Below are positions 1 through 64,000 of a DNA stretch of 64,000 nucleotides, in pieces (positions within the stretch are counted from its first letter, which is position 1; every line of letters begins with the position of its first letter). The notes under the pieces are model-generated. The model was given only the letters and a program-made list of their open reading frames with translations. It was not told the origin of the DNA and made no database searches. Source of the stretch: Corallococcus sp. AB011P (GTDB taxonomy: Bacteria > Myxococcota > Myxococcia > Myxococcales > Myxococcaceae). Both the position numbers and the translations under genes were made by a program. Location: contig NZ_RAVX01000011.1 of the NCBI RefSeq assembly GCF_003611605.1, positions 132,811 through 196,810 on the forward strand, in the 5' to 3' direction.

Positions 1-1307
1 TCGCCGCGGGCAAGCCGCCCGTGGGGTGCCTGACGCTGAGCGCTTCGCATGAGGGCGGGCTCGTGCACCTGGGCATGTCCGACGACGGCGCGGGCATCGA
101 CGTGCAGCGCGTGCGGCAGGTCGCGGCGCAGCGGGGCCTGCTCACGGCCGACCAGGCGGCGCGGATGCCGGACGCGGAAGCGCTGACGCTCATCTTCATG
201 CCGGGCTTCAGCACCGCGGAGCGCGTCACGTCGCTGTCCGGCCGGGGCGTGGGCATGGACGTGGTGCGCTCGCAGGTGGAGCGCATTGGCGGCACCGTGG
301 AGGTGCACAGCCGGCCCGGCCAGGGCACGACGTTCACCCTGAAGATTCCCCTCACGCTGGCCATCATCCCGGCGCTGCTCGTCACCTGCCGGGGAGACCG
401 CTACGCGCTGCCGCAGGCCTCCCTGCGGGAGGTGGTGTTCCTGGAGCCCACCCAAGCGCGCAAGGACATCACCCGCATCCAGGGCGCGTGCGTCCTGCGG
501 CTGCGCGGGGAGCTGCTGCCGCTGGTGGTGCTCGCCGCCGAATTGGGCGTGGGGCCGGCGATGCCGGACCTGGACGAGGGCGCCACCGTCGTCGTGCTTC
601 AGGCCGGTGAGCGCACCTTCGGGCTGTGGGTGGACGCCATCCACGACACGGAGGAGATCGTCGTCAAGCCGCTGTGGAAGCACCTGAAGGGGCTGGCCTG
701 CTACGCGGGCGCGACGGTGCTGGGCGACGGGCGCGTGGCGCTCATCCTGGACGCCATGGGCCTGGGCCGCCGCGTGGGCACCGTCACGGAGGCACAGGCC
801 CAGGTCGTCATTCCGGAGGCCGCGGAAGCACCGGCCCCGCAGGAGACACGCGAGCGGGTGCTGCTGTGCCGCAATGGCGCGGAGGGCCGCGTGGCCATTC
901 CGCTGTCGCGCGTGGCCCGGCTGGAGGAGCTGCCCGCATCGGACGTGGAGCGGATGAGCGGAGGCATGGAGATGGCGCGCTACCACGGGCAGCTGCTGCC
1001 GCTGGTGCACGTGGCCTCCGTGCTGGAGGCGAGGCCCGGCGCGACGGAGCGGATCACGCAGCACCTCCAGGTCACCCTGGGCGAGTCGCTGTCCGTCGTC
1101 GTCACCCAGCACGCGGACACGCGCGTGGGGCTGGTGGTGGACGCCATCCTCGACGTCGCGGAGGTGGAGCTCGCGCTCCAGCGCGAGACGCGCCGCCCGG
1201 GCGTGCTGGGCTCCATGGTGGTGCAGGCCCGGGCCACCGAGTTCCTGGACGTGGAGGGCACCGTGCGCGCCGTGCACCCGGAGCTGCTGACAGGCGGTGC
1301 GCCATGA
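1..1307 (+). CDS. cheA: Chemotaxis histidine kinase CheA, C-terminal part (HATPase_c plus two CheW-like domains); the 5' end lies outside the window
   Basis: The frame is open from window base 3. Motifs seen: DDGAGID, GRGVGMDVV, GQGTTF (HATPase G-boxes), followed by two CheW-like regulatory domains. The stop overlaps the next ATG (ATGA). Confidence 0.85.
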   Translation, partial: AAGKPPVGCLTLSASHEGGLVHLGMSDDGAGIDVQRVRQVAAQRGLLTADQAARMPDAEALTLIFMPGFSTAERVTSLSGRGVGMDVVRSQVERIGGTVEVHSRPGQGTTFTLKIPLTLAIIPALLVTCRGDRYALPQASLREVVFLEPTQARKDITRIQGACVLRLRGELLPLVVLAAELGVGPAMPDLDEGATVVVLQAGERTFGLWVDAIHDTEEIVVKPLWKHLKGLACYAGATVLGDGRVALILDAMGLGRRVGTVTEAQAQVVIPEAAEAPAPQETRERVLLCRNGAEGRVAIPLSRVARLEELPASDVERMSGGMEMARYHGQLLPLVHVASVLEARPGATERITQHLQVTLGESLSVVVTQHADTRVGLVVDAILDVAEVELALQRETRRPGVLGSMVVQARATEFLDVEGTVRAVHPELLTGGAP

Positions 1308-1792
1308 GCGGCTTCCGCCAGCTGTGCTCGTTCCAGGTGGGTGACCACCTGTTCGGCCTGGACATCGAACGCGTGCAGGAGATTTTGCTCCCGCCCCCGC
1401 TCACGCGTGTCCCCGGCGCGCCTCCGGAAGTGGCGGGGCTGCTCAACCTGCGCGGGCAGATCGTCCCCGCCATCGACCTGCGCCGCCGCCTGGACCTGCC
1501 CGAAGGCACCGCCCCCGCGGACGCGCCCCACGTCGTGCTGCGCGGCGACGAAGGCGCGGTGAGCCTTCGCGTGGATGCCATTGGCGACATCCTCCCCTTC
1601 GAGCAGTCGGACCTGGCGCCGCTGCCGGACAACCTGCGCGGGCCGCTGCGCTCGCTGCTGTTGGGTGTCCATGCGCTGCCGGACCGGCTGCTGCTCGTGT
1701 TGTCCGCGGACGCGGTGGTGGACGGGCTCTCACCCGCGTCCAACGCGTCCGCCTCCCCTTCCCCCCCCGTGCTTCCCCAGGAGTCCCGCTGA
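1304..1792 (+). CDS. cheW: CheW coupling protein (162 aa)
   Basis: CheW-like domain ([12 protein letters not shown]...[19 protein letters not shown]). The ATG overlaps the cheA stop. The start was computed from the ORF-track frame. Confidence 0.85.
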
Positions 1793-3894
1793 TGGCCCGC
1801 CCGACCGCGCCCGCCGTGAAAACCACCCTCTTCCAGCGCCTGGGCGGCAAGGCCCCCCTGACGGCCGCCGTGCAGAAGCTCTACGCGCGGGTGATGACGG
1901 ACGCCCTGCTCAAGCCCTACTTCCGCCGCGCGGACATGCTCCAGCTGCAGCGCCAGATGGTCGCGTTCCTCACCCAGCACCTGGGCGGGCCGGCCGTCTA
2001 CAAGGGCCCGTCGATGCGCGAAGTGCACGCGCGCATGGAGCTCAAGCCCCATCACTTCGGGCGCGTCGCCGAACACCTGGCCACCGTGCTGGATGACCTG
2101 GACGTGCCGGGCCCCATCGCCCGCGAGGTGCTGGCCGCCGTGGGCACGAGGCAGGACGACACCGTGAGCAGGCCCGTGGCGAAGGCCGCCTCGCGGACCG
2201 CCGCCGTGAAGCGTGCTCCGGCGCGTGCCTCCCGGACGGAGGGACGCCGGGTCGCCGTGGCGTCCGCACCCGCGGCCCGGTCCTCGCGCCGCCGCGCGCC
2301 CACGCCGCTCGAAGGAGCCCTGAGCGAGGCGGTGCTGGACGCGGCGAGCGTCAACCTGTTCGTCCTGGACACGGACCTGGCCATCGTCTTCTCGAACGCG
2401 TCCTCCTCGGAGGCCATCGAGCGCATCGACCAGGCGTCTGGCCTCCGCGACGGCGCGGGGGACGCGGGCGGCGACTTCCTCGCCCACTTCGAGCATCAGC
2501 TACGGCTGGAGGAGGAGCGGCTGCTGGATCCCTCCGCGCTGCCGCATGAGGCCCACTTCGCGGTGGGCCCCACCCTGCTCAAGGCGCGCATCGACGGCAT
2601 CTCGGGCCGGGGCGGAGCGCTCACCGGCTACGTGGTGACGTGGACGGACGTCACGGATCAGCAGCGCGCGGACACGGAGTTGGCGCGCCTCAGGGCCATG
2701 ATGGAGAACGCGCCCACCTGCGTGATGGTGGCCGACCTGGACCTGAAGATCATCTACCTGAACCCCGCCTCGCGCCGGCTGTTGCAGCGCGTGGAGAAGC
2801 ACCTGCCCGTCGCCGCGGACCGGGTGCTGGGCTCCCACATCGACGTCTTCCACCGGGACGTGACGTACCAGCGGAAGATCCTGTCCAACGACAAGAACCT
2901 GCCGGTGCGCGCGAACATCCCCATTGGCCCGGAGACCGCGGACCTGCTGGTGACGGCGGTGTACGACGGCCAGGGCCGCTACCTGGGCCCCATGGTGACG
3001 TGGGAGCTGATCACGGAGAAGCTCGCCGTGCAGCAGCGCGAGCAGGATCTGGACACCACCCTGCGCGGCATCTTCCAGGAGGTGACGCAGCACTCGCAGA
3101 CGCTCGCCGCGTCGTCGCAGGAGCTGTCCAGCGTCAGCCAGCAGATGGTGAGCAACGCCCAGGAGACCGCGGCGCAGGCCACCCAGGTGTCCGCTGGCGC
3201 CGAACAGGTCAGCCGCAACGTGCAGAGCGTCGCGTCCGGCATGGAGGAGGTCAACGCGAACATCCGCGAGGTGGCGCGCAACGCGAGCTCCGCCGCCAAG
3301 GTGGCCGCGTCCGCGGTGAAGCTCGCGGACTCCACGTCCAACGTCGTCGGCAAGCTGGGCACGAGCAGCCAGGAGATCGGCAAGGTCATCAAGGTCATCA
3401 CCTCCATCGCGCAGCAGACGAACCTGCTGGCGCTCAACGCGACCATCGAGGCGGCCCGCGCCGGCGAGGCGGGCCGGGGCTTCGCGGTGGTGGCCAACGA
3501 GGTGAAGGAGCTGGCGCGCGAGACGGCCCGCGCCACGGAGGACATCGGCCAGAAGATCGGCACCATCCAGGGCGACACCGAGGAGGTGGTCAACGCCATC
3601 CTGGAGATCGGCGCCACCATCAGCCGCATCAACGAGCTGCAGACGTCCATCGCCTCCTCCGTGGAGGAGCAGACGGCCACCGCGGGAGAGATCCTCCGCA
3701 ACGTGGGCGAGGCCGCCAAGGGCAGCCAGCAGATCTCCGAGAACATGGCCGCCGTGGCGGAGGCCGCGCGCAGCACCACCGAGGGCGCGGGCAGCACGCA
3801 GCGCTCGGCGGTGGAGCTGGCCCACATGGCGCAGTCGCTGCAACGGCTGGTCGTGCAGGTGGACACCTCCGACAAGCCGGCGCGGACGAAGTAG
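1792..3894 (+). CDS. Soluble methyl-accepting chemotaxis protein with an N-terminal group-I truncated haemoglobin (2/2 Hb) domain, PAS domains and a C-terminal MCP signalling domain
   Basis: The N-terminus aligns with the trHbN pattern (LGG...Y.G..M..VH....I...HF..V..HL). The C-terminus carries the classic MCP signalling motif [31 protein letters not shown]. No TM segments. The start overlaps the cheW stop. Confidence 0.8.
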
Positions 3895-3928
3895 CGCGGG
3901 CGGCGTCAGGCCCAGGGAGCCACGTCAC

Positions 3929-5458
3929 GTGCGAACCGGATTGAAGCGGTGGTGGGAGCTGGGCCAGGTGGCCCGTGCCTCCACGCGCCTGCGGCGGGTG
4001 TCCCGGCCCCAGGACGAGGAGCGCGCGAGGCACGAGCTGGCCCAGCGGCTGTTGGGCCTGCGCGGGCTGCCCCAGAAGGTGGGCCAGGTGCTCACGCTCG
4101 CGGAGCTGGGCGCGGACACGCCGGGGTTCGGTTCGCTCGCGGAGGCGCCCTCCCCGCTCGCGCCGGAGGCCGCGCTGGCGGAGGTGTCCCGCCGGTTGGG
4201 CCGTCCGTGGCGGGAGGTGTTCAAGTCGCTGGACGGCGTGGGCATCGCCGCGTCGCTGGGCCAGGTGCACCGGGGCGTGCTGCATGACGGGCGCGCCGTG
4301 GCCGTGAAGCTGCGGCACCCGGGCATCGCGGAGGCCGTGCGGGATGATCTGCGCGCGCTGGGGTGGCTGGCCGCGCCGCTGGGAGGCTGGCGCGGGAAGC
4401 TGGACCTGTCCGCCTACCGCCACGAGCTGGCCCGCATGCTCCAGGGCGAACTGGACTATCGCCACGAGGCCCAGGCCCTGTCGGACGCGGGATCGCGCAT
4501 GGCGGACGTGCCGGGCGTCGTCGTCCCCGCGCCGGTGGACGCGCTCACGCGGGAAGACCTGCTGGTGATGACCTGGGTGGAGGGGGCGTCGCTCGCGGAT
4601 GGCTGGCGCTGGAGCGAAGCGGACCGCCGCGCGCTGTCCACCACGCTGGTGCGGCTGTTCCTCCACGGCTGCTTCACGTGGGGCGCGCTCCACGCGGATC
4701 CGCACCCGGGCAACTACCGCGTGTCGCGGGGACCGGACGGCAAGCCCGTGCTGGGAGTGCTCGACTTCGGCTGCGTGAAGCCGCTGCCGCCGGAGCTGGC
4801 CGTGGGGTTGGGGCGATTACTCTCGCTCCTCAAGTGTCCGAGCACTCCGCCGCGCCCGGAGCAGCTCCTGTCCGCGTGGGTGACGCTGGGCTTCGCGCCG
4901 GAGCTGCTGGAGCCCATGGCGGAGGTGCTGCCCGCCGTCAGCCGCGTGCTGCTGGAGCCCTTCCTCCTGGACCGTGCCTTCCACGCGCGAAGCTGGCGGT
5001 TGGGCGAGCGGCTCACCGAGGCGCTGGGGCCGCACCGCTGGAACTTCCGGGCAGCGGGGCCCGCGTCGCTCCTGTTCGTCCTGCGCGCGTTCCACGGGCT
5101 GGTGCGCCACCTGGACGTGCTGGATGCGCCCATCGCCTGGGGGCCGCTCCTGGACGAGGCCCGAGCCCCGTCGCTGCCGCCCCCGCCTTCGCCACCGGAG
5201 GCGCGCGTGGAGGGCACCGCGCGCTACCTGAAGGTCCAGGTGACGGAAGGAGGGCACACGCGCGTCGCGCTGACCTTCCGCGCGGACGTGACGGCGCACC
5301 TGGAGGACCTGCTGCCGGAGGACCTGTCGCGCAAGCTGGCGGCGCGGGGCGTGGATCCGGCGGCCATGGGTATCGCGGCGGTCGCGGCGGGGCTGCGGCC
5401 GTCGGAGTTGTTCCACCTGGACGAGGGCCCCCGGCGTGTCCGGGTCTGGCTCGAATGA
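3929..5458 (+). CDS. ABC1/UbiB-family atypical protein kinase (AarF-domain kinase)
   Basis: ABC1 family signatures (GQVLTLAELG..., LDYRHEAQALS, VLDFGCVKPLP). Embedded in the che operon on the same strand. GTG start. Confidence 0.7.
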   Translation: MRTGLKRWWELGQVARASTRLRRVSRPQDEERARHELAQRLLGLRGLPQKVGQVLTLAELGADTPGFGSLAEAPSPLAPEAALAEVSRRLGRPWREVFKSLDGVGIAASLGQVHRGVLHDGRAVAVKLRHPGIAEAVRDDLRALGWLAAPLGGWRGKLDLSAYRHELARMLQGELDYRHEAQALSDAGSRMADVPGVVVPAPVDALTREDLLVMTWVEGASLADGWRWSEADRRALSTTLVRLFLHGCFTWGALHADPHPGNYRVSRGPDGKPVLGVLDFGCVKPLPPELAVGLGRLLSLLKCPSTPPRPEQLLSAWVTLGFAPELLEPMAEVLPAVSRVLLEPFLLDRAFHARSWRLGERLTEALGPHRWNFRAAGPASLLFVLRAFHGLVRHLDVLDAPIAWGPLLDEARAPSLPPPPSPPEARVEGTARYLKVQVTEGGHTRVALTFRADVTAHLEDLLPEDLSRKLAARGVDPAAMGIAAVAAGLRPSELFHLDEGPRRVRVWLE

Positions 5459-5480
5459 AACCCGGACAAGGAGGTGACGG

Positions 5481-5816
5481 ATGGTCACCATCGGCATGAA
5501 CTACGAAGTGCGTGAAGGCAAGGCGGAAGCCTTCGAGCGGAAGTTCGCGCTCGTGCTGGAGGCGATGCGCAAGCTGCCGACGCACGTGCACACGGAGCTG
5601 TTCAAGAGCGTGGGGGCGCCGGAGCGCTACCTCATCGTCTCCGAGTGGCACAGCCGCGAGGGCTTCGACGCCTTCGTCGCGTCCGAGGCCTTCCACCGCG
5701 TGACGGACTGGGGCGCCAGCGCCATCCTCGCGAGCCGGCCGCGCCACGAGGTGTATGGCGAGAGGGCCGCCAGCGCCCCCGCGGGCCGCTGCCCGGTCGC
5801 GCACGCGGTGCGGTGA
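5481..5816 (+). CDS. Antibiotic-biosynthesis-monooxygenase (ABM/Dabb) domain protein
   Basis: About 100-aa ferredoxin-like ABM pattern (YLIVSEWHSREGFDAFVASEAF). Compact, co-directional with the che genes. Confidence 0.6.
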   Translation: MVTIGMNYEVREGKAEAFERKFALVLEAMRKLPTHVHTELFKSVGAPERYLIVSEWHSREGFDAFVASEAFHRVTDWGASAILASRPRHEVYGERAASAPAGRCPVAHAVR

Positions 5817-5827
5817 AGCGGGTGCGA

Positions 5828-6892
5828 ATGAACGCCATCCGGGTCCTGGTGGTGGACGACGCGGCCGTGGTGCGGCGCCAGGTGTCGCTGCTGCTGGGCG
5901 CGGCCCCGGGCCTGGAGGTCGTCGCCACCGCGCCCAATGGCCGCATCGCCCTGGCGAAGGTGGAGCAGTTCCAGCCGGACGTCGTGCTGTTGGACCTGGA
6001 GATGCCGGAGCTGGACGGGCTGGAGACGCTGAAGCTCCTGCGCCAGCGCGCTCCAGAGTTGCCCGTGGTGATGTTCAGCGCGCTCACCGAACGCGCGGGC
6101 GTGTTGACCCTGGAGGCGCTCGCGCTGGGGGCCCGCGACTACGTGACGAAGCCCACGTCCGCGGGCGGGATGAACATCACCGTGGAGGCCGTGCGGGATG
6201 AGCTGGTGCGCAAGCTCAAGGCGCTGAACGTGCGCACGCCGTCCGCCGCGCCCTCGCCGTCACCGGTGACGCGCGAGCCCGTGTCCCGGCCTCGAATGCC
6301 CGCGCGGGTGGAGGCCATCGTCGTCGGCGCGTCCACCGGAGGCCCGGGCGCGCTGGTGCGCCTGGTGTCCGCGCTGCCCGCGGACCTGCCGGTGCCGGTG
6401 TTCATCGTGCAACACATGCCGCCCCTCTTCACCCGGCTGCTCGCGGAGCGGTTGCAGGGGGTGACGCCGCTCACCGTGCGCGAGGCGGTGACGGGCGCCA
6501 CCGTGCAGGCGGGCGCGGTGTGGGTCGCCCCCGGCGACTTCCACCTGGCCGTGTGCCGGGATGCGACGGGCGTGCGGCTGCTCACGCACCAGGGGCCGGC
6601 GGAGAACGCGTGCCGTCCGGCGGTGGACCTGCTCTTCCGCTCCGCGGCGGAGGTGTACGGCGCGGGGGTCCTGGCGGTGGTGCTCACCGGCATGGGCCAG
6701 GACGGGCTGCGCGGCTGCCGGCGGGTGAACGAGGCAGGTGGTCAGGTGGTGGTGCAGGACCAGGCCAGCTGCGTCGCCGGCAGCATGCCGGGCGCGGTGG
6801 AACAGGCGGGGCTCGCGGATGCCGTGATGCCCCTGGAGGCGCTGGCCCCGGAGCTGGCGCGGCGCGTGGACGCGCGCGGACGGAGGACCTGA
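5828..6892 (+). CDS. cheB: Chemotaxis response regulator protein-glutamate methylesterase CheB
   Basis: N-terminal receiver (VLVVDDAAVVR...DVVLLDLEMPELDG) and C-terminal CheB methylesterase (GASTGGPGAL...FIVQHMPP...GMGQDGL). An alternative GTG start is at 5822. Confidence 0.85.
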   Translation: MNAIRVLVVDDAAVVRRQVSLLLGAAPGLEVVATAPNGRIALAKVEQFQPDVVLLDLEMPELDGLETLKLLRQRAPELPVVMFSALTERAGVLTLEALALGARDYVTKPTSAGGMNITVEAVRDELVRKLKALNVRTPSAAPSPSPVTREPVSRPRMPARVEAIVVGASTGGPGALVRLVSALPADLPVPVFIVQHMPPLFTRLLAERLQGVTPLTVREAVTGATVQAGAVWVAPGDFHLAVCRDATGVRLLTHQGPAENACRPAVDLLFRSAAEVYGAGVLAVVLTGMGQDGLRGCRRVNEAGGQVVVQDQASCVAGSMPGAVEQAGLADAVMPLEALAPELARRVDARGRRT

Positions 6893-6894
6893 AC

Positions 6895-7785
6895 ATGTCC
6901 CTGCTTCCCGACGACTTCGCGTACCTGCGGCAGCGCGTGCTGCGCCGCTCCGGGCTCGTGCTGGAGTCAGACACGCACGCGCTGGTGGAGACGCGGCTCA
7001 CGCCCCTCATGCGCGAGGAGCGGCTGCCGGACCTCTCCGCCCTGGTCTCCCGGTTGCGCTCGCAGCCGGAGGGCAGTCCGCTCCACCAGCGCCTGGCGGA
7101 AGCGCTGGCCAACCACGAGACGGCCTTCTTCCGCGACGCGAGCGTCTTCGAGGCCCTGCGCACCACGGTGCTCCCCACCCTGCTGGCGAAGCGCGTCCGC
7201 ACGCGGACCCTGCGCATCTGGTGCGCGGCGTGCGCCTACGGCCAGGAGCCCTACAGCGTCGCGATGACGCTGGCCGAGGCCGGGCTGCTCATCACCGGAT
7301 GGACGGTGTGCATCCTCGCCACCGACTTCTCCACCCGCGCGATCCTCCGTGCCTGCGAGGCCCGCTACGACGTGAAGGAGATCCACCGCGGCCTGACGCC
7401 CGAGCTGCGCCAGCGCTACTTCCACCAGGAGCGCGACGGGTGGCGGCTGAGCGAACAGGTGCGCAAGCCAGTGGAGTTCCGGCAGCTCAACCTGCTGGAA
7501 GACTTCCCGCTGGAAGCGCCCGTGGATCTCGTCTTCCTGCGCAACGTGATGATCTACTGGGACGTGCCCACCCGGCGCGCGGTGCTCGCCCGCGTGCGGC
7601 GGATGCTCCACGCGGACGGCTACCTGGTGCTGGGCGCCGCGGAGGCCTCGCCCTTGGTGGAGGACGGCTTCACGCGGCACCTGGTTGGACAGACGAGCTG
7701 GTACCGCCCCACACCCGCCTCGCCCGGCGTCGGCGCGCCCGTGGAGGACGCGCGGCGCTCGCCCCGCTCCGGCGCTACACCTTGA
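6895..7785 (+). CDS. cheR: Chemotaxis protein methyltransferase CheR
   Basis: CheR N-terminal and SAM-dependent methyltransferase domains (ETAFFRD..., RIWCAACAYGQEPYSVAM, LVFLRNVMIYWD). The start lies 3 nt after the cheB stop. Confidence 0.85.
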   Translation: MSLLPDDFAYLRQRVLRRSGLVLESDTHALVETRLTPLMREERLPDLSALVSRLRSQPEGSPLHQRLAEALANHETAFFRDASVFEALRTTVLPTLLAKRVRTRTLRIWCAACAYGQEPYSVAMTLAEAGLLITGWTVCILATDFSTRAILRACEARYDVKEIHRGLTPELRQRYFHQERDGWRLSEQVRKPVEFRQLNLLEDFPLEAPVDLVFLRNVMIYWDVPTRRAVLARVRRMLHADGYLVLGAAEASPLVEDGFTRHLVGQTSWYRPTPASPGVGAPVEDARRSPRSGATP

Positions 7786-8695
7786 GGCGGATGGCGCCCG
7801 GCAACAGCGTCATGGTGCAGGGCAGCCGGCCCGGCGTCTCGCCGTCCACGTCCAGGAACACGTCGCCCGTCAGCGGCTCCGCGTGGAGCGTGCGGCAGCG
7901 CAGCCGCCGCGTGCCCTTCCAGGTGACGTGGTCGCCGTTGTAGACGCCCTTGGACTTGAGGACGAAGTCGGACAGGCCGTAGTTGGACCAGATGGTGACG
8001 TCGAAGAGGCCGTCGTGCGTCACCGCGTCAGGCGCCACGAACATGCCGCTGCCGAAGTAGCGGCCATTGGCCACGGCCACCGCGGTGACGCTCACCGTCT
8101 CCGGCTCGCCGCCGTCCACCGTGAGGCGCACCTGCTGCTCCTGGTACTTGATGAGGCCCTTCACCGTGCCCCACATGAAGCTCAGGTTGCCGCCCAGCGC
8201 CTTGCTGCCCTGATTCACCTCGCGGGCCACCACCGCGCTCACGCCGAACGAGGCGATGTTGGAGAAGAAGCGCGTGGCCGGCTTGCCGTCGTTGTCGGTG
8301 AACTCCAGCCGCCCCACGTCGAAGGGCTCGGTGGTTTCCGTGCGCAGCCGCTCCAGCGCGGACGTCAGCTCCAGGTCCCACCCGAAGGTGCGGCGGAAGT
8401 CGCCGCCGGTGCCTCGGGGCAACAGGCCCAGCGTGGCCCGGGGGTTGATGACCTGTCCGTCGCGGAAGAAGCCGTTGGTGACCTCGTTGAGGGTGCCGTC
8501 GCCGCCCACCGCGACGATGCACTCGTAGCCATCGTCGATGGCCTGCCGCGCCAGACGCGCCGCATCCATGCCGCCGCTGGTGAAGCCGTACCCGAAGTCA
8601 CCGAGCACCTTGCCCACCTGCGCGGAGATCTCCACCCATCGCTTCCCCGTCTGCCCGTTGGCGCTGCGCGGGTTGACCACGAGGAACGTCTTCAT
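7775..8695 (-). CDS. Lipid kinase of the DAGK_cat / YegS-BmrU family
   Basis: DAGK catalytic domain with VAVGGDGTLNEV and GLLPRGTGGDF motifs. Convergent with cheR, overlapping by about 10 nt. Confidence 0.75.
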   Translation of the reverse strand: MKTFLVVNPRSANGQTGKRWVEISAQVGKVLGDFGYGFTSGGMDAARLARQAIDDGYECIVAVGGDGTLNEVTNGFFRDGQVINPRATLGLLPRGTGGDFRRTFGWDLELTSALERLRTETTEPFDVGRLEFTDNDGKPATRFFSNIASFGVSAVVAREVNQGSKALGGNLSFMWGTVKGLIKYQEQQVRLTVDGGEPETVSVTAVAVANGRYFGSGMFVAPDAVTHDGLFDVTIWSNYGLSDFVLKSKGVYNGDHVTWKGTRRLRCRTLHAEPLTGDVFLDVDGETPGRLPCTMTLLPGAIRLKV

Positions 8696-8812
8696 TCAGT
8701 GCCTTCTCCCTGCTGCCAGAACGGCCTGTTTACGCAATTGTGAGCCAAGGCTCCACTCCGTGACCCACGGGAGGGCCACTCCGCCCGGGGTGTTTGTCAC
8801 CCGGCCCCGTCC

Positions 8813-9532
8813 ATGCTGGGCTCTCCGCCCCCTGTTTTCGTCCCGGTCCCCCGAGTGAAAGCCCCATCCCCCACCGAGCAGCTCGCGCCCCACCGGGAGG
8901 CCACGCGCGCCCTGGACTGGGCGCTGCCCGCGCTCCGGGCGGACCTGGCGGCGGCGGCGCGGCAGCCCTTCCGGGAGACAGGGGCCCAGGAGGACTTCCT
9001 GCACCGCCATGACGCACCGGCCCATGAAGCCCAGGGACCGGCGCGGACGGAGCGCTTCGAGCGGGCCCTGGCCCGGGTGCGGCGGCTCGCGGACGCGGGC
9101 CAGCCGCTGACCTTCTCCCGGATGGTGGAGGTCCAGTCGGAGCTCCTGGGCGGGCCCACGGGCTTTCGCACCGGGGACGCCTTCGCGAGGGGTGGCGCGC
9201 ACCGCTATGCGCACGCGCCCGGCCTGGAGGCGGCCTTCCGCGACAAGGTGGAGACGGACGCGCGGGAAGAGCGTCACCCGGTGGTACATGCCACGCGGTT
9301 GTACCTGGACCTGTGTTTCTTCCACCCCTTCCCGGACGGCAACGCGCGCGCGGCGCGGCTGTGGCTGGAATACATGCTGCGCCGGGGCCGGCTGCCCACG
9401 CCACCGCTGGCGCCCGTGGTGCTGTGGCCCAAGCGCCCGGGCGACGCGGTGAACTACACGCGGCTGGCGAGGCTGCTGGCCCGGACCATCGCGGGGCCGG
9501 ACGCCCCGTGCCGCAACGAGGTGCCTGAATGA
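8813..9532 (+). CDS. Fic/Doc-family (Fido) domain protein with a variant active-site motif
   Basis: HPFPDGNARAARLW matches the Fic core HxFx(D/E)GNGRxxR with G-to-A in the third-last position. Start uncertain (first ATG of the ORF). Confidence 0.55.
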   Translation: MLGSPPPVFVPVPRVKAPSPTEQLAPHREATRALDWALPALRADLAAAARQPFRETGAQEDFLHRHDAPAHEAQGPARTERFERALARVRRLADAGQPLTFSRMVEVQSELLGGPTGFRTGDAFARGGAHRYAHAPGLEAAFRDKVETDAREERHPVVHATRLYLDLCFFHPFPDGNARAARLWLEYMLRRGRLPTPPLAPVVLWPKRPGDAVNYTRLARLLARTIAGPDAPCRNEVPE

Positions 9533-10194
9533 GCAGTGACGCATCGGCTTTCACGTGGCGCCGCATCCGCGACAGCCTGGATGCCTACTCACCGCAATCG
9601 CTGGCGTCCCGGCTGAGGGAGGCCCTGGCCCCCCTGCGGACCGGAAGCATTCACACAAGCCGACTCAAGCAGGCGAAGAACGCCGTGCAGGACCTGCTCC
9701 AGGCCGAGCTGGGTCCCTGGTACATCGAGAGCGGCCTGCCCCTGGGCAATGAGGTGCTGGGGGGCTATTGCTGGTGCCACTCGTTCTTCAACCAGAACCC
9801 GCCGCATCGGACCTTGGATGTGGATGAGAACATCCAGCTCATGCTGGAGGCGCTGGAGCGGATCCGTTCGTTCCTGTACGCGCTGGACGGCGTGTATCAG
9901 GCCTCGCGCCGTCAGCTCGAGTTGGCGGCCGACGACAAGGCTCTCCGGGCGAAGGCGCTCGCGGAAGGGCTGGTGCGGACCGTGGACCTGACGGCGGAGA
10001 CGACGTCCTGCGAGGAGACCTGGTACCAGGTCGCGCAGGACGCCATGACGTGGTGCATCGAGGCAATGGAGCTGCCCTTGTCGGAGGCCACGCAGGAGCA
10101 GTTGGACACGGCCTTCGTCTTCACATCCTGGATTGCGCCTCCCCCGGAGGCTCTCCGTGAGGCGGCGGCGCGGGTGGCGGAGGTGGCCGTATGA
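9529..10194 (+). CDS. Hypothetical protein, paralogue A of a tandem pair (conserved GGYCWCH motif)
   Basis: ATG overlaps the Fic-like stop (ATGA). About 45% identity to the next gene. Conserved blocks: IRDSLD.Y, LGPWY.E.GL.LGNE..GGYCWCH.FF, NIQL...ALER. GC lower than surroundings. Confidence 0.6.
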   Translation: MSSDASAFTWRRIRDSLDAYSPQSLASRLREALAPLRTGSIHTSRLKQAKNAVQDLLQAELGPWYIESGLPLGNEVLGGYCWCHSFFNQNPPHRTLDVDENIQLMLEALERIRSFLYALDGVYQASRRQLELAADDKALRAKALAEGLVRTVDLTAETTSCEETWYQVAQDAMTWCIEAMELPLSEATQEQLDTAFVFTSWIAPPPEALREAAARVAEVAV

Positions 10195-10886
10195 GCAGGT
10201 CGGCCCTGGGGCACTGGCTGCTCATCCGCGACAGCCTGGATGGCTATGACCCGGAGAAGCTCATCCGGATGCTGCGAGAGTACCTGACGCCGCGCGTGCC
10301 CCCAGGGACGCGCAAGCTCACGGACGAGCAGCACGACACGATGGCGAAACACATCCAGCGGATGCTCAACCAGAACCTGGGGCCCTGGTACACGGAGACG
10401 GGGCTGTATCTGGGCAATGAGAGCTTCGGGGGCTACTGCTGGTGCCACCGTTTCTTCAGACAGAAGCCCACCCCGAACATGGGCGTGGAATACAACATCC
10501 AGCTCATCATCGACGCGCTGGAGCGGTCGCGCGAATGGCTGTTCAAGCTGGATGCCCACTTCCAGGCGCTGAAGCGGAACCTGCCCTCGGGCCCCGACGA
10601 CAATGACATCCGGACGCTGGCCCTGTCGGATGGAATCGTCACCACGATGAACCTCACCATGGACGCCACGGGCTGCGAGGAGTCCTGGTACACCTTCGCG
10701 GACGAGGCGCTGGCCTGGATGTTCGACGCCATCGAGCTGCGTCCGGGGTATCAGGCCGGAAAGCTGATGCGGAAGCTGTTCGCCTTCGAGTCCTGGCACT
10801 CGCCGCCCGAGGAGGAGCTGCGCGGCTCAGCGGAGCAGGTGGCGGCGGCCGTCGTGGAGGACGAGGGCCGCCGGCACACGCACTGA
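10191..10886 (+). CDS. Hypothetical protein, paralogue B of the tandem pair
   Basis: ATGA overlap with paralogue A. Same conserved motifs, including GGYCWCH and C.EE.WY. Confidence 0.6.
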   Translation: MSRSALGHWLLIRDSLDGYDPEKLIRMLREYLTPRVPPGTRKLTDEQHDTMAKHIQRMLNQNLGPWYTETGLYLGNESFGGYCWCHRFFRQKPTPNMGVEYNIQLIIDALERSREWLFKLDAHFQALKRNLPSGPDDNDIRTLALSDGIVTTMNLTMDATGCEESWYTFADEALAWMFDAIELRPGYQAGKLMRKLFAFESWHSPPEEELRGSAEQVAAAVVEDEGRRHTH

Positions 10887-10902
10887 CGCAGGCTCCCCTC
10901 CC

Positions 10903-11571
10903 TCAGTGGATGGGCTTCCCGCGCGTCATCCGGCGGGCCTGCTCGCGCGAGCCTCCCTTCACCTCGATGCGCTTGCCCTGGGGCAGCTCCTCCGGAAGCT
11001 TCAGGGAGATCTCCAGGACGCCGTTCTCGAAGTTCGCCTGGACCGACTCCGTGTCGATGCCTTCCGGAAGCGGAATGGCGCGGCGGAACAGCCCGGTGCT
11101 GCGCTCCAGGAGCCAGATGCCTTCGGCCTCCTCTTCCTCTTCCAGCTCGAAGGAGCGCTCGCCCTCGATGATGAGCAGGTCATCCAGCAGCTCGACGTTG
11201 ATGTCCTCCTGCCTCATTCCCGGCAGGTCGGCCCTCACGATGAGGCTTCCGTTCCGCTCCAGCACGTCCACCTGCGGTGACCAGAGGCCCTCGTCCAGCA
11301 CGCCGCTCCGGGCGGCGAGGCCCCGGCCTCCAATGCCGGTGAAGAGCTGGTCCATGTCCTCGATCATCCTGCCCAGCAGTCCGAACGGGCTCAGGGGCAC
11401 GGCTTCCCTGCCGATGCCGGGAGCAAGAGACTCGCGGCGGGAGATGCCAGCGCCCGTCCTGGGGTCTTGTCCCTCCGAGGTAGCGCCCGGCACTCCGGCC
11501 TGGGCTTTCTTCATGGCGTGCGAGGAGGAGGGCCCCCCCTGCGCGCCTGGGTTTCTGTTGTCGGTTGCCAT
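10903..11571 (-). CDS. Small heat-shock protein, Hsp20/alpha-crystallin family
   Basis: Alpha-crystallin domain (WSPQVDVLE...LIVRADLPGM...FRRAIPLPEGID...NGVLEISL). Start chosen at MATDN, with GGGGAAGGA upstream. The ORF extends to 11631. Confidence 0.8.
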   Translation of the reverse strand: MATDNRNPGAQGGPSSSHAMKKAQAGVPGATSEGQDPRTGAGISRRESLAPGIGREAVPLSPFGLLGRMIEDMDQLFTGIGGRGLAARSGVLDEGLWSPQVDVLERNGSLIVRADLPGMRQEDINVELLDDLLIIEGERSFELEEEEEAEGIWLLERSTGLFRRAIPLPEGIDTESVQANFENGVLEISLKLPEELPQGKRIEVKGGSREQARRMTRGKPIH

Positions 11572-11725
11572 GACGTCCTTCCCCGGTGGAGCCGGCTGGC
11601 GCCCGGCCGCCGGACCGCACCGGTCACTCAAGCGGGGATGGAATCATCCCGACCCAAACCTGGAGGTGCGCGGCGGGCCCATCAAGGGTCCGGGGCCACG
11701 CGGTCCGGCGTTCACGGGAGCCTCG

Positions 11726-12613
11726 CTACGCAAGCAGCGTGGCGTCCATCACGGTGAGGGCCACTCCGCCGACGCGGGCGCGCTCGATGTGGCCTGGCCG
11801 GCCGGTGACCTGGATGTCGATGCGGCCCGGCTTGCCGAGCGTGTCACCCTGTTCGATGCGGCTCGACACCGTGCCGCCGTGCTCCGGGAGGCGAAGGCTC
11901 CCGTGCTCGGCGAGGTAGGCCGCGAGCGGTCCCGCGGCGGAGCCCGTCACGGGGTCCTCCAGGATGCCGAACCCCGGGACGAAGTAGCGCGCCTGGGCCA
12001 CGCTCCCCTCCTCCTTCGCTTCGCGGGTGAAGAGGTAGACGCCGCGCATGCCGTGCGGCATCAGCAGCGCGTTCATCGCCGCGCCTCGCGGCGTCAGGGC
12101 CTCCAGGTCCGCGAGCCGCCGGAGGGGCACCACCAGCCGGTGGCCCTGGCGGATCACCGGCAGCGACGGGTCCACCTGTGACGCCGTCCCGCCCAGCGTG
12201 GCCATCAGCGCGTCCAGCGCCACGGGGTTGGGCTGCGCGGGCGGCGGGGGCGTGGCGATCCACACCCGCGACCCGTGCGCCCCCTGGGGCTCCAGCTCGA
12301 TGTCGAACGTGCCGCCGGGGCACTCCAGCGTGTACGTCCCCGGGCTTCGCAGGAGCCCCTTCTCCGCGAGCAGGTGGAAGGTGGCCACCGTGGCGTGGCC
12401 GCAGAAGGGAATCTCGTCCACGGGCGTGAAGTAGCGCAGGCGCACGGTGGCGTCGCCGGGCCGGGACAGCAGGAACGCGGTCTCCGACGCGCTGACGGCC
12501 GCGGCGGTCCGCTGCATCGTGGGGACCTCCAGCGCCGAGGCGTCGAGCACCACGCCCGCGCGGTTTCCTGCACCGGCGGTGCGGGTGAAGGCATCGATGA
12601 TGTGAACCTGCAT
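11726..12613 (-). CDS. PhzF-family phenazine-biosynthesis-like isomerase
   Basis: PhzF/DapF-like fold signatures (MQVHIIDAFT..GNRAGVV, ETAFL). 295 aa, typical size. Confidence 0.7.
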   Translation of the reverse strand: MQVHIIDAFTRTAGAGNRAGVVLDASALEVPTMQRTAAAVSASETAFLLSRPGDATVRLRYFTPVDEIPFCGHATVATFHLLAEKGLLRSPGTYTLECPGGTFDIELEPQGAHGSRVWIATPPPPAQPNPVALDALMATLGGTASQVDPSLPVIRQGHRLVVPLRRLADLEALTPRGAAMNALLMPHGMRGVYLFTREAKEEGSVAQARYFVPGFGILEDPVTGSAAGPLAAYLAEHGSLRLPEHGGTVSSRIEQGDTLGKPGRIDIQVTGRPGHIERARVGGVALTVMDATLLA

Positions 12614-12755
12614 GGACGGACTCCGGACGGGGCAAGGGCCTGGGAAACGGCGCAGGCATGCTCCGCTCCACCGTTGGCGTCAAGCGCTGGGCCGACGCAC
12701 AGGCCCCCCACAACAGGGTTGAACGGGAGCGCCCGAGCAGGCACAGCAGTGGTGC

Positions 12756-13532
12756 ATGGGTCTCCTGAAACCAGGTGGGTGGGTGGTGCTGGTGGTGTTG
12801 CTCCACACGAGCGGCGCGGCGGCACAGATCGTCAACGTACAGGCGCTCTTCGACGAGAAGGCGGAGCCGGGGCCGGCCGCGGCCATCGAGCTGGGAGGCG
12901 ACTGGCGAACGGGCAGCACGGAGCTGTTCTCCATCCGCGGCTCCCTGGTGGGCCAGCTGCGCTCCGAGCGCGGCGTCTGGCTGGGCGTCATCCGAGGTGA
13001 GTATTCGTTCGCCAGTGGCGAGCGCATCGTCAGCCAGGTGCTGGAGCACGTGCGCTACCGGCGCTGGTTCACCGACGTGCTGTCGGGAGAGGTATTCGCC
13101 CAGCATGAATACAACGAGTTCCGCAGGCTCCAGCTCCGTGCCCTGCTGGGCGCGGGTCCGCGCTTCGTCCTGCTCAACGAGGACCGCCTGGGGTTCACCT
13201 TCGGGGTGGCTTTGATGCTGGAGTACGAGCGGCTGCGCAAGGACGGCGAGCCGGACGCGGGAGACCGCTACATGGACCCGCGAGTCTCCAGCTATCTGCT
13301 GGGCCGGGTGAAGCTGATGGAGAACATCAACCTCGTGGAGACGGTCTACTTCCAGCCGCGAGTCACCCGCCCCTCCGACCTGCGCGTGCTCAACGAGACC
13401 ATCTTCGCGGTGACGCCCAATCCCCGCGTCACGGTGGGCATCGGCTTCAACCTCACCTACGACAGCGCGCCGCCCGCGACGGTGCCAGCGCTGGACACGC
13501 AGCTGCGCACCACGGTGGGCGTGAAACTTTGA
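12756..13532 (+). CDS. Outer-membrane beta-barrel protein, DUF481/YdiY-like
   Basis: N-terminal signal peptide, alternating amphipathic beta-strand pattern, C-terminal aromatic residue. Family call is tentative. Confidence 0.5.
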   Translation: MGLLKPGGWVVLVVLLHTSGAAAQIVNVQALFDEKAEPGPAAAIELGGDWRTGSTELFSIRGSLVGQLRSERGVWLGVIRGEYSFASGERIVSQVLEHVRYRRWFTDVLSGEVFAQHEYNEFRRLQLRALLGAGPRFVLLNEDRLGFTFGVALMLEYERLRKDGEPDAGDRYMDPRVSSYLLGRVKLMENINLVETVYFQPRVTRPSDLRVLNETIFAVTPNPRVTVGIGFNLTYDSAPPATVPALDTQLRTTVGVKL

Positions 13533-13942
13533 GTGGGTGGCAAGCAGCGCGTTGACGAATCCAGCGCGGGAGCAAGGCTCGGGAGGACGCATCTTCTCCA
13601 GCGTCAACGACTCATCCACGGTGACCGCGCGCGTATTGCGCCTGGGGGGCTGCACCATCAAGCCCCGCGCCGCCAGCCACCGCAGCGCCTCGCGCGCTGT
13701 GGCCCGGCATGCTCCATAGAGACGCGCCAGCTTCGCTTCCGAGCCGAACTGCGCGCGGGCCGGCAGTCCCCCCAGCGACAACCCACGCTCGAACTGCTCC
13801 CCCACAAACGCCACGAGCCCCACCATCACCATCCCCTCCTCGTCCCAGCGTCGCCATCCAACCACAGGGGTCTGACATGGGCGCGAGGCACACCCTTCGC
13901 GTCGCCCGCCGGGCCAGTGCGGCCCCGGGCCGCATGCGTCGA

Positions 13943-13969
13943 AAACCTGTCCGACTGTCGGACAGGTTT
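13943..13969. repeat. 27-bp perfect palindrome AAACCTGTCCGACTGTCGGACAGGTTT (copy 1)
   Basis: Seen directly. The same 27-mer recurs at 14086, 54587, 54697 and 54807. Followed by the conserved GGAGGGAACCGGGCCCGGGCGGG. Confidence 0.9.
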
Positions 13970-14085
13970 GGAGGGAACCGGGCCCGGGCGGGTGCCCCTG
14001 TCCGAGCCCTCACCTGGTGGAGTTCGCGCACGCATGACGATGCGGATCCGAAGGGCCGCCGCGCCCCCAGGCCTCGTGTGGCGGA

Positions 14086-14112
14086 AACCTGTCCGACTGT
14101 CGGACAGGTTTG
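14086..14112. repeat. 27-bp perfect palindrome (copy 2), with the same 3' flank as copy 1
   Basis: Seen directly, 143 bp downstream of copy 1, in the 755-bp non-coding gap upstream of proC. Confidence 0.9.
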
Positions 14113-14287
14113 GAGGGAACCGGGCCCGGGCGGGCGCATCGGTTCGTGGGTCCGCATTTCCGTCCGCTCCCGCATCCCGTCGAGCTCCATTGCTGCGCCC
14201 AGCCAAGGCGCGCGCCGTCGCGGAGAACACCGGGTCACGGCCTCTGTTGAGAACTCCGGGCTGCCCACTTGAGGTTAGGCTTCAGCG

Positions 14288-15139
14288 ATGGCGTCCCATT
14301 CCATCCCCGCCCCCGTCGTCCTCCTGGGCGGCGGCAAGATCGCTGAAGCCCTCATCCTGGGATTGTTGCGGTCCGGCCACGTGCGTTCGTCGGACCTTCG
14401 CGTCACGGTGCGCCGGCCCGAGCGCGGGGAGGAGCTGCGCTCCCGGCATGGCGTGCACGTCCTCATGGACAACGCGCAGGCGGTGCGGGGCGCGGGGGTG
14501 ATCCTGCTGGCCGTGCGGCAGGCGCAGCTGCGGGAGCTGATGGCGGTCATCTCGCCTGCCCTGGAACCGGGGCAGACCGTGGTGTCGCTCTCCGCGGACT
14601 TGCGACTCGCGCAGTTGGAAGCGGCGTTGCCCTCCTGCGTCTCTGTCATCCGCGCCCTGCCCCATACACCCGTGCGCGTGGGAGCAGGCGTGACGCCCCT
14701 GACGGCCGGGACCCGGGCGACGGAGACCGCGAGGCAAGCCACCGAGTCCGTCTTCGCCGCGACGGGACGGCCGATGTGGATGACCGAGGAAGCACTCACG
14801 GTCTGCACGGGCGTGTGCGGCACGGGCCCCGCGTATGTCTTCCGCTTCGTGGAGACCCTGGCCCAGGCCGCCATGGCGCACGGGATGGACGCGGCGGAAG
14901 CGGCGGCGCTCGCGAAGGAAACGCTCATTGGCGCGGCGAAGCTGCTGGCCGAACCCGGCGCCACCACCCCTCGCCTCATCACGGAGATCGCGACCCCGGG
15001 AGGCATCACCGAGGCGGGGCTGAAGGCGATGGACGCCCACGGTCTGCCGCGCGTCGTGGGCGAAGCGGTCTCCGTCGCCATCCAGCGCACCCGGGAGCGC
15101 GCGGACACAAACGCCGCGGCCTACAGCACGCCGAAGTGA
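14288..15139 (+). CDS. proC: Pyrroline-5-carboxylate reductase
   Basis: Rossmann N-terminus (VVLLGGGKIAEALILGL) and ProC C-terminal dimerisation domain (GTGPAYVF...TTPGGITEAGL). Confidence 0.85.
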   Translation: MASHSIPAPVVLLGGGKIAEALILGLLRSGHVRSSDLRVTVRRPERGEELRSRHGVHVLMDNAQAVRGAGVILLAVRQAQLRELMAVISPALEPGQTVVSLSADLRLAQLEAALPSCVSVIRALPHTPVRVGAGVTPLTAGTRATETARQATESVFAATGRPMWMTEEALTVCTGVCGTGPAYVFRFVETLAQAAMAHGMDAAEAAALAKETLIGAAKLLAEPGATTPRLITEIATPGGITEAGLKAMDAHGLPRVVGEAVSVAIQRTRERADTNAAAYSTPK

Positions 15140-15804
15140 CGCTTGAGCCCCCGCTGGCCTCCGGGCGTGACGATGAGGCCGCGCGAGTCAGGCTGACGTT
15201 CCACCCACCCCAATGAGAACACCCGGGCCGCGAGCGCCGCGCCCAGCGCCCCCGCGAGGTGGTCTCGCCGCTCGCTCCAGTCCAGGCACCGGTGGGCGAA
15301 GTGGCGCCGCTGCTCGCGCACGGGCGCCAGGTCGATGCCGAAGTCCTGGAACCACGCCTCGCCGCTTGGGGTGAGCGCGAACGCGCGTCTGCGAAGGGAC
15401 AGGTGCCCGGCCCGCAGGAGCGCGTCGGTGATGCCCATGCCCAATCTGCCCGCCAGATGGTCGTAGCAGTAGCGCGCGGCCCGCAGGGGTTCCGGAGTCG
15501 CTGACACACGGGGCCCCCGGACCGCCACGGTCATCAGCGCTTCCACCATCCGCGCCACGGTGGGCGTGGCGATCCGGAACACCTTGTTGCGCCCCTGCCG
15601 GGTGGCGCGGACCAGCCGGGCCTGCTCCAACCGCTGGAGGTGCGCGGTCGCCGTCGCGGGGCTGACGCCCGTACCGAACGCGAACTCCTTCGCGACGAGC
15701 GCCCGCCCCTCCATGAGCAGCTCCAGCATCCGGATCCGCGTGGCGTCCCCCACGGCCGTGGCCAGCGTCGCGAGGTCCGGTCCTGCATTCATCGTTCGCT
15801 CCAT
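15121..15804 (-). CDS. ArsR-family transcriptional regulator with a C-terminal extension
   Basis: Winged HTH (RIRMLELLMEGRALVAKEFAFGTGVSPATATAHLQRLEQARLV). Start taken at MERTMNAG. Divergent from the P450 gene. Confidence 0.7.
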   Translation of the reverse strand: MERTMNAGPDLATLATAVGDATRIRMLELLMEGRALVAKEFAFGTGVSPATATAHLQRLEQARLVRATRQGRNKVFRIATPTVARMVEALMTVAVRGPRVSATPEPLRAARYCYDHLAGRLGMGITDALLRAGHLSLRRRAFALTPSGEAWFQDFGIDLAPVREQRRHFAHRCLDWSERRDHLAGALGAALAARVFSLGWVERQPDSRGLIVTPGGQRGLKRHFGVL

Positions 15805-15867
15805 GACGAACCATTTCCTAGCACACGGACATGGCAACGGCAGCAGAGTGCCCGGCAACGAGGACCG

Positions 15868-16989
15868 ATGACACCGCCCACCGACCCGTATCAAGCCGTC
15901 ACCCATCCCGACCCGTACCCCTACTACGCGGAGCTTCGAGCCCGGGGCGGCCTGCACCGCGTCCCCGGCTTCGGGCCATGGATCGCGGCGGATGCGGCCA
16001 CCGTCCGCGCGGTGCTCACGAGCGAGCACTGCCGGGTCCGGCCACGGTCGGAGCCGGTGCCTCCGCATCTGGTGGGCACCGCCGCCGGGGCCCTCTTTGG
16101 ACGGCTGGTGCGGATGAACGATGGAGGCCCCTACCCCGCCGTGAAGCAGACACTTTCAAGTGCACTGCCGTTGGCGCCTCGGGAGGTCGAAGCAGAGAGC
16201 CGCCGCTGGGCGGCACGGCTGTTCGCAGCGCCCTCGCTGTCACGGTTGCCGGACGCCGCCCTCCAGCTTCCCGTGTTCGTGCTGGGGTCACTGCTGGGCT
16301 TCCCGGAAGACACGCTGGAGGCGAGCGTGCGGGACGTGGATGCCTATGTCCGCTCGGTCGCCGGGCCCCCTGCTGACAGCGAGGGTGCGGCGAGGCTGCA
16401 CGAACGCGTGGCGGCCTGTTTCCAGTCCACGGCGAGGACCGCGTTCACGGCCCGGCTCATGGAAGGCCACGGCTCGGAGGACCTGCGCATTCCCAACACC
16501 GTGGGCCTGCTCACCCAGGCGTATGAAGCGACGGCCGGCCTTCTGGGCGCGACGCTGCGGGCCTTCTCTCGCATGCCCGAGCTGCGTGAACAGCTCTCAC
16601 GGGGCGCGTGCACGATGGACGACGTGGTCCAGGAAGCGGCTCGTCACGACTCCCCAGTCCAGAACACGCGACGCTTCACCCATGCCGCCGCGACCGTCGC
16701 GGGTCAGACGCTGGATGCCGACGCGACCGTGGTCGTCGTGCTCGCCGCCGCGAATCGGGATCCGCTGGAGAATCCCCAGCCCGACGCCTTCCTGCCAGGG
16801 CGCGCGGGGCGCCAGACCTTCACCTTCGGCCTGGGCTCGCATGCCTGTCCTGGGCCCTTGCTCGCGACGACGATGGCCACGGCGGCGGCGGCGTGTGTGC
16901 TCGCGAGCGGCCTGGACCTGTCGCCGCTGTCGGGCCCCGTCACCTGGCGTGCTTCCACCAACACCCGCGTCCTGGGAGGACTGGAATGA
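15868..16989 (+). CDS. Cytochrome P450 (374 aa)
   Basis: Haem-binding loop FGLGSHACPG (FxxGxHxCxG). EAARHDSPV (ExxR region). Confidence 0.8.
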   Translation: MTPPTDPYQAVTHPDPYPYYAELRARGGLHRVPGFGPWIAADAATVRAVLTSEHCRVRPRSEPVPPHLVGTAAGALFGRLVRMNDGGPYPAVKQTLSSALPLAPREVEAESRRWAARLFAAPSLSRLPDAALQLPVFVLGSLLGFPEDTLEASVRDVDAYVRSVAGPPADSEGAARLHERVAACFQSTARTAFTARLMEGHGSEDLRIPNTVGLLTQAYEATAGLLGATLRAFSRMPELREQLSRGACTMDDVVQEAARHDSPVQNTRRFTHAAATVAGQTLDADATVVVVLAAANRDPLENPQPDAFLPGRAGRQTFTFGLGSHACPGPLLATTMATAAAACVLASGLDLSPLSGPVTWRASTNTRVLGGLE

Positions 16990-17330
16990 TTGCTGTCATC
17001 TTCGAGGTCTGGGCACACGAGTCGCATCGGCAGCGGTACCTGGACCTCGCGGCGGAGCTGCGGCCCCTGCTGGCGGACATCGACGGCTTCATCTCCATCG
17101 AGCGCTTCCAGAGTCTCAGCGCACCGGGGAAGCTGCTGTCCCTGTCCTACTGGCGCGACGAGGCAGCGGTGGCGGAATGGCGGCGCCAGGAGGCCCACCG
17201 TGAAGCCCAGCGCGAAGGCCGGGGAGGCGTGTTCAGCGACTACCGCCTGCGGGTGGCGCACGTCGTGCGGGATTACGGTCTGAAGGACCGGGCGGCCGTG
17301 CCCGCTGACAGTCGCTCCGTGCACGGCTGA
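16986..17330 (+). CDS. ABM-domain monooxygenase, translationally coupled to the P450
   Basis: ATGA overlap with the P450 stop. ABM pattern (MIAVIFEVWA...ISIERFQS...LSLSYWRDEAAVAEW). Confidence 0.65.
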   Translation: MIAVIFEVWAHESHRQRYLDLAAELRPLLADIDGFISIERFQSLSAPGKLLSLSYWRDEAAVAEWRRQEAHREAQREGRGGVFSDYRLRVAHVVRDYGLKDRAAVPADSRSVHG

Positions 17331-17413
17331 AGCGGCCGGCGCACGGCGGCTGTCTTCCCGCCCGTCCCTCCCATGCGGGCCATGACTCCCCCACCTTCTA
17401 TAGGGGGTGAACG

Positions 17414-17812
17414 ATGAAGCGAGGCCAATGGAGACGTTGCTGGGGGCTGGCTGCCGCGCTGCTCGGGCTTCCGGCGGCGGGGCAACTCGAAGGCCCTCCC
17501 GAGGGTGCGCCGCAATACTCCTGCTTCGAAGCGGCGCGCCAGGGCGGCTCGGTGACGGCGAGCATCGCGGCACAGCTCTGCCAGGGTGCCCGTTCCGACT
17601 CCCCGGCACGGTGCTTCCACCGGGTCCAGGAGGGAGGCTTCCTCGCCGACCCGCAGGCGCTCCAGCTCTGCCAATACGCCACGCCCTCGGATGATCCCGC
17701 GTCCTGCTTCCTCAAGGCGCGGGCCTCCTCGTTCGTGGAAGAGACACAGCTCCTGCAACTCTGCCGCCCCCCCATCGCGGAGATTTTGAACCTGTGTCCC
17801 TACGGTCCGTGA
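17414..17812 (+). CDS. Secreted cysteine-rich protein with four about 27-aa repeats (C...QLCQ....P..CF)
   Basis: Signal peptide, RBS AGGGGGTGAACG before the ATG, and four internal repeats each carrying two conserved Cys. Confidence 0.55.
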   Translation: MKRGQWRRCWGLAAALLGLPAAGQLEGPPEGAPQYSCFEAARQGGSVTASIAAQLCQGARSDSPARCFHRVQEGGFLADPQALQLCQYATPSDDPASCFLKARASSFVEETQLLQLCRPPIAEILNLCPYGP

Positions 17813-17813
17813 G

Positions 17814-20498
17814 TCACCGGGCGCGGAGGAACGCCTTGATGCTCGGGGACTGGAGCTTCTGGGACTCGATGCACAGCCGGATGGACTCCAGGGCCCGGGT
17901 CAGCGCGCGCGGACCACCTTCGATCTTGTCCACGCGGGGCGAGAGGAACGTCTCCACCTGCGCCAGGTGGATGTCATCGCAGAGGCTCCCCGTCTGACCA
18001 ATCAGCCGGCCCAGCTCATCCGAGCGCAGCCGCTGGGTCAGCGCATCGAAGTGCGTCTGGTAGAAGTTCCACGCCAGCGCCTGCGACTCCGGCGACATCA
18101 ACGCCATCCGGAGGATGACCTGCGAGTCCCGCACATCGAATTCCGGCGACACCACGAGCCCCAGCGCCCGCCACAGCAGGTCCGGGTTCCGGAAGTAGGC
18201 CAGCGACATCAGCAGCCGGGAACGCTCGGTGCGGTCCTGTTCCTTCTTCGCCGCCTCCAGTAGCGCGTCGAACAGCGCCGCATCGCCGTGCGTCGCGGCT
18301 CGGGGCAGCGCGGAACTGAACGCCTCCGGGTCCACCGACTTGCGGTCCGCCAGCCATGCGCGCACCAGGGGCAGCGCCTCCTTCACCAGTTGGGGGTCAT
18401 CCCCCAGGCCTCCGGCCAGCCGGAGGAACAGGGAGCGCGAGCCCTTCACGGAGTCGTCCTCGCCCGGCTTCGGCACCCAGCCCATGGCTCGCGCGCGCGC
18501 CGAGTAGAGCGATGCCACCCACGCGCGGAAGCGCTGGCGTTCCTCACGCGTGAGCCGATCCAGGCGCACGAACTCCAGCAGCGAGGCGCCGCTCTGCACC
18601 ACGAGCCGGTTCGTCGACTTCGCGGAGGCAGGCACCGCCTTCAGCGCCTCACCCAGCGACAGGTCGCCCCGGTTCACCGCCGCATTCACATCCGCCCAGA
18701 GCGCCACCTGCTCCGCGGGAGTGAAGGCAGCGACCGGAGTCGCGAGCAGCTTCGTCAACTGCTCGCGGGTGTAACCGCCGCGGTAGTAACCCGTGCCGCC
18801 CGCGTTGAGCAGCACCCACGCCGGGCACTGCTTCGTGGGCAACGCGACCTCCGCGGACGGTCCTTGCAACATCGAGCACACCCGCGACGACTGCGTGCCC
18901 GTGCCCACGCGAAGACACACGGGCACCTGCCATTCCTGCCGCGCGTCCGCCTTGGACCCCACGGGCAGGTACCGCTCCTGCGACAACTTCACGGACGGAG
19001 CGCCGCCCGCCGGGCATGAAAGCTGCGCGGTGATCCGAGGCGCCCCGCTCCGCTCGATGAACCCGCCGAAGGACCGCGCCACCTCCGGCCCCGCTGCCTG
19101 GGACAGGTCCGCGAGGAAGTCCTCCAGGGTCGCGACCTTCCAGGCGTGCTTGCGGACATAGCCCCGGAGGATGTCGCGGAAGCGCTCCGGCCCCAGCCAG
19201 GCCTCGTACATGGCGATGACGGACGAGCCCTTGTCATACGTCGTCCCGTTGTCGAACGAGCCCACGATGTCGTCATTGCTCTCCACCGGCTTGCGCACGG
19301 GCAGCGCCGACGCCAGCTCATCCGACGCCAGCGCGGACTGCGTCGCGGACATCGCGCGCTCCTGCTGGAAGTCCCAGGACGGCTCCAGCCGGTCCACCGT
19401 CTGCCGGTCCAACCACGCGGTGAAGGACTCGTTCAGCCAGATGTCGTTCCACCAGGAGCAGGTGACGACGTCTCCGAACCAGTAGTGCCCCAGCTCATGG
19501 TTGGCGATGACCGCATACGACTTGCGGCGGACCAGCGTCTCCTCGCCGGGCGGAATGAGCGTGAGCGGCTGCCCGAGCGCGACGATGCCCGGATGCTCCA
19601 TGGTGCCCCAGTACCGGGGCACGACCGCGACATCGAGCTTCTCGTACGGATACGGCTGGTCGAAGAAGTCCTCCAGGCCCTTCACGATGCGAGGCGTGAT
19701 GCTCGCGGCGTAGCGCGTCTCCGCGCCCCGGCCCTTGGGGACGACGAAGCGCAGCGGCACGTTCGTGCGGCCCACGGTGCCGGCCTCCACCACGTCGAAC
19801 GGCCCCACCATGAAGGCCACGAGGTAGCTGGGCATCGGCTTGCTCTCCGCGAAGGTGACGCGCTCCAGTCCGTCCGGCAGAGGCTCGCGCGACACGACGG
19901 GATGATTGGCCAGCGCCACGTGTCCGGCCTTCACGGTGAAGCGCAGGCGCCACGGCACCTTGAAGGTCGGCTCGTCGAAGCACGGGAAGGCGCGGCGCGC
20001 GTCGATGGGCTCGAAGAACGTGTAGAGGTAGGGCTCACCGCCCTCCTCCACTCCGTAGAGGCCCTGGCTGCGCTCGCGGTCCACCTTGCCGGTGAAGTCC
20101 AGCAGGAGCTGCGCCTTGCCCACCGGCAGCTCCTCCGGCAGCAGCAATCCCAGACGTCCTTCAGGCGCGGTGACAGGCTTCGCGTCGAACGTGCGGCTCC
20201 CCACGGTGACGCGAGCCCGCGACACCTCCAGGTCCTGAGCATGCAGCCACACCTGGCGCACGGGCTCGCGGACCTCCACGTCGATGGTGACGCTGCCCGG
20301 GTACGTGTCCTCCGAGGGCACGAGCTTCAGGTCCAACGCGTAGTGCACGGGCCGCACGGTGTCCGGCAACCGCAGCGCGGGAGGCAGGGCCTCCGGCCAC
20401 GAAACAGCGGGCGGCGCGGAGGCAGGTGGCGCGGCCTCTGGCGCGTGGGCACAGCGGACGGTCAACACCACCAGGGCGAGGAGTGGGAGCAGTCGCAT
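17814..20498 (-). CDS. Secreted M1-family aminopeptidase N
   Basis: HELGHYWFGD...E zinc motif, WGTMEHPG (GAMEN-like), ERAP1-like C-terminus. Start taken at MRLLPLLALVV (signal peptide). The ORF extends to 20582. Confidence 0.8.
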   Translation of the reverse strand: MRLLPLLALVVLTVRCAHAPEAAPPASAPPAVSWPEALPPALRLPDTVRPVHYALDLKLVPSEDTYPGSVTIDVEVREPVRQVWLHAQDLEVSRARVTVGSRTFDAKPVTAPEGRLGLLLPEELPVGKAQLLLDFTGKVDRERSQGLYGVEEGGEPYLYTFFEPIDARRAFPCFDEPTFKVPWRLRFTVKAGHVALANHPVVSREPLPDGLERVTFAESKPMPSYLVAFMVGPFDVVEAGTVGRTNVPLRFVVPKGRGAETRYAASITPRIVKGLEDFFDQPYPYEKLDVAVVPRYWGTMEHPGIVALGQPLTLIPPGEETLVRRKSYAVIANHELGHYWFGDVVTCSWWNDIWLNESFTAWLDRQTVDRLEPSWDFQQERAMSATQSALASDELASALPVRKPVESNDDIVGSFDNGTTYDKGSSVIAMYEAWLGPERFRDILRGYVRKHAWKVATLEDFLADLSQAAGPEVARSFGGFIERSGAPRITAQLSCPAGGAPSVKLSQERYLPVGSKADARQEWQVPVCLRVGTGTQSSRVCSMLQGPSAEVALPTKQCPAWVLLNAGGTGYYRGGYTREQLTKLLATPVAAFTPAEQVALWADVNAAVNRGDLSLGEALKAVPASAKSTNRLVVQSGASLLEFVRLDRLTREERQRFRAWVASLYSARARAMGWVPKPGEDDSVKGSRSLFLRLAGGLGDDPQLVKEALPLVRAWLADRKSVDPEAFSSALPRAATHGDAALFDALLEAAKKEQDRTERSRLLMSLAYFRNPDLLWRALGLVVSPEFDVRDSQVILRMALMSPESQALAWNFYQTHFDALTQRLRSDELGRLIGQTGSLCDDIHLAQVETFLSPRVDKIEGGPRALTRALESIRLCIESQKLQSPSIKAFLRAR

Positions 20499-20661
20499 GG
20501 GGGCGCAGCGTAGACCATGCGCGAGTCGCGCACCGTGCCTACGTCTCGACCCGCACCCACAGCAGTCTTGAGATGTCTCCAAGTCCGTGAATCAGTGCTT
20601 TCAACCCAGCGAGCCGCTACGGTCCGGATCCCCCCGCTTCAGCTACAATCCGAGGAAAAAC

Positions 20662-21297
20662 ATGTTTCGTCGCAGCAGCGGTCTCCCCTCCCTCTTTGTG
20701 TCCCTGCTTTTCGTCGTGGGCTTCGCATCGTCGGCCAGCGCTGACACCTACCAGACCTACGTGGTGCCCACGGTCAATGGCTTTCAGATTGGCACCTTCC
20801 TTCCCAACCAGCCCACCGGGAACTTCAGCAGCGCCGCGGACACCGCCCGCCGCTTCTGTCAGGACCAGGGCCACACCGGCGCGCAAAGCTTCACCACCGC
20901 CATCCGCAGCTCCTCGTACACGTACATCGTTGGCACGAATGGCGTGGGCGCCTGGAACACCACCGGCAACGCCAACGTGACCATGCTGGAGAGCATCACC
21001 TGCGTCACCTCCACTTCCACCTCCCCCTCGGACGTCACGTACACGACGCCGAAGGTCAACGGCTACCAGATCGGCACCATCCAGCCCAACTACCCGTCCG
21101 GCAACTTCAGCACGCCGGCGGATACCGCCCGCCGCTTCTGCCAGGACCTGGGCCACGTCAACGTGCGCAGCTTCACCACCTCCATCCGCGGCTCCGCCTA
21201 CACGTACATCGTGGGCACGAACGGCGTGGGCAACTGGAACACCACCGGCAACGCCAACGTGACCATGCTCGAAACCGTCACCTGCATCACCTGGTAG
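20662..21297 (+). CDS. Secreted protein made of two tandem about 95-aa repeats (unknown family)
   Basis: RBS GAGGAAAAAC before the ATG, signal peptide, two about 60%-identical internal repeats (TYQTYVVPTVNGFQIGT...ARRFCQD.GH...IVGTNGVG.WNTTGNANVTMLE..TC). GC lower locally. Confidence 0.65.
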   Translation: MFRRSSGLPSLFVSLLFVVGFASSASADTYQTYVVPTVNGFQIGTFLPNQPTGNFSSAADTARRFCQDQGHTGAQSFTTAIRSSSYTYIVGTNGVGAWNTTGNANVTMLESITCVTSTSTSPSDVTYTTPKVNGYQIGTIQPNYPSGNFSTPADTARRFCQDLGHVNVRSFTTSIRGSAYTYIVGTNGVGNWNTTGNANVTMLETVTCITW

Positions 21298-21315
21298 CAA
21301 CCCCCGCATGGATGA

Positions 21316-21336
21316 GGGGAGCCCACGCGGCTCCCC
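21316..21336 (+). terminator. Candidate stem-loop GGGGAGCC-cacgc-GGCTCCCC downstream of the repeat-protein gene
   Basis: Perfect 8-bp stem, 5-nt loop, 19 nt after the stop. No U-tract. Confidence 0.3.
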
Positions 21337-21460
21337 TCCGCCGGGTATTCATAGACCCTGATCGGGTTTGGACAGACACCTCAAAATCTCACAACATGTC
21401 TGTCTTCATGTTTTCAACCTGATAGATCGCCCTTTCCTCTCGCTGCGCCAGGAAGGTGCG

Positions 21461-23806
21461 ATGCGTCGACAAGGCACACTGTCTCGGGTTTTGTTTTGCG
21501 CTTTAATCAGCGCTGTCATCTCTGTCACGGCTTGTGACAACGGCAGCGAACCGGAGCGGGAGACCGGCAACGTCCGGTTCGTCAGCGCGGTTCCCCAGGC
21601 GCTCGCGGGCGATGAGGTCACCCGCGTGACCGTCACGCTGACGGCTTCCGGCGTGCCTTCCGCCACCACCGTGCTCACCAAGGGCACGGAGGGCTGGAGC
21701 GGCACCATGTACCAGGTGCCCGCTGGCACCCAGCGCACCTTCACCGCGGAGGCCTTCGCCGCGGACGGCGCTCTTCGCTACCGGGGCGTGGCCTCGGATG
21801 TCACCATCACCGCGGGCGCCACCTCCATCGTGGCCATCACCCTCCAGGCGCTGGATGTCCCGGGCCCCTTCGACAACTCGGCCCCGTGCATCGATTCGCT
21901 CGTGGCTTCGGCGAGCACCGTCCTCCCGGGGGGCACGATCTCCCTCCAGGCCACCGCGCATGATCCGGATGCGTCCGACTCCATCACGTATGCCTGGACG
22001 GCGGCGGATGGCACCTTCGGTTCACCCACGCTCACGTCGACGGCCTGGACGGCTCCCGCGACCCCGGGCGTGTACGCGCTGACGCTGACCGTCACGGACT
22101 CGCGCGGCGCCACGGCGACCATCCGTATCGACATCACCGTCATCTCCAAGGACGGCGGCACCACGGCCGGCACCGCGGAAGTGTCCGTGACGTTCAACAT
22201 CTCCCCCGCCGTCACCCGCGTCACCGCGTCCCGCTCCCCCGTTCCCGTGGGCCAGAGCACCACCGTCACCGCGGACGTGACGGATCCGGACGGCGACGCG
22301 CTGACCTACCAGTGGGCCGCGTCCTGCGCGGGCACCTGGACGGATGACACCTCCACCATCGCCTCCTTCACCCCGACCGCCGTTCCCGCTGGCGACTCCT
22401 GCGGCAACTGCGCGCTCACCGTCACCGTGAAGGACCCGAAGGGCGGACAGACGCAGGGCACCCTGCGCATCTGCGTGGGCGACGGCGCGAGCGCCAACGT
22501 TCCCCCGCGCATCGTCCTCGCGCACCAGAGCAGCGCGTCCGTGGTGGGCGACAGCACCGTGACGTTCCGCGTCCTCGCCGAGGACGGCAACGGTGGCGCC
22601 CTCACCTTCAACTGGGCCTCGAGCACCGGCTCGCTGGCGACGCCCGTGTCCGGGTTCACCTCCAGCGAGATCTCCTGGAAGGCCCCCACCTGCGCGCCCA
22701 CGGGCGGGATCGCGACCGTCACCGCCACCGTCACCAACGCGCAGGGCTTCTCCGCGTCCCAGGCCTTCACCGTGGCGGTGCAGAACGCCCCCGCGTGCAC
22801 GCCGCCCACGACGGTCGCGCGGTGGGACCTCACGGCCAGCCTGACGCAGCGCCGCTTCAACGCGAGCCTCATCCCCCTGCCCTCCGGGAAGATCCTCGTC
22901 TTCGGCGGGACGGTGACCTCCAACCCCATCCTGGGCACCGCGGAGCTCTACGATCCCGCGGAGGCCACCTGGTCCTCCGCCGGGACGATGGGCACCTCGC
23001 ACTACAACCCCGCGGTGACGCTGCTGCCCTCCGGCAAGGTCATGGTCACGGGCGGCTTCGCGGCGTACCCGGCCACCACCCCGCTGCGCTCCGTGGAGTT
23101 CTACGACCCCGCGACCAACACCTGGACGGCCGGCCCGCAGATGGCCTACGCGCGCGGAGCCCACACCACGACCCTGCTGCCCTCCGGCAAGGTCCTGGCC
23201 GTCGGCGGCGTCAATTCCGGCGACAGCGTCAGCAACCGCGTCGTGGAGCTCTACGACCCCGCCACGAACAGCTGGGTACCGGTCGCGAGCCCGACTCACC
23301 CCCGGTCGAGCCACCGCGCGGTGCTGCTGCCCTCGGGCAAGGTGCTCGTCCTGGGCAGTAGCTTGCCGGCGGAGATCTACGATCCGTCCAACAATACCTG
23401 GAGCATCGCCACCGGCCTGACGACGCGGACCTTCACGGACGCATTCCTCCAGCCGTCTGGCAAGGTCGTCCTGGTGGACGGGACGCTGGTCGCGACGTAC
23501 GACCCGGTGCGCAACGAACAGGCCACGCTGGGACACTTCACCTACGAGCGCCCCAACTCCTCCCTGGTCCAGCTGAACTCCGGCAAGCTGCTGCTCGCGG
23601 GCGGAAATTCCACGTTGGGCCTGACGACGGAAGTCTTCGACCTGGCGACGGGCACTTCCGCGTTCTCCACCAGCATGGCGTCCAACCGCTACTCCATGGC
23701 CGCCACCGTGCTGCCCAACGGCAAGGTGCTCTTCATCGGCGGTTGGGACCGGGACACCCCTGGGAGCGTCAGCGCCGTGCTCGTCTACACGCCCGCGAGC
23801 CCCTGA
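21461..23806 (+). CDS. Lipoprotein with three PKD/Ig-like domains and a C-terminal Kelch-type beta-propeller
   Basis: Lipobox VTAC. PKD-like repeats (DPD.SD.ITY.W...G..YALTLTVTD). Repeated Kelch blades (LPSGKVLV.GG...ELYDP..NTW). Confidence 0.7.
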   Translation: MRRQGTLSRVLFCALISAVISVTACDNGSEPERETGNVRFVSAVPQALAGDEVTRVTVTLTASGVPSATTVLTKGTEGWSGTMYQVPAGTQRTFTAEAFAADGALRYRGVASDVTITAGATSIVAITLQALDVPGPFDNSAPCIDSLVASASTVLPGGTISLQATAHDPDASDSITYAWTAADGTFGSPTLTSTAWTAPATPGVYALTLTVTDSRGATATIRIDITVISKDGGTTAGTAEVSVTFNISPAVTRVTASRSPVPVGQSTTVTADVTDPDGDALTYQWAASCAGTWTDDTSTIASFTPTAVPAGDSCGNCALTVTVKDPKGGQTQGTLRICVGDGASANVPPRIVLAHQSSASVVGDSTVTFRVLAEDGNGGALTFNWASSTGSLATPVSGFTSSEISWKAPTCAPTGGIATVTATVTNAQGFSASQAFTVAVQNAPACTPPTTVARWDLTASLTQRRFNASLIPLPSGKILVFGGTVTSNPILGTAELYDPAEATWSSAGTMGTSHYNPAVTLLPSGKVMVTGGFAAYPATTPLRSVEFYDPATNTWTAGPQMAYARGAHTTTLLPSGKVLAVGGVNSGDSVSNRVVELYDPATNSWVPVASPTHPRSSHRAVLLPSGKVLVLGSSLPAEIYDPSNNTWSIATGLTTRTFTDAFLQPSGKVVLVDGTLVATYDPVRNEQATLGHFTYERPNSSLVQLNSGKLLLAGGNSTLGLTTEVFDLATGTSAFSTSMASNRYSMAATVLPNGKVLFIGGWDRDTPGSVSAVLVYTPASP

Positions 23807-23913
23807 TGTCCACCTGAAAGACCGCTGAAGCTCTGTCGACGAGCGGCCGGTCCCACCCGGGTCCGGCCGCTCCGGGCATTGCGGCGCCCCGCGTTTGAGC
23901 GAGGATGCGGCCC

Positions 23914-24735
23914 ATGTCCAACCTCCAAGGCAAGACCCTCTTCATCACCGGCGCCAGCCGCGGCATCGGCAAGGCCATCGCGCTGCGCGCGGCCCGTGAC
24001 GGCGCCAACATCGTCATCGCGGCGAAGACCACGGACCCGCACCCCAAGCTGCCCGGCACCATCTACTCGGCGGCGAAGGAGATTGAAGAGGCCGGCGGCA
24101 AGGCGCTCCCCTGCGTGGTGGACATCCGCGACGAGGCGCAGATCCACGCCGCCGTCGCCAAGGCCGTGGAGACCTTCGGCGGCATCGACATCCTGGTGAA
24201 CAACGCCAGCGCCATCAGCCTCACCGGCACGCTGGACACGCCGCTCAAGCGCTTCGACCTGATGCACGGCATCAACACGCGCGGCACCTTCGCGTGCTCG
24301 CAGGCGTGCATCCCGTACCTCAAGAAGTCCTCCAACCCGCACATCCTCAACAACTCGCCGCCGCTCAACATGGAGCCGCGCTGGTTCGGCCCGCACGTGG
24401 CCTACACCATCGCGAAGTACGGCATGAGCCTGTGCGCGCTGGGCATGGCCGAGGAGCTCAAGGACGACGGCATCGCCGTCAACACGCTGTGGCCCCGCAC
24501 CGTCATCGCCACCGCCGCCGTGCAGAACCTGCTGGGCGGTGACGACACCATCAAGGGCAGCCGCAAGCCGGAGATCATGGCGGACGCCGCCTACACCATC
24601 CTCACGAAGCCCAGCCGCTCCTTCACCGGCAACTTCTGCATCGACGATGAAGTGCTGCGCGCCGCCGGCATCACCGACCTGGACAAGTATCAGTCCGTCC
24701 CCGGCGCGGAGCTCTTGCCCGACTTCTTCCTCTAG
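23914..24735 (+). CDS. Short-chain dehydrogenase/reductase (SDR)
   Basis: TGASRGIG Rossmann motif, NNAS, YxxxK region. Alternative ATG at 23905. Confidence 0.8.
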   Translation: MSNLQGKTLFITGASRGIGKAIALRAARDGANIVIAAKTTDPHPKLPGTIYSAAKEIEEAGGKALPCVVDIRDEAQIHAAVAKAVETFGGIDILVNNASAISLTGTLDTPLKRFDLMHGINTRGTFACSQACIPYLKKSSNPHILNNSPPLNMEPRWFGPHVAYTIAKYGMSLCALGMAEELKDDGIAVNTLWPRTVIATAAVQNLLGGDDTIKGSRKPEIMADAAYTILTKPSRSFTGNFCIDDEVLRAAGITDLDKYQSVPGAELLPDFFL

Positions 24736-24749
24736 CGCGCCGCGGCCCC

Positions 24750-25670
24750 ATGCCCCCGCGCAAGCTCCAGCGACACCTGGTCTGGCTCGAGTCCTTCACC
24801 GCCGCCGTGGAGGCCGGCAGCATCGACGCCGCCGCGGAGCACCTGGGCGTCGCCCGCTCCGTCGTGAGCGAGCACATCCGCGCCCTGGAGGAAGCGCTCG
24901 CGGATGGCGCCGCCCTGCTGGAGCGGGGGCCGGGCAGGCGCCTGCAACTGTCCGCGCGCGGAGAGCGCCTCTACGCGGGCACCCAGACGCCGCTGCACCA
25001 GCTGGACGTGAAGCGGCTGATGGACCTGGCCCGCGTGGAGCCCACCCTGCGCCTGGGCCTCAACCCCACGCTGTCCATGTCGCTGTTGGGCGGCATCGCG
25101 CAGGACGCCGCCGCCACCGACCTCAAGTTGGTGGTGGGCTTCGGCGGCTCGCACGAGCTCATGCGGCAGGTGCAGACGCGGCAGCAGGACCTGGTGCTCG
25201 ACTTCACCCCCCTGCCCCCGCACGAGGGCGTGGACACCGAGTCCCTGCTGCGCATGTCCTTCGTCGTCATCGCGGGTCCCGACTCCGCGCTCGCCCGGGA
25301 GCGCCCCTCCCGCCGCTCGATGGACGTGAAGGACCTCCAGGGCCAGCGCTTCGTGGACTGGCTGCGGGACGACCCCTACGGCGGCGCCAACAGCGCGCGC
25401 TTCGCCGCGCACGGCGTGTCCGTCACCGAGGTCGGCCGGGTGGAGAGCTTCCTCCACCTCTACGAGCTGCTGCGCGCCTACAAGGCCTGCACCATCGCCC
25501 CCGACGTGCGCCCCACCCAGCCGTTCCCCCCCGACCTCCACGTCTGGCCCCTGCGAGAACAGGAGCCCCAGGTCGTGGAGGTGGTGGCCCTGTGGCCCTC
25601 GGGCGGCCTCAGCCCCGCCGTCCAAGCCATCCTTGACGGGGTGCGTCGCCGCCTGAACAAACGGCGATAA
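24750..25670 (+). CDS. LysR-family transcriptional regulator
   Basis: N-terminal LysR HTH (LESFTAAVEAGSIDAAAEHLGVARSVVSEHIRALE) and substrate-binding domain. Confidence 0.75.
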   Translation: MPPRKLQRHLVWLESFTAAVEAGSIDAAAEHLGVARSVVSEHIRALEEALADGAALLERGPGRRLQLSARGERLYAGTQTPLHQLDVKRLMDLARVEPTLRLGLNPTLSMSLLGGIAQDAAATDLKLVVGFGGSHELMRQVQTRQQDLVLDFTPLPPHEGVDTESLLRMSFVVIAGPDSALARERPSRRSMDVKDLQGQRFVDWLRDDPYGGANSARFAAHGVSVTEVGRVESFLHLYELLRAYKACTIAPDVRPTQPFPPDLHVWPLREQEPQVVEVVALWPSGGLSPAVQAILDGVRRRLNKRR

Positions 25671-25763
25671 TCCGACGAAGACGTCGAATTCTGCCGGATT
25701 TCCGTCTTGCAGTGCGGTGCGTATTCTTCAGGAGTCCTGTTTCTCTTGAAGGAGCCGCTCGCG

Positions 25764-27359
25764 ATGACGCCCACGGAACGGACCATTGCCCGTCTTCCCG
25801 CCCACCTGCGCCGCTACGTGGTGGGCCAGGACTACGCGGCGTACACGCCCCGGGATCAGGCGGTGTGGCGGCACATCCTGGGGCAGCTGCGCGAGCACCT
25901 GAGCGACAAGGCGCACCCCGTCTACCTGGAGGGCCTGGAGGCCACGGGCATTGGCGCGGAGGCCATCCCCAGCCTGGACGAGATGAACGAGAAGCTGTCC
26001 AAGCTGGGCTGGGCCTGCGTGGCGGTGCGCGGCTTCATCCCGCCGGCCGTCTTCACGGAGCTGCAGGCGCTGGGCGTGCTGGCCATCGCGGCGGACATCC
26101 GCACGCACGAGCACATCCAGTACACGCCCGCGCCGGACATCGTCCATGAGAGCGCGGGCCACGCGCCCATCATCGCCAACGCGCGCTATGCGCAGTACCT
26201 CAAGGCCGTGGGGCTGGTGGGCTTCAAGGCCATTGCCAGCGTGGAGGACCAGGCCGTCTTCGAGGCCATCCGCAACCTGTCCGTGGTGAAGGAGGACCCC
26301 ACCGCGACGGAAGAAGAAATCGCCCACGCCCAGGCCCGCCTGGAGGCCGCCAACGCCAGCCACCGCTACATCAGCGAGAGCACGCGCGCGAGCCGCCTGT
26401 ACTGGTGGACCGCGGAGTACGGGCTGATTGGTGACCTGAAGCACCCGCGCATCTACGGCGCGGGCCTGCTGTCCAGCATCGGCGAGGCCCGGCACTGCCT
26501 GACGTCCGCCGTGCACAAGCTGCCGCTGGGCGTGGCGTGCGCGGACACGGACTACGACATCACCCGCATGCAGCCGCAGCTCTTCGTGGCGCGCGACTTT
26601 GAACACCTCTTCGAAGTCCTGGCCGAGTTCGAGTCCACGCTCGCGTGGAAGCGCGGCGGCGACCTGGGCCTGAACGAGGCGCTGCGCGCGCGCACGGTGA
26701 ACCACCTGGTGCTCGCGGACGGCCGCGAGGTGACGGGCAAGGTGGTGGAGCTGCTGCCCGCCGCGAAGGACGTGGCCCCGGGCCTGTCCACCGCGCTGGC
26801 CCGGCTGGAGGGCCCCATCCTCACGTCCGTGAACGGGCACGCCGTGGACAAGCCGTTCAGCGGCGCGGCGCTGGTCGCCTTTGGCCAGGGCACCCTGCCG
26901 GAGCGCGGGAGCTTCACGCTCACGCTCGACAGCGGGCTGGTGCTGGAGGGCTTCGCGGTAGGCGGCGGTGAGGTGATTGCCCTGCGTGGCACGCTGGCCG
27001 GCCAGGAGCTGACGCTGCCGTCCATGGCGCGCCTGTACCTGACGGAGCAGCTGCCGTCCGTGGCGGGCGGCCCCGCCGACCCGGGCACGTGGGACGAGTG
27101 GTTCGGGGAGCTGGACGCCTTCACCGCGGGCGACGGCGAGGCCCAGGCGCGCGAGCGCAAGGCGCAGGCCCTGCCCCCGTCGCTGGCCGCCCTCTACACG
27201 GAGGTGCGCCGCATCCGCGAGACGGGGCAGCTGGCCGCCGAGCGGCTGGAGCAGATCGCCCGGGCGAGCACGGACTTCCCAACCGACTGGCTCCTGCGCG
27301 CAGAGGTCGCGGAGCTGCGCGGCGAGGTGCCCGCTCGGCGCGAAGCGGCGCAAGCGTAG
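25764..27359 (+). CDS. phhA: Phenylalanine-4-hydroxylase (biopterin-dependent aromatic amino-acid hydroxylase) with an about 250-aa C-terminal extension
   Basis: Catalytic core with iron ligands (PDIVHESAGHAP, YWWTAEYGL, GAGLLSS). The bacterial enzyme is normally about 300 aa; here it is 531 aa. Confidence 0.75.
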   Translation: MTPTERTIARLPAHLRRYVVGQDYAAYTPRDQAVWRHILGQLREHLSDKAHPVYLEGLEATGIGAEAIPSLDEMNEKLSKLGWACVAVRGFIPPAVFTELQALGVLAIAADIRTHEHIQYTPAPDIVHESAGHAPIIANARYAQYLKAVGLVGFKAIASVEDQAVFEAIRNLSVVKEDPTATEEEIAHAQARLEAANASHRYISESTRASRLYWWTAEYGLIGDLKHPRIYGAGLLSSIGEARHCLTSAVHKLPLGVACADTDYDITRMQPQLFVARDFEHLFEVLAEFESTLAWKRGGDLGLNEALRARTVNHLVLADGREVTGKVVELLPAAKDVAPGLSTALARLEGPILTSVNGHAVDKPFSGAALVAFGQGTLPERGSFTLTLDSGLVLEGFAVGGGEVIALRGTLAGQELTLPSMARLYLTEQLPSVAGGPADPGTWDEWFGELDAFTAGDGEAQARERKAQALPPSLAALYTEVRRIRETGQLAAERLEQIARASTDFPTDWLLRAEVAELRGEVPARREAAQA

Positions 27360-27462
27360 GGCCGGCGCTTCGAATGACAGACGGATGACGTGCAACGGCC
27401 CGGTCGACCTCCTCACGAGGTCGCCGGGCCGAATCACTTCCAGGGGCTTTCGCCGCCGGGGA

Positions 27463-36047: not shown

Positions 36048-37010
36048 ATGCGCGTCTCTTCCTGGCTGTCCGTCGTCACCCTCGCCGCCACCGTCTCCGC
36101 CTGCGAGCCGTTCCCCGACGATGCCCCCTCCATCCCCACCGAGGTGCAGTGGCCCGGCGAGGCCTTCTTTCCAGAGGGCATCGCGGCCTCGAAGGACGGC
36201 ACGCTCTACGCGGGCAGCCTGGGCACCGGCGCCATCGCGCGCGTCAAGCCGGGCTCGCTGGGGGCCGAGGTCTTCGTCCCGGGCCGGGCCTCATTCGGCG
36301 TCTACGGGCTCGAGGTGGATGAGGCCCACGACACGCTCTGGGCCTGCACCTACGACGACCTGCTGCTGCCCGCGCAGGCCTCGTACCTGAACGGGTATGC
36401 GCTCTCCACGGGTGCCCTGAAGGCCAGCCATGCCATGCCCAGCCAGGTCAGCTTCTGCAACGACGTCGCCGTCGATGCCACGGGCAACGTGTACGTGACG
36501 GACTCGTTCGGGAACGCGGTCTTCCGGCTGGCCGTGGGTGGGACGGCGCTCGACACGTGGTCCTCGGATGCCGCGTACGAGCCCTCCGAGCCGGGCCTCA
36601 TCACGCTCAACGGCATCGCCTACGACGGGGCGAACCGGCTCTACGTCGTGAAGAGCGACACGGGCGCGCTGTTCTCCATCGATATCCAGCCGGATGGCAG
36701 CGCGGCGGCGCCCGTGAACATCCCGGTGACGCCGGCGCTGGAGACGCCGGACGGGGTCGAGTGGGTGGATTCGGGCCGGCTGTTCGTCGTGGAGAACACG
36801 GTGGGGCGGGCTTCGCTGGTGACGCTGGGTGAAGGCGCTGGCGCGAAGGAGGTGCTCGCCAACGGCTTCGTGGAGCCGACCGCCGCCGCGATCACGAAGG
36901 ACGGCGCGTGGGTGCTGGAGTCGCAGATGGGGTTCTTCTTCGGCACGCCGGGGACCCCGGCACTGCCCTTCCGCGCGTACCGGGTCGCCGTCCCCCCTCT
37001 TCTGCCCTGA
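36048..37010 (+). CDS. Lipoprotein with an SMP-30/gluconolactonase/LRE-like beta-propeller
   Basis: RBS GAGGAAAG. Lipobox TVSAC. Propeller-type repeats (TGNVYVTDSFGNAVFRL, ANRLYVVKSDTGALFSI). Confidence 0.55.
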   Translation: MRVSSWLSVVTLAATVSACEPFPDDAPSIPTEVQWPGEAFFPEGIAASKDGTLYAGSLGTGAIARVKPGSLGAEVFVPGRASFGVYGLEVDEAHDTLWACTYDDLLLPAQASYLNGYALSTGALKASHAMPSQVSFCNDVAVDATGNVYVTDSFGNAVFRLAVGGTALDTWSSDAAYEPSEPGLITLNGIAYDGANRLYVVKSDTGALFSIDIQPDGSAAAPVNIPVTPALETPDGVEWVDSGRLFVVENTVGRASLVTLGEGAGAKEVLANGFVEPTAAAITKDGAWVLESQMGFFFGTPGTPALPFRAYRVAVPPLLP

Positions 37011-37040
37011 GCGCGAACAATCCTAGAGTCGCGTCCCACC

Positions 37041-39773
37041 ATGTCGGGATGTCCCTCCGAGGAAACGATTCTCGCCTTCGTGGAGGACCGCCTGCCGCAT
37101 GAGCAGCGCGTCCTCGCGGAGGCGCACCTGTCCCGCTGCGATTCCTGCGGGTCGCTGCTCGCGGCCGTCGCGGCGACGTGGCACGCGGAGGGCCGGCTCG
37201 CGGAAGCGGCTCCTGCACCCCGCTCGTTCGCTCCTGGGGAGCGGGTGGGGCCGTACGTCATCGTCGACCACGCGGGCAGTGGCGCGATGGGGGACGTGTA
37301 CCGGGCTCGCGATGGGCGGCTGGGACGGGACGTGGCCTTGAAGGTGCTCCCGCTCCGGTTCGCGCAGGACGCGGAGCGCCTGGCCCGTTTCCGACAGGAG
37401 GCCCGCGCGGCGGGGGCGCTGTCCCATCCCCACCTGCTCACGCTGTTCGACGTGGGGACCCACGAGGACGTGCCGTACCTCGTCACCGAGTGGCTGGAGG
37501 GGGGCACCCTGCGGGCGCGGCTGATGCGTGGGCCGCTGCCGCCGGAGCAGGCGCTGCGGCTGGGCATCCAGTTGTCACAGGGGCTCGCGGCCGCTCACGC
37601 GCGTGGCGTCATCCACCGCGACCTCAAGCCCGCGAACATCTTCCTGTGCTCGAACGGCAGCGCGCGGGTCCTCGACTTCGGGCTGGCCCGGCTCACCGAG
37701 CGCATCGAGGACGCCTCGCTCACCCAGAGCGGCGCGGTGGTGGGCACCGCCGGGTACATGGCTCCGGAGCAGATCCGCGGCCAGGGCGTGGATGCTCGCG
37801 CGGATGTGTTCTCGCTCGGCGCGGTGCTCTACGAGGCCGTGAGCGGCCGTGCTCCCTTTGGCGGTGACAGCCCGGTGGAGCGGATGAGCGCCGCGCTCCG
37901 CGATGCGCCTCCCGTGCTGCCGGGAGAGCTGGGGACGGTGATTGCTCGCTGTCTGGCGAAGGATCCAGGCGAACGGTTCCAGTCCGCGCAGGACCTGGCC
38001 TTCGCCCTGGAGTCCATCGCGGCTCGTGGTGCGCCCCTGGCCTTGCGGCGCGGAGTGTTCCCACGCCCAGCCCTGTGGGTGGCCACGGCGGCCGTGCTGC
38101 TGTCTGTCGTGGGTGGCTTCCTGGCGTTCGGACACAGGCCGGCGACTCCGGCGGTGCCAACGGCGCAGTCCTCACGCCCGACGTACCGCCCCGTCACGTT
38201 CCGCCGGGGCCACGTGCTCAACGCCCGGTTCTCCGCGGACGGACACACGTTGCTCTATGGCGCGGCGTGGGAGGGAGGACCCGCGGAGATCTACAGCGCG
38301 CGCACGGAGCGTCCGCTGTCACAACCGCTGGGGCAGCACGCGGATGTGCTCGCCGCGTCCTCGAAGGGGGAGCTGGCGGTGCTGCTCGAGCCCCGGTTCT
38401 TCGACGCTGAGCATGGCAGCGGGACGCTCGGCGTGATGCCGCTCGCGGGCGGCGCGCCCCGAGCCCTGCTCGATGGCGTGCTGGAGGCGGACTGGGGACG
38501 TGCGGATGGACCGCTCGCGGTGGTGCGCCGCGTGGGCGAGAACTTCCGGCTGGAGCAGCCCCCCGGCACGGTGCGCTTCGAATCCCAGGGATGGATCAGC
38601 CACGCACGCGTCTCCCCCGACGGAGCGCGGATCGCCTTCCTGTTCCATGCGCATCCCAAGGACGACCGGGGCGGGGTCTGGGTGCTGGAGAAGGACGGTC
38701 CGCCCCGCGAGCTTTCGTCGGACTGGGCGAGCATCCGGGGCCTGGCGTGGTCTCCCGATGGAAGCGAGGTGTGGTTCACCGCCTCGCGTACAGGCGCGGA
38801 CTCCGAGCTGTTCGCGGTCGACCTGCGCGGCACGACGCGGCCGGTGGATCGGATCGCCGGGCGGATGGTGCTGCATGACATCTCCCAGGACGGCTCCGTC
38901 CTGGTGGATCACCCGGTGATCCGCACGGGGCTGGCGTTCGGGCACGCGGGCACGGAGCGGGACCTGACGTGGTCGGACTCGTCGTTCATGACGGACATGT
39001 CCCGCGATGGCCGGACCTTCCTCTTCACCGAGGGCGCGGAGGTGGAGGGCCCCACCTACGGCGCCTATCTGCGCACCTCCGATGGCGCCCCACCGATCCG
39101 CCTGGGCGACGGCATCCCCATGGCGCTGTCTCCGGACGGCAAGCAGGTGCTGCTGGTGCGCTACGGCGAACAGATGGAGTTCCTGCTGCTGCCCACGGGC
39201 GCGGGCGAGCCTCGGTCGCTGTCGCTCGCTCCTGTCACCACGGTGCTCACGGCGCGCTGGTTCCCGGATGGGAAGCGGTTGCTCCTGCGCGCGCACGAAG
39301 AGGGACGTCCTGCCCGGCTCTGGGTCTTCGAACCCGGCGCCGGAGCCCCCAGGCCCATCACGGAGGAAGGCACGGGCTTCCACACGGTCATCTCACCCGA
39401 TGGCCTCCGCCTCGCGACCGTGGACGCGGAGGGAAGCCTCCGCCTGTTCTCCCAGACGGGTGAGGCGCAAGGCACCGTCCCCGGCCGGTTCACGGCTCAA
39501 TGGGTGGCGGGCTGGGACGCGAGCGGAACGGCGCTCTATCTGCGAAGCGTCTCGCTCCCGGTGCGCGTCTCCAGGGTCGACGTGAGAACCGGCGTAAGCA
39601 CACCGCACCTGACCCTTCCAGCGGGAGGCATCAAGCCGGGCCTCATCTCCGTGATGACGCTGGCGATCTCCGAGGACGGAAGGTCCTACGCATACAGCTA
39701 CAACGAAGCGCTTTCGCGGCTGTTCCTGGTGGAGGGACTGGCGCAAGCCCGGTCTGCCCCGGAGCGGCACTGA
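37041..39773 (+). CDS. Ser/Thr protein kinase with an N-terminal zf-HC2 anti-sigma-like domain, a TM segment and a C-terminal TolB/WD40-like beta-propeller
   Basis: zf-HC2 (HEQRVLAEAHLSRCDSCGSL). Kinase motifs (GAMGDVY, VALKVL, HRDLKPANIFL, DFGLA, APE). A hydrophobic helix about aa 345-365. Repeated propeller blades. Confidence 0.8.
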   Translation: MSGCPSEETILAFVEDRLPHEQRVLAEAHLSRCDSCGSLLAAVAATWHAEGRLAEAAPAPRSFAPGERVGPYVIVDHAGSGAMGDVYRARDGRLGRDVALKVLPLRFAQDAERLARFRQEARAAGALSHPHLLTLFDVGTHEDVPYLVTEWLEGGTLRARLMRGPLPPEQALRLGIQLSQGLAAAHARGVIHRDLKPANIFLCSNGSARVLDFGLARLTERIEDASLTQSGAVVGTAGYMAPEQIRGQGVDARADVFSLGAVLYEAVSGRAPFGGDSPVERMSAALRDAPPVLPGELGTVIARCLAKDPGERFQSAQDLAFALESIAARGAPLALRRGVFPRPALWVATAAVLLSVVGGFLAFGHRPATPAVPTAQSSRPTYRPVTFRRGHVLNARFSADGHTLLYGAAWEGGPAEIYSARTERPLSQPLGQHADVLAASSKGELAVLLEPRFFDAEHGSGTLGVMPLAGGAPRALLDGVLEADWGRADGPLAVVRRVGENFRLEQPPGTVRFESQGWISHARVSPDGARIAFLFHAHPKDDRGGVWVLEKDGPPRELSSDWASIRGLAWSPDGSEVWFTASRTGADSELFAVDLRGTTRPVDRIAGRMVLHDISQDGSVLVDHPVIRTGLAFGHAGTERDLTWSDSSFMTDMSRDGRTFLFTEGAEVEGPTYGAYLRTSDGAPPIRLGDGIPMALSPDGKQVLLVRYGEQMEFLLLPTGAGEPRSLSLAPVTTVLTARWFPDGKRLLLRAHEEGRPARLWVFEPGAGAPRPITEEGTGFHTVISPDGLRLATVDAEGSLRLFSQTGEAQGTVPGRFTAQWVAGWDASGTALYLRSVSLPVRVSRVDVRTGVSTPHLTLPAGGIKPGLISVMTLAISEDGRSYAYSYNEALSRLFLVEGLAQARSAPERH

Positions 39774-39783
39774 ACACATCCGA

Positions 39784-39827
39784 GAACCGCGCCGCTCCGG
39801 ACCGTGCCGAGCCGGGCCGCGCGGTTC
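39784..39827. terminator. Candidate bidirectional terminator hairpin GAACCGCGC...GCGCGGTTC between the convergent kinase and sodB genes
   Basis: 9-bp perfect inverted repeat with a 26-nt loop that itself contains CCGG pairs. No clear U-tract. Confidence 0.3.
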
Positions 39828-39845
39828 CCGTCACTTCACTTCACG

Positions 39846-40430
39846 TCAGGCGTTCTTCAGGTTCTCGTTCACGAAGTCCCAGTTCACGAGGCTGTTGAGG
39901 AAGACCTCGACGAACTTGGCGCGCAGGTTGCGGTAGTCGATGTAGTAGGCGTGCTCCCAGACGTCGACGGTGAGCAGGGCCTTCTTGCCGTGCTTCATCG
40001 GCAGGTCCGCGTTGGACGTCTTCATGATGGCCAGCTTGTTGCCGTCCTTCACCAGCCAGGCCCAGCCGGAGCCGAACTGCGTGATGGCGGCCTCGGTGAA
40101 CTGCCTCTTGAACTCGTCGTAGGAGCCGAAGTCGCGGTCGATGGCGGCCGCGATGTCACCCGTCGGCTTGCCACCGCCGGCCGGCTTCATGCAGTTCCAG
40201 AAGAAGGTGTGGTTCCACACCTGGGCCGCGTTGTTGAACACGGGGCCGTCGCTGCTGAGGATGACGTCCTCCAGCGACTTGGTGGCCTCGGTCTTGCCCG
40301 CGGTCAGCTCGTTGAGCTTGTTGACGTAGGCCGCGTGGTGCTTGTCGTGGTGGAACTCCAACGTCTCCTGGCTCATGTGAGGGGCCAGCGCGTCCTTCTT
40401 GTACGGGAGCTCGGGCAGCGTGAAGGGCAT
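39846..40430 (-). CDS. sodB: Iron superoxide dismutase
   Basis: Near-collinear with E. coli SodB (LPYAKDALAPH, NNAAQVWNHTF, DVWEHAYYIDYRN). Confidence 0.85.
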   Translation of the reverse strand: MPFTLPELPYKKDALAPHMSQETLEFHHDKHHAAYVNKLNELTAGKTEATKSLEDVILSSDGPVFNNAAQVWNHTFFWNCMKPAGGGKPTGDIAAAIDRDFGSYDEFKRQFTEAAITQFGSGWAWLVKDGNKLAIMKTSNADLPMKHGKKALLTVDVWEHAYYIDYRNLRAKFVEVFLNSLVNWDFVNENLKNA

Positions 40431-40475
40431 CGGGTGCGTCCTTTCCGGGTTCAGTGAGATTCGGCTACTCGTTCG

Positions 40476-40976
40476 CTACTTCGGGGCGGGCCCTGGCTCC
40501 GGGTGCGCTGTCAGCGCGCGATACGCCCGGTTCCAGTAGAGCAACGGTTCTCCGTCCACTCCCCGCTGGATGCGCTCCACACGGCCCACCAGCAACAGGT
40601 GATCGCCGTAACGGTGCACATCCAACAGAGCGCACGCCAGACCCACCAGGCTGTCCTGCACGAAGACGCCTTCGTCGAACATCCGGCCTTCGGCCTCCCC
40701 CGTCGCGCAGCGGACCGACACGTCGCGTTGGATGGTGGACAGCACGCTCACACTGAAGCGGCGGGCGGCCTCCACGCGCTTGAGCGTGCGGGAGGACTGC
40801 TGCAGCGCCAGGACGATGAGCGGAGGCGTCAGGGAGAGGGAGCTGAAGGAGCTGACCGTCGTCGCCGCGATCCCGTCCGCGTCACGGACGGAGACCACCG
40901 CCACCCCGCTCGCCCACCGGGACATCGCCTCCCGGAAGTCCAGGGCCGACACCCCTTCAGTACCGCTCTGAGTCAT
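40476..40976 (-). CDS. Flavin reductase-like (NAD(P)H:flavin oxidoreductase) domain protein
   Basis: Flavin_Reduct pattern (FREAMSRWASGVAVVS...TVSSFSSLSLTPPLI). Confidence 0.7.
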   Translation of the reverse strand: MTQSGTEGVSALDFREAMSRWASGVAVVSVRDADGIAATTVSSFSSLSLTPPLIVLALQQSSRTLKRVEAARRFSVSVLSTIQRDVSVRCATGEAEGRMFDEGVFVQDSLVGLACALLDVHRYGDHLLLVGRVERIQRGVDGEPLLYWNRAYRALTAHPEPGPAPK

Positions 40977-41073
40977 GTGCCGGTCTCTACCACCCGCCCC
41001 GCCACCCGGTCAGCACTTCCTCCAATCCATTGGCGGAATACCAACGCAGTGGCACTGCCCTCCAGGCCCGTCC

Positions 41074-43470
41074 ATGGCCGGATCCACCCGCCCTCCGTAT
41101 GCTGGCCGGCTGGAGGCGCCCATGGATCCGTTGTGGGGGGAGACGCTGAGGCGTCTGGATGCGCTGCTCGTCCAGGTGTGTGACCTGGAGGAGGCCCGCG
41201 CGTCGAAGCTCCGGGGGGAACAGGAAGCGGGCTGGGATGCCGTGCGCACCACCGTGCGCCCCTCCACCGCGGAGCTCGCCTTCAGCTCGGCGCTCGCGGA
41301 GACACCGCTCCTGGGGACTTCGCCTCCCCTTCCCTTCGCCCGCCTGCGGGCTTCGCTTCGCGTGGACACCGTGGAGGAGGAGGCGTTGCTGCTCCTGCTC
41401 GCGACGTGGCTGGAGCCTCGGTATTCGCGCCTGTTCGCCGTGCTCCAGGACGAGACCGCGCAGGGCTGGAACGTGGAGCGGTTGCTGCTCACCGTCCTGG
41501 GACGTACGCCTGCTCGCGCGCAGCGGTTGCTGGCGTCACTGACCGACAGCGGCCTCCTGGTGGGCGGTGGATTGTTGCAGACGGGCGCCGGTGCTTTTCC
41601 TCCCATGCTCCGGCCCGTGGACCTGGCTCCGGAGGTCCGCGAGGCCCTGCTGGAGTTGCCCCGTCCGTCCGTGATGGGTGAGCTTTCTTTGGAATGGCAT
41701 GGACCGGAGGTGCTGCCTTCCTCCTCGCGCGGGACATTCGCCGTCGTGCATGGCGAGGGCGAACGGCTGGGCGTGGCGCTGGGACTCGCTGGCGAAGCCG
41801 GTGTGCCGCTGGTCGTCGCTCGTTGGGCGGGGGCTCCAGAGCCGGTTCCCATGGCCCGGGCCCTTTGGCGTCTGGCGTCCGTGCGCGGCGCGCTGTTGGC
41901 CGTGGACATGTCCGGTGCTGAGCCGGGGCTGGCTCTCTCCGTCACGGAGACGCTGTCCGGGCTGTGCCAGCGGTTTGGCGGGCAGGCCCTGGTGCTCGCG
42001 GACTCCGCGCAGCCTGTCGCCGTGCCGCACCATGAGGCTCCCGCTCTGGGCTTCGTGCAGCGGCGGACCCTGTGGATGGAGGAGGCCCGGGCTCGGGGAC
42101 TGTCATTGACGGAGGCGGAGGCGGGACGGCTGGCGTCTGGCTTTCGGGGCGGGCTTCAGGAGATCCGCCGCGTGTTCGACTCGGCTCCGGGCGGGGGTGC
42201 GGAGGCGCTTCGTGCCGCTGGCTCGCGGCTCGTCCAGGTGCCCTTGCGACATGGCTACCGGCTGGAGGCGTCGCGGACGTTCGCGGAGCTCGTGGTGCGT
42301 GACACCACTCGCGCGGCCTTGGAGCGTTTGCTGTTCTACGTGGCGCAGCGCGACCGCGTCGCCGAGGAGCGGGGCCTGTCTCGCCGCTTCCGGCTGCACA
42401 CCGGCCCGGTGGCGCTGTTCTCCGGACGCTCCGGCACCGGCAAGACCCTGGCCGCGGAGGTCATCGCCCATGCGGTGGGCCGGCCGCTGTACGTCATCGA
42501 CCTGTCCCGGCTCGTCAGCAAGTACGTGGGCGAGACGGAGAAGAACATCGACGAGGTGCTGTCCCACGGCGAGCGCTCCGGCGCCGTGCTGTTCTTCGAC
42601 GAGGCGGACTCGCTGTTCTCCGCGCGCACGGAGGTCAGCAACGCCAATGATCGCTTCGCCAACCTGGAGGTCGGCTTCCTCCTCCAGCGCATCGAACGCC
42701 ATGACGGGCTGATCATCCTCGCCACCAATCTTCAGACGGCCATCGACGAAGCGTTCCTGCGCCGCTTCCACGCGCGCATCGAGTTCCCCTTCCCCGAGGT
42801 CGAGGAGCGCCGCCGCATCTGGGAGCTGATGCTTCCGGAGGGCGTTCCTCGCTTGGGGACGCTCGACCTGGCGGGCCTGGCGCAGCGGCATCGGCTGGCG
42901 GGCGGTGACATCCGCAACGCCGCGCTCAAGGCCATCTTCCTCGCGGAACAGGCCGGTGCCCCGCTGGCCCAGGAGCACCTGGAGCGCGCCGTCGCGCTGG
43001 AGTTGTATGAGCTGGGCCGGCTCTCGCGGCGTCCGGAGGCGGATGCTCCCTCGGATGCGGGCACACGCTTGCGGCGCGTGGCGGAAGTGTTCCAGGAGGC
43101 ACTGGATTCGCAGCTCAGACAACACTTCCTCAAGGAGGTCCACATCCTCCACGGCTCTCCCACCCGGGAGGCGCTCGCGGGGAAGCGGCCCGCTGTGTCG
43201 CTCGCGCTCTACCGGCTGGCGGTCACCCAGAACGGTGCGCTGCGGCTGGGGCTCATCGTCTCCGCGTGGTCCCACCGCGCGGAGGAGGAACATGAGCTGC
43301 TCGGCGTGCTGCATGGGCTGCTCTCACGTGGACTCCCGCACGAGCTGGATGGTCGCAAGCTCACACCTCGCGTCCAGGAGAGTTATGACTTCGACCTGCT
43401 CCACCGCTTCTGGAGCAGTCATGGACATCCCATCCGGGCCTCGCTGGTCCTCGATGTGGAGATGACCTAG
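41074..43470 (+). CDS. AAA+ ATPase with a large N-terminal domain and a C-terminal classic AAA module (Afp15/Pvc15-like by architecture)
   Basis: Walker A GRSGTGKT, Walker B VLFFDEAD, sensor/arginine finger region (ILATNLQTAIDEAFLRRFHARIEF). A start at 41074 or 41122 is equally plausible. Confidence 0.75.
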   Translation: MAGSTRPPYAGRLEAPMDPLWGETLRRLDALLVQVCDLEEARASKLRGEQEAGWDAVRTTVRPSTAELAFSSALAETPLLGTSPPLPFARLRASLRVDTVEEEALLLLLATWLEPRYSRLFAVLQDETAQGWNVERLLLTVLGRTPARAQRLLASLTDSGLLVGGGLLQTGAGAFPPMLRPVDLAPEVREALLELPRPSVMGELSLEWHGPEVLPSSSRGTFAVVHGEGERLGVALGLAGEAGVPLVVARWAGAPEPVPMARALWRLASVRGALLAVDMSGAEPGLALSVTETLSGLCQRFGGQALVLADSAQPVAVPHHEAPALGFVQRRTLWMEEARARGLSLTEAEAGRLASGFRGGLQEIRRVFDSAPGGGAEALRAAGSRLVQVPLRHGYRLEASRTFAELVVRDTTRAALERLLFYVAQRDRVAEERGLSRRFRLHTGPVALFSGRSGTGKTLAAEVIAHAVGRPLYVIDLSRLVSKYVGETEKNIDEVLSHGERSGAVLFFDEADSLFSARTEVSNANDRFANLEVGFLLQRIERHDGLIILATNLQTAIDEAFLRRFHARIEFPFPEVEERRRIWELMLPEGVPRLGTLDLAGLAQRHRLAGGDIRNAALKAIFLAEQAGAPLAQEHLERAVALELYELGRLSRRPEADAPSDAGTRLRRVAEVFQEALDSQLRQHFLKEVHILHGSPTREALAGKRPAVSLALYRLAVTQNGALRLGLIVSAWSHRAEEEHELLGVLHGLLSRGLPHELDGRKLTPRVQESYDFDLLHRFWSSHGHPIRASLVLDVEMT

Positions 43471-43501
43471 CGTCCCTAGCACTGATGGTGCGGGGGGGAC
43501 C

Positions 43502-46500
43502 GTGCGCATCCGTGACCAGGGCCCGAAGGCCTCCGCCAAGGCCATGCTCCGGAAGAGCTCCGGGCGCACTCCCTCGTCCTCCGCGGCCCTTCCCCGTGCA
43601 CCGGGTGTCGTTCCCCGGGGCCCCTCCTCGTCCAATCCCGCACGTGAGCTGGCGGCACGGCTCGCGTCACTGAAGGGCGCGGCGCCTGCCCTCCATGGGC
43701 CCGTGCTTCGCGATGCCGCGCGCGACCTGGAGCGCCGCTGGAGCGACCCGGCGTGGCGCACGCTGGGCGGTCCGCGCTCGCACCTCTTCGAGCCGTGCCC
43801 GGTCCACCCGCCGGAGGTCGCGCTGCTCTCCACGCCCGGCGCCATCGAGGCGGAGCTGGGCATCCACGGACTCTCACCCCAGCCGAACACCGGGCTCGCG
43901 CAGGCGGCTGGCGCGTCCCAGCCCGCGACCCTCGCGCAGCAGGAGGAGGACGCTCGACGGCGTGATGCGGCACGCATGGCCGTCCTGCCTCCGGGCTCCG
44001 CTGAACAGCTCGGAGACACCGCCGCTCGGCTCGCCGAGGCCCGTGCTTCAGACCTCGCACCCGCTGCGGACACTGAAGAGGCGGAAGCGGCGGGACTTGG
44101 GGGCAGCACTTCTCCTGCGCCCGAGGACATCGCGGCGACCACCGTCGATGCGCCCAGCGCGGGCGGCGAACTGGCAACGCCGGATCAAGCTCCCGCGCCC
44201 GCATCCATCCCCACGGGGACGGCTCCCGGCGGCATGGACGACGCCGCGCGCATCGACACGCTGGTGACCGCACTGTCCAGCGAGGGCGATGTCCACATCG
44301 TCGTCCGTCAGGCATCCCCTGGCACAGGGCCCCGGGAGCCTCCTTCCATCCAGACGGATGCCACGGTCGACACGGGCCTCCCCGAAGCGCGCCCGATGGT
44401 GCCCGCACCTCCGGCCGAGATGGACTGGCAGAAGCAACTGGCCGCGGCCCACGCGCAGGGCGTCCAGGGCATCAAGCACGGTCTCGAAACCGCGCCGGAT
44501 CCAACGGGCGCCGTTGCGGCGGTGGAGCCCCCTGCCCGCCTTCCCGCTCCGCCTCCTGCTCCGGCCGCACCTGTCACGGCAGGGCCCATCCCCACTGCCC
44601 CGGTGATGGGCACGGACGCGGATCCGGTCGCCGCATGGAAGGGCCGCATCGCCAGCAGCACTGCGCGGGTCCCGGAGCCCCAGCTTCCTCCGGCGCCCCG
44701 CTACACGTTCAAGATCATCCAGGCCGCCGTGGACCCCAACGCGGTCCGCGCCGCGCGCCTCAAGCAACTGGAGGACGAAGGCAAGAAGGCCATCACCCCG
44801 GCGAAGCAGCCGAAGGACCTTCCGACCATCCCGGACGACCCCACCGGCAAGGCCTCCTCCCTGGTGGATGCGAAGTGCGAACGGAAGCTGGAGGTCAAGG
44901 ACGCCAGGCTCCCCGACCTGCTGAAGAGCCCGCTGGGCCATGTGCCGGAGATTGGCGCGCAGCTCATGCGCGACGACGGCGGGCACACGCTCATCAAGGG
45001 CCCGCTCGGCGACATCGTCTACAAGCCCGGCGGCCCCAAGCCCACCGACCCGGAGAAGCTCAAGGACTGGACGCGCCTCCAGAAGAAGATCACCGCCGAG
45101 GCCGACAAGCAGAAGAAGGCGAAGGTCCAGCCCAAGGAACCCGCGAAGGGCATCACCGTCCTCGAACAGGCCGCTCCCGCGCCCATCAACGTCCCCGACT
45201 TCGCTCGCGTGGACATTGGCGACGTGCTGGCGCGGCTGCTCGCCGCTCCGGACAAGTACGCGGACGCCTCCGTCCAGAAGGCCCGCGAGGCCTATGTCCC
45301 GGGCGGCCTGGATGCGTCCTGGGGCGTGCCGCTCATCGCCGCTGAACGGCCCATCTTCGCCGCGGAGCTCCAGCGCGTCGCGGACGCCGCGCAGATCAAG
45401 AAGGCGGACCTGGACGCGAAGGTGGAGGCCCGCCGCAAGCAACTGGTGGACTCGCACGCCGCCACCACCGGCTCGCTCAGCAAGGCCCACGAGGAGGCGA
45501 AGAAGAGTCTGGAGGAGGGCGGCAAGTCCTTCGCCGACGCCCTGTCGCGCATGCGCGCCTCGCTCGACGCGCAGTCCGAGGCCAAGGCCGCCGCCATCAA
45601 GGGCGGCGTCGACCTGACCGAGGCCCGACGCAAGCGCGACGCGCTCATCGCGGCCGTGGACACCAAGGTGAGCAACTGGGTCGTCCGGTACGACCAGAAC
45701 GGCAAGCGCTTCAAGGAAGCCTTCGCGAAGGCCGCGACCGACCAGATGCACGCCTACGAGCTCGCCGCGCTCCAGGACGAGTGGGAGCTCAAGAAGGACG
45801 CCGGCGATGATCCGGTGAAGCTCAAGGCGGCCACGGAGGCGTACCGCCCCACCAAGAAGTGGCTGGACGACCGCCGCAAGGAGATTGGCGCTGTCGTCGC
45901 GAAGGCGAAGCGCGACATCGACCAGAGCGTGGAGCGCTACCAGCAGGAGCTGCGCGACGCCGGCAAGGAGGCCCGGGAGGTCATCCGCGACTGGCATGCG
46001 AAGCAGATCGGCTACGAGCGCGGATTCTGGGACCGGCTGCTCGGGTGGATCATCGACTGGCTGGACGTCGCCCACGACGAGAGCCGCGCGTGGGAGGCCG
46101 CTCGCGCGGCGGAGAACAAGACGTCGTTGGATCAGAACATGCTGTTCCTCGCGGAGGTGCGCCTGCGCCAGGGCGAGGAGCTGGACGCGGAGACCATCAA
46201 GGGCAACCACGCTCTCAGCGAGGAGCAGCAGGCCATCCTGCTCTCCTACTACGGCAAGGGTGGCAAGGACGCGGTGCAGGCGCTCGCGGAGGGCCTTGCC
46301 GTGCGCATCATCGGCCAGCGCCGCAAGCCGCTGATGGAGGCCCTGGAGAAGGAGCTGCTCGCGTCCACCGACCTGGAGCGGTTGAAGGTCGTCGTCGACC
46401 AGCAGGAGCCCCTCTTCAGCAACCGCGCCCGCAACATCTCCCTCAAGGTCTGGGAGGGCGTGGACCAGTGGGGCACGGACGAGAAGAAGATCTTCGACGC

Positions 46501-49500
46501 GCTCGCCAACCTCAACCCGCTGCAGGGCCACTACATCGAGCTCCTCTACCAGCAGGAGCACGACGAGAACCTGCGCGAGCGGCTCAAGAGCGAGCTGGAC
46601 GACTTCTTCAGCACCACCACGCATGACTGGGACAGGGCGGAAGCCCTGCTCTCCGGCAACGCCGCCAAGGCCGCCGCCGTCGAGCTGAACGACGCCATGG
46701 AGGGCACCTTCCTCGGGACCGGCTGGGGCACGGACGAGGACGCCATCTTCAACCTGCTTCGCGGCAAGACGCCGGAGCAGATCGAAGTCATCAAGAAGGC
46801 CTACCAGCAGAAATACGGCAAGGACCTCGTCGCCCAGATGGACGACGAGCTGCGCAGCGGCGCGCGCACGACGCACGACGCGGACGAGATGCACGCCCTG
46901 GTGGAGGGCCGCACCGAGGACGCGCGCGCCATCGAGATGGACCGCGCCATGCGCGGCGGGTGGTTCTTTGGCCTGGGCACCGACCGCAAGGCCATGGAGG
47001 GCGTCTACGACCGCATCCGCAAGGAGACGGAAGCAGACGCGCAGCAGTACGGCTGGGATACCAAGACGTTCCGCGCGGAGCTGCTCAAGCGCAACCAGGC
47101 CATCGACGCGTCGTATGAGCAGCAATACGGCACGGATTGGACCCAGCGCACCGCGGGCGAGAGCGCGCTCAGCGCCGCGTTCCACGATGAGATGAAGGGC
47201 GAGGACCTCAAGCTCATCGAGGGCCTGCGCGACGACAAGGGACTCCAGGTGGATGCCGCGCGCATCCGCATCGAGCACACCAGCATCCTCTACGCGGACG
47301 ACAAGATCATCCGCGACGCCATGTCCGCGCAGGGCAAGCGGCAGATCGCCGACGCGCGCCGCGACGGATACCTGGACGTCCAGGAGCGGCTGGACATCGA
47401 GCGCAGCCTGGACGAGGCGAAGGTCAAACCCGCCAGCGAGGGCCCGCTCACGGAGGAGGACCGCCGCAAGGGCCGCATCAGCGAGCTGGAGTTCCTGGAG
47501 AAGTGGAGCCCGGAGAAGGTCCAGGCCCGCGTCACGAAGGAACGCAAGGAGGTGGACGACAAGGCGAAGGTCCAGGCCCAGGCTGACGCCCAGGCGAACA
47601 TGAAGGCGCTGGCGGCCGAGTACGACAGCGCCTACGTGGAAGGCACGCACCTGCAGGCGGGCTTCGAGCAGGCCGTCCTGATGGACACCTCCGGCGCGGA
47701 CCGCGACGCCGTCGCGGCGATGCTGCAGAAGGGCTACCTCACCGACGCCGAAATCGTTCAGTACGCCGTGCAGGGCGTAGGCACGGACGAGGACGCGCTC
47801 AAGGAGGTCTTCGCAGGAAAGACAAAGGCGGAGATTCAAGCCATGGCCGAGGAGTGGGCCAAGGACCACCCCGCCGATCCTGGTGACACGCGCACGCCCT
47901 TCGAGCGCTTCCGCGATCGCATCGACGAGGAGCTGAGCGGGCGCGAAGAGTTCGACATCATGGACATGGTGGACTACGGCGAGCCCGTCACGCCCCGGGA
48001 GAAGGCGGACCGGGCCTGGCGCCGGGTGCACTTCGAGGCGCGCTCCACCAACAGCATGGCGTCGTCGGAGTACCAGCTGGTGCTGGACCAGGCGTCCGCG
48101 CTCGACGCAGAGGTGAGCGCGCTGGAGCTGCACGAGCGGATGCGCCCCAAGCCCGGGGACAAGAACTACACCGTCGACGGGCTGCGCAAGTGGCAGGACG
48201 ACTGGGAGAAGAAGTCCGAGCGCGTGCAGCGCCAGGGGGACTACGCGGACGAGGCGGTGCAGATGCACCGCGAGCAGGTGGACTTCATCACCGACCGGCT
48301 GGTGACCATCCTCTCCGTGGTGGTGATGGCGGTGGTGGTCATCATCGGCGTCATCGTCAGCATCTTCTTCCCGCCCGCGGGCGCGGGGTTCTGGGCCGCG
48401 TTCGGCGCGTTCATGGCCAGCACGCCGGTGCTGGTGGGCACGGCGGTGGCGACGGCCGCGGTGACGATGCTGACCAAGGCCGCCCTGAAGGGCAGCGCCT
48501 ACGGCTGGGAGGAGGCCGCCACCGACGCGGGCGTGGGCGCCGTGGATGCGCTCGCCTCCGTGGCCACCGCGGGCATGGGCACGAAGCTGCTCAAGCTGGG
48601 GTTCCTGGCGCGCATGGCGGAGGAAGGCGGCGTGCTGGCGCGCATGACGGCGCACGGCCTGGCCCAGGGCGCGGAAGGCCTGGCGCAGGCGGTGCCCTCC
48701 GCGTTCCTGGGCAACGTCCTCAACGACGAGAACTACAAGGGCGGCAACGCGCTCTTCAACGTGCTGGCCGGCACCGCGATGCAGGCGGCGCCGGGCGCGG
48801 TGATGGCCGGAGGGCTGGGCGCGCTGGGCGGCATCTCCAAGCCCCACGTGCCACCTCGAACCCAGGACCTGCTCCACTTCCGGGGCACGCCCAAGGAGCG
48901 GCTGACCCTCTTCAAGAAGTGGAAGGCGGAGAACCCCGCCGGGGACATGAAGGAGTTCCTGCGCGAGTTCGACGACGGCCTGCTCAAGCAGATGTCGGGC
49001 GACTTCGACCGGCAGCAGCTCCAGCGCGCGATGCGCAAGGAGTTGCTCGAGCACATCCCGCCCGCGCAGCGCAAAGCGTTCGCGAACACGCCCATCGAGA
49101 TGCTCTCCGAGGGTGACTTCGAGTCGCTCACCGGCAGCAAGTCCGCGCAGGCCGTCACGATGTTCCGGCGCGGCAAGCCCACCATCATCATCAAGGCGGG
49201 CGCGGACCTGTCCGACCTGGGTGAGGAGGGCCTGCACCTGCTCCAGCGCCACGACAAGGCGACGCGCGAGCTGGTCAGGTCGCTGGACGAAACGGCGCTG
49301 CGACACTGGGACCAGCTGCCCATCGAGAAGCAGTTCGAGCTCTATCGCAAGAAGCTGCGCCTGGAGATCGCGGCTCAGGAGTCGCTGCTCACGTCGCTGG
49401 AGGGCAAGCGCGGCGTGACCCTGGAGCCCGCGGAGGCCACGCGCCGGATCCGGCAGGGAGAGAAGACGCTGGCGAACCTGCGCCAGCGGATGAAGGAGGT

Positions 49501-51643
49501 GGATGCGTTCACGCCGGTGGAGATGGCGGAGTTCGGCCAGGGCGTGCGCTCGAAGCCTCAGTACCTGAATGAGCCGCCGCGGCTGTTCGGCAAGAAGAAG
49601 CCGCCCGAGGCTCCGCTGGCTCCGGAGGGAAAGCCGCCGGAGGTGGAGGGGGCCCGGCAGCTGGAGATGGAGTTCCATGCGGCGAAGCCGGTGAAGCCGC
49701 CGGAGCCGGAGGTTCCGACGCCCAGGCAGCTGGAGATGGGGTTCCCCGCGGAGAAGCCACCGGAGGTGGTCGTTCCGGAGACGAAGCCGCCAGCGGTGGA
49801 GGCGCCCAAGCCCACCGGCGAACCCGAGGTGCCGAAGGGCGCGCTGGCCGAGGGCGACTGGCCCCAGACGTTCGACGTGCACCCGAACGAAGACGTGGGC
49901 CCGTTCTCCCTCCAGCGTCCCGACCTGAATGACCCGAGGATTGGCCTGGTGGAGCGCACGCCGCTGACGGGGAAGCTGCTCAAGCGCACCACCCAGAAGC
50001 TCAACCCGGGGGAGACGCTGGCCCAGGTGGGACCAGCCTGGGAGGAGCTGAAGTTCGTCAAGAAGGGCCGCGTGTACGAACGGCGCTACTACCGCCTGGT
50101 CGAGAAGACCGACACGAACGGCGAGAAGCACCTCTTCGAGGAGATCCTCTCCGCCCGCTCGGGCAACCGCTGGGAGACGCGCGGCGAATTCGCCCGGAGG
50201 GAGGGAAACGAACTGGAGAAGGTCGCCTCCCTGCGGATGACCGAGGCGAACCTGGGCGACCGGCTGGGGCCGGGCAAGGAGTTCCAGCGCGTCACCTTCA
50301 AGCCCAAGGGCAAGCAGGACAGCGGCTTCGACGAGCTGCTCTTCCAGTTCGACGATGGCGTCAACCCCACCAAGGCGGACGTCCACATCATGGAGGTCAA
50401 GGGGGGCAAGGACGAGCCCCGGTTCCGCAAGTTCACCTCCACCGGAGAGAACCTGCCCGGCAACCTGAAGCAGCTTCGCGCTGCGCTGGACGACCCCAAC
50501 TGGAGGCGCAGCCAACAGCTGAGCCCGAGGCACGCCGCGGTGGTCAGGGACGCCCTGGACGCGTGGCGGGTGAGAATCGAGGTGCGCATCGGGCCCAAGA
50601 CGGAGATGCCCCCCCAGCTGCTGTCCAAGCGCATCGAGCGGGCGGCGAGCGCCTGGCGCGAGTTGGACCTGCTCACCCAGCATCTGCCACCGGGCGCGGA
50701 GGACCTGGCGCTCGTCAAGCGGCTCAAGGCCGACCTCAGGACGGCGCTCAAGTCGGGGAACGTCGACATCGCGGACCGGGCCTTCGACCGGATCGAGGCC
50801 ATCGTGAACGGCGCCACGCCCGGCGAGGGGCTCTTCGCGAAGCATGGCATCGAGCTCGACCCCCGGCCTCCCATGATGCGCGGCCTGGATCCCAACGAGG
50901 TCGCGGGCACCATCGTCCGGATCGACGAGAAGTTCATGCCCCCTCCCCCCGTCAAGACCGCCTCGGTCGAAGACGTGGTGGATGTCGTCACGGGGCTGGA
51001 CGAAACCAAACGGGTCCGCAATCGGATCGCGGGCGGCCGGGTGCTGGGGTGGGGAGACTTCGACATCACCGAGTCCCTTCAATGGAAGACGCGGAAGCTC
51101 CAGGCCTTCGAGCGCGCGCAGCTGCGCGACATCCGCGACCAGCTCGTGCAGATTCCAGAACTCGACCCCAAGCGCTTCAACGCGCTGCCGCCCCTGGAAA
51201 AGGAGCTGGCGCTGCGCGAGGCGGCGGAGGCCACCATGGAGGCGCTGGGCATCCCGAAGTCGCGGCGGCCGGAGGTCCTCTTCAAGCGCCTGCGCGGGGA
51301 CTATGGCTACATGAGCTGGAACTTCCGGCGCCTCAAGGGCGGACGGCTGAAGCCGTACCGGAAGCGGGGCCAGCTGGTCATCGCGAAGGGGCTGACGGTG
51401 GGCGAAGCGGTAGGCACCATCGTCCACGAGACCCGGCACTACTATCAGGCCTATCAGGCCTACCAGCTGTCGCTCCGGCGCCAGGCGCATCCGCTCGCGG
51501 CGCTGTGGGCGGGCAACCTTCCCGGCTCCGGCGGCACGTACCACATCGCGGGCCCGCGCTACTATTCACAACCCATCGAGGTGGACGCGGAGACCTTTGG
51601 CCGCCGTCTCATCGATCTGCTCCCGGGGCGATGGCCCCCTTGA
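43502..51643 (+). CDS. Giant (2713 aa) multidomain protein: disordered Pro/Ala-rich N-terminus, at least four annexin repeats, transmembrane segment(s), Pro/Glu-rich linker, C-terminal HExxH-containing domain. Candidate effector/toxin.
   Basis: GTG start after GGGGGGA. Annexin repeats (QWGTDEKKIFDAL...LKSELDDFF, GWGTDEDAIFNLLRGKTPEQIEVIKKAYQQKYGKDL...DDELRSG, GLGTDRKAMEGVYDRIRKE, GVGTDEDALKEVFAGKTKAEIQAM). Hydrophobic block (ILSVVVMAVVVIIGVIVSIFF). C-terminal IVHETRHYYQ. Uniform high-GC3 codon usage over 8.1 kb. Confidence 0.8.
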   Translation: MRIRDQGPKASAKAMLRKSSGRTPSSSAALPRAPGVVPRGPSSSNPARELAARLASLKGAAPALHGPVLRDAARDLERRWSDPAWRTLGGPRSHLFEPCPVHPPEVALLSTPGAIEAELGIHGLSPQPNTGLAQAAGASQPATLAQQEEDARRRDAARMAVLPPGSAEQLGDTAARLAEARASDLAPAADTEEAEAAGLGGSTSPAPEDIAATTVDAPSAGGELATPDQAPAPASIPTGTAPGGMDDAARIDTLVTALSSEGDVHIVVRQASPGTGPREPPSIQTDATVDTGLPEARPMVPAPPAEMDWQKQLAAAHAQGVQGIKHGLETAPDPTGAVAAVEPPARLPAPPPAPAAPVTAGPIPTAPVMGTDADPVAAWKGRIASSTARVPEPQLPPAPRYTFKIIQAAVDPNAVRAARLKQLEDEGKKAITPAKQPKDLPTIPDDPTGKASSLVDAKCERKLEVKDARLPDLLKSPLGHVPEIGAQLMRDDGGHTLIKGPLGDIVYKPGGPKPTDPEKLKDWTRLQKKITAEADKQKKAKVQPKEPAKGITVLEQAAPAPINVPDFARVDIGDVLARLLAAPDKYADASVQKAREAYVPGGLDASWGVPLIAAERPIFAAELQRVADAAQIKKADLDAKVEARRKQLVDSHAATTGSLSKAHEEAKKSLEEGGKSFADALSRMRASLDAQSEAKAAAIKGGVDLTEARRKRDALIAAVDTKVSNWVVRYDQNGKRFKEAFAKAATDQMHAYELAALQDEWELKKDAGDDPVKLKAATEAYRPTKKWLDDRRKEIGAVVAKAKRDIDQSVERYQQELRDAGKEAREVIRDWHAKQIGYERGFWDRLLGWIIDWLDVAHDESRAWEAARAAENKTSLDQNMLFLAEVRLRQGEELDAETIKGNHALSEEQQAILLSYYGKGGKDAVQALAEGLAVRIIGQRRKPLMEALEKELLASTDLERLKVVVDQQEPLFSNRARNISLKVWEGVDQWGTDEKKIFDALANLNPLQGHYIELLYQQEHDENLRERLKSELDDFFSTTTHDWDRAEALLSGNAAKAAAVELNDAMEGTFLGTGWGTDEDAIFNLLRGKTPEQIEVIKKAYQQKYGKDLVAQMDDELRSGARTTHDADEMHALVEGRTEDARAIEMDRAMRGGWFFGLGTDRKAMEGVYDRIRKETEADAQQYGWDTKTFRAELLKRNQAIDASYEQQYGTDWTQRTAGESALSAAFHDEMKGEDLKLIEGLRDDKGLQVDAARIRIEHTSILYADDKIIRDAMSAQGKRQIADARRDGYLDVQERLDIERSLDEAKVKPASEGPLTEEDRRKGRISELEFLEKWSPEKVQARVTKERKEVDDKAKVQAQADAQANMKALAAEYDSAYVEGTHLQAGFEQAVLMDTSGADRDAVAAMLQKGYLTDAEIVQYAVQGVGTDEDALKEVFAGKTKAEIQAMAEEWAKDHPADPGDTRTPFERFRDRIDEELSGREEFDIMDMVDYGEPVTPREKADRAWRRVHFEARSTNSMASSEYQLVLDQASALDAEVSALELHERMRPKPGDKNYTVDGLRKWQDDWEKKSERVQRQGDYADEAVQMHREQVDFITDRLVTILSVVVMAVVVIIGVIVSIFFPPAGAGFWAAFGAFMASTPVLVGTAVATAAVTMLTKAALKGSAYGWEEAATDAGVGAVDALASVATAGMGTKLLKLGFLARMAEEGGVLARMTAHGLAQGAEGLAQAVPSAFLGNVLNDENYKGGNALFNVLAGTAMQAAPGAVMAGGLGALGGISKPHVPPRTQDLLHFRGTPKERLTLFKKWKAENPAGDMKEFLREFDDGLLKQMSGDFDRQQLQRAMRKELLEHIPPAQRKAFANTPIEMLSEGDFESLTGSKSAQAVTMFRRGKPTIIIKAGADLSDLGEEGLHLLQRHDKATRELVRSLDETALRHWDQLPIEKQFELYRKKLRLEIAAQESLLTSLEGKRGVTLEPAEATRRIRQGEKTLANLRQRMKEVDAFTPVEMAEFGQGVRSKPQYLNEPPRLFGKKKPPEAPLAPEGKPPEVEGARQLEMEFHAAKPVKPPEPEVPTPRQLEMGFPAEKPPEVVVPETKPPAVEAPKPTGEPEVPKGALAEGDWPQTFDVHPNEDVGPFSLQRPDLNDPRIGLVERTPLTGKLLKRTTQKLNPGETLAQVGPAWEELKFVKKGRVYERRYYRLVEKTDTNGEKHLFEEILSARSGNRWETRGEFARREGNELEKVASLRMTEANLGDRLGPGKEFQRVTFKPKGKQDSGFDELLFQFDDGVNPTKADVHIMEVKGGKDEPRFRKFTSTGENLPGNLKQLRAALDDPNWRRSQQLSPRHAAVVRDALDAWRVRIEVRIGPKTEMPPQLLSKRIERAASAWRELDLLTQHLPPGAEDLALVKRLKADLRTALKSGNVDIADRAFDRIEAIVNGATPGEGLFAKHGIELDPRPPMMRGLDPNEVAGTIVRIDEKFMPPPPVKTASVEDVVDVVTGLDETKRVRNRIAGGRVLGWGDFDITESLQWKTRKLQAFERAQLRDIRDQLVQIPELDPKRFNALPPLEKELALREAAEATMEALGIPKSRRPEVLFKRLRGDYGYMSWNFRRLKGGRLKPYRKRGQLVIAKGLTVGEAVGTIVHETRHYYQAYQAYQLSLRRQAHPLAALWAGNLPGSGGTYHIAGPRYYSQPIEVDAETFGRRLIDLLPGRWPP

Positions 51644-51655
51644 GGAAGAGAAGCC

Positions 51656-52183
51656 ATGCGTGGTGCTCCGTCGAGGACAGTCACCTGCTACGTGTGCGGC
51701 TCGAAGTTCACCGTGCACCAGAAGCTGGTGGTCACGAAGCGCGACACGGTCGTGCAGCCCGACCCGGACGCGTGCCCGTACTGCGACACGCCGCTCAAGA
51801 CGATTGGCGCGCTGGGTGAGGGCGAGGCCAAGGGCCTGGTGCTGCTCGCCGCGGGCTTTCCGGATGAGGTGAAGGCCTACGGGAAGCCCGAGGACTATCT
51901 GGAGGAGTTCACGCTGACGGAGAAGGACGTCGACGCGCTGGTGGAGCTGGCGCAAGGGTTGGACTTCGCCGCGTGGGAAAAGGACAACGCGGAGCGGCTG
52001 GCGCGGCGCAAGAACCCGCGCGTGCAGGCCGTGTCCCGCTTCCTGCCGAAGCTCCAGGCACGGATGGAGAACGGTGAGCTTCCTGAGCGGTTGCGGCAGG
52101 CCGCGGAGCACGTCAAGGATGTGTACCGCGCGCGGCGGGAGCGCCACCTCGCGATCTTCGAGAAGCGCCAGAAGCAGCGATGA
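51656..52183 (+). CDS. Hypothetical protein with an N-terminal CxxC...CxxC zinc-ribbon
   Basis: CYVCGSKF...CPYCDT. Starts 13 nt after the giant gene. Confidence 0.55.
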   Translation: MRGAPSRTVTCYVCGSKFTVHQKLVVTKRDTVVQPDPDACPYCDTPLKTIGALGEGEAKGLVLLAAGFPDEVKAYGKPEDYLEEFTLTEKDVDALVELAQGLDFAAWEKDNAERLARRKNPRVQAVSRFLPKLQARMENGELPERLRQAAEHVKDVYRARRERHLAIFEKRQKQR

Positions 52184-52965
52184 CGGGCGACGGAGGACGC
52201 ATGGCGGATCAACCGGACAATCCCCCCACCACCTGGAGCGCGCTCTTCGCGGGCGGCCGTGAAGGCGCGGACGCGAAGGAGTTCCTGACGCTCGTGACGC
52301 CCTCCGCGCTGAAGAACGTGAACCTCCCCGCGCGCGAGGCGGGGTCCCTGTGCAACACGCTTAGCGTGGCGCTGGTGCTGTGCGACCCCACGGAGAGCCG
52401 GGCGCTGGCGGAGCCCCTGTCGCGGCTGGCCGGGCCCGCGCTCCAGCAGGTCGCGGAGGACTTCGACGACCTGCGGCCCGAAGAGGTCATCAACGTGCTG
52501 TCGTTCGTGAACGCCCAGGAGTGCGCGGGCGTGCTGGAGGGACTGCTGGCGAGCTCGCCCGTGGAGGCGTGGCTGGAGGCGCTGATGAAGGTGCGCCGGA
52601 CGCTGCACGACGAGCTGGCGTACCGGTGTGGACTGGTGGCGCTGGCGCTGGGGCCACCGGAGCTGGCGGCCCGGTTCGTGGGCGGCGGGAAGCTGACCCA
52701 GGACTTCACGCCGGGGCAGACGTTCGGGTTCAACGTCCAGGGCTTCGTGCGCTACCTGGCGACGGCGCGGCTGCGGAAGGCCCCGGCCCGGGACGTGCGC
52801 CCGGCGTGGGAGACGTTCGTGGAGGCCTTTCCCCTGAAGGCGGCGGCGAGCACGCTGGAGTGGAAGGACCTCCTCTGGGCGGCGCGCGCGTACTTCGCGG
52901 GCCTGGAGGGGCGGCCGGTGGCGCGGGTGGGTGAGTCCCTGCATGCGCGCGTGAAGCCTGCCTGA
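52180..52965 (+). CDS. Hypothetical protein (ATGA-coupled)
   Basis: Overlapping start/stop with its neighbours. Coding-like codon usage. No known domain recognised. Confidence 0.5.
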   Translation: MTGDGGRMADQPDNPPTTWSALFAGGREGADAKEFLTLVTPSALKNVNLPAREAGSLCNTLSVALVLCDPTESRALAEPLSRLAGPALQQVAEDFDDLRPEEVINVLSFVNAQECAGVLEGLLASSPVEAWLEALMKVRRTLHDELAYRCGLVALALGPPELAARFVGGGKLTQDFTPGQTFGFNVQGFVRYLATARLRKAPARDVRPAWETFVEAFPLKAAASTLEWKDLLWAARAYFAGLEGRPVARVGESLHARVKPA

Positions 52966-54479
52966 TGCACTCCCCTGCCCTCGTCGCGCGGCCGGAGGTT
53001 TCCTTCGAGGCGATGGACCGGGTGCTGTCCGCGTTGGGCTGGTTCCTCCAGTCCGAAAGCCAGACGCCTCCGCTCATCCCCGGCGAGCCGGAGTCCGCGG
53101 TGTATGTGAAGCGCGCGACGGACCTGGCGCTCCACTACACGTTCAACCCGGTGCTCCGGCTGCGGGTGCTCGAGTTCTCCGGACCTGACGCGGTGGGGGA
53201 ATGGGTGGCCGTGCGCAAGGTGGTGCCGGTGCTGGAGGCCCCGGCGCTCGCGGCGCTGCTGACGTCGTCGGAGACGCGGGAGGTGCTGCTGGGGTTGCTG
53301 GCCACGGAGGCGCTGCGGGAGCGCTCGTCGATGGAGCGCGTGGCGGCGCTGCGCTTCCATCCGGAGTTCAGCGTGTCGCGGACCGCGGAGCGCGTGCTGG
53401 CGTCGCTGGTGCCGGACGGGACGGAGGAGGCGTTCGCGCGGCTGAAGGCGGAGAAGGAGGCGCATCCGGATCGCTCCGTGCTGTTCGCGCACCTGCCGGG
53501 GGAGGAGCAGCGGCGGCAGGTGTTGCGCTGGCTCATCCAGGATCAGGCGGCGTCGAATCCGGACATCGACGCGGTGCTGCGCTCCGCGCTGGTGGACACG
53601 GACGCGGAGGTGCGGGTGACGGCGGTGATGGCGGCGGCCCGGCTCCAGGCGAGGGAGGTGCTGCCAGCGCTGCGCGCGGCCCGGATGCCCACGTCGACAC
53701 GGGAGGGCGCGGACCCGAGGGACCGGCAGTTCTATTCGAACCTGCGGGACCTGGTGGCCCAGGTGCTCGCGGGCCGGCCGCTGCCTCCGGAGGGTTCACC
53801 GAAGCGTGAGCGGATGGCTCCGCTCTTGCGCGCACTGTCGGGTCCCGCGGACGTGCGGGACGATCCCACGCTGCTGCTGCATGCGCTCACGACGCCGGTG
53901 GATCCGGGGCCACGTTCGGTGGGACTGCCCGAAGCGGTGGTGGAGCGGGAAGGCACATACCGGCTGCGCCGCTCCGGGTTGGAGGCGCGCTGGGTGCCTC
54001 CGGTGGAGCACTGGCTGGGGACGGGGCCGACGCTGCGGCGCGTGACGTCACCGGGGTTCTTCGTCGCTCGGGTGCCCGTGAGCCGGGCCGCGGCGGCCTG
54101 GGCGATGGCGGCTTCGCAGGGGCCGGTGGGTACGGCGGGGCCGGACGCGGAGGAGCCGCTGCCCTGCACTCTCGTGGAGGCGGAGCAGGTGTGCTCGGCG
54201 CTGTCGCGCATTGAGGGCGTGGAGCTGCGGCTGCCTTCCAGCGAGGAATGGGAGATGGCTGCCCGCGGGCCGGACGGGCGGCTGTTCCCGTGGGGCAATT
54301 CGATGCGGGACGACGGGGCTTCACGGGCTTCGCCCTGGGGCGTGGAGAAGCTCGTGGCTTCGCTTCCGCAGTGGGCGCGGGAAGGCCTGCTGTGCGGGGG
54401 ACGGGAACAGCCGCTGTGCGCTTCGCGCCGCGAGGTGGCGGCGGCGGTGGGCGCCGTCCGATGGGTGCTGGCCTCCTGA
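52965..54479 (+). CDS. HEAT-repeat protein with a C-terminal formylglycine-generating-enzyme (FGE/SUMF1-type) domain
   Basis: PBS-lyase/HEAT-like repeats (VRVTAVMAAARLQAREVLPAL). C-terminal RLPSSEEWEMAARGPDGRLFPWGN, matching the FGE-sulfatase domain core. Confidence 0.6.
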   Translation: MHSPALVARPEVSFEAMDRVLSALGWFLQSESQTPPLIPGEPESAVYVKRATDLALHYTFNPVLRLRVLEFSGPDAVGEWVAVRKVVPVLEAPALAALLTSSETREVLLGLLATEALRERSSMERVAALRFHPEFSVSRTAERVLASLVPDGTEEAFARLKAEKEAHPDRSVLFAHLPGEEQRRQVLRWLIQDQAASNPDIDAVLRSALVDTDAEVRVTAVMAAARLQAREVLPALRAARMPTSTREGADPRDRQFYSNLRDLVAQVLAGRPLPPEGSPKRERMAPLLRALSGPADVRDDPTLLLHALTTPVDPGPRSVGLPEAVVEREGTYRLRRSGLEARWVPPVEHWLGTGPTLRRVTSPGFFVARVPVSRAAAAWAMAASQGPVGTAGPDAEEPLPCTLVEAEQVCSALSRIEGVELRLPSSEEWEMAARGPDGRLFPWGNSMRDDGASRASPWGVEKLVASLPQWAREGLLCGGREQPLCASRREVAAAVGAVRWVLAS

Positions 54480-54549
54480 AGCTGACTGGCAGCTCGAGGA
54501 CGCCAGGGCCGCCGCTCACGAAGCTGGGCCCCCTGGGAAGTCGGGGAGC

Positions 54550-54880
54550 TTCAGGCTGGCAGCCACCTCCGGGGACGAAGCTCCTCAAACCTGTCCGACT
54601 GTCGGACAGGTTTCCCGAGGCCGCAACCGGCAGGGCCCCCTCACCCCAAGTCGAGGAGTTTCAGGCTGGCAGCCACCTCCGGGGACGAAGCTCCTCAAAC
54701 CTGTCCGACTGTCGGACAGGTTTCCCGAGGCCGCAACCGGCAGGGCCCCCTCACCCCAAGTCGAGGAGTTTCAGGCTGGCAGCCACCTCCGGGGACGAAG
54801 CTCCTCAAACCTGTCCGACTGTCGGACAGGTTTCCCGCGGCCGCAGCCGGCAGGGCCCCCTCCCCCTCGGTGCCACCGAC
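54550..54880. repeat. Three tandem copies of a 110-bp unit, each containing the 27-bp palindrome AAACCTGTCCGACTGTCGGACAGGTTT (at 54587, 54697, 54807)
   Basis: Seen directly. Unit: TTCAGGCTGGCAGCCACCTCCGGGGACGAAGCTCCTCAAACCTGTCCGACTGTCGGACAGGTTTCCCGAGGCCGCAACCGGCAGGGCCCCCTCACCCCAAGTCGAGGAGT. Copies 1 and 2 are identical; copy 3 carries a few substitutions. Confidence 0.9.
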
Positions 54881-54909
54881 CACCGGTCTCGTCCGTCGAG
54901 TCGGTCGCG

Positions 54910-55131
54910 CTACTTCTTCGGCATCCGGATGCTGGGGTTCGCCGCGACCCGGGGCGCGCTCTTCGCCTTGAAGCTGCCACCGGCCGCGGCCTTCATCGTG
55001 GGCCCCTTGGCCGCGGCTCCCAGCTGGGCCCTGGCTGTGTCCGTCTTGGGCTGCTGCGACGGCGCGATGGCCTTGTTCATGGCGGGCTTGCGGTCGGGCG
55101 TCTTCCGCGTCTGGGGCGTCATTGTCTTCAT
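54910..55131 (-). CDS. Small basic Lys/Ala/Pro-rich protein (73 aa), last gene of the coupled minus-strand operon
   Basis: ATG overlaps the stop of the upstream gene (ATGA). High GC3 codon usage. Disordered, basic composition. Confidence 0.45.
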   Translation of the reverse strand: MKTMTPQTRKTPDRKPAMNKAIAPSQQPKTDTARAQLGAAAKGPTMKAAAGGSFKAKSAPRVAANPSIRMPKK

Positions 55132-55859
55132 GGATTGCCTCCTGGAATGCGGCCGGCGGGGATGCCTTCCAGCTTGAGCGATGCGCCGGGCTGGGCTGGG
55201 ACTTCCAGTTCGACCAGGCCTCCCGTGCCGGTCACGTGGGTGTCCGGGCCGATCTCCAGACGGCAGCCCACCGCCGGGCGCCCCGTGTGGTCCTGGGCCA
55301 GGAGCCTGCGCCGGTCGTCGCTCACCACCACCGACGGTCTCCTCAGCGCGACCTGCGCCTGCGCGATGAGCACGCAGCGCTGGCCCCTCACGCTCGCGCG
55401 GACCTGGGCCCGAACCCGGGCGATTCCGGGGGCCTTGCCTTCGGGAGGCCTCGCGAGGAGCGTGGCACTGGACGCGGGTGGACCTGGGAGCACCGCGCCT
55501 TCCCATACGGCTTCGAACCCTTCGTCCAGTCCCACCGCCGCGAGCGACAACGGCAGGCGGATGGGCTCCGCGCCTACCCAGAGTTCGTCCGGCGCGACGA
55601 TGGCCACTTCGGGATCCAGTTGGACGTCCGCGATCCATGACCAGCGCTCGGCAAGCAGGTCCGCGAGCCAGCCGGCTTCTTCTGGCGACATGCGTACCAG
55701 GGCCTTCTCCACGTGCGCCGGGTCCACCAGCCGTTGGAGCGCCGCGGCGCCGTCCTGGAACCGAGCGTTCTCCAACAGGCCGTCGAGCTGGCCCGGGAGG
55801 TGTTTCGAGAGGGAACGCACCAGGTGGCCCAATCGCTGTCTTGGAGGAAGTGCGCTCAT
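55128..55859 (-). CDS. Hypothetical protein (243 aa) of the phage-tail-like operon
   Basis: ATGA coupling at both ends. Coding-like composition. No recognised domain. Confidence 0.55.
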   Translation of the reverse strand: MSALPPRQRLGHLVRSLSKHLPGQLDGLLENARFQDGAAALQRLVDPAHVEKALVRMSPEEAGWLADLLAERWSWIADVQLDPEVAIVAPDELWVGAEPIRLPLSLAAVGLDEGFEAVWEGAVLPGPPASSATLLARPPEGKAPGIARVRAQVRASVRGQRCVLIAQAQVALRRPSVVVSDDRRRLLAQDHTGRPAVGCRLEIGPDTHVTGTGGLVELEVPAQPGASLKLEGIPAGRIPGGNP

Positions 55860-57067
55860 CCTCGCCTCCTCCACAGCGAGCGGCCGGTCATCCGGCGTTG
55901 CAGTCGCTGTTCTGCTTGCTGGAGCGCTTCGGAGTCCTTCGCCGTGAGGCGGCGGCCGTTCACGAAGAAGGCCCGTGTAATGGTTTCCAGCTCGTATCCC
56001 GGTGCTTCTTCCCACACGGGTTCTTCATCCGGGGCTTCGGCTCGTGGCGGTGCTTCGACTCGCGGTGGAGGAAGCAACGTCTTCACTTCGATGTGCACCG
56101 GCCTTGGTGCGGTGTGCTTCGTGCCCCGTGCTGGGGGGAGCATGGACTCTCCCCGTTCCTCCGATTGGGAAGGACGCGGAGTCCGTGATTCAGGTCTGTC
56201 GTGACGACGTGGCTCGAGTTCTTCCTGGAACGGTGGTGCTTTTCGGGTGCCCGGTGCCGGCGGTCGGGCAAGGGCTCGGGGTGAGCTTCTCCTCCGTGGC
56301 GATGCCTGTGCGGACGTCTCCCTTGGCTCCACTGGGGAATCCTGTGATGGCGCTTGTGTGGTGGCGCGCGCGACACGATGGCGACGTGTTGGGGACTCCG
56401 GGACCCGTGCGCGGATCCGTGGGGGTTCGGTGTTCTTCTCCACGGCGGGTCCAGGCACCCTGCTCCTTCGCGGACTTGGAGCCTTCACGCGTGCTTCGAC
56501 AACGGGAGGGACTTCAGTGGCCTTCTGGCTTTGAGGTTCGGGATGGCCGCCTTGTTGTGAAGGGACCTCCCGGGCTTGGGTGCGAGCACGAGGGGGTCGT
56601 GGCTCCGCGACCTCCGACGGCAGCTCTGGGGCGCTGGGAACAATGGGGAGCGCGAGTGTGGGAGGCGGTTGCCCGTCCTGGATCCGGGTCACGGGTTCGA
56701 CCGACGGCCGTGATTCCCCTGGCTGCGCCGACGTACCGCCAGGCCGGGGAACGCGACGGCGGATGGGGGCGATGGGGTCCGTTACGGCCGGGGCTTCGAC
56801 CCGCACAGGGCGCTTGAGCACGGGTGGCGTCACGTCCTCTGGCTCGGTGAACCCCATGGACCTGGGGCCCGACGGGGGCGACGCGGTCTTCACCGCTCGG
56901 CCTGACTCCCCTTCCCGCCTCCGCGCACCCGGCGTTGGCAGGGACGGTGGCAGCGGTGGATCCACCTTGAAGTCTCCGCGCTCTCCCCGCTCCAGGGGAT
57001 GGAGCACCCGGTCCAGCTCCGTGAGCAGCGCGGCCACCGCGAAGAGGTCGTCTCTTGCTTCGCTCAT
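55856..57067 (-). CDS. Proline-rich, largely disordered protein (403 aa) with a short conserved-looking C-terminal module
   Basis: ATGA coupling at both ends (start 57067 overlaps the stop of the 720-aa gene). Long P/E/R-rich region. C-terminal ETITRAFFVNGRRLTAKDSEALQQAEQRL. Confidence 0.5.
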   Translation of the reverse strand: MSEARDDLFAVAALLTELDRVLHPLERGERGDFKVDPPLPPSLPTPGARRREGESGRAVKTASPPSGPRSMGFTEPEDVTPPVLKRPVRVEAPAVTDPIAPIRRRVPRPGGTSAQPGESRPSVEPVTRIQDGQPPPTLALPIVPSAPELPSEVAEPRPPRARTQAREVPSQQGGHPEPQSQKATEVPPVVEARVKAPSPRRSRVPGPAVEKNTEPPRIRARVPESPTRRHRVARATTQAPSQDSPVEPRETSAQASPRRRSSPRALARPPAPGTRKAPPFQEELEPRRHDRPESRTPRPSQSEERGESMLPPARGTKHTAPRPVHIEVKTLLPPPRVEAPPRAEAPDEEPVWEEAPGYELETITRAFFVNGRRLTAKDSEALQQAEQRLQRRMTGRSLWRRRG

Positions 57068-59226
57068 GTCGGCACTCCCAGCCAGGACCTGAGGACCGTG
57101 GTCGCGGCCCTCAGCTCCGGGTCCCTCAGCACCGTCTTCGTCACGCCGCCGTCCTGCACCGTGAGGCTCGCCGTGCCTGAGTCCAGCTCGATGGGGAGCA
57201 TCACTCCCGTGGCGAGGCTCGGGCCTCCGAAGCCCTTGAAGTCGCGCCGCAGCGTTACGTCGCGCACCAGCGCCTTGGGCAGCTGCAGGTCGCGCAGCGT
57301 GATGACCACGACCTCCTCGTCGTCCTCGCAGCACAGTGGCGTGGGCGTCGCCGTTACCTCGTCGTCCGCTCGGGCCGCCGCGCCTGTGCGCACGTCCACC
57401 GTGTCCACGGTGGCCACGCCCTGCCACCACGTGCCTTCGTCGTCCGCTCCGCGCACGAGCAGCAGTTCCCCCGGCCTCGCCACCTGCACCGGCTTGCTCG
57501 TTCCAGACGTACTCGTCAGCGGGATGCCATCCAGGAACAGTCGTGTCGCTCCCACCTCCACCGGCGGCAGCAACTGGAACGTCTGGCCTGCATACGGCGC
57601 GGCCACCGCCGGAGGCACCAATCCCAGCGCGCCTCCGCCTTGCCCCAGGATCAGGTTCAGCTTCGCGCCCAGGGCGATGATCTCCTGCACCACGCCGTCC
57701 GCTTGCGGCCCTGTCGCCGCGTGCCCGTCCATCAGCTCCTGTGACGACACCGACACCGCGCTCCCGTCCACGGGCGAGCCATTCCTCACTAGCCCGGCGA
57801 CACCCGGCAGCTTCGCGTCCGTCGCGATGGACACATTCAGCGGTGCGATTCGCAGACGCTTGTCGGCCCCTTTCACCTCCCAGCCCAGCACCAGCGCCAG
57901 CGTGGGCCGGTCCCCTCCCACGTGCGCCACGTGGCCCGGCTGCACCTGTCCCAGGTCCACCGTGGGCGTCACCGACAGCGCCGTCGCTTGCGTGAGCGTG
58001 TCCTTCACCAGGGCCACCGCTCCCACCAGCGGGATTCCCGTGGACTGTCCCGCGAGCAGCCGCGTCAGGCTGTCGCAGAACGGCTTGAGCACGAGCTTCA
58101 GCAGCGGTGCCAGCGCGGCCCGGTTGCGTGCGTCGAACCATCGCTGCCGGAAAACCCAGTGGAAGCGCAGCGACCACTCCAGCGTCCGGAGCATCCGCAA
58201 CGAACCGTCCGGATACGCCAGCCGCGACGCCACCGCTTCGTCCATTCCCTTCCCCGCCTCAATGTCCAACGTCGTCAGCTCGTTGGACAGCTGTCCGGGG
58301 ATGCCGGGTGAATCCGCCCGCCTCAGCGTGGTCTTCAACGACGCCAGCCCCGGCACGGACGCAATCACCGTGCGTGGCGGCTGGAGCGCCGTGGCGACCG
58401 CTCCGTAGTCCGTTGCCGACGCCTGTAGAGAATCCGCCGCGCGCTGGAGCGCATCCGTCAGCTCCTGGGCCGCCCCCTGCTCCTCCAACGTGGCCTTCGC
58501 CTGGAGCAGCACGTTCCGGTCCGACAGGCACTCCCCCTGGCGCGTCGCGGCGCCTGTCGCCACGGGGCCGAACGCGCTGGACGCCGACGAGACGCTCAAC
58601 CCATCCAGCACGCTGCTCAGGGACACCGTCTCCGACGTCGTCTTCAGCTCCGCTCGCCTCGTGGTGCGCAGACCCGTCCAGGTCCCCAGCTCCGCGACTC
58701 CGCTCTCCGCTGCGTCCTTCCGCTGGTCCGTGGTGAAGAGCCCCGCGTCGATGGCGTCCTCCACGGTGCCGCTCTCCGACAGGGGCCCGAAGTCATACGT
58801 GGGCACGCGCACCGCCACTTCGCCGCCGTGCTTCTCGTCGCGGAACGCGAACAGCGTCACCGTGCCCGCGAGCAACGCCGACCCGGTGAGCTTTCCGTCT
58901 CCATCCGCTCCGATGGTGCCCACCGCGAACTCCAGCTCCTCCACTCCCGGCAGCCGGCTCTCACTCCCCACGAGCGAACCGGCGGACACCGTCGGCAGTC
59001 CGTCACCCCGAGGCGCGGCGGCCAGGGCTGGCGCTAACGCGATGCCCACCGCGCGTCGGCGGGCCCGTTCGATGACGTTGAACACGGGCAGGAGCGCGCA
59101 CACGGTCTGGACGTGCGGCGCGTCCTGCTCCGCCACCCCGTCCATGCGGTCCAGGAACGCCTCCAGCTGCTTCCAGGCCGCCTGCCATCCGTCCAGCTCC
59201 ATGCTCAGGCGTGTCACCGCGCTCAC
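57064..59226 (-). CDS. Hypothetical large protein (720 aa), possible baseplate component
   Basis: ATGA-coupled to its neighbours. Uniform coding statistics. Size and position, two genes downstream of the spike, fit baseplate wedge proteins, but no motif is recognised. Confidence 0.55.
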   Translation of the reverse strand: MSAVTRLSMELDGWQAAWKQLEAFLDRMDGVAEQDAPHVQTVCALLPVFNVIERARRRAVGIALAPALAAAPRGDGLPTVSAGSLVGSESRLPGVEELEFAVGTIGADGDGKLTGSALLAGTVTLFAFRDEKHGGEVAVRVPTYDFGPLSESGTVEDAIDAGLFTTDQRKDAAESGVAELGTWTGLRTTRRAELKTTSETVSLSSVLDGLSVSSASSAFGPVATGAATRQGECLSDRNVLLQAKATLEEQGAAQELTDALQRAADSLQASATDYGAVATALQPPRTVIASVPGLASLKTTLRRADSPGIPGQLSNELTTLDIEAGKGMDEAVASRLAYPDGSLRMLRTLEWSLRFHWVFRQRWFDARNRAALAPLLKLVLKPFCDSLTRLLAGQSTGIPLVGAVALVKDTLTQATALSVTPTVDLGQVQPGHVAHVGGDRPTLALVLGWEVKGADKRLRIAPLNVSIATDAKLPGVAGLVRNGSPVDGSAVSVSSQELMDGHAATGPQADGVVQEIIALGAKLNLILGQGGGALGLVPPAVAAPYAGQTFQLLPPVEVGATRLFLDGIPLTSTSGTSKPVQVARPGELLLVRGADDEGTWWQGVATVDTVDVRTGAAARADDEVTATPTPLCCEDDEEVVVITLRDLQLPKALVRDVTLRRDFKGFGGPSLATGVMLPIELDSGTASLTVQDGGVTKTVLRDPELRAATTVLRSWLGVPT

Positions 59227-60833
59227 GGGCCGCTTCCCTTCTTCGGCGGGGTCGGTGTCGGCGTGGACGTGTCAGCCGCGGGGGGCTGCGGACTCGGCGG
59301 GCGCTCGGACGCGCCAGGACCTCCGAAGCCGATCGCCAGCGAACGCCCTCCCCGGCGCTGGGAGTGCTTCGTGGACAGCATGCCCTCCAGGATCTCCTTC
59401 TGTTCCTCCACGTGCTCCTTCGACTGATCCAGCACGTCCACCAGCGTGGAGCGGCCTCGCTCGGCGGCGGCCTTCAGCTCATCTGGCGTGCGCCCCACCG
59501 CCTTCACGAACCTCTCGGGCGCCTTCTCCACCGCGTTCACGAACTTGTCCGCCTGCTTCTGGGCCGTCGTCTTCAGGTTGCCCCAGGCGTCCTTCACCTC
59601 GTCCGTGTTCGCCTCCAGCACCTGCGCCGCCTGGCTCTCCTCCAGGGCCTTCTTCACGTCCTGGAGCGTGAGGTCTCCCGACGCCAGCTCCATCGCGGCG
59701 GACAGGCCCAGCAGCTCCCAGAGCATCGCGGCCTTCGCCAGGTTGGGCCCCGCCGCCAGCAGGCAGATGCCTCCCACGTAGCCGCCCGGGGGCCGGTCCG
59801 TCGCCGTGAGGAAGGCCTGCTTCAACCCCGCCACGCCGCCCGTCGTGGACACCGGCAGCGCGTACATGCCCGCGGACTTGAGCGCGTTCAGCAGGTCGAT
59901 GATGGCCTGCACCGCCTGCGCCAGCTTCATCAACACCTGCACCTTGTCCTGCATCGCGGCGGCGAGGCTCCGCAGGAGCGTCGCCAGGTTGTCCACCGAC
60001 AGGAGCAGCGCCCTGAGCGCCTCCGGGAGGATGAGCAGCTTCTCCAGGTCCGGGAACAGGTCGCGCATGCGCGCGGACTTCCAATCCGGCTTCACCGGCC
60101 GGCCACGCGCCCGGCTGCGGCGCGGATCCAACGCGCCCTTGGGGTACTTCTCGAACGCCTTCTTGAACGCGCTGATGTTGAGCAGCTTGCCCAGCAGGTA
60201 CAGCGCCTGCCGGAGCGCATCCAGCGACGGCGCCGCCATCACGATGAACACCGCCTGCACCGGCGCGCCATCCGTCACCGTCGGGCGCGAGTCGTCCCCC
60301 GGATCATCGAAGGACGCGACGAACCGCCCCGCCCAGCGCGCGAAGCCGTCCGGCGTCACCGGCGGGCGCTCCAGCGCGAAGCCCGCCTTGAAGTCCTTGG
60401 GGATGTTCGGGATGAAGCCCGTCTCCGCCAGGTTCGTCTCCGTGGGACTGATGCCCGGCGCGTCCGCGTAGAGGTACGCACCCGCGTTGAGCAGGTCGTT
60501 GATGATGTCCTTGAGCAGCTCGTAGGCCGCGAGGATGAGCGCCCGGAACGGATCCGGCAGCCCCAGGAGGATGGCCGCCAGCGCCTGGAGCAGCGCCTGC
60601 ACGAACTGGAGCACCGCGATGATGATCTGCAGCGGCGGCTTGACGATGCCCACCAGCTGCTCCAGCCCCGGCGGCACGCCGATCAGCAGCGGCCGCCACG
60701 CAGGCCCGGCCCCGGCGTCAGCGCCGGTGGTGTCCGTGCCTTCCGCATCCTCCAGCGCCTTCGCCAGCTCCTCGCAGCAGACCTCCAGCGCGCCGTGGAG
60801 CTCAGCGATAGCGGCGTCGTTGAACTCGGCCAC
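59223..60833 (-). CDS. Hypothetical protein (536 aa), possible baseplate component
   Basis: GTG start preceded by GGGAGGA. Contains a hydrophobic helix (IIIAVLQFVQALLQALAAILLGL). No recognised domain. Confidence 0.55.
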   Translation of the reverse strand: MAEFNDAAIAELHGALEVCCEELAKALEDAEGTDTTGADAGAGPAWRPLLIGVPPGLEQLVGIVKPPLQIIIAVLQFVQALLQALAAILLGLPDPFRALILAAYELLKDIINDLLNAGAYLYADAPGISPTETNLAETGFIPNIPKDFKAGFALERPPVTPDGFARWAGRFVASFDDPGDDSRPTVTDGAPVQAVFIVMAAPSLDALRQALYLLGKLLNISAFKKAFEKYPKGALDPRRSRARGRPVKPDWKSARMRDLFPDLEKLLILPEALRALLLSVDNLATLLRSLAAAMQDKVQVLMKLAQAVQAIIDLLNALKSAGMYALPVSTTGGVAGLKQAFLTATDRPPGGYVGGICLLAAGPNLAKAAMLWELLGLSAAMELASGDLTLQDVKKALEESQAAQVLEANTDEVKDAWGNLKTTAQKQADKFVNAVEKAPERFVKAVGRTPDELKAAAERGRSTLVDVLDQSKEHVEEQKEILEGMLSTKHSQRRGGRSLAIGFGGPGASERPPSPQPPAADTSTPTPTPPKKGSGP

Positions 60834-60996
60834 GCGCGTCCTCCCGGGTGCGTTGTTCCAGCTCCATCAGCTTCTCCAGCCGCTCGGCGTCCTGGGCCAC
60901 GCCCACCGCCGCCGCCTGGAGCAGCAGGGCCTTCACCTCCTCCAGCCGCTCGCGCAGCACCGAAGCTTCCAATGGCTTCCAGCCGGGCTCCTTCAT
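60802..60996 (-). CDS. Small coiled-coil protein (64 aa) between the spike and the 536-aa gene
   Basis: ATG 4 nt after the spike stop. High GC3. Overlaps the next gene's start by about 30 nt in another frame. Confidence 0.4.
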   Translation of the reverse strand: MKEPGWKPLEASVLRERLEEVKALLLQAAAVGVAQDAERLEKLMELEQRTREDARGRVQRRRYR

Positions 60997-61000
60997 CGCG

Positions 61001-62188
61001 TCACCCCACCGGCATGCGCTTGACGAAGCCGAAGTAGGACCAGTCCAGCATCGGTGTCATCGCCGCCCAGACATCCAGGAGCGGCCCGTACGCGGCCACC
61101 GTCAGCGGGTTCACCGCCTTGAGGATCTGCGCCAGCATCGTGAAGTGGATGGCCAGCCCGTCCCCCAGCACCATGGGCGAGATGGCGGAGAGGCCTCCCA
61201 CCTGGCACACGCCCAGCATCGTGTTGATGGACACGTTGCCCGCCAGCGCGTCAATGGAGACGGCGTTGAGCGACGGTCCCGGCAGGTCCGGCATCGCCGC
61301 GGCCACCTTCACCGCCTTGCCCGCTGCCAGGTTCACGTTGCCCCCGGACGTGACGCCAAAGCCCCCTACCGCCGTCTCCTGCGACGCGCCGGACACGATG
61401 CGCGTGTGGCTGCCCTGGATGCGGTCCTCTCGCGGACCGCCGACGATCTCCTTCAGGCCGCTGCCGCCCACCGTGCGCGAGTAGCCCGCCACGTCCACCT
61501 TCTCCGTCAGCGACCCCGTCACGTGCAGCGACACGTCCCCGCCCACGTCACGGGTGTGGCTGCCGTCCACCGTCTCGTCCTGGTTGCCCGCCACCTCCAG
61601 GTGGTCGTCGCCGTCCACCTCCGCGGAGCGGTTGCCCTCGTTCACCGTGCGCTCGTTGCTGATGAGCCGGTCGAGGCCTTCCGCGGACAGGATGACGCGG
61701 TTGCCCTGCCGGTCGTGGATCTCCACGCGTGCTGTCTCCGGCCGGTCGTCCAGGACGATGTAGTGGCCCGTGGCGGACTTGAGCATCCGCACGCCCGGCA
61801 CCGCGGACTGGGGCGGATAGTCGTGCTTGGGAATCTCACTGACGTCCGGGGCCACGCGCGCGGTGGAGTCCGGCTGGCCCAGGTCCGCGAGCGCGGGCTG
61901 CCCCCACCACATGCCGCTCCAGATGGGCTGGGTCAGGTCTCCGCCCTCGAACTCCACCCAGACACCCGCGCCCACGTCCGGCACCACGAAGAGGCCCTGA
62001 TCCGGCCCCGCGTACGGCGTGCACGGCATGGCCCAGCCCGTGGCCACGTCTCCCATCAGGCGCGGCACCACGCACTGGATGCGCCCCAGGTTGAGGGGAT
62101 CCGAGACGTTCGTCACGTAGCCCCGGTACTTGCCGAAGTAGCGGCTCTCCGTGCGTTCGATGAGCTGCTGCAGCAGTTGTTCGATCAT
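61001..62188 (-). CDS. Phage baseplate spike protein (gpV/gp5-like OB-fold N-terminus plus beta-helical needle), equivalent to an Afp8/VgrG-like component
   Basis: N-terminus matches the Phage_base_V pattern (YRGYVTNVSDPLNLGRIQCVVPRLMGD...GWAMPCTPYAGPDQGLFVVPDVGAGVWVEFEGGDLTQPIWSG). Followed by repetitive beta-helix segments (HTRDVGGDVSLHVTG..., GSHTRIVSG...). Confidence 0.75.
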   Translation of the reverse strand: MIEQLLQQLIERTESRYFGKYRGYVTNVSDPLNLGRIQCVVPRLMGDVATGWAMPCTPYAGPDQGLFVVPDVGAGVWVEFEGGDLTQPIWSGMWWGQPALADLGQPDSTARVAPDVSEIPKHDYPPQSAVPGVRMLKSATGHYIVLDDRPETARVEIHDRQGNRVILSAEGLDRLISNERTVNEGNRSAEVDGDDHLEVAGNQDETVDGSHTRDVGGDVSLHVTGSLTEKVDVAGYSRTVGGSGLKEIVGGPREDRIQGSHTRIVSGASQETAVGGFGVTSGGNVNLAAGKAVKVAAAMPDLPGPSLNAVSIDALAGNVSINTMLGVCQVGGLSAISPMVLGDGLAIHFTMLAQILKAVNPLTVAAYGPLLDVWAAMTPMLDWSYFGFVKRMPVG

Positions 62189-62394
62189 CGCGCGCTCCCC
62201 AGGTCGTCGTCCTCGTCGTACTGGCGCACGCCAGAGACGTCCGACAGGTTGATGTAGACGGGTGTGGCGCCATCCGGCCCGGTGAGGTGGACGACGTCGT
62301 CGATGAGCTCCACCACCAGGCCCACGTACACCTGGCCCAGCGTGGTGAAGAGGTAGCAGCGCTGCCCCATGCTGGCTTCGAGCAGCTTGCGCAT
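62185..62394 (-). CDS. Small protein (69 aa) upstream of the spike gene
   Basis: ATGA overlap with both neighbours. Sequence MRKLLEASMGQRCYLFTTLGQVYVGLVVELIDDVVHLTGPDGATPVYINL, predicted beta-rich. Confidence 0.5.
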   Translation of the reverse strand: MRKLLEASMGQRCYLFTTLGQVYVGLVVELIDDVVHLTGPDGATPVYINLSDVSGVRQYDEDDDLGSAR

Positions 62395-62735
62395 CACTCC
62401 TCCAGCTTCTGCACCAGCCGCGTGGCCAGCTTCACGCGCGTGTCCACCCAGACGCCCACGTCGCGCTGGCGCTCGGAGGCGAGCCTGCGGCGCGCGGCGC
62501 GCACCAGGTCCTGGAGCGTCACGGGCACCGCGGGCACCGGCGGCAGGCGGGAGATGCGCACGTCCAGCGCCCGGAGCACCGTGGTGTCCAGGTCCAGCTT
62601 CGCGCGCGTGCCGGCCAGGTTCTCCAGCGCCGCGGCCTTCGCGTCGGGCGCGTCCGGCGTGGCGGAGAGCGTGACTTCGGGCAGCGCGGTGCGCTGGAGG
62701 GCGACGCGGCCACTGAGGGCGAAGGGGTCGGGCAT
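62394..62735 (-). CDS. Hypothetical protein (113 aa) in the tail-like operon
   Basis: RBS GCGAGGA before the ATG at 62735. Its stop overlaps the next ATG. Confidence 0.5.
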   Translation of the reverse strand: MPDPFALSGRVALQRTALPEVTLSATPDAPDAKAAALENLAGTRAKLDLDTTVLRALDVRISRLPPVPAVPVTLQDLVRAARRRLASERQRDVGVWVDTRVKLATRLVQKLEE

Positions 62736-62766
62736 GGGGGTGTCCTCGCGAAAGGGGCTTCCAGCG

Positions 62767-64000
62767 CTACGGGTTGAGCTCCACCACTGCGTCGGCTTCC
62801 TGGACGTGCACGCCGGAGGTGGTCGCGTTGCCGACGGCGGCCACGCGCGAGCCGCCCAGGATGATGACGGAGTGGGCATACGGATCCGGCGGCGGCTCCG
62901 GCGGGAGGGGCCGGATGCCCGCGTCCTGCACCGGCTTGGGGCCGGTGGTGTCGCCCGTGTAGAACGAGTCCGCCAGCACCTCGTGCAGCACGGAGACGTT
63001 GAGGATGCTCTCCTTCACCGTGGACGCCGCCGAGTCGATGCCGAGCACGCTCTTGTCCACCAGCTGGAGCGCCTTCTTCGGGTCGCCCTCCGCCGCGGCC
63101 AGCACGGAGCGCACCTGGCCCTGCACGTCCTCGGGCCTGTCCGCGTGCATCGCGACGCGGTCCACCAGGTCCCGCAGCGCGCTCGTGGGTGAGTCGTCCT
63201 TCGTCACCGCGATGCCGTAGAGCGTCCGGGCCGCCATGGTCACGTCCATGGTCGCGGGCAGCTTCGAGCGGACGTCTTGCATGGTGGGGAGGTCCAGCAC
63301 GCCCTTGGAAGGGAACTCCGGCCCGACCTGGGGCGGGAGGGGAACGGGTTGGGTGACGAGCTCCGCGAGCAGCGTGGAGAAGGCGTCGCTCGCCACGTCG
63401 CGGCGGCGCTGGAGGCCGCCCAGGAGCAGCTCCTGGTCCAGGGGCACGCCCAGGGTGGAGCCTCCGCCCACGGGAATCTGGAGCGTGAGCGTGTCCGAGG
63501 GCATCAGCCACTGGGGGCGCAGCACCGGGCGGGGCGGCGTCACCGTCTCCGCGCCCAGCACCACGTTGCCGGTGAAGGTCACCGGCGCGCGCTCCACGCG
63601 CAGGACGACGACGTTCACCGCGTCCAGGCACTGGCACCGGTTGCCGCTGAAGACGGTGGAGTCCGCGCGGCGCAGGTACACCGCGCCCACGGCGCCCTCG
63701 CTGCGCAGCTCGTTGCCGGACACGGCGGCGGAGATGACCGCGCCGCCGTTGCCCAGCAGGAGCAGCGCCGGGCCTCGCGCGGTGATGTCGTTGCCCTCCA
63801 CCTGCACGCCCCGCTTCTCCTTCACCACCGGGCTCGGGAGGATGGGGATGGGCTTGACGAGGAAGTCCACCAGCGCGGGCTGCACCAGCGCCGTCGTCGC
63901 CGAGAGGTAGCGCGACGCCGCCGCGCTGGCGCTCAGGCTGGGCGCGGAGTCCGCGGCCGTCACCGTGAGCGCGCGGTTGAGCACCGGCCCCGAGGCGAAC
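62767..64000 (-). CDS. C-terminal part of a large protein with parallel beta-helix-type repeats (tail-fibre/receptor-binding-like); the N-terminus lies outside the window
   Basis: Frame open to the window end. Repeats such as GNDITARGPALLLLGNGGAVISAAVSGNELRSEGAVGAVYLRRADSTVFSGNRCQC. Coding-like codon usage. Confidence 0.55.
   Translation of the reverse strand, partial: FASGPVLNRALTVTAADSAPSLSASAAASRYLSATTALVQPALVDFLVKPIPILPSPVVKEKRGVQVEGNDITARGPALLLLGNGGAVISAAVSGNELRSEGAVGAVYLRRADSTVFSGNRCQCLDAVNVVVLRVERAPVTFTGNVVLGAETVTPPRPVLRPQWLMPSDTLTLQIPVGGGSTLGVPLDQELLLGGLQRRRDVASDAFSTLLAELVTQPVPLPPQVGPEFPSKGVLDLPTMQDVRSKLPATMDVTMAARTLYGIAVTKDDSPTSALRDLVDRVAMHADRPEDVQGQVRSVLAAAEGDPKKALQLVDKSVLGIDSAASTVKESILNVSVLHEVLADSFYTGDTTGPKPVQDAGIRPLPPEPPPDPYAHSVIILGGSRVAAVGNATTSGVHVQEADAVVELNP

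What the first reader, a model, noticed from the sequence alone, without database searches (positions are those of the whole stretch)
43502..51643. Giant 2713-aa protein carrying annexin repeats
At least four segments match the annexin/endonexin repeat almost perfectly (G-x-G-T-D-E ... about 70-aa four-helix unit with YxxxYGKxL...L..ELSG). One example is GWGTDEDAIFNLLRGKTPEQIEVIKKAYQQKYGKDLVAQMDDELRSG. Annexin cores are overwhelmingly eukaryotic and only sporadically reported in bacteria. Here they sit inside a giant protein next to phage-tail-like genes, which suggests a membrane-targeting (Ca2+/phospholipid-binding) module of a delivered effector.
Basis: partly seen in the sequence, partly recalled or inferred. 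Interest (0 to 1): 0.7.

Follow-up and report, generated by a model that had tools for sequence, protein, structure and literature searches.

The report
Giant annexin-repeat injection-system effector
A 2,713-residue Corallococcus protein really does contain five annexin-type repeats and looks like a swappable-toxin effector of a phage-tail-like injection system, but the annexin domains of its orthologue and the link between annexin domains and such systems were already catalogued.

Summary
ORF 43502-51643 (+) encodes a 2,713-aa protein, 99.7% identical to Corallococcus sp. AB045 D7Y21_16885. It matches Pfam Annexin at E=1.2e-21. An AlphaFold model (pLDDT 87) shows five five-helix annexin repeats (aa 972-1492). 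Four keep the GxGT...D/E calcium-site signature. They do not form the canonical four-repeat annexin disc.

The repeats belong to a conserved scaffold: helical region, annexins, a two-helix transmembrane hairpin, a Gly/Ala-rich segment, and a new domain "D1" (invariant ExxHxxQ, ending in PRLFxK). This scaffold occurs in at least 425 protein clusters, mostly 2,000-3,300 aa. After D1 the C-termini vary. Homologues carry PT-HINT, Ntox4, ADP-ribosyltransferase or glutamine deamidase domains. This protein has a PD-(D/E)xK-like motif and an HExxH module.

In 7 of 8 other loci, as in the window, an Afp15/Pvc15-like AAA+ ATPase gene lies beside the giant gene. The window also holds a VgrG-like spike and a DUF6519 tail fibre.

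Best reading: an injection-system polymorphic toxin whose annexin-hairpin scaffold targets membranes. Delivery and calcium/lipid binding are inferred, not shown.

Novelty is modest. Kodavali 2014 listed three annexin domains in the C. coralloides orthologue, and Geller 2021 listed Annexin among eCIS-associated domains.

The parts
40975..43470 (+). AAA+ ATPase (831 aa), Afp15/Pvc15-like: WHD + AAA + weak Pvc16_N; ends 31 nt before the giant gene
   Evidence: Pfam AAA 1.2e-24, WHD 2.9e-8, Pvc16_N 9e-4. An orthologous ATPase lies next to the giant gene in L001, L002, L005, L083, L084, L085 and L088.
43502..51643 (+). Giant gene, 2713 aa (GTG start)
   Evidence: It is 99.7% identical (7 differences) to Corallococcus sp. 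AB045 D7Y21_16885, and orthologues occur across Corallococcus.
43502..44821 (+). aa 1-440: Pro/Ala/Gly/Ser-rich, poorly conserved, probably disordered N-terminus
   Evidence: PAGS fraction 0.48-0.54 per 100 aa. Only aa 376-440 are conserved in the 50%-identity homologues.
44822..46381 (+). aa 441-960: conserved, highly charged region of the scaffold (no family assignment)
   Evidence: Conserved at 20-51% identity in 11 distant homologues. No Pfam, PHROG or PDB match.
46415..46651 (+). Annexin repeat R1 (aa 972-1050), loop QWGTDE, acidic cap E1031
   Evidence: AF2 helices; PDB alignments; motif table.
46661..46903 (+). Annexin repeat R2 (aa 1054-1134), canonical GWGTDE...E1116, hydrophobic extended AB loop GTFLGTGW
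   Evidence: Best Pfam stretch 1073-1117.
46913..47230 (+). Annexin repeat R3 (aa 1138-1243), GLGTDR...E1230, elongated B/C helices, loop GGWFFGLG
47240..47731 (+). Annexin repeat R4 (aa 1247-1410), degenerate loop ILYADD, about 100-aa helical and beta-hairpin insertion
   Evidence: It is degenerate in all 17 aligned family members.
47744..47977 (+). Annexin repeat R5 (aa 1415-1492), canonical GVGTDE...E1477
   Evidence: Its G and T are invariant in 17 diverse family members.
48299..48475 (+). Predicted transmembrane helical hairpin (aa 1600-1623 and 1630-1658, short uncharged loop PPAGAG)
   Evidence: Kyte-Doolittle hydropathy peak 3.2; positions.
48476..48868 (+). Gly/Ala-rich amphipathic segment (aa 1659-1789) with the family-conserved KG.xYGWE motif
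   Evidence: The equivalent region of P0022 weakly matches SseC (E 8.8e-4, below cut-off).
48869..49603 (+). Domain D1 (aa 1790-2034): invariant E1909-x2-H1912-x2-Q1915, E1930, E1955; ends with the invariant P..YL...PRLFxK (aa 2026-2031), the boundary to the variable part
   Evidence: Alignments A2 and A3. 425 clusters in the 1.84-billion-protein library. AF2 gives a beta-sheet plus motif helix, pLDDT 80-92. No Pfam or PDB match.
49874..50851 (+). Domain D2 (aa about 2125-2450): PD-(D/E)xK-like motif GFDE(2275)...hhEVK(2298-2300), alpha-beta-beta-beta-alpha-beta core
   Evidence: Motif conserved in P0020, P0021, P0022, P0032 and P0038. AF2 topology. The fold match is not confirmed.
51089..51640 (+). 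Domain D3 (aa about 2530-2713): HExxH module (VHETRHYYQ, aa 2641-2649), DUF6782-like putative metallopeptidase
   Evidence: DUF6782 E 5e-4 here, 6 members match with best E 2.5e-5, all below the gathering score. AF2 gives a beta-sheet plus HExxH helix, pLDDT about 90.
51656..52183 (+). 175-aa ORF, candidate immunity or accessory protein
   Evidence: No family. Homologue in L001, whose giant also has D3; none detected in L005, whose giant lacks D3.
52180..52965 (+). 261-aa ORF, candidate immunity or accessory protein
   Evidence: No family. Homologues follow the giant in L001 and in Micromonospora L005, both of which carry D2.
52965..54479 (+). 504-aa HEAT + FGE-sulfatase-like protein, syntenic with the giant gene
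55128..55859 (-). 243-aa conserved CIS-cluster protein
   Evidence: Homologues in L001, L005 and L086.
55856..57067 (-). 403-aa Pro-rich protein; only about the first 35 aa are conserved
57064..59226 (-). 720-aa conserved CIS-cluster protein (no family)
59223..60833 (-). 536-aa conserved CIS-cluster protein; weak PHROG tape-measure-like hit
   Evidence: phrog_305 E 1e-4.
60802..60996 (-). 64-aa ORF after the spike gene
61001..62188 (-). VgrG/gp5-like spike (395 aa)
   Evidence: Phage_base_V 1.1e-23, Gp5_trimer_C 2.6e-6; PHROG baseplate hub 4.8e-14.
62767..64000 (-). C-terminal 410 aa of a tail fibre of about 2,535 aa (DUF6519 = eBAP5 anchor + beta-helix); runs off the window
   Evidence: 87% identical to the C-terminus of the L009 protein, which carries DUF6519 8.7e-10 and Beta_helix 1.2e-11. 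DUF6519 is defined as an eCIS fibre anchor in PMC12923769.

Best explanation
The gene encodes a giant polymorphic toxin that serves as an effector of a phage-tail-like contractile injection system (CIS).

Shown:
- The protein has a conserved scaffold: a charged region, five annexin repeats, a transmembrane hairpin, a Gly/Ala-rich segment, and domain D1, which ends in an invariant PRLFxK.
- After D1 comes a variable C-terminus. Homologues carry known toxin domains there.
- The gene sits next to an Afp15/Pvc15-type AAA+ ATPase gene, at the edge of a locus with a spike and a tail fibre.

Inferred:
1. The ATPase recognises the long disordered N-terminus and loads the protein into, or onto, the particle.
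2. After firing, the annexin repeats dock the protein on acidic phospholipids. This step is calcium-dependent and uses the hydrophobic AB loops GTFLGTGW and GGWFFGLG.
3. The adjacent hairpin and the amphipathic Gly-rich segment insert into the bilayer.
4. The C-terminal modules then act. These are D2, with a PD-(D/E)xK nuclease-like motif, and D3, an HExxH peptidase-like module. They may be released by cleavage near the PRLFxK boundary, perhaps by the zincin-like D1.
5. The two small downstream ORFs (175 and 261 aa) are candidate immunity proteins.
For: - Calcium-site motif GxGT(D/E)...D/E is retained in R1, R2, R3 and R5 across 17 family members.
- Hairpin and amphipathic segment.
- The scaffold is conserved over aa about 440-2050, while C-termini differ. 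Homologues carry PT-HINT/Hint_2, Ntox4, ADPrib_exo_Tox or Gln_deamidase_2.
- The D1 family comprises 425 clusters, mostly 2,000-3,300 aa. Six of 17 sampled members hit Annexin and one has an N-terminal eCIS_core domain.
- The ATPase is adjacent in 7 of 8 other loci, often with overlapping stop and start codons.
- The giant gene is the last gene of the cluster in L084, and Imm49 follows it in L085.
- CIS genes: spike, DUF6519 fibre and Tail_P2_I baseplate protein in C. coralloides. A related cluster has gp19 tube, CIS_tube and gp25.
- Downstream ORFs co-vary with D2 and D3 in three loci.
- Precedent: CIS effectors with a transmembrane hairpin, a variable C-terminus and nuclease/immunity pairs (PMC13277306). 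Annexin and eCIS_core are listed as eCIS-associated (PMC8213781).
Against: - There is no direct evidence of loading, ejection, lipid binding or toxicity.
- This protein and its window neighbours lack a detectable eCIS_core/DUF4157 domain. hhalign of D1 or D3 against one eCIS_core sequence gives probability below 1%.
- The D1-D3 model has no significant structural neighbour in the PDB (best E 0.73), so the nuclease and peptidase assignments rest on motifs and topology.
- A strongly conserved scaffold with a transmembrane hairpin and no signal peptide could equally be a producer-membrane protein.
- Sheath and tube genes were not seen for this genome; they would lie beyond the window.
- One family member (L004) has no CIS genes within 10 kb.
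- The five repeats are not arranged as a canonical annexin disc, so annexin-like membrane binding cannot be assumed.
Confidence: 0.58

Rival explanations
1. It is a producer-side membrane protein of an intracellular or membrane-attached CIS. The hairpin would anchor it in the producer's inner membrane, with both ends in the cytoplasm. The annexin repeats would hold it on the anionic inner leaflet. The protein would tether or trigger the particle, or be fired into the producer's own membrane, as described for Streptomyces CisA and Sle1. The C-terminal enzymes would then act in regulated self-lysis, for example during myxobacterial development.
For: - There is no signal peptide.
- The hairpin has a short uncharged loop, with Lys after TM2 and mixed charges before TM1.
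- The annexins lie about 105 residues from the hairpin.
- The scaffold is conserved and co-inherited with the ATPase, whereas cargo is usually variable.
- The long unstructured N-terminus resembles that of CisA (PMC12237407).
- Sle1 is packaged and moves to lipid membranes in an intracellular CIS (PMC13277306).
- Kodavali et al. predicted a cytosolic, membrane-anchored topology for the similar Burkholderiales annexin.
Against: - Swappable C-terminal toxin domains (Ntox4, ADP-ribosyltransferase, PT-HINT) and an Imm49 neighbour are typical of toxins aimed at other cells.
- The locus has a very large beta-helix tail fibre, which implies binding to an external target. CIS-Sc lacks fibres.
- There is no sequence relationship to CisA. 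That protein is 468 aa and has a single membrane pass.
Confidence: 0.22
2. It is a polymorphic toxin exported by some other route, and its position next to the CIS genes is incidental. The annexin repeats would act as a receptor- or lipid-binding module.
For: One homologue (P0029, L004) has no ATPase or tail gene within 10 kb. This protein has no eCIS_core domain.
Against: The ATPase is adjacent in 7 of 8 other loci across Myxococcota, Actinomycetota and metagenomes, often with overlapping stop and start codons. There is no signal peptide and no T5SS, T6SS, T7SS or Rhs trafficking domain.
Confidence: 0.07
3. It is the tape-measure protein of the tail-like particle. It is a long protein with hydrophobic helices and enzymatic C-terminal domains, encoded next to the ATPase, as afp14 is next to afp15.
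For: Its position beside the Afp15-like ATPase; the transmembrane hairpin, as in phage tape-measure proteins; and the precedent of tape-measure-related CIS effectors.
Against: - No PHROG tape-measure hit for any part of the protein or for three homologues.
- About 520 residues form globular annexin repeats.
- Family lengths range from 1,700 to 3,300 aa with variable ends, which does not fit a ruler.
- The 536-aa protein after the spike gives a weak tape-measure-like PHROG hit instead.
Confidence: 0.03

Closest known systems
Bacterial annexins catalogued by Kodavali et al. 2014 (PMC3894181), specifically C. coralloides DSM 2259 gi|380729140 and the Burkholderiales JOSHI_001 annexin
   Same: The C. 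coralloides entry is the 90%-identical orthologue (COCOR_03294). Its listed domains at 970-1040, 1045-1125 and 1415-1480 are R1, R2 and R5 here. The paper also noted transmembrane regions, toxin domains fused to bacterial annexins, and possible undetected repeats between the known ones.
   Different: That study found three repeats. The model here shows five, with R3 and R4 filling the gap. It reported that genomic neighbourhoods gave no general clue and does not mention phage tails. The ATPase/CIS linkage, domain D1 and the PRLFxK boundary are not described there.
eCIS-associated toxins (EATs) with an N-terminal DUF4157/eCIS_core domain and a long linker (Geller et al. 2021, PMC8213781)
   Same: [quoted passage not shown] Annexin PF00191 is listed among eukaryote-like eCIS-associated domains. 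One family member (P0142) carries eCIS_core at its N-terminus.
   Different: This protein has no detectable eCIS_core domain. The 'linker' here is a conserved, structured scaffold. No member of this family has been tested experimentally, as far as the papers read here show.
Sle1/Sle2-type CIS effectors of Actinobacteria (Nagakubo et al. 2026, PMC13277306)
   Same: Large effectors with a helical N-terminal part, a transmembrane helical hairpin and a variable C-terminal functional domain. One is a nuclease-like toxin with a downstream immunity gene. They are packaged in the particle and move to lipid membranes.
   Different: Those effectors have no annexin repeats and rely on a separate DUF4157 partner (Sle2), which is absent here. 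They are encoded upstream of the sheath gene rather than beside the ATPase. Remote tape-measure homology was not detectable here.
Eukaryotic annexins (A1, A2, A4, A5, A6, giardins)
   Different: Here there are five repeats rather than four or eight, with large insertions in R3 and R4, and no canonical disc arrangement. The repeats are embedded in a 2,713-aa multidomain protein with a transmembrane hairpin.
Afp18 and PVC payloads (from my own knowledge of Serratia Afp and Photorhabdus PVC, not tested here)
   Same: Very large toxins encoded beside the afp15/pvc15 ATPase genes. A disordered N-terminal region is needed for ATPase-dependent loading.
   Different: No sequence similarity was found. 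Those payloads have no annexin repeats, transmembrane hairpin or D1 domain.

Membership tests
Annexin repeat (Pfam PF00191) | Significant match to the family model above its gathering score | tested here: met
   77 bits against a cut-off of 25, E 1.2e-21, 3 stretches. PDB annexins at 1e-19 to 1e-13.
Annexin repeat (Pfam PF00191) | Five-helix (A-E) repeat fold of about 70 residues | tested here: met
Annexin repeat (Pfam PF00191) | Type II Ca2+ site signature GxGT-(38 residues)-D/E | tested here: met
   Canonical in R2 (GWGT...E1116) and R5 (GVGT...E1477). Present with an insertion in R3 (GLGT...E1230). R1 has QWGT...E1031 (GWGT or GIGT in homologues). R4 lacks it in every member.
Annexin core (canonical eukaryotic annexin) | Four repeats packed into the curved disc (I+IV and II+III modules) | tested here: not met
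Annexin core (canonical eukaryotic annexin) | Ca2+-dependent binding to acidic phospholipids | not testable with these tools
   Requires a liposome-binding assay.
eCIS-associated toxin / polymorphic toxin | Encoded in or at the 3' edge of a CIS locus, beside the Afp15-type ATPase | tested here: met
eCIS-associated toxin / polymorphic toxin | eCIS_core (DUF4157, PF13699) domain in the protein or in an adjacent gene | tested here: not met
   No PF13699 hit in the giant protein or in the window neighbours scanned. hhalign of D1 and D3 against an eCIS_core sequence gives probability below 1%. It is present in family member P0142.
eCIS-associated toxin / polymorphic toxin | Conserved N-terminal or central part with interchangeable C-terminal toxin domains | tested here: met
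   Scaffold aa about 440-2050 is conserved. C-termini carry PT-HINT, Ntox4, ADPrib_exo_Tox or Gln_deamidase_2 in homologues. The invariant PRLFxK motif marks the boundary.
eCIS-associated toxin / polymorphic toxin | Recognisable toxin domain in this protein | tested here: inconclusive
   DUF6782 is below the gathering score. The PD-(D/E)xK assignment rests on motif and topology only. There is no structural neighbour.
eCIS-associated toxin / polymorphic toxin | Cognate immunity gene immediately downstream | tested here: inconclusive
   Two family-less ORFs co-vary with D2 and D3 in three loci. Imm49 follows homologue P0033.
eCIS-associated toxin / polymorphic toxin | Physical loading into, and ejection from, the particle | not testable with these tools
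   Needs particle proteomics and ejection assays.
Sle1-type tape-measure-related CIS effector | Transmembrane helical hairpin | tested here: met
   aa 1600-1623 and 1630-1658.
Sle1-type tape-measure-related CIS effector | Remote homology to phage tape-measure proteins | tested here: not met
   No PHROG hit for three pieces of the protein or for P0031, P0036 and P0038.
Sle1-type tape-measure-related CIS effector | Adjacent small DUF4157 partner (Sle2) | tested here: not met
   None among the window neighbours.
Sle1-type tape-measure-related CIS effector | Large N-terminal coiled coil | not tested
   aa 441-960 is charged and conserved, but it was not modelled.
Contractile injection system locus | Spike, fibre, baseplate and ATPase genes | tested here: met
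   Phage_base_V spike; DUF6519 fibre; Tail_P2_I in the C. coralloides orthologous locus; ATPase.
Contractile injection system locus | Sheath and tube genes | tested here: inconclusive
   None in the window or in the 10 kb upstream of the fibre gene in C. coralloides. A related cluster (L087) has Phage_T4_gp19, CIS_tube (faint) and GPW_gp25 upstream.

The most novel reading that the evidence does not exclude
The annexin x5, transmembrane hairpin, Gly-rich segment and D1 together form a previously undescribed, widespread membrane-translocation device for giant CIS effectors (at least 425 clusters). On this reading, calcium influx at the puncture site triggers annexin docking. The hairpin and amphipathic segment then insert. 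The zincin-like D1 (ExxHxxQ...E) cuts at the invariant PRLF-x-K boundary and releases whichever toxin module is attached. This would be a bacterial toxin-delivery mechanism built on an annexin.
Probability: 0.2. Interest if true: 0.7.

Novelty: new member of a known kind. Interest (0 to 1): 0.42.

Why it matters
Bacterial annexins have no experimentally established function, and how CIS effectors reach or cross membranes after ejection is poorly understood. This protein places five annexin repeats directly next to a membrane hairpin, inside a conserved scaffold that carries interchangeable toxins and is genetically tied to the loading ATPase. That makes both questions testable in a culturable predator, Corallococcus coralloides DSM 2259 (COCOR_03294). 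If it works as proposed, the scaffold could be used as a modular, membrane-targeting carrier for engineered injection systems. The basic observations, however, were already in the literature as catalogue entries, so this analysis adds a sharper architecture and context rather than a new kind of system.

Tried and rejected
- **D1-only homologue search.** The search for homologous proteins with D1 alone (aa 1790-2060) returned no hit, even though orthologues exist. I treat this as a limitation of the word index. The exhaustive profile search later found 425 clusters.
- **PDB sequence searches.** Nothing significant for the D1-D3 profile, the charged region or the hairpin region. The 720-aa cluster protein and gene X gave nothing useful, and the 536-aa protein gave only marginal hits to designed repeat proteins at E 0.007-0.75.
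- **Structure search of the D1-D3 model.** Foldseek against the PDB gave a best E of 0.73. The nuclease and zincin folds are therefore not confirmed.
- **Is D1 or D3 a diverged eCIS_core/DUF4157?** hhalign probabilities were 0.4-0.7%. Only the ExxHxxQ / HExxHxxQ motif resembles it. Rejected as a membership claim.
- **Tape-measure hypothesis.** No PHROG hits.
- **NCBIfam and PHROGs on neighbours.** Only the spike and a generic AAA ATPase were recognised.
- **Exact look-up of the window's spike protein** failed.
- **Metagenome scan with the gene upstream of the fibre** found nothing.
- **The 2498-aa antisense ORF.** Rejected as a high-GC artefact.
Full report
Yes. ORF 43502..51643 (+) starts with GTG and encodes 2,713 aa. 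Its codon-position GC (GC3 0.91, GC2 0.46) is that of a genuine gene in this roughly 70% GC window. The 2,498-aa antisense ORF fails the same filter. The product differs at 7 residues from Corallococcus sp. AB045 D7Y21_16885. It has full-length orthologues (67-90% identity) throughout Corallococcus, including C. coralloides DSM 2259 COCOR_03294. Pfam-A gives one family above its curated cut-off, Annexin PF00191: E 1.2e-21, 77 bits against a cut-off of 25, three stretches. phmmer against the PDB finds annexin VI (1.2e-19) and annexins IV and V (about 2e-13). The quoted peptide is at aa 1074-1120.

**2. The annexin region.**
I aligned aa 960-1500 with 16 homologues down to 22% identity (A1). The AlphaFold2 model is confident (pLDDT 87.4, pTM 0.79). 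It contains five sets of five helices:
- R1, aa 972-1050
- R2, aa 1054-1134
- R3, aa 1138-1243, with elongated B and C helices
- R4, aa 1247-1410, with about 100 aa of inserted long helices and a beta-hairpin
- R5, aa 1415-1492

The type II calcium-site signature GxGT-(38)-D/E is canonical in R2 and R5. It is present with an insertion in R3. R1 reads QWGT here and GWGT or GIGT in homologues. R4 carries a different conserved motif (Y/W-x-S/D-D) in every member. The AB loops of R2 and R3 are lengthened by hydrophobic residues (GTFLGTGW, GGWFFGLG) and are the only low-confidence spots in the model.

**3. The rest of the protein.**
- aa 1-440 is Pro/Ala/Gly/Ser-rich and poorly conserved.
- aa 441-960 is a conserved, highly charged region with no detectable relatives.
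- After the annexins come two hydrophobic helices (aa 1600-1623 and 1630-1658) joined by PPAGAG, which is a helical hairpin. A Gly/Ala-rich amphipathic stretch follows, with the family-conserved motif KG.xYGWE.
- D1 (aa 1790-2034) is the best-conserved part of the family. E1909, H1912 and Q1915 (ExxHxxQ), E1930 and E1955 are invariant. The domain ends in an invariant P..[YW]L...RLFxK, immediately before sequence conservation stops.
- In the second model (pLDDT 76; individual domains 80-95; linkers disordered), D1 is a beta-sheet followed by the motif helix.
- D2 (aa about 2125-2450) has an alpha-beta-beta-beta-alpha-beta core around GFDE...hhEVK, a PD-(D/E)xK-type motif.
- D3 (aa about 2530-2713) is a beta-sheet followed by the helix VHETRHYYQ.
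- D3 weakly matches DUF6782, a putative metallopeptidase family, in 6 homologues. The best E is 2.5e-5, below the gathering score.
- No significant structural neighbour was found for this model. Profile comparisons do not link D1 or D3 to eCIS_core/DUF4157. The enzymatic assignments are therefore motif-level inferences.

**4. The family.**
Distant homologues (24-50% identity, 1,700-3,200 aa) share aa about 440-2050 and then diverge. Their tails carry PT-HINT/Hint_2, Ntox4, ADP-ribosyltransferase or glutamine deamidase domains. This is the architecture of a polymorphic toxin, with PRLFxK as the boundary motif. An exhaustive profile search with D1 found 425 clusters at E<=1e-3 and 329 at E<=1e-10. 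Most are proteins of 2,000-3,300 aa with D1 at about residue 1,550-2,300. Some have two or three copies. Of 17 diverse members, 6 match Pfam Annexin (best 2.9e-35), and the R5 GxGT is invariant in the alignment. One member (P0142) has an N-terminal eCIS_core (PF13699) domain. Named members include Georgenia faecalis, Micromonospora pattaloongensis and Cellvibrio japonicus.

**5. Genomic context.**
- The gene upstream (40975-43470) is an AAA+ ATPase with WHD, AAA and a weak Pvc16_N match. This is the Afp15/Pvc15 type.
- Convergent on the minus strand are a VgrG/gp5-like spike and a chain of overlapping genes of 64, 536, 720, 403 and 243 aa with no family.
- At the window's right end lies the C-terminus of a protein of about 2,535 aa carrying DUF6519 and a beta-helix. 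DUF6519 was recently defined as the eBAP5 baseplate-anchor domain of eCIS tail fibres (PMC12923769).
- In C. coralloides the fibre gene is preceded by a Tail_P2_I/Kelch baseplate protein. A related metagenomic cluster has gp19 tube, CIS_tube and gp25 genes further upstream.
- Sheath and tube genes were not seen for this genome.
- An AAA ATPase gene (with the WHD domain in four of the seven loci) lies beside the giant gene, directly or one gene away, in 7 of 8 other loci. Stop and start codons often overlap. The giant gene sits at the 3' end of the cluster.
- One locus is an orphan with no CIS genes nearby.
- Imm49 follows one homologue.
- The 261-aa and 175-aa ORFs downstream of the giant gene co-occur with D2 and D3, respectively, in the three loci where this could be checked.

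**6. Most likely mechanism (confidence about 0.58).**
The protein is an injection-system polymorphic toxin. The architecture, the family variability and the synteny are shown. The following steps are inferred:
- ATPase-dependent loading through the disordered N-terminus. The analogy to Pvc15 and PVC payloads is from my own knowledge.
- Calcium-dependent docking of the annexin repeats on acidic lipids.
- Insertion of the hairpin and the amphipathic segment into the membrane.
- Action of the nuclease-like and peptidase-like modules, possibly after cleavage at the PRLFxK boundary.
- Immunity conferred by the two small downstream ORFs.

**7. Rival explanations.**
- Producer-side membrane protein of an intracellular or membrane-attached CIS (0.22). 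The hairpin topology, the lack of a signal peptide and the conservation of the scaffold fit this reading. Streptomyces CisA and Sle1 provide precedents. The large tail fibre and the toxin/immunity modules argue against it.
- A toxin unrelated to the CIS (0.07).
- A tape-measure protein (0.03).

**8. What was already known.**
Kodavali et al. 2014 listed the C. coralloides orthologue (gi|380729140) with annexin domains at 970-1040, 1045-1125 and 1415-1480. Those are R1, R2 and R5 here. They also noted transmembrane regions, fused toxin domains and possible hidden repeats, but they found no clue in the genomic neighbourhoods. Geller et al. 2021 listed Annexin among eCIS-associated, eukaryote-like domains predicted to be effectors. 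They also described DUF4157-to-toxin proteins with linkers of more than 1,000 aa. This analysis adds the five-repeat model, the non-canonical packing, the hairpin-D1-PRLFxK scaffold, the size of the family, and the tight ATPase linkage. I rate it a new member of a known kind, of moderate interest.

**9. Limits.**
All capped searches that could have assigned D1, D2 and D3 to folds were used without a significant hit. Sle1 could not be compared directly. No experiment bears on lipid binding, loading or toxicity.

Noticed in passing
window 30863-33139 (-): A 759-aa protein with Vault, Vault_2, Vault_3 and Vault_4 repeats plus the MVP shoulder domain (E 5e-45 to 4e-6). It is a major-vault-protein homologue in a myxobacterium, a family usually regarded as eukaryotic.
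   Followed up: no
window 62767-64000 (-); L009 1828-9420; L086 10001-17614: A tail fibre of about 2,535 aa (DUF6519/eBAP5 anchor + right-handed beta-helix). It is conserved at 36-90% identity and nearly constant length (about 2,400-2,750 aa) across Myxococcota, Actinomycetota and Proteobacteria.
   Followed up: partly
window 55128-60996 (-): Five translationally coupled genes after the spike (64, 536, 720, 403 and 243 aa) have no curated-family or solved-structure match; only the 536-aa protein gives weak PHROG hits. They are nevertheless conserved from Corallococcus to Micromonospora. The 403-aa protein is Pro-rich and conserved only in about its first 35 residues.
   Followed up: partly
P0133, P0134, P0138, P0142, P0144 (D1-family representatives): Some family members carry two or three tandem copies of D1, each with the motif DEGPHLxQ. 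The meaning of this duplication is unknown.
   Followed up: no
window 52965-54479 (+): A HEAT + FGE-sulfatase-like protein lies downstream of the giant gene. It is syntenic in L001, and L002 has a weakly similar gene. It may be an accessory factor.
   Followed up: no
window 34981-39773 (+): A sigma-70 region-4 protein, an NHL/SGL beta-propeller protein and a Ser/Thr kinase with WD40/PD40 repeats lie a few genes upstream of the ATPase-giant pair. They could be regulators of the locus.
   Followed up: no
window 27466-29199 (-): A LysM + T6SS_VgrG3-like_C (peptidoglycan hydrolase-type) protein, E 8.7e-53. It is separate from the CIS cluster.
   Followed up: no
window 1345-3891 (+): A globin-coupled chemoreceptor (Bac_globin + PAS + MCPsignal) lies within a Che cluster (CheA/CheW fragment, CheB) at the left end of the window.
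   Followed up: no
Kodavali 2014 Table S1: The Burkholderiales JOSHI_001, Gemmatimonas aurantiaca and Rhodococcus imtechensis annexins have domain spacings (for example 880-1022 then 1297-1352) like R1/R2...R5 here. They may belong to the same scaffold family. This was not tested.
   Followed up: no
tool behaviour: The word-indexed homologue search with the 271-aa D1 segment returned nothing. The full-length query and the exhaustive profile search both found many relatives containing it.
   Followed up: yes

What the first reader, a model, noticed from the sequence alone, without database searches (positions are those of the whole stretch)
49800..51643. C-terminal HExxH-bearing domain after a transmembrane block in the giant protein
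A strongly hydrophobic stretch (ILSVVVMAVVVIIGVIVSIFF...FWAAFGAFMASTPVLVGTAVATAAV) lies near residue 1600. It is followed by a Pro/Glu-rich spacer containing RQLEM(E/G)F repeats. The last about 500 aa end with IVHETRHYYQAYQ, a candidate zinc-metallopeptidase HExxH motif. This is the layout expected of a polymorphic toxin or effector with a C-terminal enzymatic domain. The three coupled downstream genes (Zn-ribbon, unknown, HEAT-FGE) could be accessory or immunity factors.
Basis: inference. Interest (0 to 1): 0.55.

Follow-up and report, generated by a model that had tools for sequence, protein, structure and literature searches.

The report
Dual toxin tip of giant effector
The last 600 residues of a 2,713-residue Corallococcus protein carry two swappable toxin modules, one nuclease-like and one zinc-protease-like with the HExxH motif, and each has its own protective gene just downstream, which makes this a well-supported but fairly ordinary new example of a bacterial polymorphic toxin.

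Summary
The 43502..51643 ORF (2713 aa, Corallococcus sp. AB045) has a transmembrane hairpin at aa 1600-1657. It has a Pro/Glu-rich linker with two RQLEMxF repeats, and a single HExxH at aa 2642.

The finding's span holds two modules. Module A (aa ~2165-2445) carries an E...GFD...ExK nuclease-like motif. Module B (aa ~2500-2713) is the zincin.

The conserved scaffold ends at the motif PQYLNEPPRLF (aa 2019-2029). Beyond it, Corallococcus orthologues split into two allele classes, independent of scaffold identity.

The two small downstream genes co-vary with the toxin tip (50-53% identity against 81-94% for flanking genes). The Zn-ribbon gene family follows module B in a T6SS prePAAR effector, in a DUF4157 protein and in a Tad-type locus. 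The 261-aa gene family follows module-A-only proteins. Both are therefore cognate immunity genes. The HEAT-FGE gene is conserved (86%) and goes with the scaffold.

Both toxin and both immunity families are absent from Pfam. Verdict: new members of a known kind. Enzyme activity, target and delivery route are untested.

The parts
41122..43470 (+). WHD + AAA+ ATPase, first gene of the operon. It shares the Afp15/Pvc15-like domain layout and has a weak C-terminal Pvc16_N match.
   Evidence: Pfam AAA 1.2e-24, WHD 2.9e-8, Pvc16_N 9e-4, the last below cut-off. The start at 41122 is set by the 785-aa C. exercitus orthologue, 94% identical. The same gene precedes the giant gene in L001, L003, L005 and the P0020 locus.
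43502..51643 (+). Giant polymorphic toxin / effector gene (2713 aa).
   Evidence: Translation. 100% match to Corallococcus sp. AB045 D7Y21_16885, with full-length orthologues at 67-90% identity.
46718..46852 (+). Best-scoring annexin repeat (aa 1073-1117). Pfam reports three matched stretches for the protein.
   Evidence: Pfam Annexin 1.2e-21, 3 stretches. Bacterial annexins of C. coralloides are described in PMC3894181.
48299..48472 (+). Transmembrane helical hairpin (aa ~1600-1657), followed by a Gly/Ala-rich hydrophobic region to about aa 1780.
   Evidence: Hydropathy peaks. The region is 80-97% identical in Corallococcus orthologues.
49019..49606 (+). Conserved pre-toxin module (aa 1840-2035) with invariant E1909, H1912 and Q1915. 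Function unknown.
   Evidence: jackhmmer and alignment A3. No Pfam or PDB match.
49556..49588 (+). Junction motif PQYLNEPPRLF (aa 2019-2029), marking the end of the constant scaffold.
   Evidence: The motif recurs across the family, and sequence diverges immediately after it.
49589..49888 (+). Variable Pro/Glu-rich linker with two RQLEMxF repeats (nt 49655 and 49724).
   Evidence: Orthologues have 0-2 repeats, and the linker is only 32-78% identical or cannot be aligned.
50075..50617 (+). Toxin module A core (aa 2192-2372). Invariant E2239, G2275-F2276-D2277, E2298 and K2300 suggest a PD-(D/E)xK-type nuclease.
   Evidence: Exhaustive HMMER hits and alignments. The fold was not tested, and there is no Pfam or PDB hit.
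50969..51640 (+). Toxin module B (aa 2490-2713), a zincin-like domain. HETRH is at nt 51425-51439 and the candidate third ligand E2693 at nt 51578-51580.
51656..52183 (+). Zn-ribbon protein (175 aa), the predicted cognate immunity protein for module B.
   Evidence: 50% identity to the C. exercitus orthologue against 81-94% for flanking genes. Homologues lie immediately downstream of module-B toxins in L006, L007 and L085. The CxxC...CxxC pattern is conserved.
52180..52965 (+). 261-aa protein, the predicted cognate immunity protein for module A.
   Evidence: 53% identity to the C. exercitus orthologue. Homologues lie immediately downstream of module-A-only giants in L004 and L005.
52965..54479 (+). 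HEAT + FGE-sulfatase-like protein (504 aa), a conserved partner of the scaffold and not part of the variable cassette.
   Evidence: Pfam. 86% identical in C. exercitus despite the different toxin allele. Its N-terminal domain is also found in L005 and L001.
61001..62188 (-). gp5/VgrG-like spike gene of a convergent phage-tail-like cluster (54913..>64000, minus strand).
   Evidence: Pfam Phage_base_V 8.7e-24 and Gp5_trimer_C. PHROGs baseplate hub. Same synteny in L001 and L004.

Best explanation
The region is the variable toxin tip of a giant polymorphic toxin or effector. A constant scaffold runs to the junction motif PQYLNEPPRLF at aa 2019-2029. It comprises a disordered N-terminus, a long helical region, annexin repeats, a transmembrane hairpin and a conserved pre-toxin module. 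After the junction come a variable linker and two toxin modules in tandem. Module A carries the E...D...ExK signature of PD-(D/E)xK nucleases. Module B, the subject of the finding, is a zincin-fold domain with an HExRHxxQ helix and an invariant Glu (E2693) on a later helix, the gluzincin arrangement. It most likely acts as a zinc-dependent hydrolase, probably a protease, on a target in the bacterial cytoplasm. The producer is protected by two translationally coupled cytoplasmic immunity proteins: the Zn-ribbon protein (51656..52183) for module B and the 261-aa protein (52180..52965) for module A. Shown here: motif conservation, zincin fold, modularity, allele exchange at the junction, and toxin-immunity co-occurrence and co-variation. 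Inferred: enzymatic activity and target; the nuclease nature of module A; delivery by the adjacent phage-tail-like spike cluster with help from the upstream AAA+ ATPase; and a role for the annexin repeats and hairpin in crossing the target membrane.
Confidence: 0.75

Rival explanations
1. Module B is not a toxin but an autoproteolytic 'releasing' peptidase that cuts the giant protein, for example at the junction or linker, to free module A. This is the role Zhang et al. proposed for most PVC-metallopeptidase domains.
For: The HExxHxxQ...E signature is the one reported for the PVC-metallopeptidase, which is mostly a processing peptidase (PMC3482391). A conserved junction motif and repeated QLEMxF sites could serve as cleavage sites.
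Against: Module B sits at the extreme C-terminus, downstream of the other toxin. It is the only C-terminal domain in the prePAAR, DUF4157 and Tad-locus proteins, and it has its own dedicated, co-varying downstream protein in each. A processing peptidase needs no immunity protein. QLEMxF repeats are absent from many orthologues. hhalign against a DUF4157 domain aligns only 13 residues (E 0.18).
Confidence: 0.08
2. The protein is an anti-eukaryotic effector, for example against amoebae, fungi or nematodes. The zincin would cleave a eukaryotic target and the downstream genes would be chaperones rather than immunity proteins.
For: Annexin repeats are mainly eukaryotic and were read as marks of anti-eukaryotic eCIS effectors (PMC8213781). 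Zhang et al. note that many PVC-type toxins lack adjacent immunity genes. Corallococcus is a predator (my own knowledge).
Against: The two small genes co-vary with the toxin alleles, 50-53% against 81-94% for neighbours. They travel with their modules into a T6SS prePAAR effector context, a class known for antibacterial cytoplasmic toxins (the class attribution is my own knowledge). Chaperones for a conserved scaffold would not be expected to diversify with the toxin tip.
Confidence: 0.1
3. The giant protein is a membrane-anchored component acting in the producer itself, for example in regulated cell death or development as proposed for cytoplasmic Streptomyces contractile systems, rather than a toxin delivered to other cells.
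For: There is no signal peptide, and the two-helix hairpin would leave both ends in the cytoplasm. Intracellular CIS with membrane-targeted, hairpin-bearing effectors (Sle1) are described in 10.1101/2025.11.06.686954. Sheath and tube genes were not seen here.
Against: Allelic diversification of the toxin tip together with immunity genes among close relatives is the signature of between-cell conflict. The same modules are carried by T6SS and WXG100 scaffolds that export proteins.
Confidence: 0.07
4. The HExxH is a chance or degenerate motif in a non-enzymatic domain.
For: An HExxH arises by chance in 6% of shuffles of the whole protein. No Pfam family passes its cut-off on the window sequence.
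Against: The motif and seven further positions are invariant in 33 homologues. The fold matches only zincins.
Confidence: 0.02

Closest known systems
PVC/eCIS-type polymorphic toxins with annexin repeats and C-terminal toxins (e.g. Haliangium ochraceum Hoch_1736), described in silico by Zhang et al. 2012 (PMC3482391) and in the bacterial-annexin survey PMC3894181
   Same: Giant protein, annexin repeats, predicted TM segments, a variable C-terminal enzymatic toxin that can be a metallopeptidase, and a neighbouring AAA+ ATPase and phage-tail-like genes. The C. coralloides orthologue COCOR_03294, which one source names 'Annexin', comes from the strain whose annexins were catalogued there.
   Different: There is no N-terminal DUF4157/PVC-metallopeptidase domain: HETRH is the only HExxH in the protein and Pfam gives no hit. 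The C-terminal zincin is neither the anthrax-LF-like/Peptidase_M90 type nor any Tox-MPTase Pfam family. There are two toxins and two immunity genes, whereas many PVC-type toxins are reported without immunity genes.
Pfam DUF6782 (putative metallopeptidase family), with DUF3920 and SprT-like as weaker neighbours
   Same: Local match around the HExxH helix. 16 of 18 module-B members hit DUF6782, best E 3e-8.
   Different: The window sequence scores 21.5-22.2 bits against a cut-off of 27, and only about 40 of 241 profile positions align. DUF6782 itself is uncharacterised and no paper mentions it.
Small zincins of known structure: HtpX and BepA (M48), the minigluzincins projannalysin, proabylysin and selecase, Spartan/Wss1 (SprT-like), and CapP/IrrE
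T6SS prePAAR effectors with transmembrane domains and Eag (DUF1795/DcrB-family) chaperones
   Same: One module-B protein (P0045) is such an effector: prePAAR, PAAR, hydrophobic region, then module B, with a DcrB-family gene upstream and a homologue of the 175-aa Zn-ribbon protein downstream. Hydrophobic helices precede a cytoplasm-acting toxin, as in the window protein.
   Different: The window protein has no PAAR or prePAAR, is about five times longer, and is linked to an AAA+ ATPase and a gp5-like spike cluster rather than a T6SS.
Sle1-type tape-measure-related CIS effectors of actinobacteria (10.1101/2025.11.06.686954)
   Same: Long helical N-terminal part, a TM helical hairpin and a diversified C-terminal functional domain. 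One member has a downstream immunity gene.
   Different: Sle1 is paired with a small DUF4157 protein (Sle2) next to the sheath gene. No such partner or sheath gene is seen here, and no sequence homology to Sle1 was tested.
CdiA-CT and Rhs toxins with their VENN and PxxxxDPxGL demarcation motifs (my own knowledge)
   Same: A short conserved motif marks where the constant part ends and the exchangeable toxin-immunity cassette begins. PQYLNEPPRLF plays that positional role here.
   Different: Unrelated sequence and scaffold. Whether cleavage occurs at the motif is unknown.

Membership tests
Zincin (HExxH) metallopeptidase superfamily, gluzincin type | HExxH on an alpha-helix, conserved across homologues | tested here: met
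   H2642, E2643 and H2646 are invariant in 33 of 33 sequences. They lie in predicted helix 144-168 of the model.
Zincin (HExxH) metallopeptidase superfamily, gluzincin type | Third zinc ligand (Glu) on a downstream helix | tested here: inconclusive
   E2693 is invariant, lies 47 residues after H2646 and sits at the start of predicted helix 202-217. D2695 is also invariant. I could not read the model coordinates, so the geometry is unchecked.
Zincin (HExxH) metallopeptidase superfamily, gluzincin type | Zincin fold by structure comparison | tested here: met
Zincin (HExxH) metallopeptidase superfamily, gluzincin type | Zinc-dependent hydrolytic activity | not testable with these tools
   Needs biochemistry.
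Pfam DUF6782 | Score at or above the gathering cut-off (27 bits) | tested here: not met
   21.5-22.2 bits for the window sequence. Relatives reach E 3e-8.
PVC-metallopeptidase / DUF4157 (eCIS_core, PF13699) | HExxHxxQ...E signature (PMC3482391) | tested here: met
   HETRHYYQ with Q2649 and E2693 invariant. The signature is described.
PVC-metallopeptidase / DUF4157 (eCIS_core, PF13699) | Detectable homology to the DUF4157 domain | tested here: not met
   No PF13699 hit for any of 18 members at E <= 0.1. hhalign against the DUF4157 domain of P0041 aligns 13 residues, probability 0.3%.
Polymorphic toxin system (Zhang et al. 2012) | [quoted passage not shown] | tested here: met
Polymorphic toxin system (Zhang et al. 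2012) | The same toxin domain is found on different delivery scaffolds | tested here: met
   Module B on DUF4157, prePAAR/PAAR and WXG100 proteins and in a Tad-locus protein. Module A after PT-HINT.
Polymorphic toxin system (Zhang et al. 2012) | Cognate immunity gene immediately downstream that travels and co-varies with the toxin | tested here: met
   Protection itself is untested.
PD-(D/E)xK nuclease superfamily (module A) | Conserved E ... D ... (D/E)xK catalytic pattern | tested here: met
   E2239, D2277, E2298 and K2300 are invariant in 18 of 18.
PD-(D/E)xK nuclease superfamily (module A) | Restriction-endonuclease-like alpha-beta-beta-beta-alpha-beta fold | not tested
The single-sequence model was unreliable there (pLDDT 30-58). 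No Pfam or PDB sequence hit.
eCIS/CIS effector | Encoded beside an Afp15/Pvc15-type AAA+ ATPase | tested here: met
   A WHD+AAA gene lies directly upstream here and in four related loci.
eCIS/CIS effector | Locus contains contractile sheath and tube genes | tested here: inconclusive
   Only a gp5-like spike is recognisable. Upstream of the spike in C. exercitus is a 2768-aa Beta_helix/DUF6519 protein. DNA further out could not be reached.
eCIS/CIS effector | DUF4157 domain in the protein or an adjacent gene | tested here: not met
   None in the giant protein or its neighbours.

The most novel reading that the evidence does not exclude
The ATPase, the annexin/TM-hairpin giant, the HEAT-FGE partner and the convergent spike cluster may together form a delivery machine distinct from known sheath-and-tube contractile systems. 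The spike cluster includes the gp5-like spike, a 64-aa protein, proteins of about 536, 720 and 403 aa with no detectable homologues in Pfam, PHROGs or the PDB, and a ~2,770-aa beta-helix protein. In this reading the giant protein inserts into and crosses the target membrane by itself. It delivers a nuclease and a new cytoplasmic zincin toxin that serve kin discrimination or predation among myxobacteria.
Probability: 0.15. Interest if true: 0.8.

Novelty: new member of a known kind. Interest (0 to 1): 0.5.

Why it matters
The finding defines two toxin domain families and two immunity families that are absent from Pfam. The evidence for the pairings is clean genomic co-occurrence and co-variation. 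The zincin module is shared between T6SS (prePAAR), DUF4157/eCIS-type, WXG100/T7SS-type and Tad-locus proteins, so identifying its cytoplasmic target would inform several secretion fields at once. Cytoplasm-acting protease toxins with dedicated immunity proteins are much less studied than nucleases or NADases. The two allele classes among closely related Corallococcus species make the locus a candidate kin-discrimination determinant in a social predator. The scaffold raises a concrete question: how is a 295-kDa protein with a membrane hairpin delivered? The overall logic, a polymorphic toxin with downstream immunity, is well established, so the advance is incremental.

Tried and rejected
1. 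The word-indexed homology search with the last 614 aa found nothing, probably because of the Pro-rich linker. The whole protein, exhaustive HMMER and a module-B profile did work.
2. The single-sequence AlphaFold model of aa 2100-2713 was useless (pLDDT 41).
3. Sequence and profile searches of modules A and B and the pre-toxin module against the PDB gave only noise.
4. Foldseek against the PDB was not significant, and the afdb50 library was unavailable.
5. I considered that the pre-toxin module (aa 1840-2035, 'EEGLHLLQ', with HEAAH in one relative) is a degenerate DUF4157-type zincin. Only ExxHxxQ is invariant, and hhalign gives 17% probability against module B (aligned away from the motif) and 0.2% against a DUF4157 domain. 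The idea is not supported.
6. I considered module B to be a divergent DUF4157. Only the 13-residue motif aligns, so it is not filed there.
7. I considered the RQLEMxF repeats to be functional sites. They vary from 0 to 2 copies among orthologues, so they are probably just linker.
8. I tried to show that the neighbouring cluster is a contractile injection system. Only the spike is recognisable. The look-up of the window's spike protein was not on record, as was P0027.
9. Literature searches for DUF6782 and DUF3920 found nothing relevant.
Full report
**What is there.** The window is about 70% G+C. The finding lies in ORF 43502..51643 (+), 2713 aa, which is identical to hypothetical protein D7Y21_16885 of Corallococcus sp. 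AB045.
- Two strong hydrophobic segments lie at aa ~1600-1657.
- RQLEM occurs at aa 2052 and 2075, inside a Pro/Glu-rich linker. The corresponding DNA is a 69-bp unit in 1.9 copies.
- A single HExxH (HETRH) lies at aa 2642-2646, nt 51425-51439.
- On composition alone an HExxH appears in 6% of shuffles of the protein and in 1% of shuffles of the last 614 aa. The motif alone proves little.

**The span is two modules.** Pfam sees only annexin repeats in the giant protein. It gives a sub-threshold DUF6782 'putative metallopeptidase' hit at aa 2621-2660, and NCBIfam sees nothing. An exhaustive HMMER search of 1.84 billion representatives with aa 2100-2713 returned only 32 proteins, which fall into two groups.
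- One group matches aa ~2165-2445 (module A).
- The other matches aa ~2450/2500-2713 (module B), nearly always at the very C-terminus of the hit.

**Module B, the HExxH domain.**
- In a 33-sequence alignment, H2642, E2643, R2645, H2646, Q2649, W2669, Y2687, Q2690, P2691, E2693 and D2695 are invariant (alignment A1). The signature is HExRHxxQ ... QP[IV]ExDA.
- E2693, 47 residues after the second His, is the obvious third-ligand candidate.
- With A1 as its alignment, AlphaFold gave a confident model (pLDDT 85.8, pTM 0.86). The HExxH lies in helix 144-168 and E2693 at the start of helix 202-217.
- Foldseek against the PDB was not significant. Against viral models it gave SprT-like and IrrE-like proteins at probability up to 1.0.
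- Scanning the 18 members of A1 against Pfam gave DUF6782 for 16 (best 3e-8), SprT-like for 2 and DUF3920 for 2. There were no DUF4157 or Tox-MPTase hits.
- hhalign against a DUF4157 domain aligned only the 13-residue motif.
- The conclusion is a zincin-fold, gluzincin-like domain of an undescribed family. The window sequence fails DUF6782's cut-off, so I do not file it there.

**Module A.** Eighteen diverse sequences share invariant W2224, G2228, G2235, E2239, G2275-F2276-D2277, E2298, K2300 and N2321. The order E ... D ... ExK is the catalytic pattern of PD-(D/E)xK nucleases (established knowledge). The nuclease call is therefore an inference from the motif.

**Polymorphic-toxin behaviour.**
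- Full-length orthologues exist throughout Corallococcus.
- More distant homologues share aa ~450-2050 but end in other toxins: PT-HINT, PF15541 (named 'polymorphic toxin type 4' by one source) and ADP-ribosyl exotoxin.
- A per-region identity table shows the scaffold (aa 400-2048) at 78-96% in all Corallococcus.
- Modules A and B fall into two classes, 59-85% / 72-96% against 41-44% / 53-57%, regardless of scaffold identity. For example, P0007 has a 95% identical scaffold with 43% / 54% identical modules.
- The break follows the conserved motif PQYLNEPPRLF at aa 2019-2029. This motif recurs across the family, and sequences diverge directly after it.
- The QLEMxF repeats number 0-2 among orthologues, so they look like variable linker.
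- Module B also ends proteins with DUF4157/eCIS_core N-termini (P0041), a prePAAR/PAAR T6SS effector preceded by a DcrB-family gene, WXG100 fusions and a protein in a VWA/T2SSF (Tad-like) locus.
- Module A follows a PT-HINT domain in P0059.

**Downstream genes.** The three genes are tightly coupled: a 12-bp gap, then 4-bp and 1-bp overlaps.

| Gene, window against C. exercitus SDU142 | Identity |
|---|---|
| Flanking genes | 81-94% |
| Giant protein, aa 1-2029 | 84% |
| Giant protein, aa 2107-2713 | 46% |
| 175-aa Zn-ribbon gene | 50% |
| 261-aa gene | 53% |
| HEAT-FGE gene | 86% |

- The toxin tip and the first two genes therefore form one variable cassette.
- Homologues of the 261-aa protein lie directly after module-A-only giants in Micromonospora pattaloongensis (L004) and a metagenome locus (L005).
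- Homologues of the 175-aa protein, with the CxxC...CxxC pattern conserved, lie directly after module-B-only toxins in L006 (T6SS, E 2.9e-11), L007 (DUF4157 protein, E 7e-23) and L085, where the copy is cut by the contig end (E 6.6e-4 to the window protein, about 1e-5 to other family members).
- This assigns one immunity family to each module.
- Neither protein has a hydrophobic N-terminus. Both toxins therefore probably act in the cytoplasm.
- The HEAT-FGE protein goes with the scaffold. Its N-terminal ~145 aa recur in L001 and in L005, where the toxin complement differs.

**Context and delivery.**
- The gene upstream is a WHD+AAA ATPase with a weak C-terminal Pvc16_N match. It precedes the giant gene in every related locus examined.
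- A cluster convergent on the operon includes a gp5/VgrG-like spike at 61001..62188, with the same synteny in L001 and L004.
- The other cluster proteins match nothing in Pfam, PHROGs or the PDB.
- Upstream of the spike in C. exercitus lies a 2768-aa Beta_helix/DUF6519 protein rather than sheath or tube genes.
- Delivery by a phage-tail-like machine is thus plausible but unproven.

**Literature.**
- Zhang et al. 2012 described annexin-bearing toxins of the 'PVC secretion system', C-terminal metallopeptidase toxins and the HExxHxxQ-E signature.
- The bacterial-annexin survey catalogued Corallococcus annexins and TM-bearing annexin toxins.
- Geller et al. linked DUF4157 and annexin domains to eCIS toxins.
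- A 2025 preprint describes hairpin-bearing, tape-measure-like CIS effectors with variable C-termini and, in one case, an immunity gene.

**Verdict.** The kind of system is known. The two toxin and two immunity families are new members without Pfam models or literature. Confidence is 0.75 that module B is a zincin-type toxin domain with the Zn-ribbon protein as its immunity. Confidence is lower, about 0.5, for contractile-system delivery and for protease rather than other hydrolase chemistry.

Noticed in passing
window 49556-49588 (aa 2019-2029): The conserved motif PQYLNEPPRLF marks the exact point where scaffold conservation ends and the exchangeable toxin cassette begins. Variants ([FWY][LM]x[EQK]x[PA]R[LM]F) occur across the family, twice in P0028. 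It could be a recombination boundary or a cleavage site.
   Followed up: partly
window 49019-49606 (aa 1840-2035): A pre-toxin module is shared by many giant proteins and by shorter module-A toxins. E1909, H1912 and Q1915 are invariant ('EEGLHLLQ'; a true HEAAH in one relative). It looks like a degenerate HExxHxxQ, but profile comparisons do not support a zincin or DUF4157 relationship.
   Followed up: partly
window 50075-50617 (aa 2192-2372): A second toxin module carries invariant E2239, GFD2277 and E2298-x-K2300, a PD-(D/E)xK-like pattern. It has no Pfam or PDB match, and its fold was not modelled with an alignment.
   Followed up: partly
window 52965-54479: The HEAT + FGE-sulfatase-like protein is conserved with the scaffold (86% in C. 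exercitus). Its N-terminal ~145 aa recur next to related giants that carry a different toxin complement (L005). It may be an adaptor or chaperone.
   Followed up: partly
L001 18668-19845 compared with window 51656-52965: The order of the two immunity genes is swapped in the metagenomic relative L001 (the 254-aa gene first, then the 138-aa Zn-ribbon gene), although the toxin modules stay in the order A then B.
   Followed up: no
window 54913-64000 (minus strand); L011 1114-9420: A convergent cluster holds a gp5-like spike (61001..62188), a 64-aa gene and genes of about 536, 720, 403, 243 and 73 aa with no detectable homologues in Pfam, PHROGs or the PDB. In C. exercitus a 2768-aa Beta_helix/DUF6519 protein lies upstream of the spike. 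No sheath or tube gene was recognised.
   Followed up: partly
window 43200-43470 (ATPase aa ~755-830): The AAA+ ATPase ORF ends with a weak match to Pvc16_N (DUF4255, the tail terminator family), E 9e-4 and below cut-off. It is marked 'faint' in two relatives, which hints at an ATPase-terminator fusion.
   Followed up: no
window 44048-51544 (minus strand): A 2498-aa open reading frame runs antisense to the giant gene. It is almost certainly a high-G+C shadow ORF, not a gene.
   Followed up: no
L002 21054-24928 compared with window ~54480-54912: C. exercitus has three extra genes (a 308-aa protein, a HAD hydrolase and a Pua-like metallophosphatase) between the HEAT-FGE gene and the spike cluster. 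They are absent from the window.
   Followed up: no
window 34981-40976: Upstream neighbours are conserved in C. exercitus: a sigma-70 region-4 protein, an SGL/NHL beta-propeller protein, a Ser/Thr kinase with PD40/WD40 repeats, and on the minus strand Fe/Mn superoxide dismutase (39855-40430) and a flavin reductase (40479-40976). The 217-aa and 226-aa plus-strand ORFs there are probably spurious.
   Followed up: partly
P0046 (3329 aa): One homologue carries module B internally (aa 2044-2219), followed by kinase-like and further C-terminal regions. This is a multi-effector arrangement unlike the others.
   Followed up: no

Follow-up and report, generated by a model that had tools for sequence, protein, structure and literature searches.

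The systems closest to the locus described here are extracellular contractile injection systems (eCIS), which are phage-tail-like particles. In the Afp of Serratia entomophila and the PVC of Photorhabdus (subtype Ia), particles are assembled in the cytoplasm and inject a payload; the fibre gene is followed by the Afp14 tape measure, the Afp15 ATPase and the Afp16 cap and then by toxins, and a fused, VgrG-like Afp8 serves as the spike, encoded at the canonical position and accompanied by a PAAR protein (Afp10). In lineage II eCIS, it is reported, afp8 is split into gp27 and gp5 ORFs, afp11 is present in two copies, no afp14 is recognisable and some subtype-specific genes are unexplained (PMC6899500).

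We analysed a 64,000-nt stretch of the soil predator Corallococcus sp. AB011P (NZ_RAVX01000011.1), hereafter the window, in which ten minus-strand ORFs, g0 to g9, form a chain reaching from position 54910 to beyond 64000. Each ORF is present, conserved and under purifying selection, which bears out the tightly packed ten-gene chain proposed in a first-pass annotation of this DNA. The chain is most probably the last third of an eCIS operon of ∼30–40 kb, of a lineage represented in Corallococcus, other Myxococcota and uncultured relatives, and its eCIS context is well supported. It had been read as a virion or baseplate assembly module; it is indeed an assembly module of the phage-tail type, with a tail fibre and a central spike, but it belongs to an eCIS and not to a virion.

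The link to sheath, tube, hub and baseplate genes comes from homologous contigs, and in Corallococcus these genes would lie beyond the window end. One NCBI contig (related loci L084 and L086) spans the whole operon and is physically continuous from the sheath to the g5 homologue: a sheath, two gp19 tubes, CIS_tube, Tail_X, a GPD hub and gp25 are followed by J, J2, a P2-I-like gene, a DUF6519 fibre and homologues of g1, g2, the spike, g4 and g5, with identities of 36–67% to the window. In Corallococcus, a P2-I-like wedge protein is encoded upstream of g0. An eCIS-type ATPase always lies near the chain and toxin-marked proteins (Ntox4, eCIS_core) adjoin it, while the classical loci matched by the g3 spike family carry Pvc16_N, a WHD-AAA ATPase, eCIS_core, a GPD hub, gp25 and Baseplate_J.

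Set against lineage II (IIa-like) eCIS, exemplified by the cyanobacterial and actinobacterial loci L013–L077 (classification of Chen et al. 2019), this lineage shares the sheath, gp19 tubes, tube initiator, gp25, two Baseplate-J copies and P2-I-like wedge, the separate gp27 (GPD) and gp5 (base_V) genes, the DUF6519-type fibre, the WHD-AAA ATPase, the lack of a recognisable Afp14 and the presence of extra uncharacterised genes. It differs in that its gp5 gene comes after the fibre gene, away from the hub gene, in that eight co-inherited genes (g1, g2 and g4–g9) were unrelated in profile comparison to any of 14 classical eCIS gene families, in that neither PAAR nor a separate Pvc16_N cap gene was seen (there is just a weak Pvc16_N match at the ATPase C-terminus), and in its putative effector, a giant annexin-repeat protein. 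The predicted overall machine and its logic are also like those of Afp and PVC. Unlike in those systems, the spike is not a fused Afp8 at the canonical position with PAAR, the ATPase is encoded in a convergent operon, and the same eight genes showed no resemblance to Afp14 or Afp16 in the searches run.

The first gene of the chain, g0 (62767 to beyond 64000), supplies the C-terminal 410 codons of a giant fibre gene that exceeds the window end; its ORF is open up to the window edge, with a GC3 of 0.97. A full-length orthologue (L004:1822–9423) carries an N-terminal DUF6519 (3e-08) and a Beta_helix (6.4e-12), the latter match falling outside the portion of g0 in the window, and DUF6519 corresponds to eBAP5, the eCIS fibre baseplate anchor (PMC12923769). 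These matches show g0 to be the C-terminus of a ∼2,530-aa eCIS tail fibre with a DUF6519/eBAP5 anchor and a beta-helix. Next comes g1 (62394–62735), encoding a 113-aa basic helical protein that is lineage-specific and gave no match in family searches. Its MPD start is conserved, 12–32 nt past the g0 stop; a 161-aa version of this ORF was rejected, its longer start not being conserved. Homologues of g1 occupy the same position in L079, L080, L085, L086, L087 and L089, and the gene is fast-evolving (dN/dS 0.35–0.62), resembling the g0 C-terminus in this respect. Immediately upstream of the spike gene, g2 (62185–62394) encodes a small acidic protein of 69 aa that is highly conserved, with identities of 41–63% in distant loci and a dN/dS of 0.04–0.22 in all but one of six comparisons, the exception, against the closest relative, being 0.84 at a dS of just 0.04. 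Its family matches were all sub-threshold (DUF6897, 0.015; MM0924_fam, 3.6e-4), and a PDB search gave none.

The spike itself is encoded by g3 (61001–62188), whose 395-aa product comprises an OB domain, a beta-helix and a C-terminal extension. It matches Phage_base_V (8.7e-24), Gp5_trimer_C (1.7e-06) and Gp5_C (5.5e-4) in Pfam and a baseplate hub/spike family in PHROG (4.8e-14), and its hhalign match to the spike family from 65 classical eCIS loci has a probability of 100%. In having an OB-fold Phage_base_V domain and, after it, a gp5-type beta-helix, g3 is built like the C-terminal part of T4 gp5, like P2 gpV and like Mu gp45; unlike phage central spikes, it has no lysozyme domain and ends in a region of ∼95 aa that is conserved in this lineage only, distant spikes aligning to about residue 300. 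A gp27 domain is absent from g3, and the comparisons show it to be a gp5-type spike capping a gp27-like hub. In L013 and similar loci, the g3 homologue lies between the GPD hub and gp25 genes. No base_V gene was found between hub and gp25 in L082–L084, nor in L078, for which the reading covered the stretch from baseplate-J to the fibre. Since the hub–gp25 position holds no spike gene, these loci show that the spike gene has been displaced from its usual place and now follows the fibre gene. The genes that flank the displaced spike gene, g1, g2 and g4–g8(–g9), are co-inherited with it as a single block.

Downstream of the spike gene, g4 (60802–60996) encodes a 64-aa basic helical protein that every orthologue has kept and that is conserved in L079, L080, L086, L087 and L089 as well. 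The 536-aa product of g5 (59223–60833) is mostly helical, with a strongly hydrophobic hairpin at aa 60–103 (Kyte-Doolittle maximum 2.26 over aa 67–93), and its alignment is conserved down to 41% identity; PHROG matches were weak (tape measure, 1e-4), a PDB search gave no match, and a single-sequence AF2 model was all-helical at low confidence (pLDDT 40). An uncharacterised family is represented by g6 (57064–59226), a 720-aa protein with a long N-terminal helix, a helical bundle and C-terminal beta domains, whose predicted model resembles no solved CIS component. Purifying selection on g6 is fairly strong (dN/dS 0.13–0.29), g4 (0.09–0.40) and g5 (0.25–0.61) being less constrained. The Pro/Arg-rich g7 (55856–57067; 403 aa, 17.6% Pro, pI 11) has a conserved N-terminal helix and a conserved C-terminus of ∼50 aa around a variable, disordered middle; its length ranges from 363 to 453 aa across relatives with the frame kept (dN/dS 0.32–0.50), its GC3 is just 0.67, and in L087 it is absent or truncated. 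A conserved lineage-specific protein of 243 aa is encoded by g8 (55128–55859; dN/dS 0.15–0.25), with homologues in L079, L080 (shorter, 165 aa), L087 and L089 and neither a family nor a PDB match. The operon ends with g9 (54910–55131; GC3 0.95), encoding a very basic Ala/Lys/Pro-rich protein of 73 aa (pI 11.9); it is absent from L080, a profile search of distant loci found no matches, and L079 has a positional analogue that likewise starts MKTM. The statement in the first-pass annotation that several members have no detectable homology thus applies to eight of them, g1, g2 and g4–g9, by any method used.

At the junctions, as read from the sequence, ATGA overlaps join g2 to g3 (62185–62188), g6 to g7 (57064–57067), g7 to g8 (55856–55859) and g8 to g9 (55128–55131), GTGA joins g5 to g6 (59223–59226), and a 4-nt spacer separates g3 from g4. 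The g1/g2 junction is a 1-nt overlap, TGATG, at 62394; reading it as a GTGA overlap was rejected, the GTG one codon upstream being CTG in six orthologues. Every junction listed earlier was correct, and the list had omitted two, a 31-nt spacer between g0 and g1 and a 32-nt overlap between g4 and g5 (GTG at 60833, TGA at 60802). Corallococcus, L079, L080 and L087 all have the 32-nt overlap, and L086 has one of 26 nt. Each start is preceded by a Shine-Dalgarno sequence of the GGAGG/GGGAG type inside the preceding gene. Junction geometry is identical across 11 Corallococcus orthologous loci with the sole exception of g8/g9, where the two genes are 31 nt apart in one clade and g9 has a separate Shine-Dalgarno sequence, and the geometry is largely retained in distant contigs even where g6 is only 28–48% identical.

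Such tight overlaps had been taken to imply fixed stoichiometry. An A or G is expected before a TGA stop about half of the time, so the overlap motif alone is weak evidence, and the non-random part of the junctions is the conserved start together with the Shine-Dalgarno sequence and coding signal. Tight junctions extend along the whole operon and are not confined to the g0–g9 segment, with 13 of 18 junctions in a related complete operon ≤4 nt apart, and ATGA overlaps occur elsewhere in the window at 9529–9532 and 10191–10194, in housekeeping genes, and at 52180–52183. In established CIS structures, copy numbers differ widely among sheath, tube, hub and wedge proteins. Since the same overlaps join the genes for these proteins, and housekeeping genes as well, the stoichiometry argument fails; the comparison shows that the tight junctions reflect operon compaction.

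The entire chain is kept in 11 Corallococcus species, with g3 identities of 91–96%. The reading frame is kept in 10 of 10 ORFs, and dN/dS lies between 0.04 and 0.7 in 59 of 60 pairwise comparisons, the g2 value given above being the sole outlier. Beyond Corallococcus, the block recurs in L079, L080, L085, L086, L087 and L088/L089, and g1, g2 and g4–g9 accompany the spike gene in eight independent contexts. The first-pass annotation held that orthologous loci lacking the small ORFs g4 and g9 would count against the module; both are found in every orthologous locus that extends this far.

Facing the chain is a convergent plus-strand operon. It includes an Afp15-like eCIS-type AAA ATPase (40972–43470 stop-to-stop, start probably near 41090) with Pfam matches to a WHD variant (2.9e-08), AAA (1.2e-24) and, weakly, a C-terminal Pvc16_N (9e-4); it is 37–50% identical to the ATPases of 29 classical eCIS loci and, over its full length, 44% identical to the L088/L089 ATPase, which is encoded downstream of the chain there. 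The giant annexin-repeat protein of ∼2,700 aa (43466–51643 stop-to-stop, first start candidates at 43502 and 43544; Annexin 1.2e-21) is the putative injected effector. Its L080 homologue, 29% identical over 1,841 aa, has a C-terminal Ntox4 toxin domain (5.4e-24), and its gene immediately follows the chain in the same orientation; in the corresponding neighbourhood of L087 an eCIS_core (DUF4157) protein takes its place. Three further genes (51656–54479), encoding proteins of 175 aa, 261 aa and, HEAT/FGE-sulfatase-like, 504 aa, are joined by the ATGA at 52180 and a TGATG overlap at 52965; an FGE-like protein also adjoins the chain in L079, L080 and L087. The gap between the two operons holds three tandem 110-nt repeats (54538–54867), each with a 27-nt palindrome that could, judging from its sequence, serve as a bidirectional hairpin or terminator. 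The same palindrome recurs at 13943 and 14085.

It is possible, though the less likely reading, that g4–g9, wholly or partly, are not machine parts at all, and are cargo and loading adaptors carried by the spike or inside the tube. These genes come directly after the spike gene, a layout reminiscent of type VI secretion islands, where vgrG is trailed by genes for effectors, chaperones and immunity proteins; both g7 and g9 are disordered, basic and dispensable in some lineages, g5 has a membrane-like hairpin, and the L080 chain leads straight into the Ntox4 toxin gene. CIS effectors related to tape-measure proteins provide a precedent (PMC11126660). However, g4, g5 and g6 occur in every context seen with their size kept, g6 under the constraint noted above, whereas the adjoining effectors swap between lineages (annexin/unknown C-terminus, annexin/Ntox4, eCIS_core), and a search of g4–g9 for toxin, enzyme and immunity domains found none.

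An origin of the chain in the tail or baseplate genes of a prophage or R-type tailocin is very improbable: spike and fibre genes and phage-like packing would suit it, but capsid, portal, terminase and lysis genes occur neither among the window ORFs scanned nor in the related full operon, the eCIS markers DUF6519, WHD-AAA ATPase and eCIS_core are present, the g6 family was not found among 2.9 million viral contigs, and synteny at the locus holds across 11 species. A vgrG island of a type VI secretion system is likewise very improbable. The resemblance lies in a gp5-like spike gene followed by tightly linked, uncharacterised accessory genes, possibly loaded on the spike, and a VgrG3-like_C/LysM protein is encoded elsewhere in the window; yet g3 has no gp27 domain and scores 33.6 against the NCBIfam VgrG cut-off of 275, no Tss or other T6SS core genes lie nearby, and the homologous chain sits on one uninterrupted stretch with the Phage_sheath_1 and gp19 genes of an eCIS. 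That g4, g7 or g9 are chance ORFs, as 70% GC (where long spurious ORFs are common), the atypical codon-position GC of g7 and the missing distant g9 matches might suggest, is hardly credible given frames that survive indels, dN/dS below 1 in all comparisons, conserved starts and Shine-Dalgarno sequences, independent calls of the same ORFs in distant contigs and g7 termini conserved at 30% overall identity.

On the eCIS reading, g0–g9 would very probably form one transcript on which ribosomes re-initiate from gene to gene; a sequence scan, itself weak evidence, found no sigma-70-like promoter and no minus-strand terminator within the chain. A structural role for g1, g2 and g4–g9 is plausible, one as assembly factors or cargo is no less so, and they most likely act at the spike end. 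Perhaps g1 helps to assemble the fibre or the spike, g2 and g4 are small partners that bind the spike, and the basic, disordered g7 and g9 serve as passengers or linkers. The hairpin protein g5 and g6 might be spike-associated or lumen components, conceivably replacing PAAR and the tape measure, neither of which was found in this lineage. The chain is a lineage variant of a known system, whose particle would be assembled in the cytoplasm with the aid of the Afp15-like ATPase, loaded with the giant annexin-repeat toxin-type protein and released, and would then inject neighbouring cells.

The ten genes of the chain, denoted g0 to g9 in the order in which they are read, are real, tightly packed and conserved as a block. 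Since the window is ∼70% G+C, which gives long ORFs in all frames, genes were chosen from codon-position G+C combined with comparative data. On the minus strand, an uninterrupted series of ORFs with gene-like third-position G+C runs from 64000 down to 54910: g0 (62767 to beyond 64000), g1 (62394–62735), g2 (62185–62394), g3 (61001–62188), g4 (60802–60996), g5 (59223–60833), g6 (57064–59226), g7 (55856–57067), g8 (55128–55859) and g9 (54910–55131). The junction sites listed in the first-pass annotation all match the sequence: TGATG at 62394 between g1 and g2, ATGA at 62185–62188 between g2 and g3, a 4-nt spacer at 61001/60996 between g3 and g4, GTGA at 59223–59226 between g5 and g6, and ATGA at 57064–57067, 55856–55859 and 55128–55131 for g6/g7, g7/g8 and g8/g9, respectively. 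Absent from that list were a 31-nt spacer between g0 and g1 and a 32-nt overlap of g4 with g5. A GGAGG-like Shine–Dalgarno (SD) sequence lies within the upstream gene ahead of every start.

A scan with g3, taking one genome per species, returned 12 loci (Corallococcus and one Myxococcaceae MAG) with g3 protein identities of 89–96%. All ten ORFs are present wherever a locus reaches them, and starts, stops and junction geometry are common to all those loci except at g8/g9, where one clade has a 31-nt spacer and its own SD. Two alternative gene models were dropped: a GTG start for g2, whose codon is CTG in six orthologues, so that the ATG is the start, and a 161-aa form of g1, whose reading frame is not conserved over the initial 48 codons, the start being the conserved MPD. 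For each of the ten genes, including the three small ORFs and the proline-rich g7, which varies from 363 to 453 aa among orthologues and keeps its frame, pairwise dN/dS stays under 1. Values of 0.04–0.7 were obtained in 59 of 60 pairwise comparisons, the outlier being g2 against its closest relative (0.84, where dS is only 0.04). The earlier annotation would have been refuted had orthologous loci lacked the small ORFs; these are kept in every locus reaching them, and that refutation fails.

An ATGA or GTGA motif alone means little, because an A or G ahead of a TGA stop is expected about half of the time; the reality of the junctions rests on conserved starts, SD sequences and coding signal. 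Tight junctions are also not peculiar to the chain. Within the window, two housekeeping junctions (9529–9532 and 10191–10194) also have ATGA overlaps, the plus-strand operon converging on the chain has overlaps of its own (ATGA at 52180–52183, TGATG at 52965), and 13 of the 18 junctions in a complete, related operon are spaced by ≤4 nt. This is ordinary operon compaction with no special meaning. The step from tight overlaps to fixed stoichiometry, made when the chain was first described, does not hold, because the same overlaps join sheath, tube, hub and wedge genes, whose products differ greatly in copy number in established CIS structures. A programmed frameshift fusing g4 to g5 was likewise dropped, as the overlap shows no slippery motif and shrinks to 4 nt in a related contig (L085). 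No sigma-70-like promoter or minus-strand terminator-like site was found in 54000–64000, a weak indication, as promoters of myxobacteria may depart from that pattern. The ten genes would be read from a single transcript with translational coupling.

Of the chain genes, g3 alone has a clear family. Its Phage_base_V OB domain (8.7e-24) is followed by gp5-type beta-helix repeats, it matches PHROG baseplate hub/spike families, and hhalign aligns it to the spikes of extracellular contractile injection systems (eCIS, phage-tail-like particles) at 100% probability, identifying it as the central spike. Neither Pfam nor NCBIfam finds a Phage_GPD/gp27 domain in it. A T6SS VgrG was dismissed, with scores of 33.6 against a cut-off of 275 (VgrG_rel) and 19.9 against 121.8 (vgr_GE). 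An exact-sequence look-up of g3 returned no record, and distant homologues, 33–62% identical over the N-terminal part, occur in cyanobacteria, actinobacteria and others. One locus with such a homologue (L013) is, by its gene content, a classical eCIS, with a Pvc16_N cap, a WHD-AAA ATPase, eCIS_core (DUF4157), a GPD hub, a spike, gp25 and Baseplate_J. Of g0, the window holds only the C-terminus of a giant gene. The orthologue in L004 measures 2,533 aa and has DUF6519 at its N-terminus together with right-handed beta-helix repeats. DUF6519, found at the N-terminus of full-length g0 orthologues, is listed as ‘eBAP5’ among the five N-terminal domains that anchor eCIS tail fibres to the baseplate in a 2026 catalogue of their receptor-binding proteins (PMC12923769). 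In another related contig (L087, 1–6433) two proteins stand in place of the single fibre, a 1,769-aa beta-helix protein and one of 601 aa, the latter being the counterpart of the C-terminal 410 aa of g0 in the window.

The block holds the fibre and spike of an eCIS; on a homologous contig, the other genes of the system precede it. The Corallococcus gene immediately preceding g0 is a homologue of a P2-I-like wedge protein (1,263 aa) encoded in a Kofleriaceae MAG, where the order is J-like, J-like, P2-I-like and DUF6519 fibre, and a P2-I-like C-terminus adjoins the upstream side of g0 in six Corallococcus-group loci. Three more contigs, reached via the J-like protein (L082–L084), begin with an unknown 656–687-aa protein, sheath, two gp19 tubes and proteins of 282–289 and 66–69 aa, and continue with CIS_tube, Tail_X, GPD hub, gp25, J, J2, P2-I-like and the DUF6519 fibre. 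The full baseplate core (gp25, Baseplate_J, P2-I-like and gp27-like hub), which lies outside the window, is present in these three and in L086. L084 and L086 are one contig: after its 2,553-aa fibre follow genes of 115, 66, 394 (Phage_base_V), 63 and 530 aa, whose products are 36%, 63%, 67%, 60% and 55% identical to g1, g2, g3, g4 and g5, and upstream of these lie sheath and gp19 tube genes. The window holds no such genes, as its operon continues past the end at 64000. Because this contig carries both parts, the chain is the physical continuation of the eCIS operon, and we infer from it that sheath and tube genes stand in the window's own genome as well. As a separate observation, the pre-sheath protein and the two post-tube proteins of L082–L084 are conserved and carry no annotation, their sole match being a weak one to DUF6760; the 282–289-aa protein occupies the usual place of a phage tape-measure gene.

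In L082–L084, gp25 comes directly after the hub gene, and a profile search of these upstream regions with g3 found no spike. The spike gene has thus moved in this lineage, from the position between hub and gp25 to one behind the fibre gene. The operon fits the published lineage II eCIS and especially subtype IIa: there, afp8 is split into gp27 and gp5 ORFs, afp11 is present in two copies, afp12/13 are divergent, afp14 cannot be recognised and a handful of genes specific to the subtype lack an explanation (PMC6899500). That work says nothing of a displaced gp5 gene. No capsid, portal, terminase or T6SS membrane-complex genes were found among the scanned window ORFs and the called genes of L082–L087.

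The block reaches well beyond Corallococcus. Homologues of g6 are 48% identical in L079, 33% in L080, 28% in L085, 33% in L087 and 33% in L088/L089 (78% G+C), and every context extending far enough upstream carries the fibre, g1, g2, the spike, g4, g5 and g6; L088 starts only at g4. Further along, g8 is found in L079, L080, L087 and L089, and g7 in L079, L080, L085 and L089, being missing or truncated in L087, while g9 is limited, among the contexts compared, to Corallococcus and L079. The unusual 32-nt out-of-frame overlap of g4 with g5 is kept in Corallococcus (window 60802–60833), L079 (8394–8425), L080 (8385–8416) and L087 (8367–8398), the last three having a g5 of only 40–59% identity; it is 26 nt in L086. 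The g6 family is small and uniform in length, with 72 clusters (50% identity) in a set of 1.84 billion representatives. A scan found none in viral contigs, and a metagenome scan for g6 gave two loci only.

The first reading had held that several members of the chain lack detectable homology; there are eight of these (g1, g2 and g4–g9), with no match above threshold in Pfam, PHROGs or NCBIfam. Their HMM profiles, at E up to 1, hit nothing in 66 eCIS loci outside the lineage (65 classical loci and L078), and in hhalign profile–profile comparison with 14 families of genes that the classical loci conserve, probabilities were ≤1.5%, the spike excepted. Sequence and profile searches of the PDB with g1, g2, g5, g6 and g8 returned no meaningful match. 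For g2, two concordant sub-threshold matches point to one small family (DUF6897, MM0924_fam), for which no mention in papers was found. A PAAR spike-tip identity for g2 was rejected: no chain protein matches PAAR in Pfam or NCBIfam, and hhalign against the small-protein families beside classical spikes stayed at ≤1.3%. The AF2 model of the 720-aa g6 (pLDDT 68.9) opens with a long helix at the N-terminus and also has a disordered stretch, a helical bundle modelled with confidence at residues ∼200–390 and beta-rich domains at ∼400–660; Pfam finds no domain shared by 46 family members. Mostly helical, g5 is fairly constant in length (511–545 aa) and has a strongly hydrophobic hairpin at residues 60–103; its single-sequence AF2 model is of low confidence (pLDDT 40). 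Against tape-measure families it gives one weak PHROG match (phrog_305, 1e-4) beside an equally weak head-protease match, and both are probably compositional. In g7, a conserved N-terminal helix and C-terminal ∼50 residues flank a variable Pro/Arg-rich middle, and g9 is a 73-aa protein of pI 11.9. No signal peptide-like segment was seen in any of the eight, which agrees with cytoplasmic assembly.

Such assembly would involve an Afp15-like ATPase, and one is encoded in the window at 40972–43470 (plus strand). This Afp15-type protein has the WHD and AAA domains of its L013 counterpart, shares 37–50% identity with those of 29 classical eCIS loci, and is homologous to the chain-neighbouring ATPases of L080 and L088/L089. 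No separate Pvc16_N cap gene was seen in the regions of the lineage examined, and neither g8 nor g6, considered as the missing cap, has Pvc16_N similarity. Residues ∼756–831 of the ATPase ORF show a weak, sub-cut-off match to Pvc16_N (DUF4255; 9e-4), and the C-terminus may represent a cap domain that has been fused on or has degenerated. The ATPase gene is the first of the convergent operon, and in the window and L079 the chain converges on an operon with a giant annexin-repeat protein, two small proteins and a HEAT/FGE-sulfatase-like protein. The window's giant protein (43466–51643, plus strand) combines annexin repeats with ∼700 unrecognised C-terminal residues for which the PDB gave no match. 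In L080, g8 is followed immediately, on its own strand, by an annexin protein (13926–20753) that terminates in an Ntox4 toxin domain (5.4e-24), and next come a HEAT/FGE-like protein and a convergent ATPase. The L087 neighbourhood has an eCIS_core (DUF4157) protein (18294–19931, minus strand) and an FGE-like protein, and the L089 ATPase gene comes after the chain in the same orientation. Effector-type proteins vary by lineage while the chain, ATPase and FGE-like protein stay, and the HEAT/FGE-sulfatase-like protein accompanies the putative payloads of the window, L080 and L087. The giant annexin protein is the likely payload.

Several other features of the window were recorded along the way. 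In the gap between the convergent operons, 54538–54867 holds three tandem 110-nt repeats (95–100% identical), each containing the 27-nt palindrome AAACCTGTCCGACTGTCGGACAGGTTT, which recurs in another intergenic region at 13943–13969 and 14085–14111; chance predicts no copies at all. It has no exact match in the 84 loci compared; the repeats look like a strain-specific REP-like element, and the palindrome could act as a bidirectional hairpin. A 759-aa protein (30860–33139, minus strand) strongly matches domains of the eukaryotic major vault protein (MVP_shoulder, 4.8e-45, and Vault repeats 1–4) and is a bacterial homologue of vault proteins. A LysM and T6SS_VgrG3-like_C (8.7e-53) protein at 27463–29199 (minus strand), unrelated to the chain, is probably a peptidoglycan-targeting enzyme or effector, and a large Kelch, PKD and Big_9 repeat protein (21362–23806, plus strand) is probably secreted or surface-located.

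The eight proteins without known homologues could be parts of the particle or its cargo, and the two readings are not exclusive. We rank accessory or structural roles at the spike end ahead of cargo because g4–g6 are constant in presence and size, because purifying selection on g6 is fairly strong (less so on g4 and g5), and because the neighbouring effectors are swapped between lineages. The products of g1, g2 and g4–g9 would then work at the spike end, although g7 and g9 may well be passengers. A bolder proposal, which we consider unlikely, is that g1, g2, the spike, g4, g5 and g6, with g7 and g8, form an undescribed spike-end complex that takes over the PAAR and tape-measure functions missing from a Myxococcota eCIS lineage, with g5, g6 and the disordered, basic g7 and g9 fired along with the spike and opening or lining a path for giant annexin-repeat polymorphic toxins. 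If true, contractile injection systems of a predatory bacterium would have a new way to load cargo and cross membranes.

Myxococcota eCIS loci have already been catalogued (PMC12923769), and our literature search found neither experimental work on them nor a description of this gene block. What the chain represents is a lineage variant of a known system, in which the spike gene is displaced and six to eight proteins of unknown fold are inherited with it, and not a new kind of system. Particles of the eCIS type are being engineered as programmable protein-delivery devices, and to our knowledge cargo loading and spike-end make-up in the large ‘lineage II’ group are poorly understood. Here is a lineage in which the spike gene stands apart from the hub gene and is tied to conserved proteins resembling nothing known. 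The neighbouring giant annexin-repeat proteins, one of them with Ntox4, are candidate payloads of unusual size. The chain offers a defined gene set in which to test for new spike, tip and cargo-loading parts, in hosts that are genetically tractable predators, and is a useful lead for eCIS biology.
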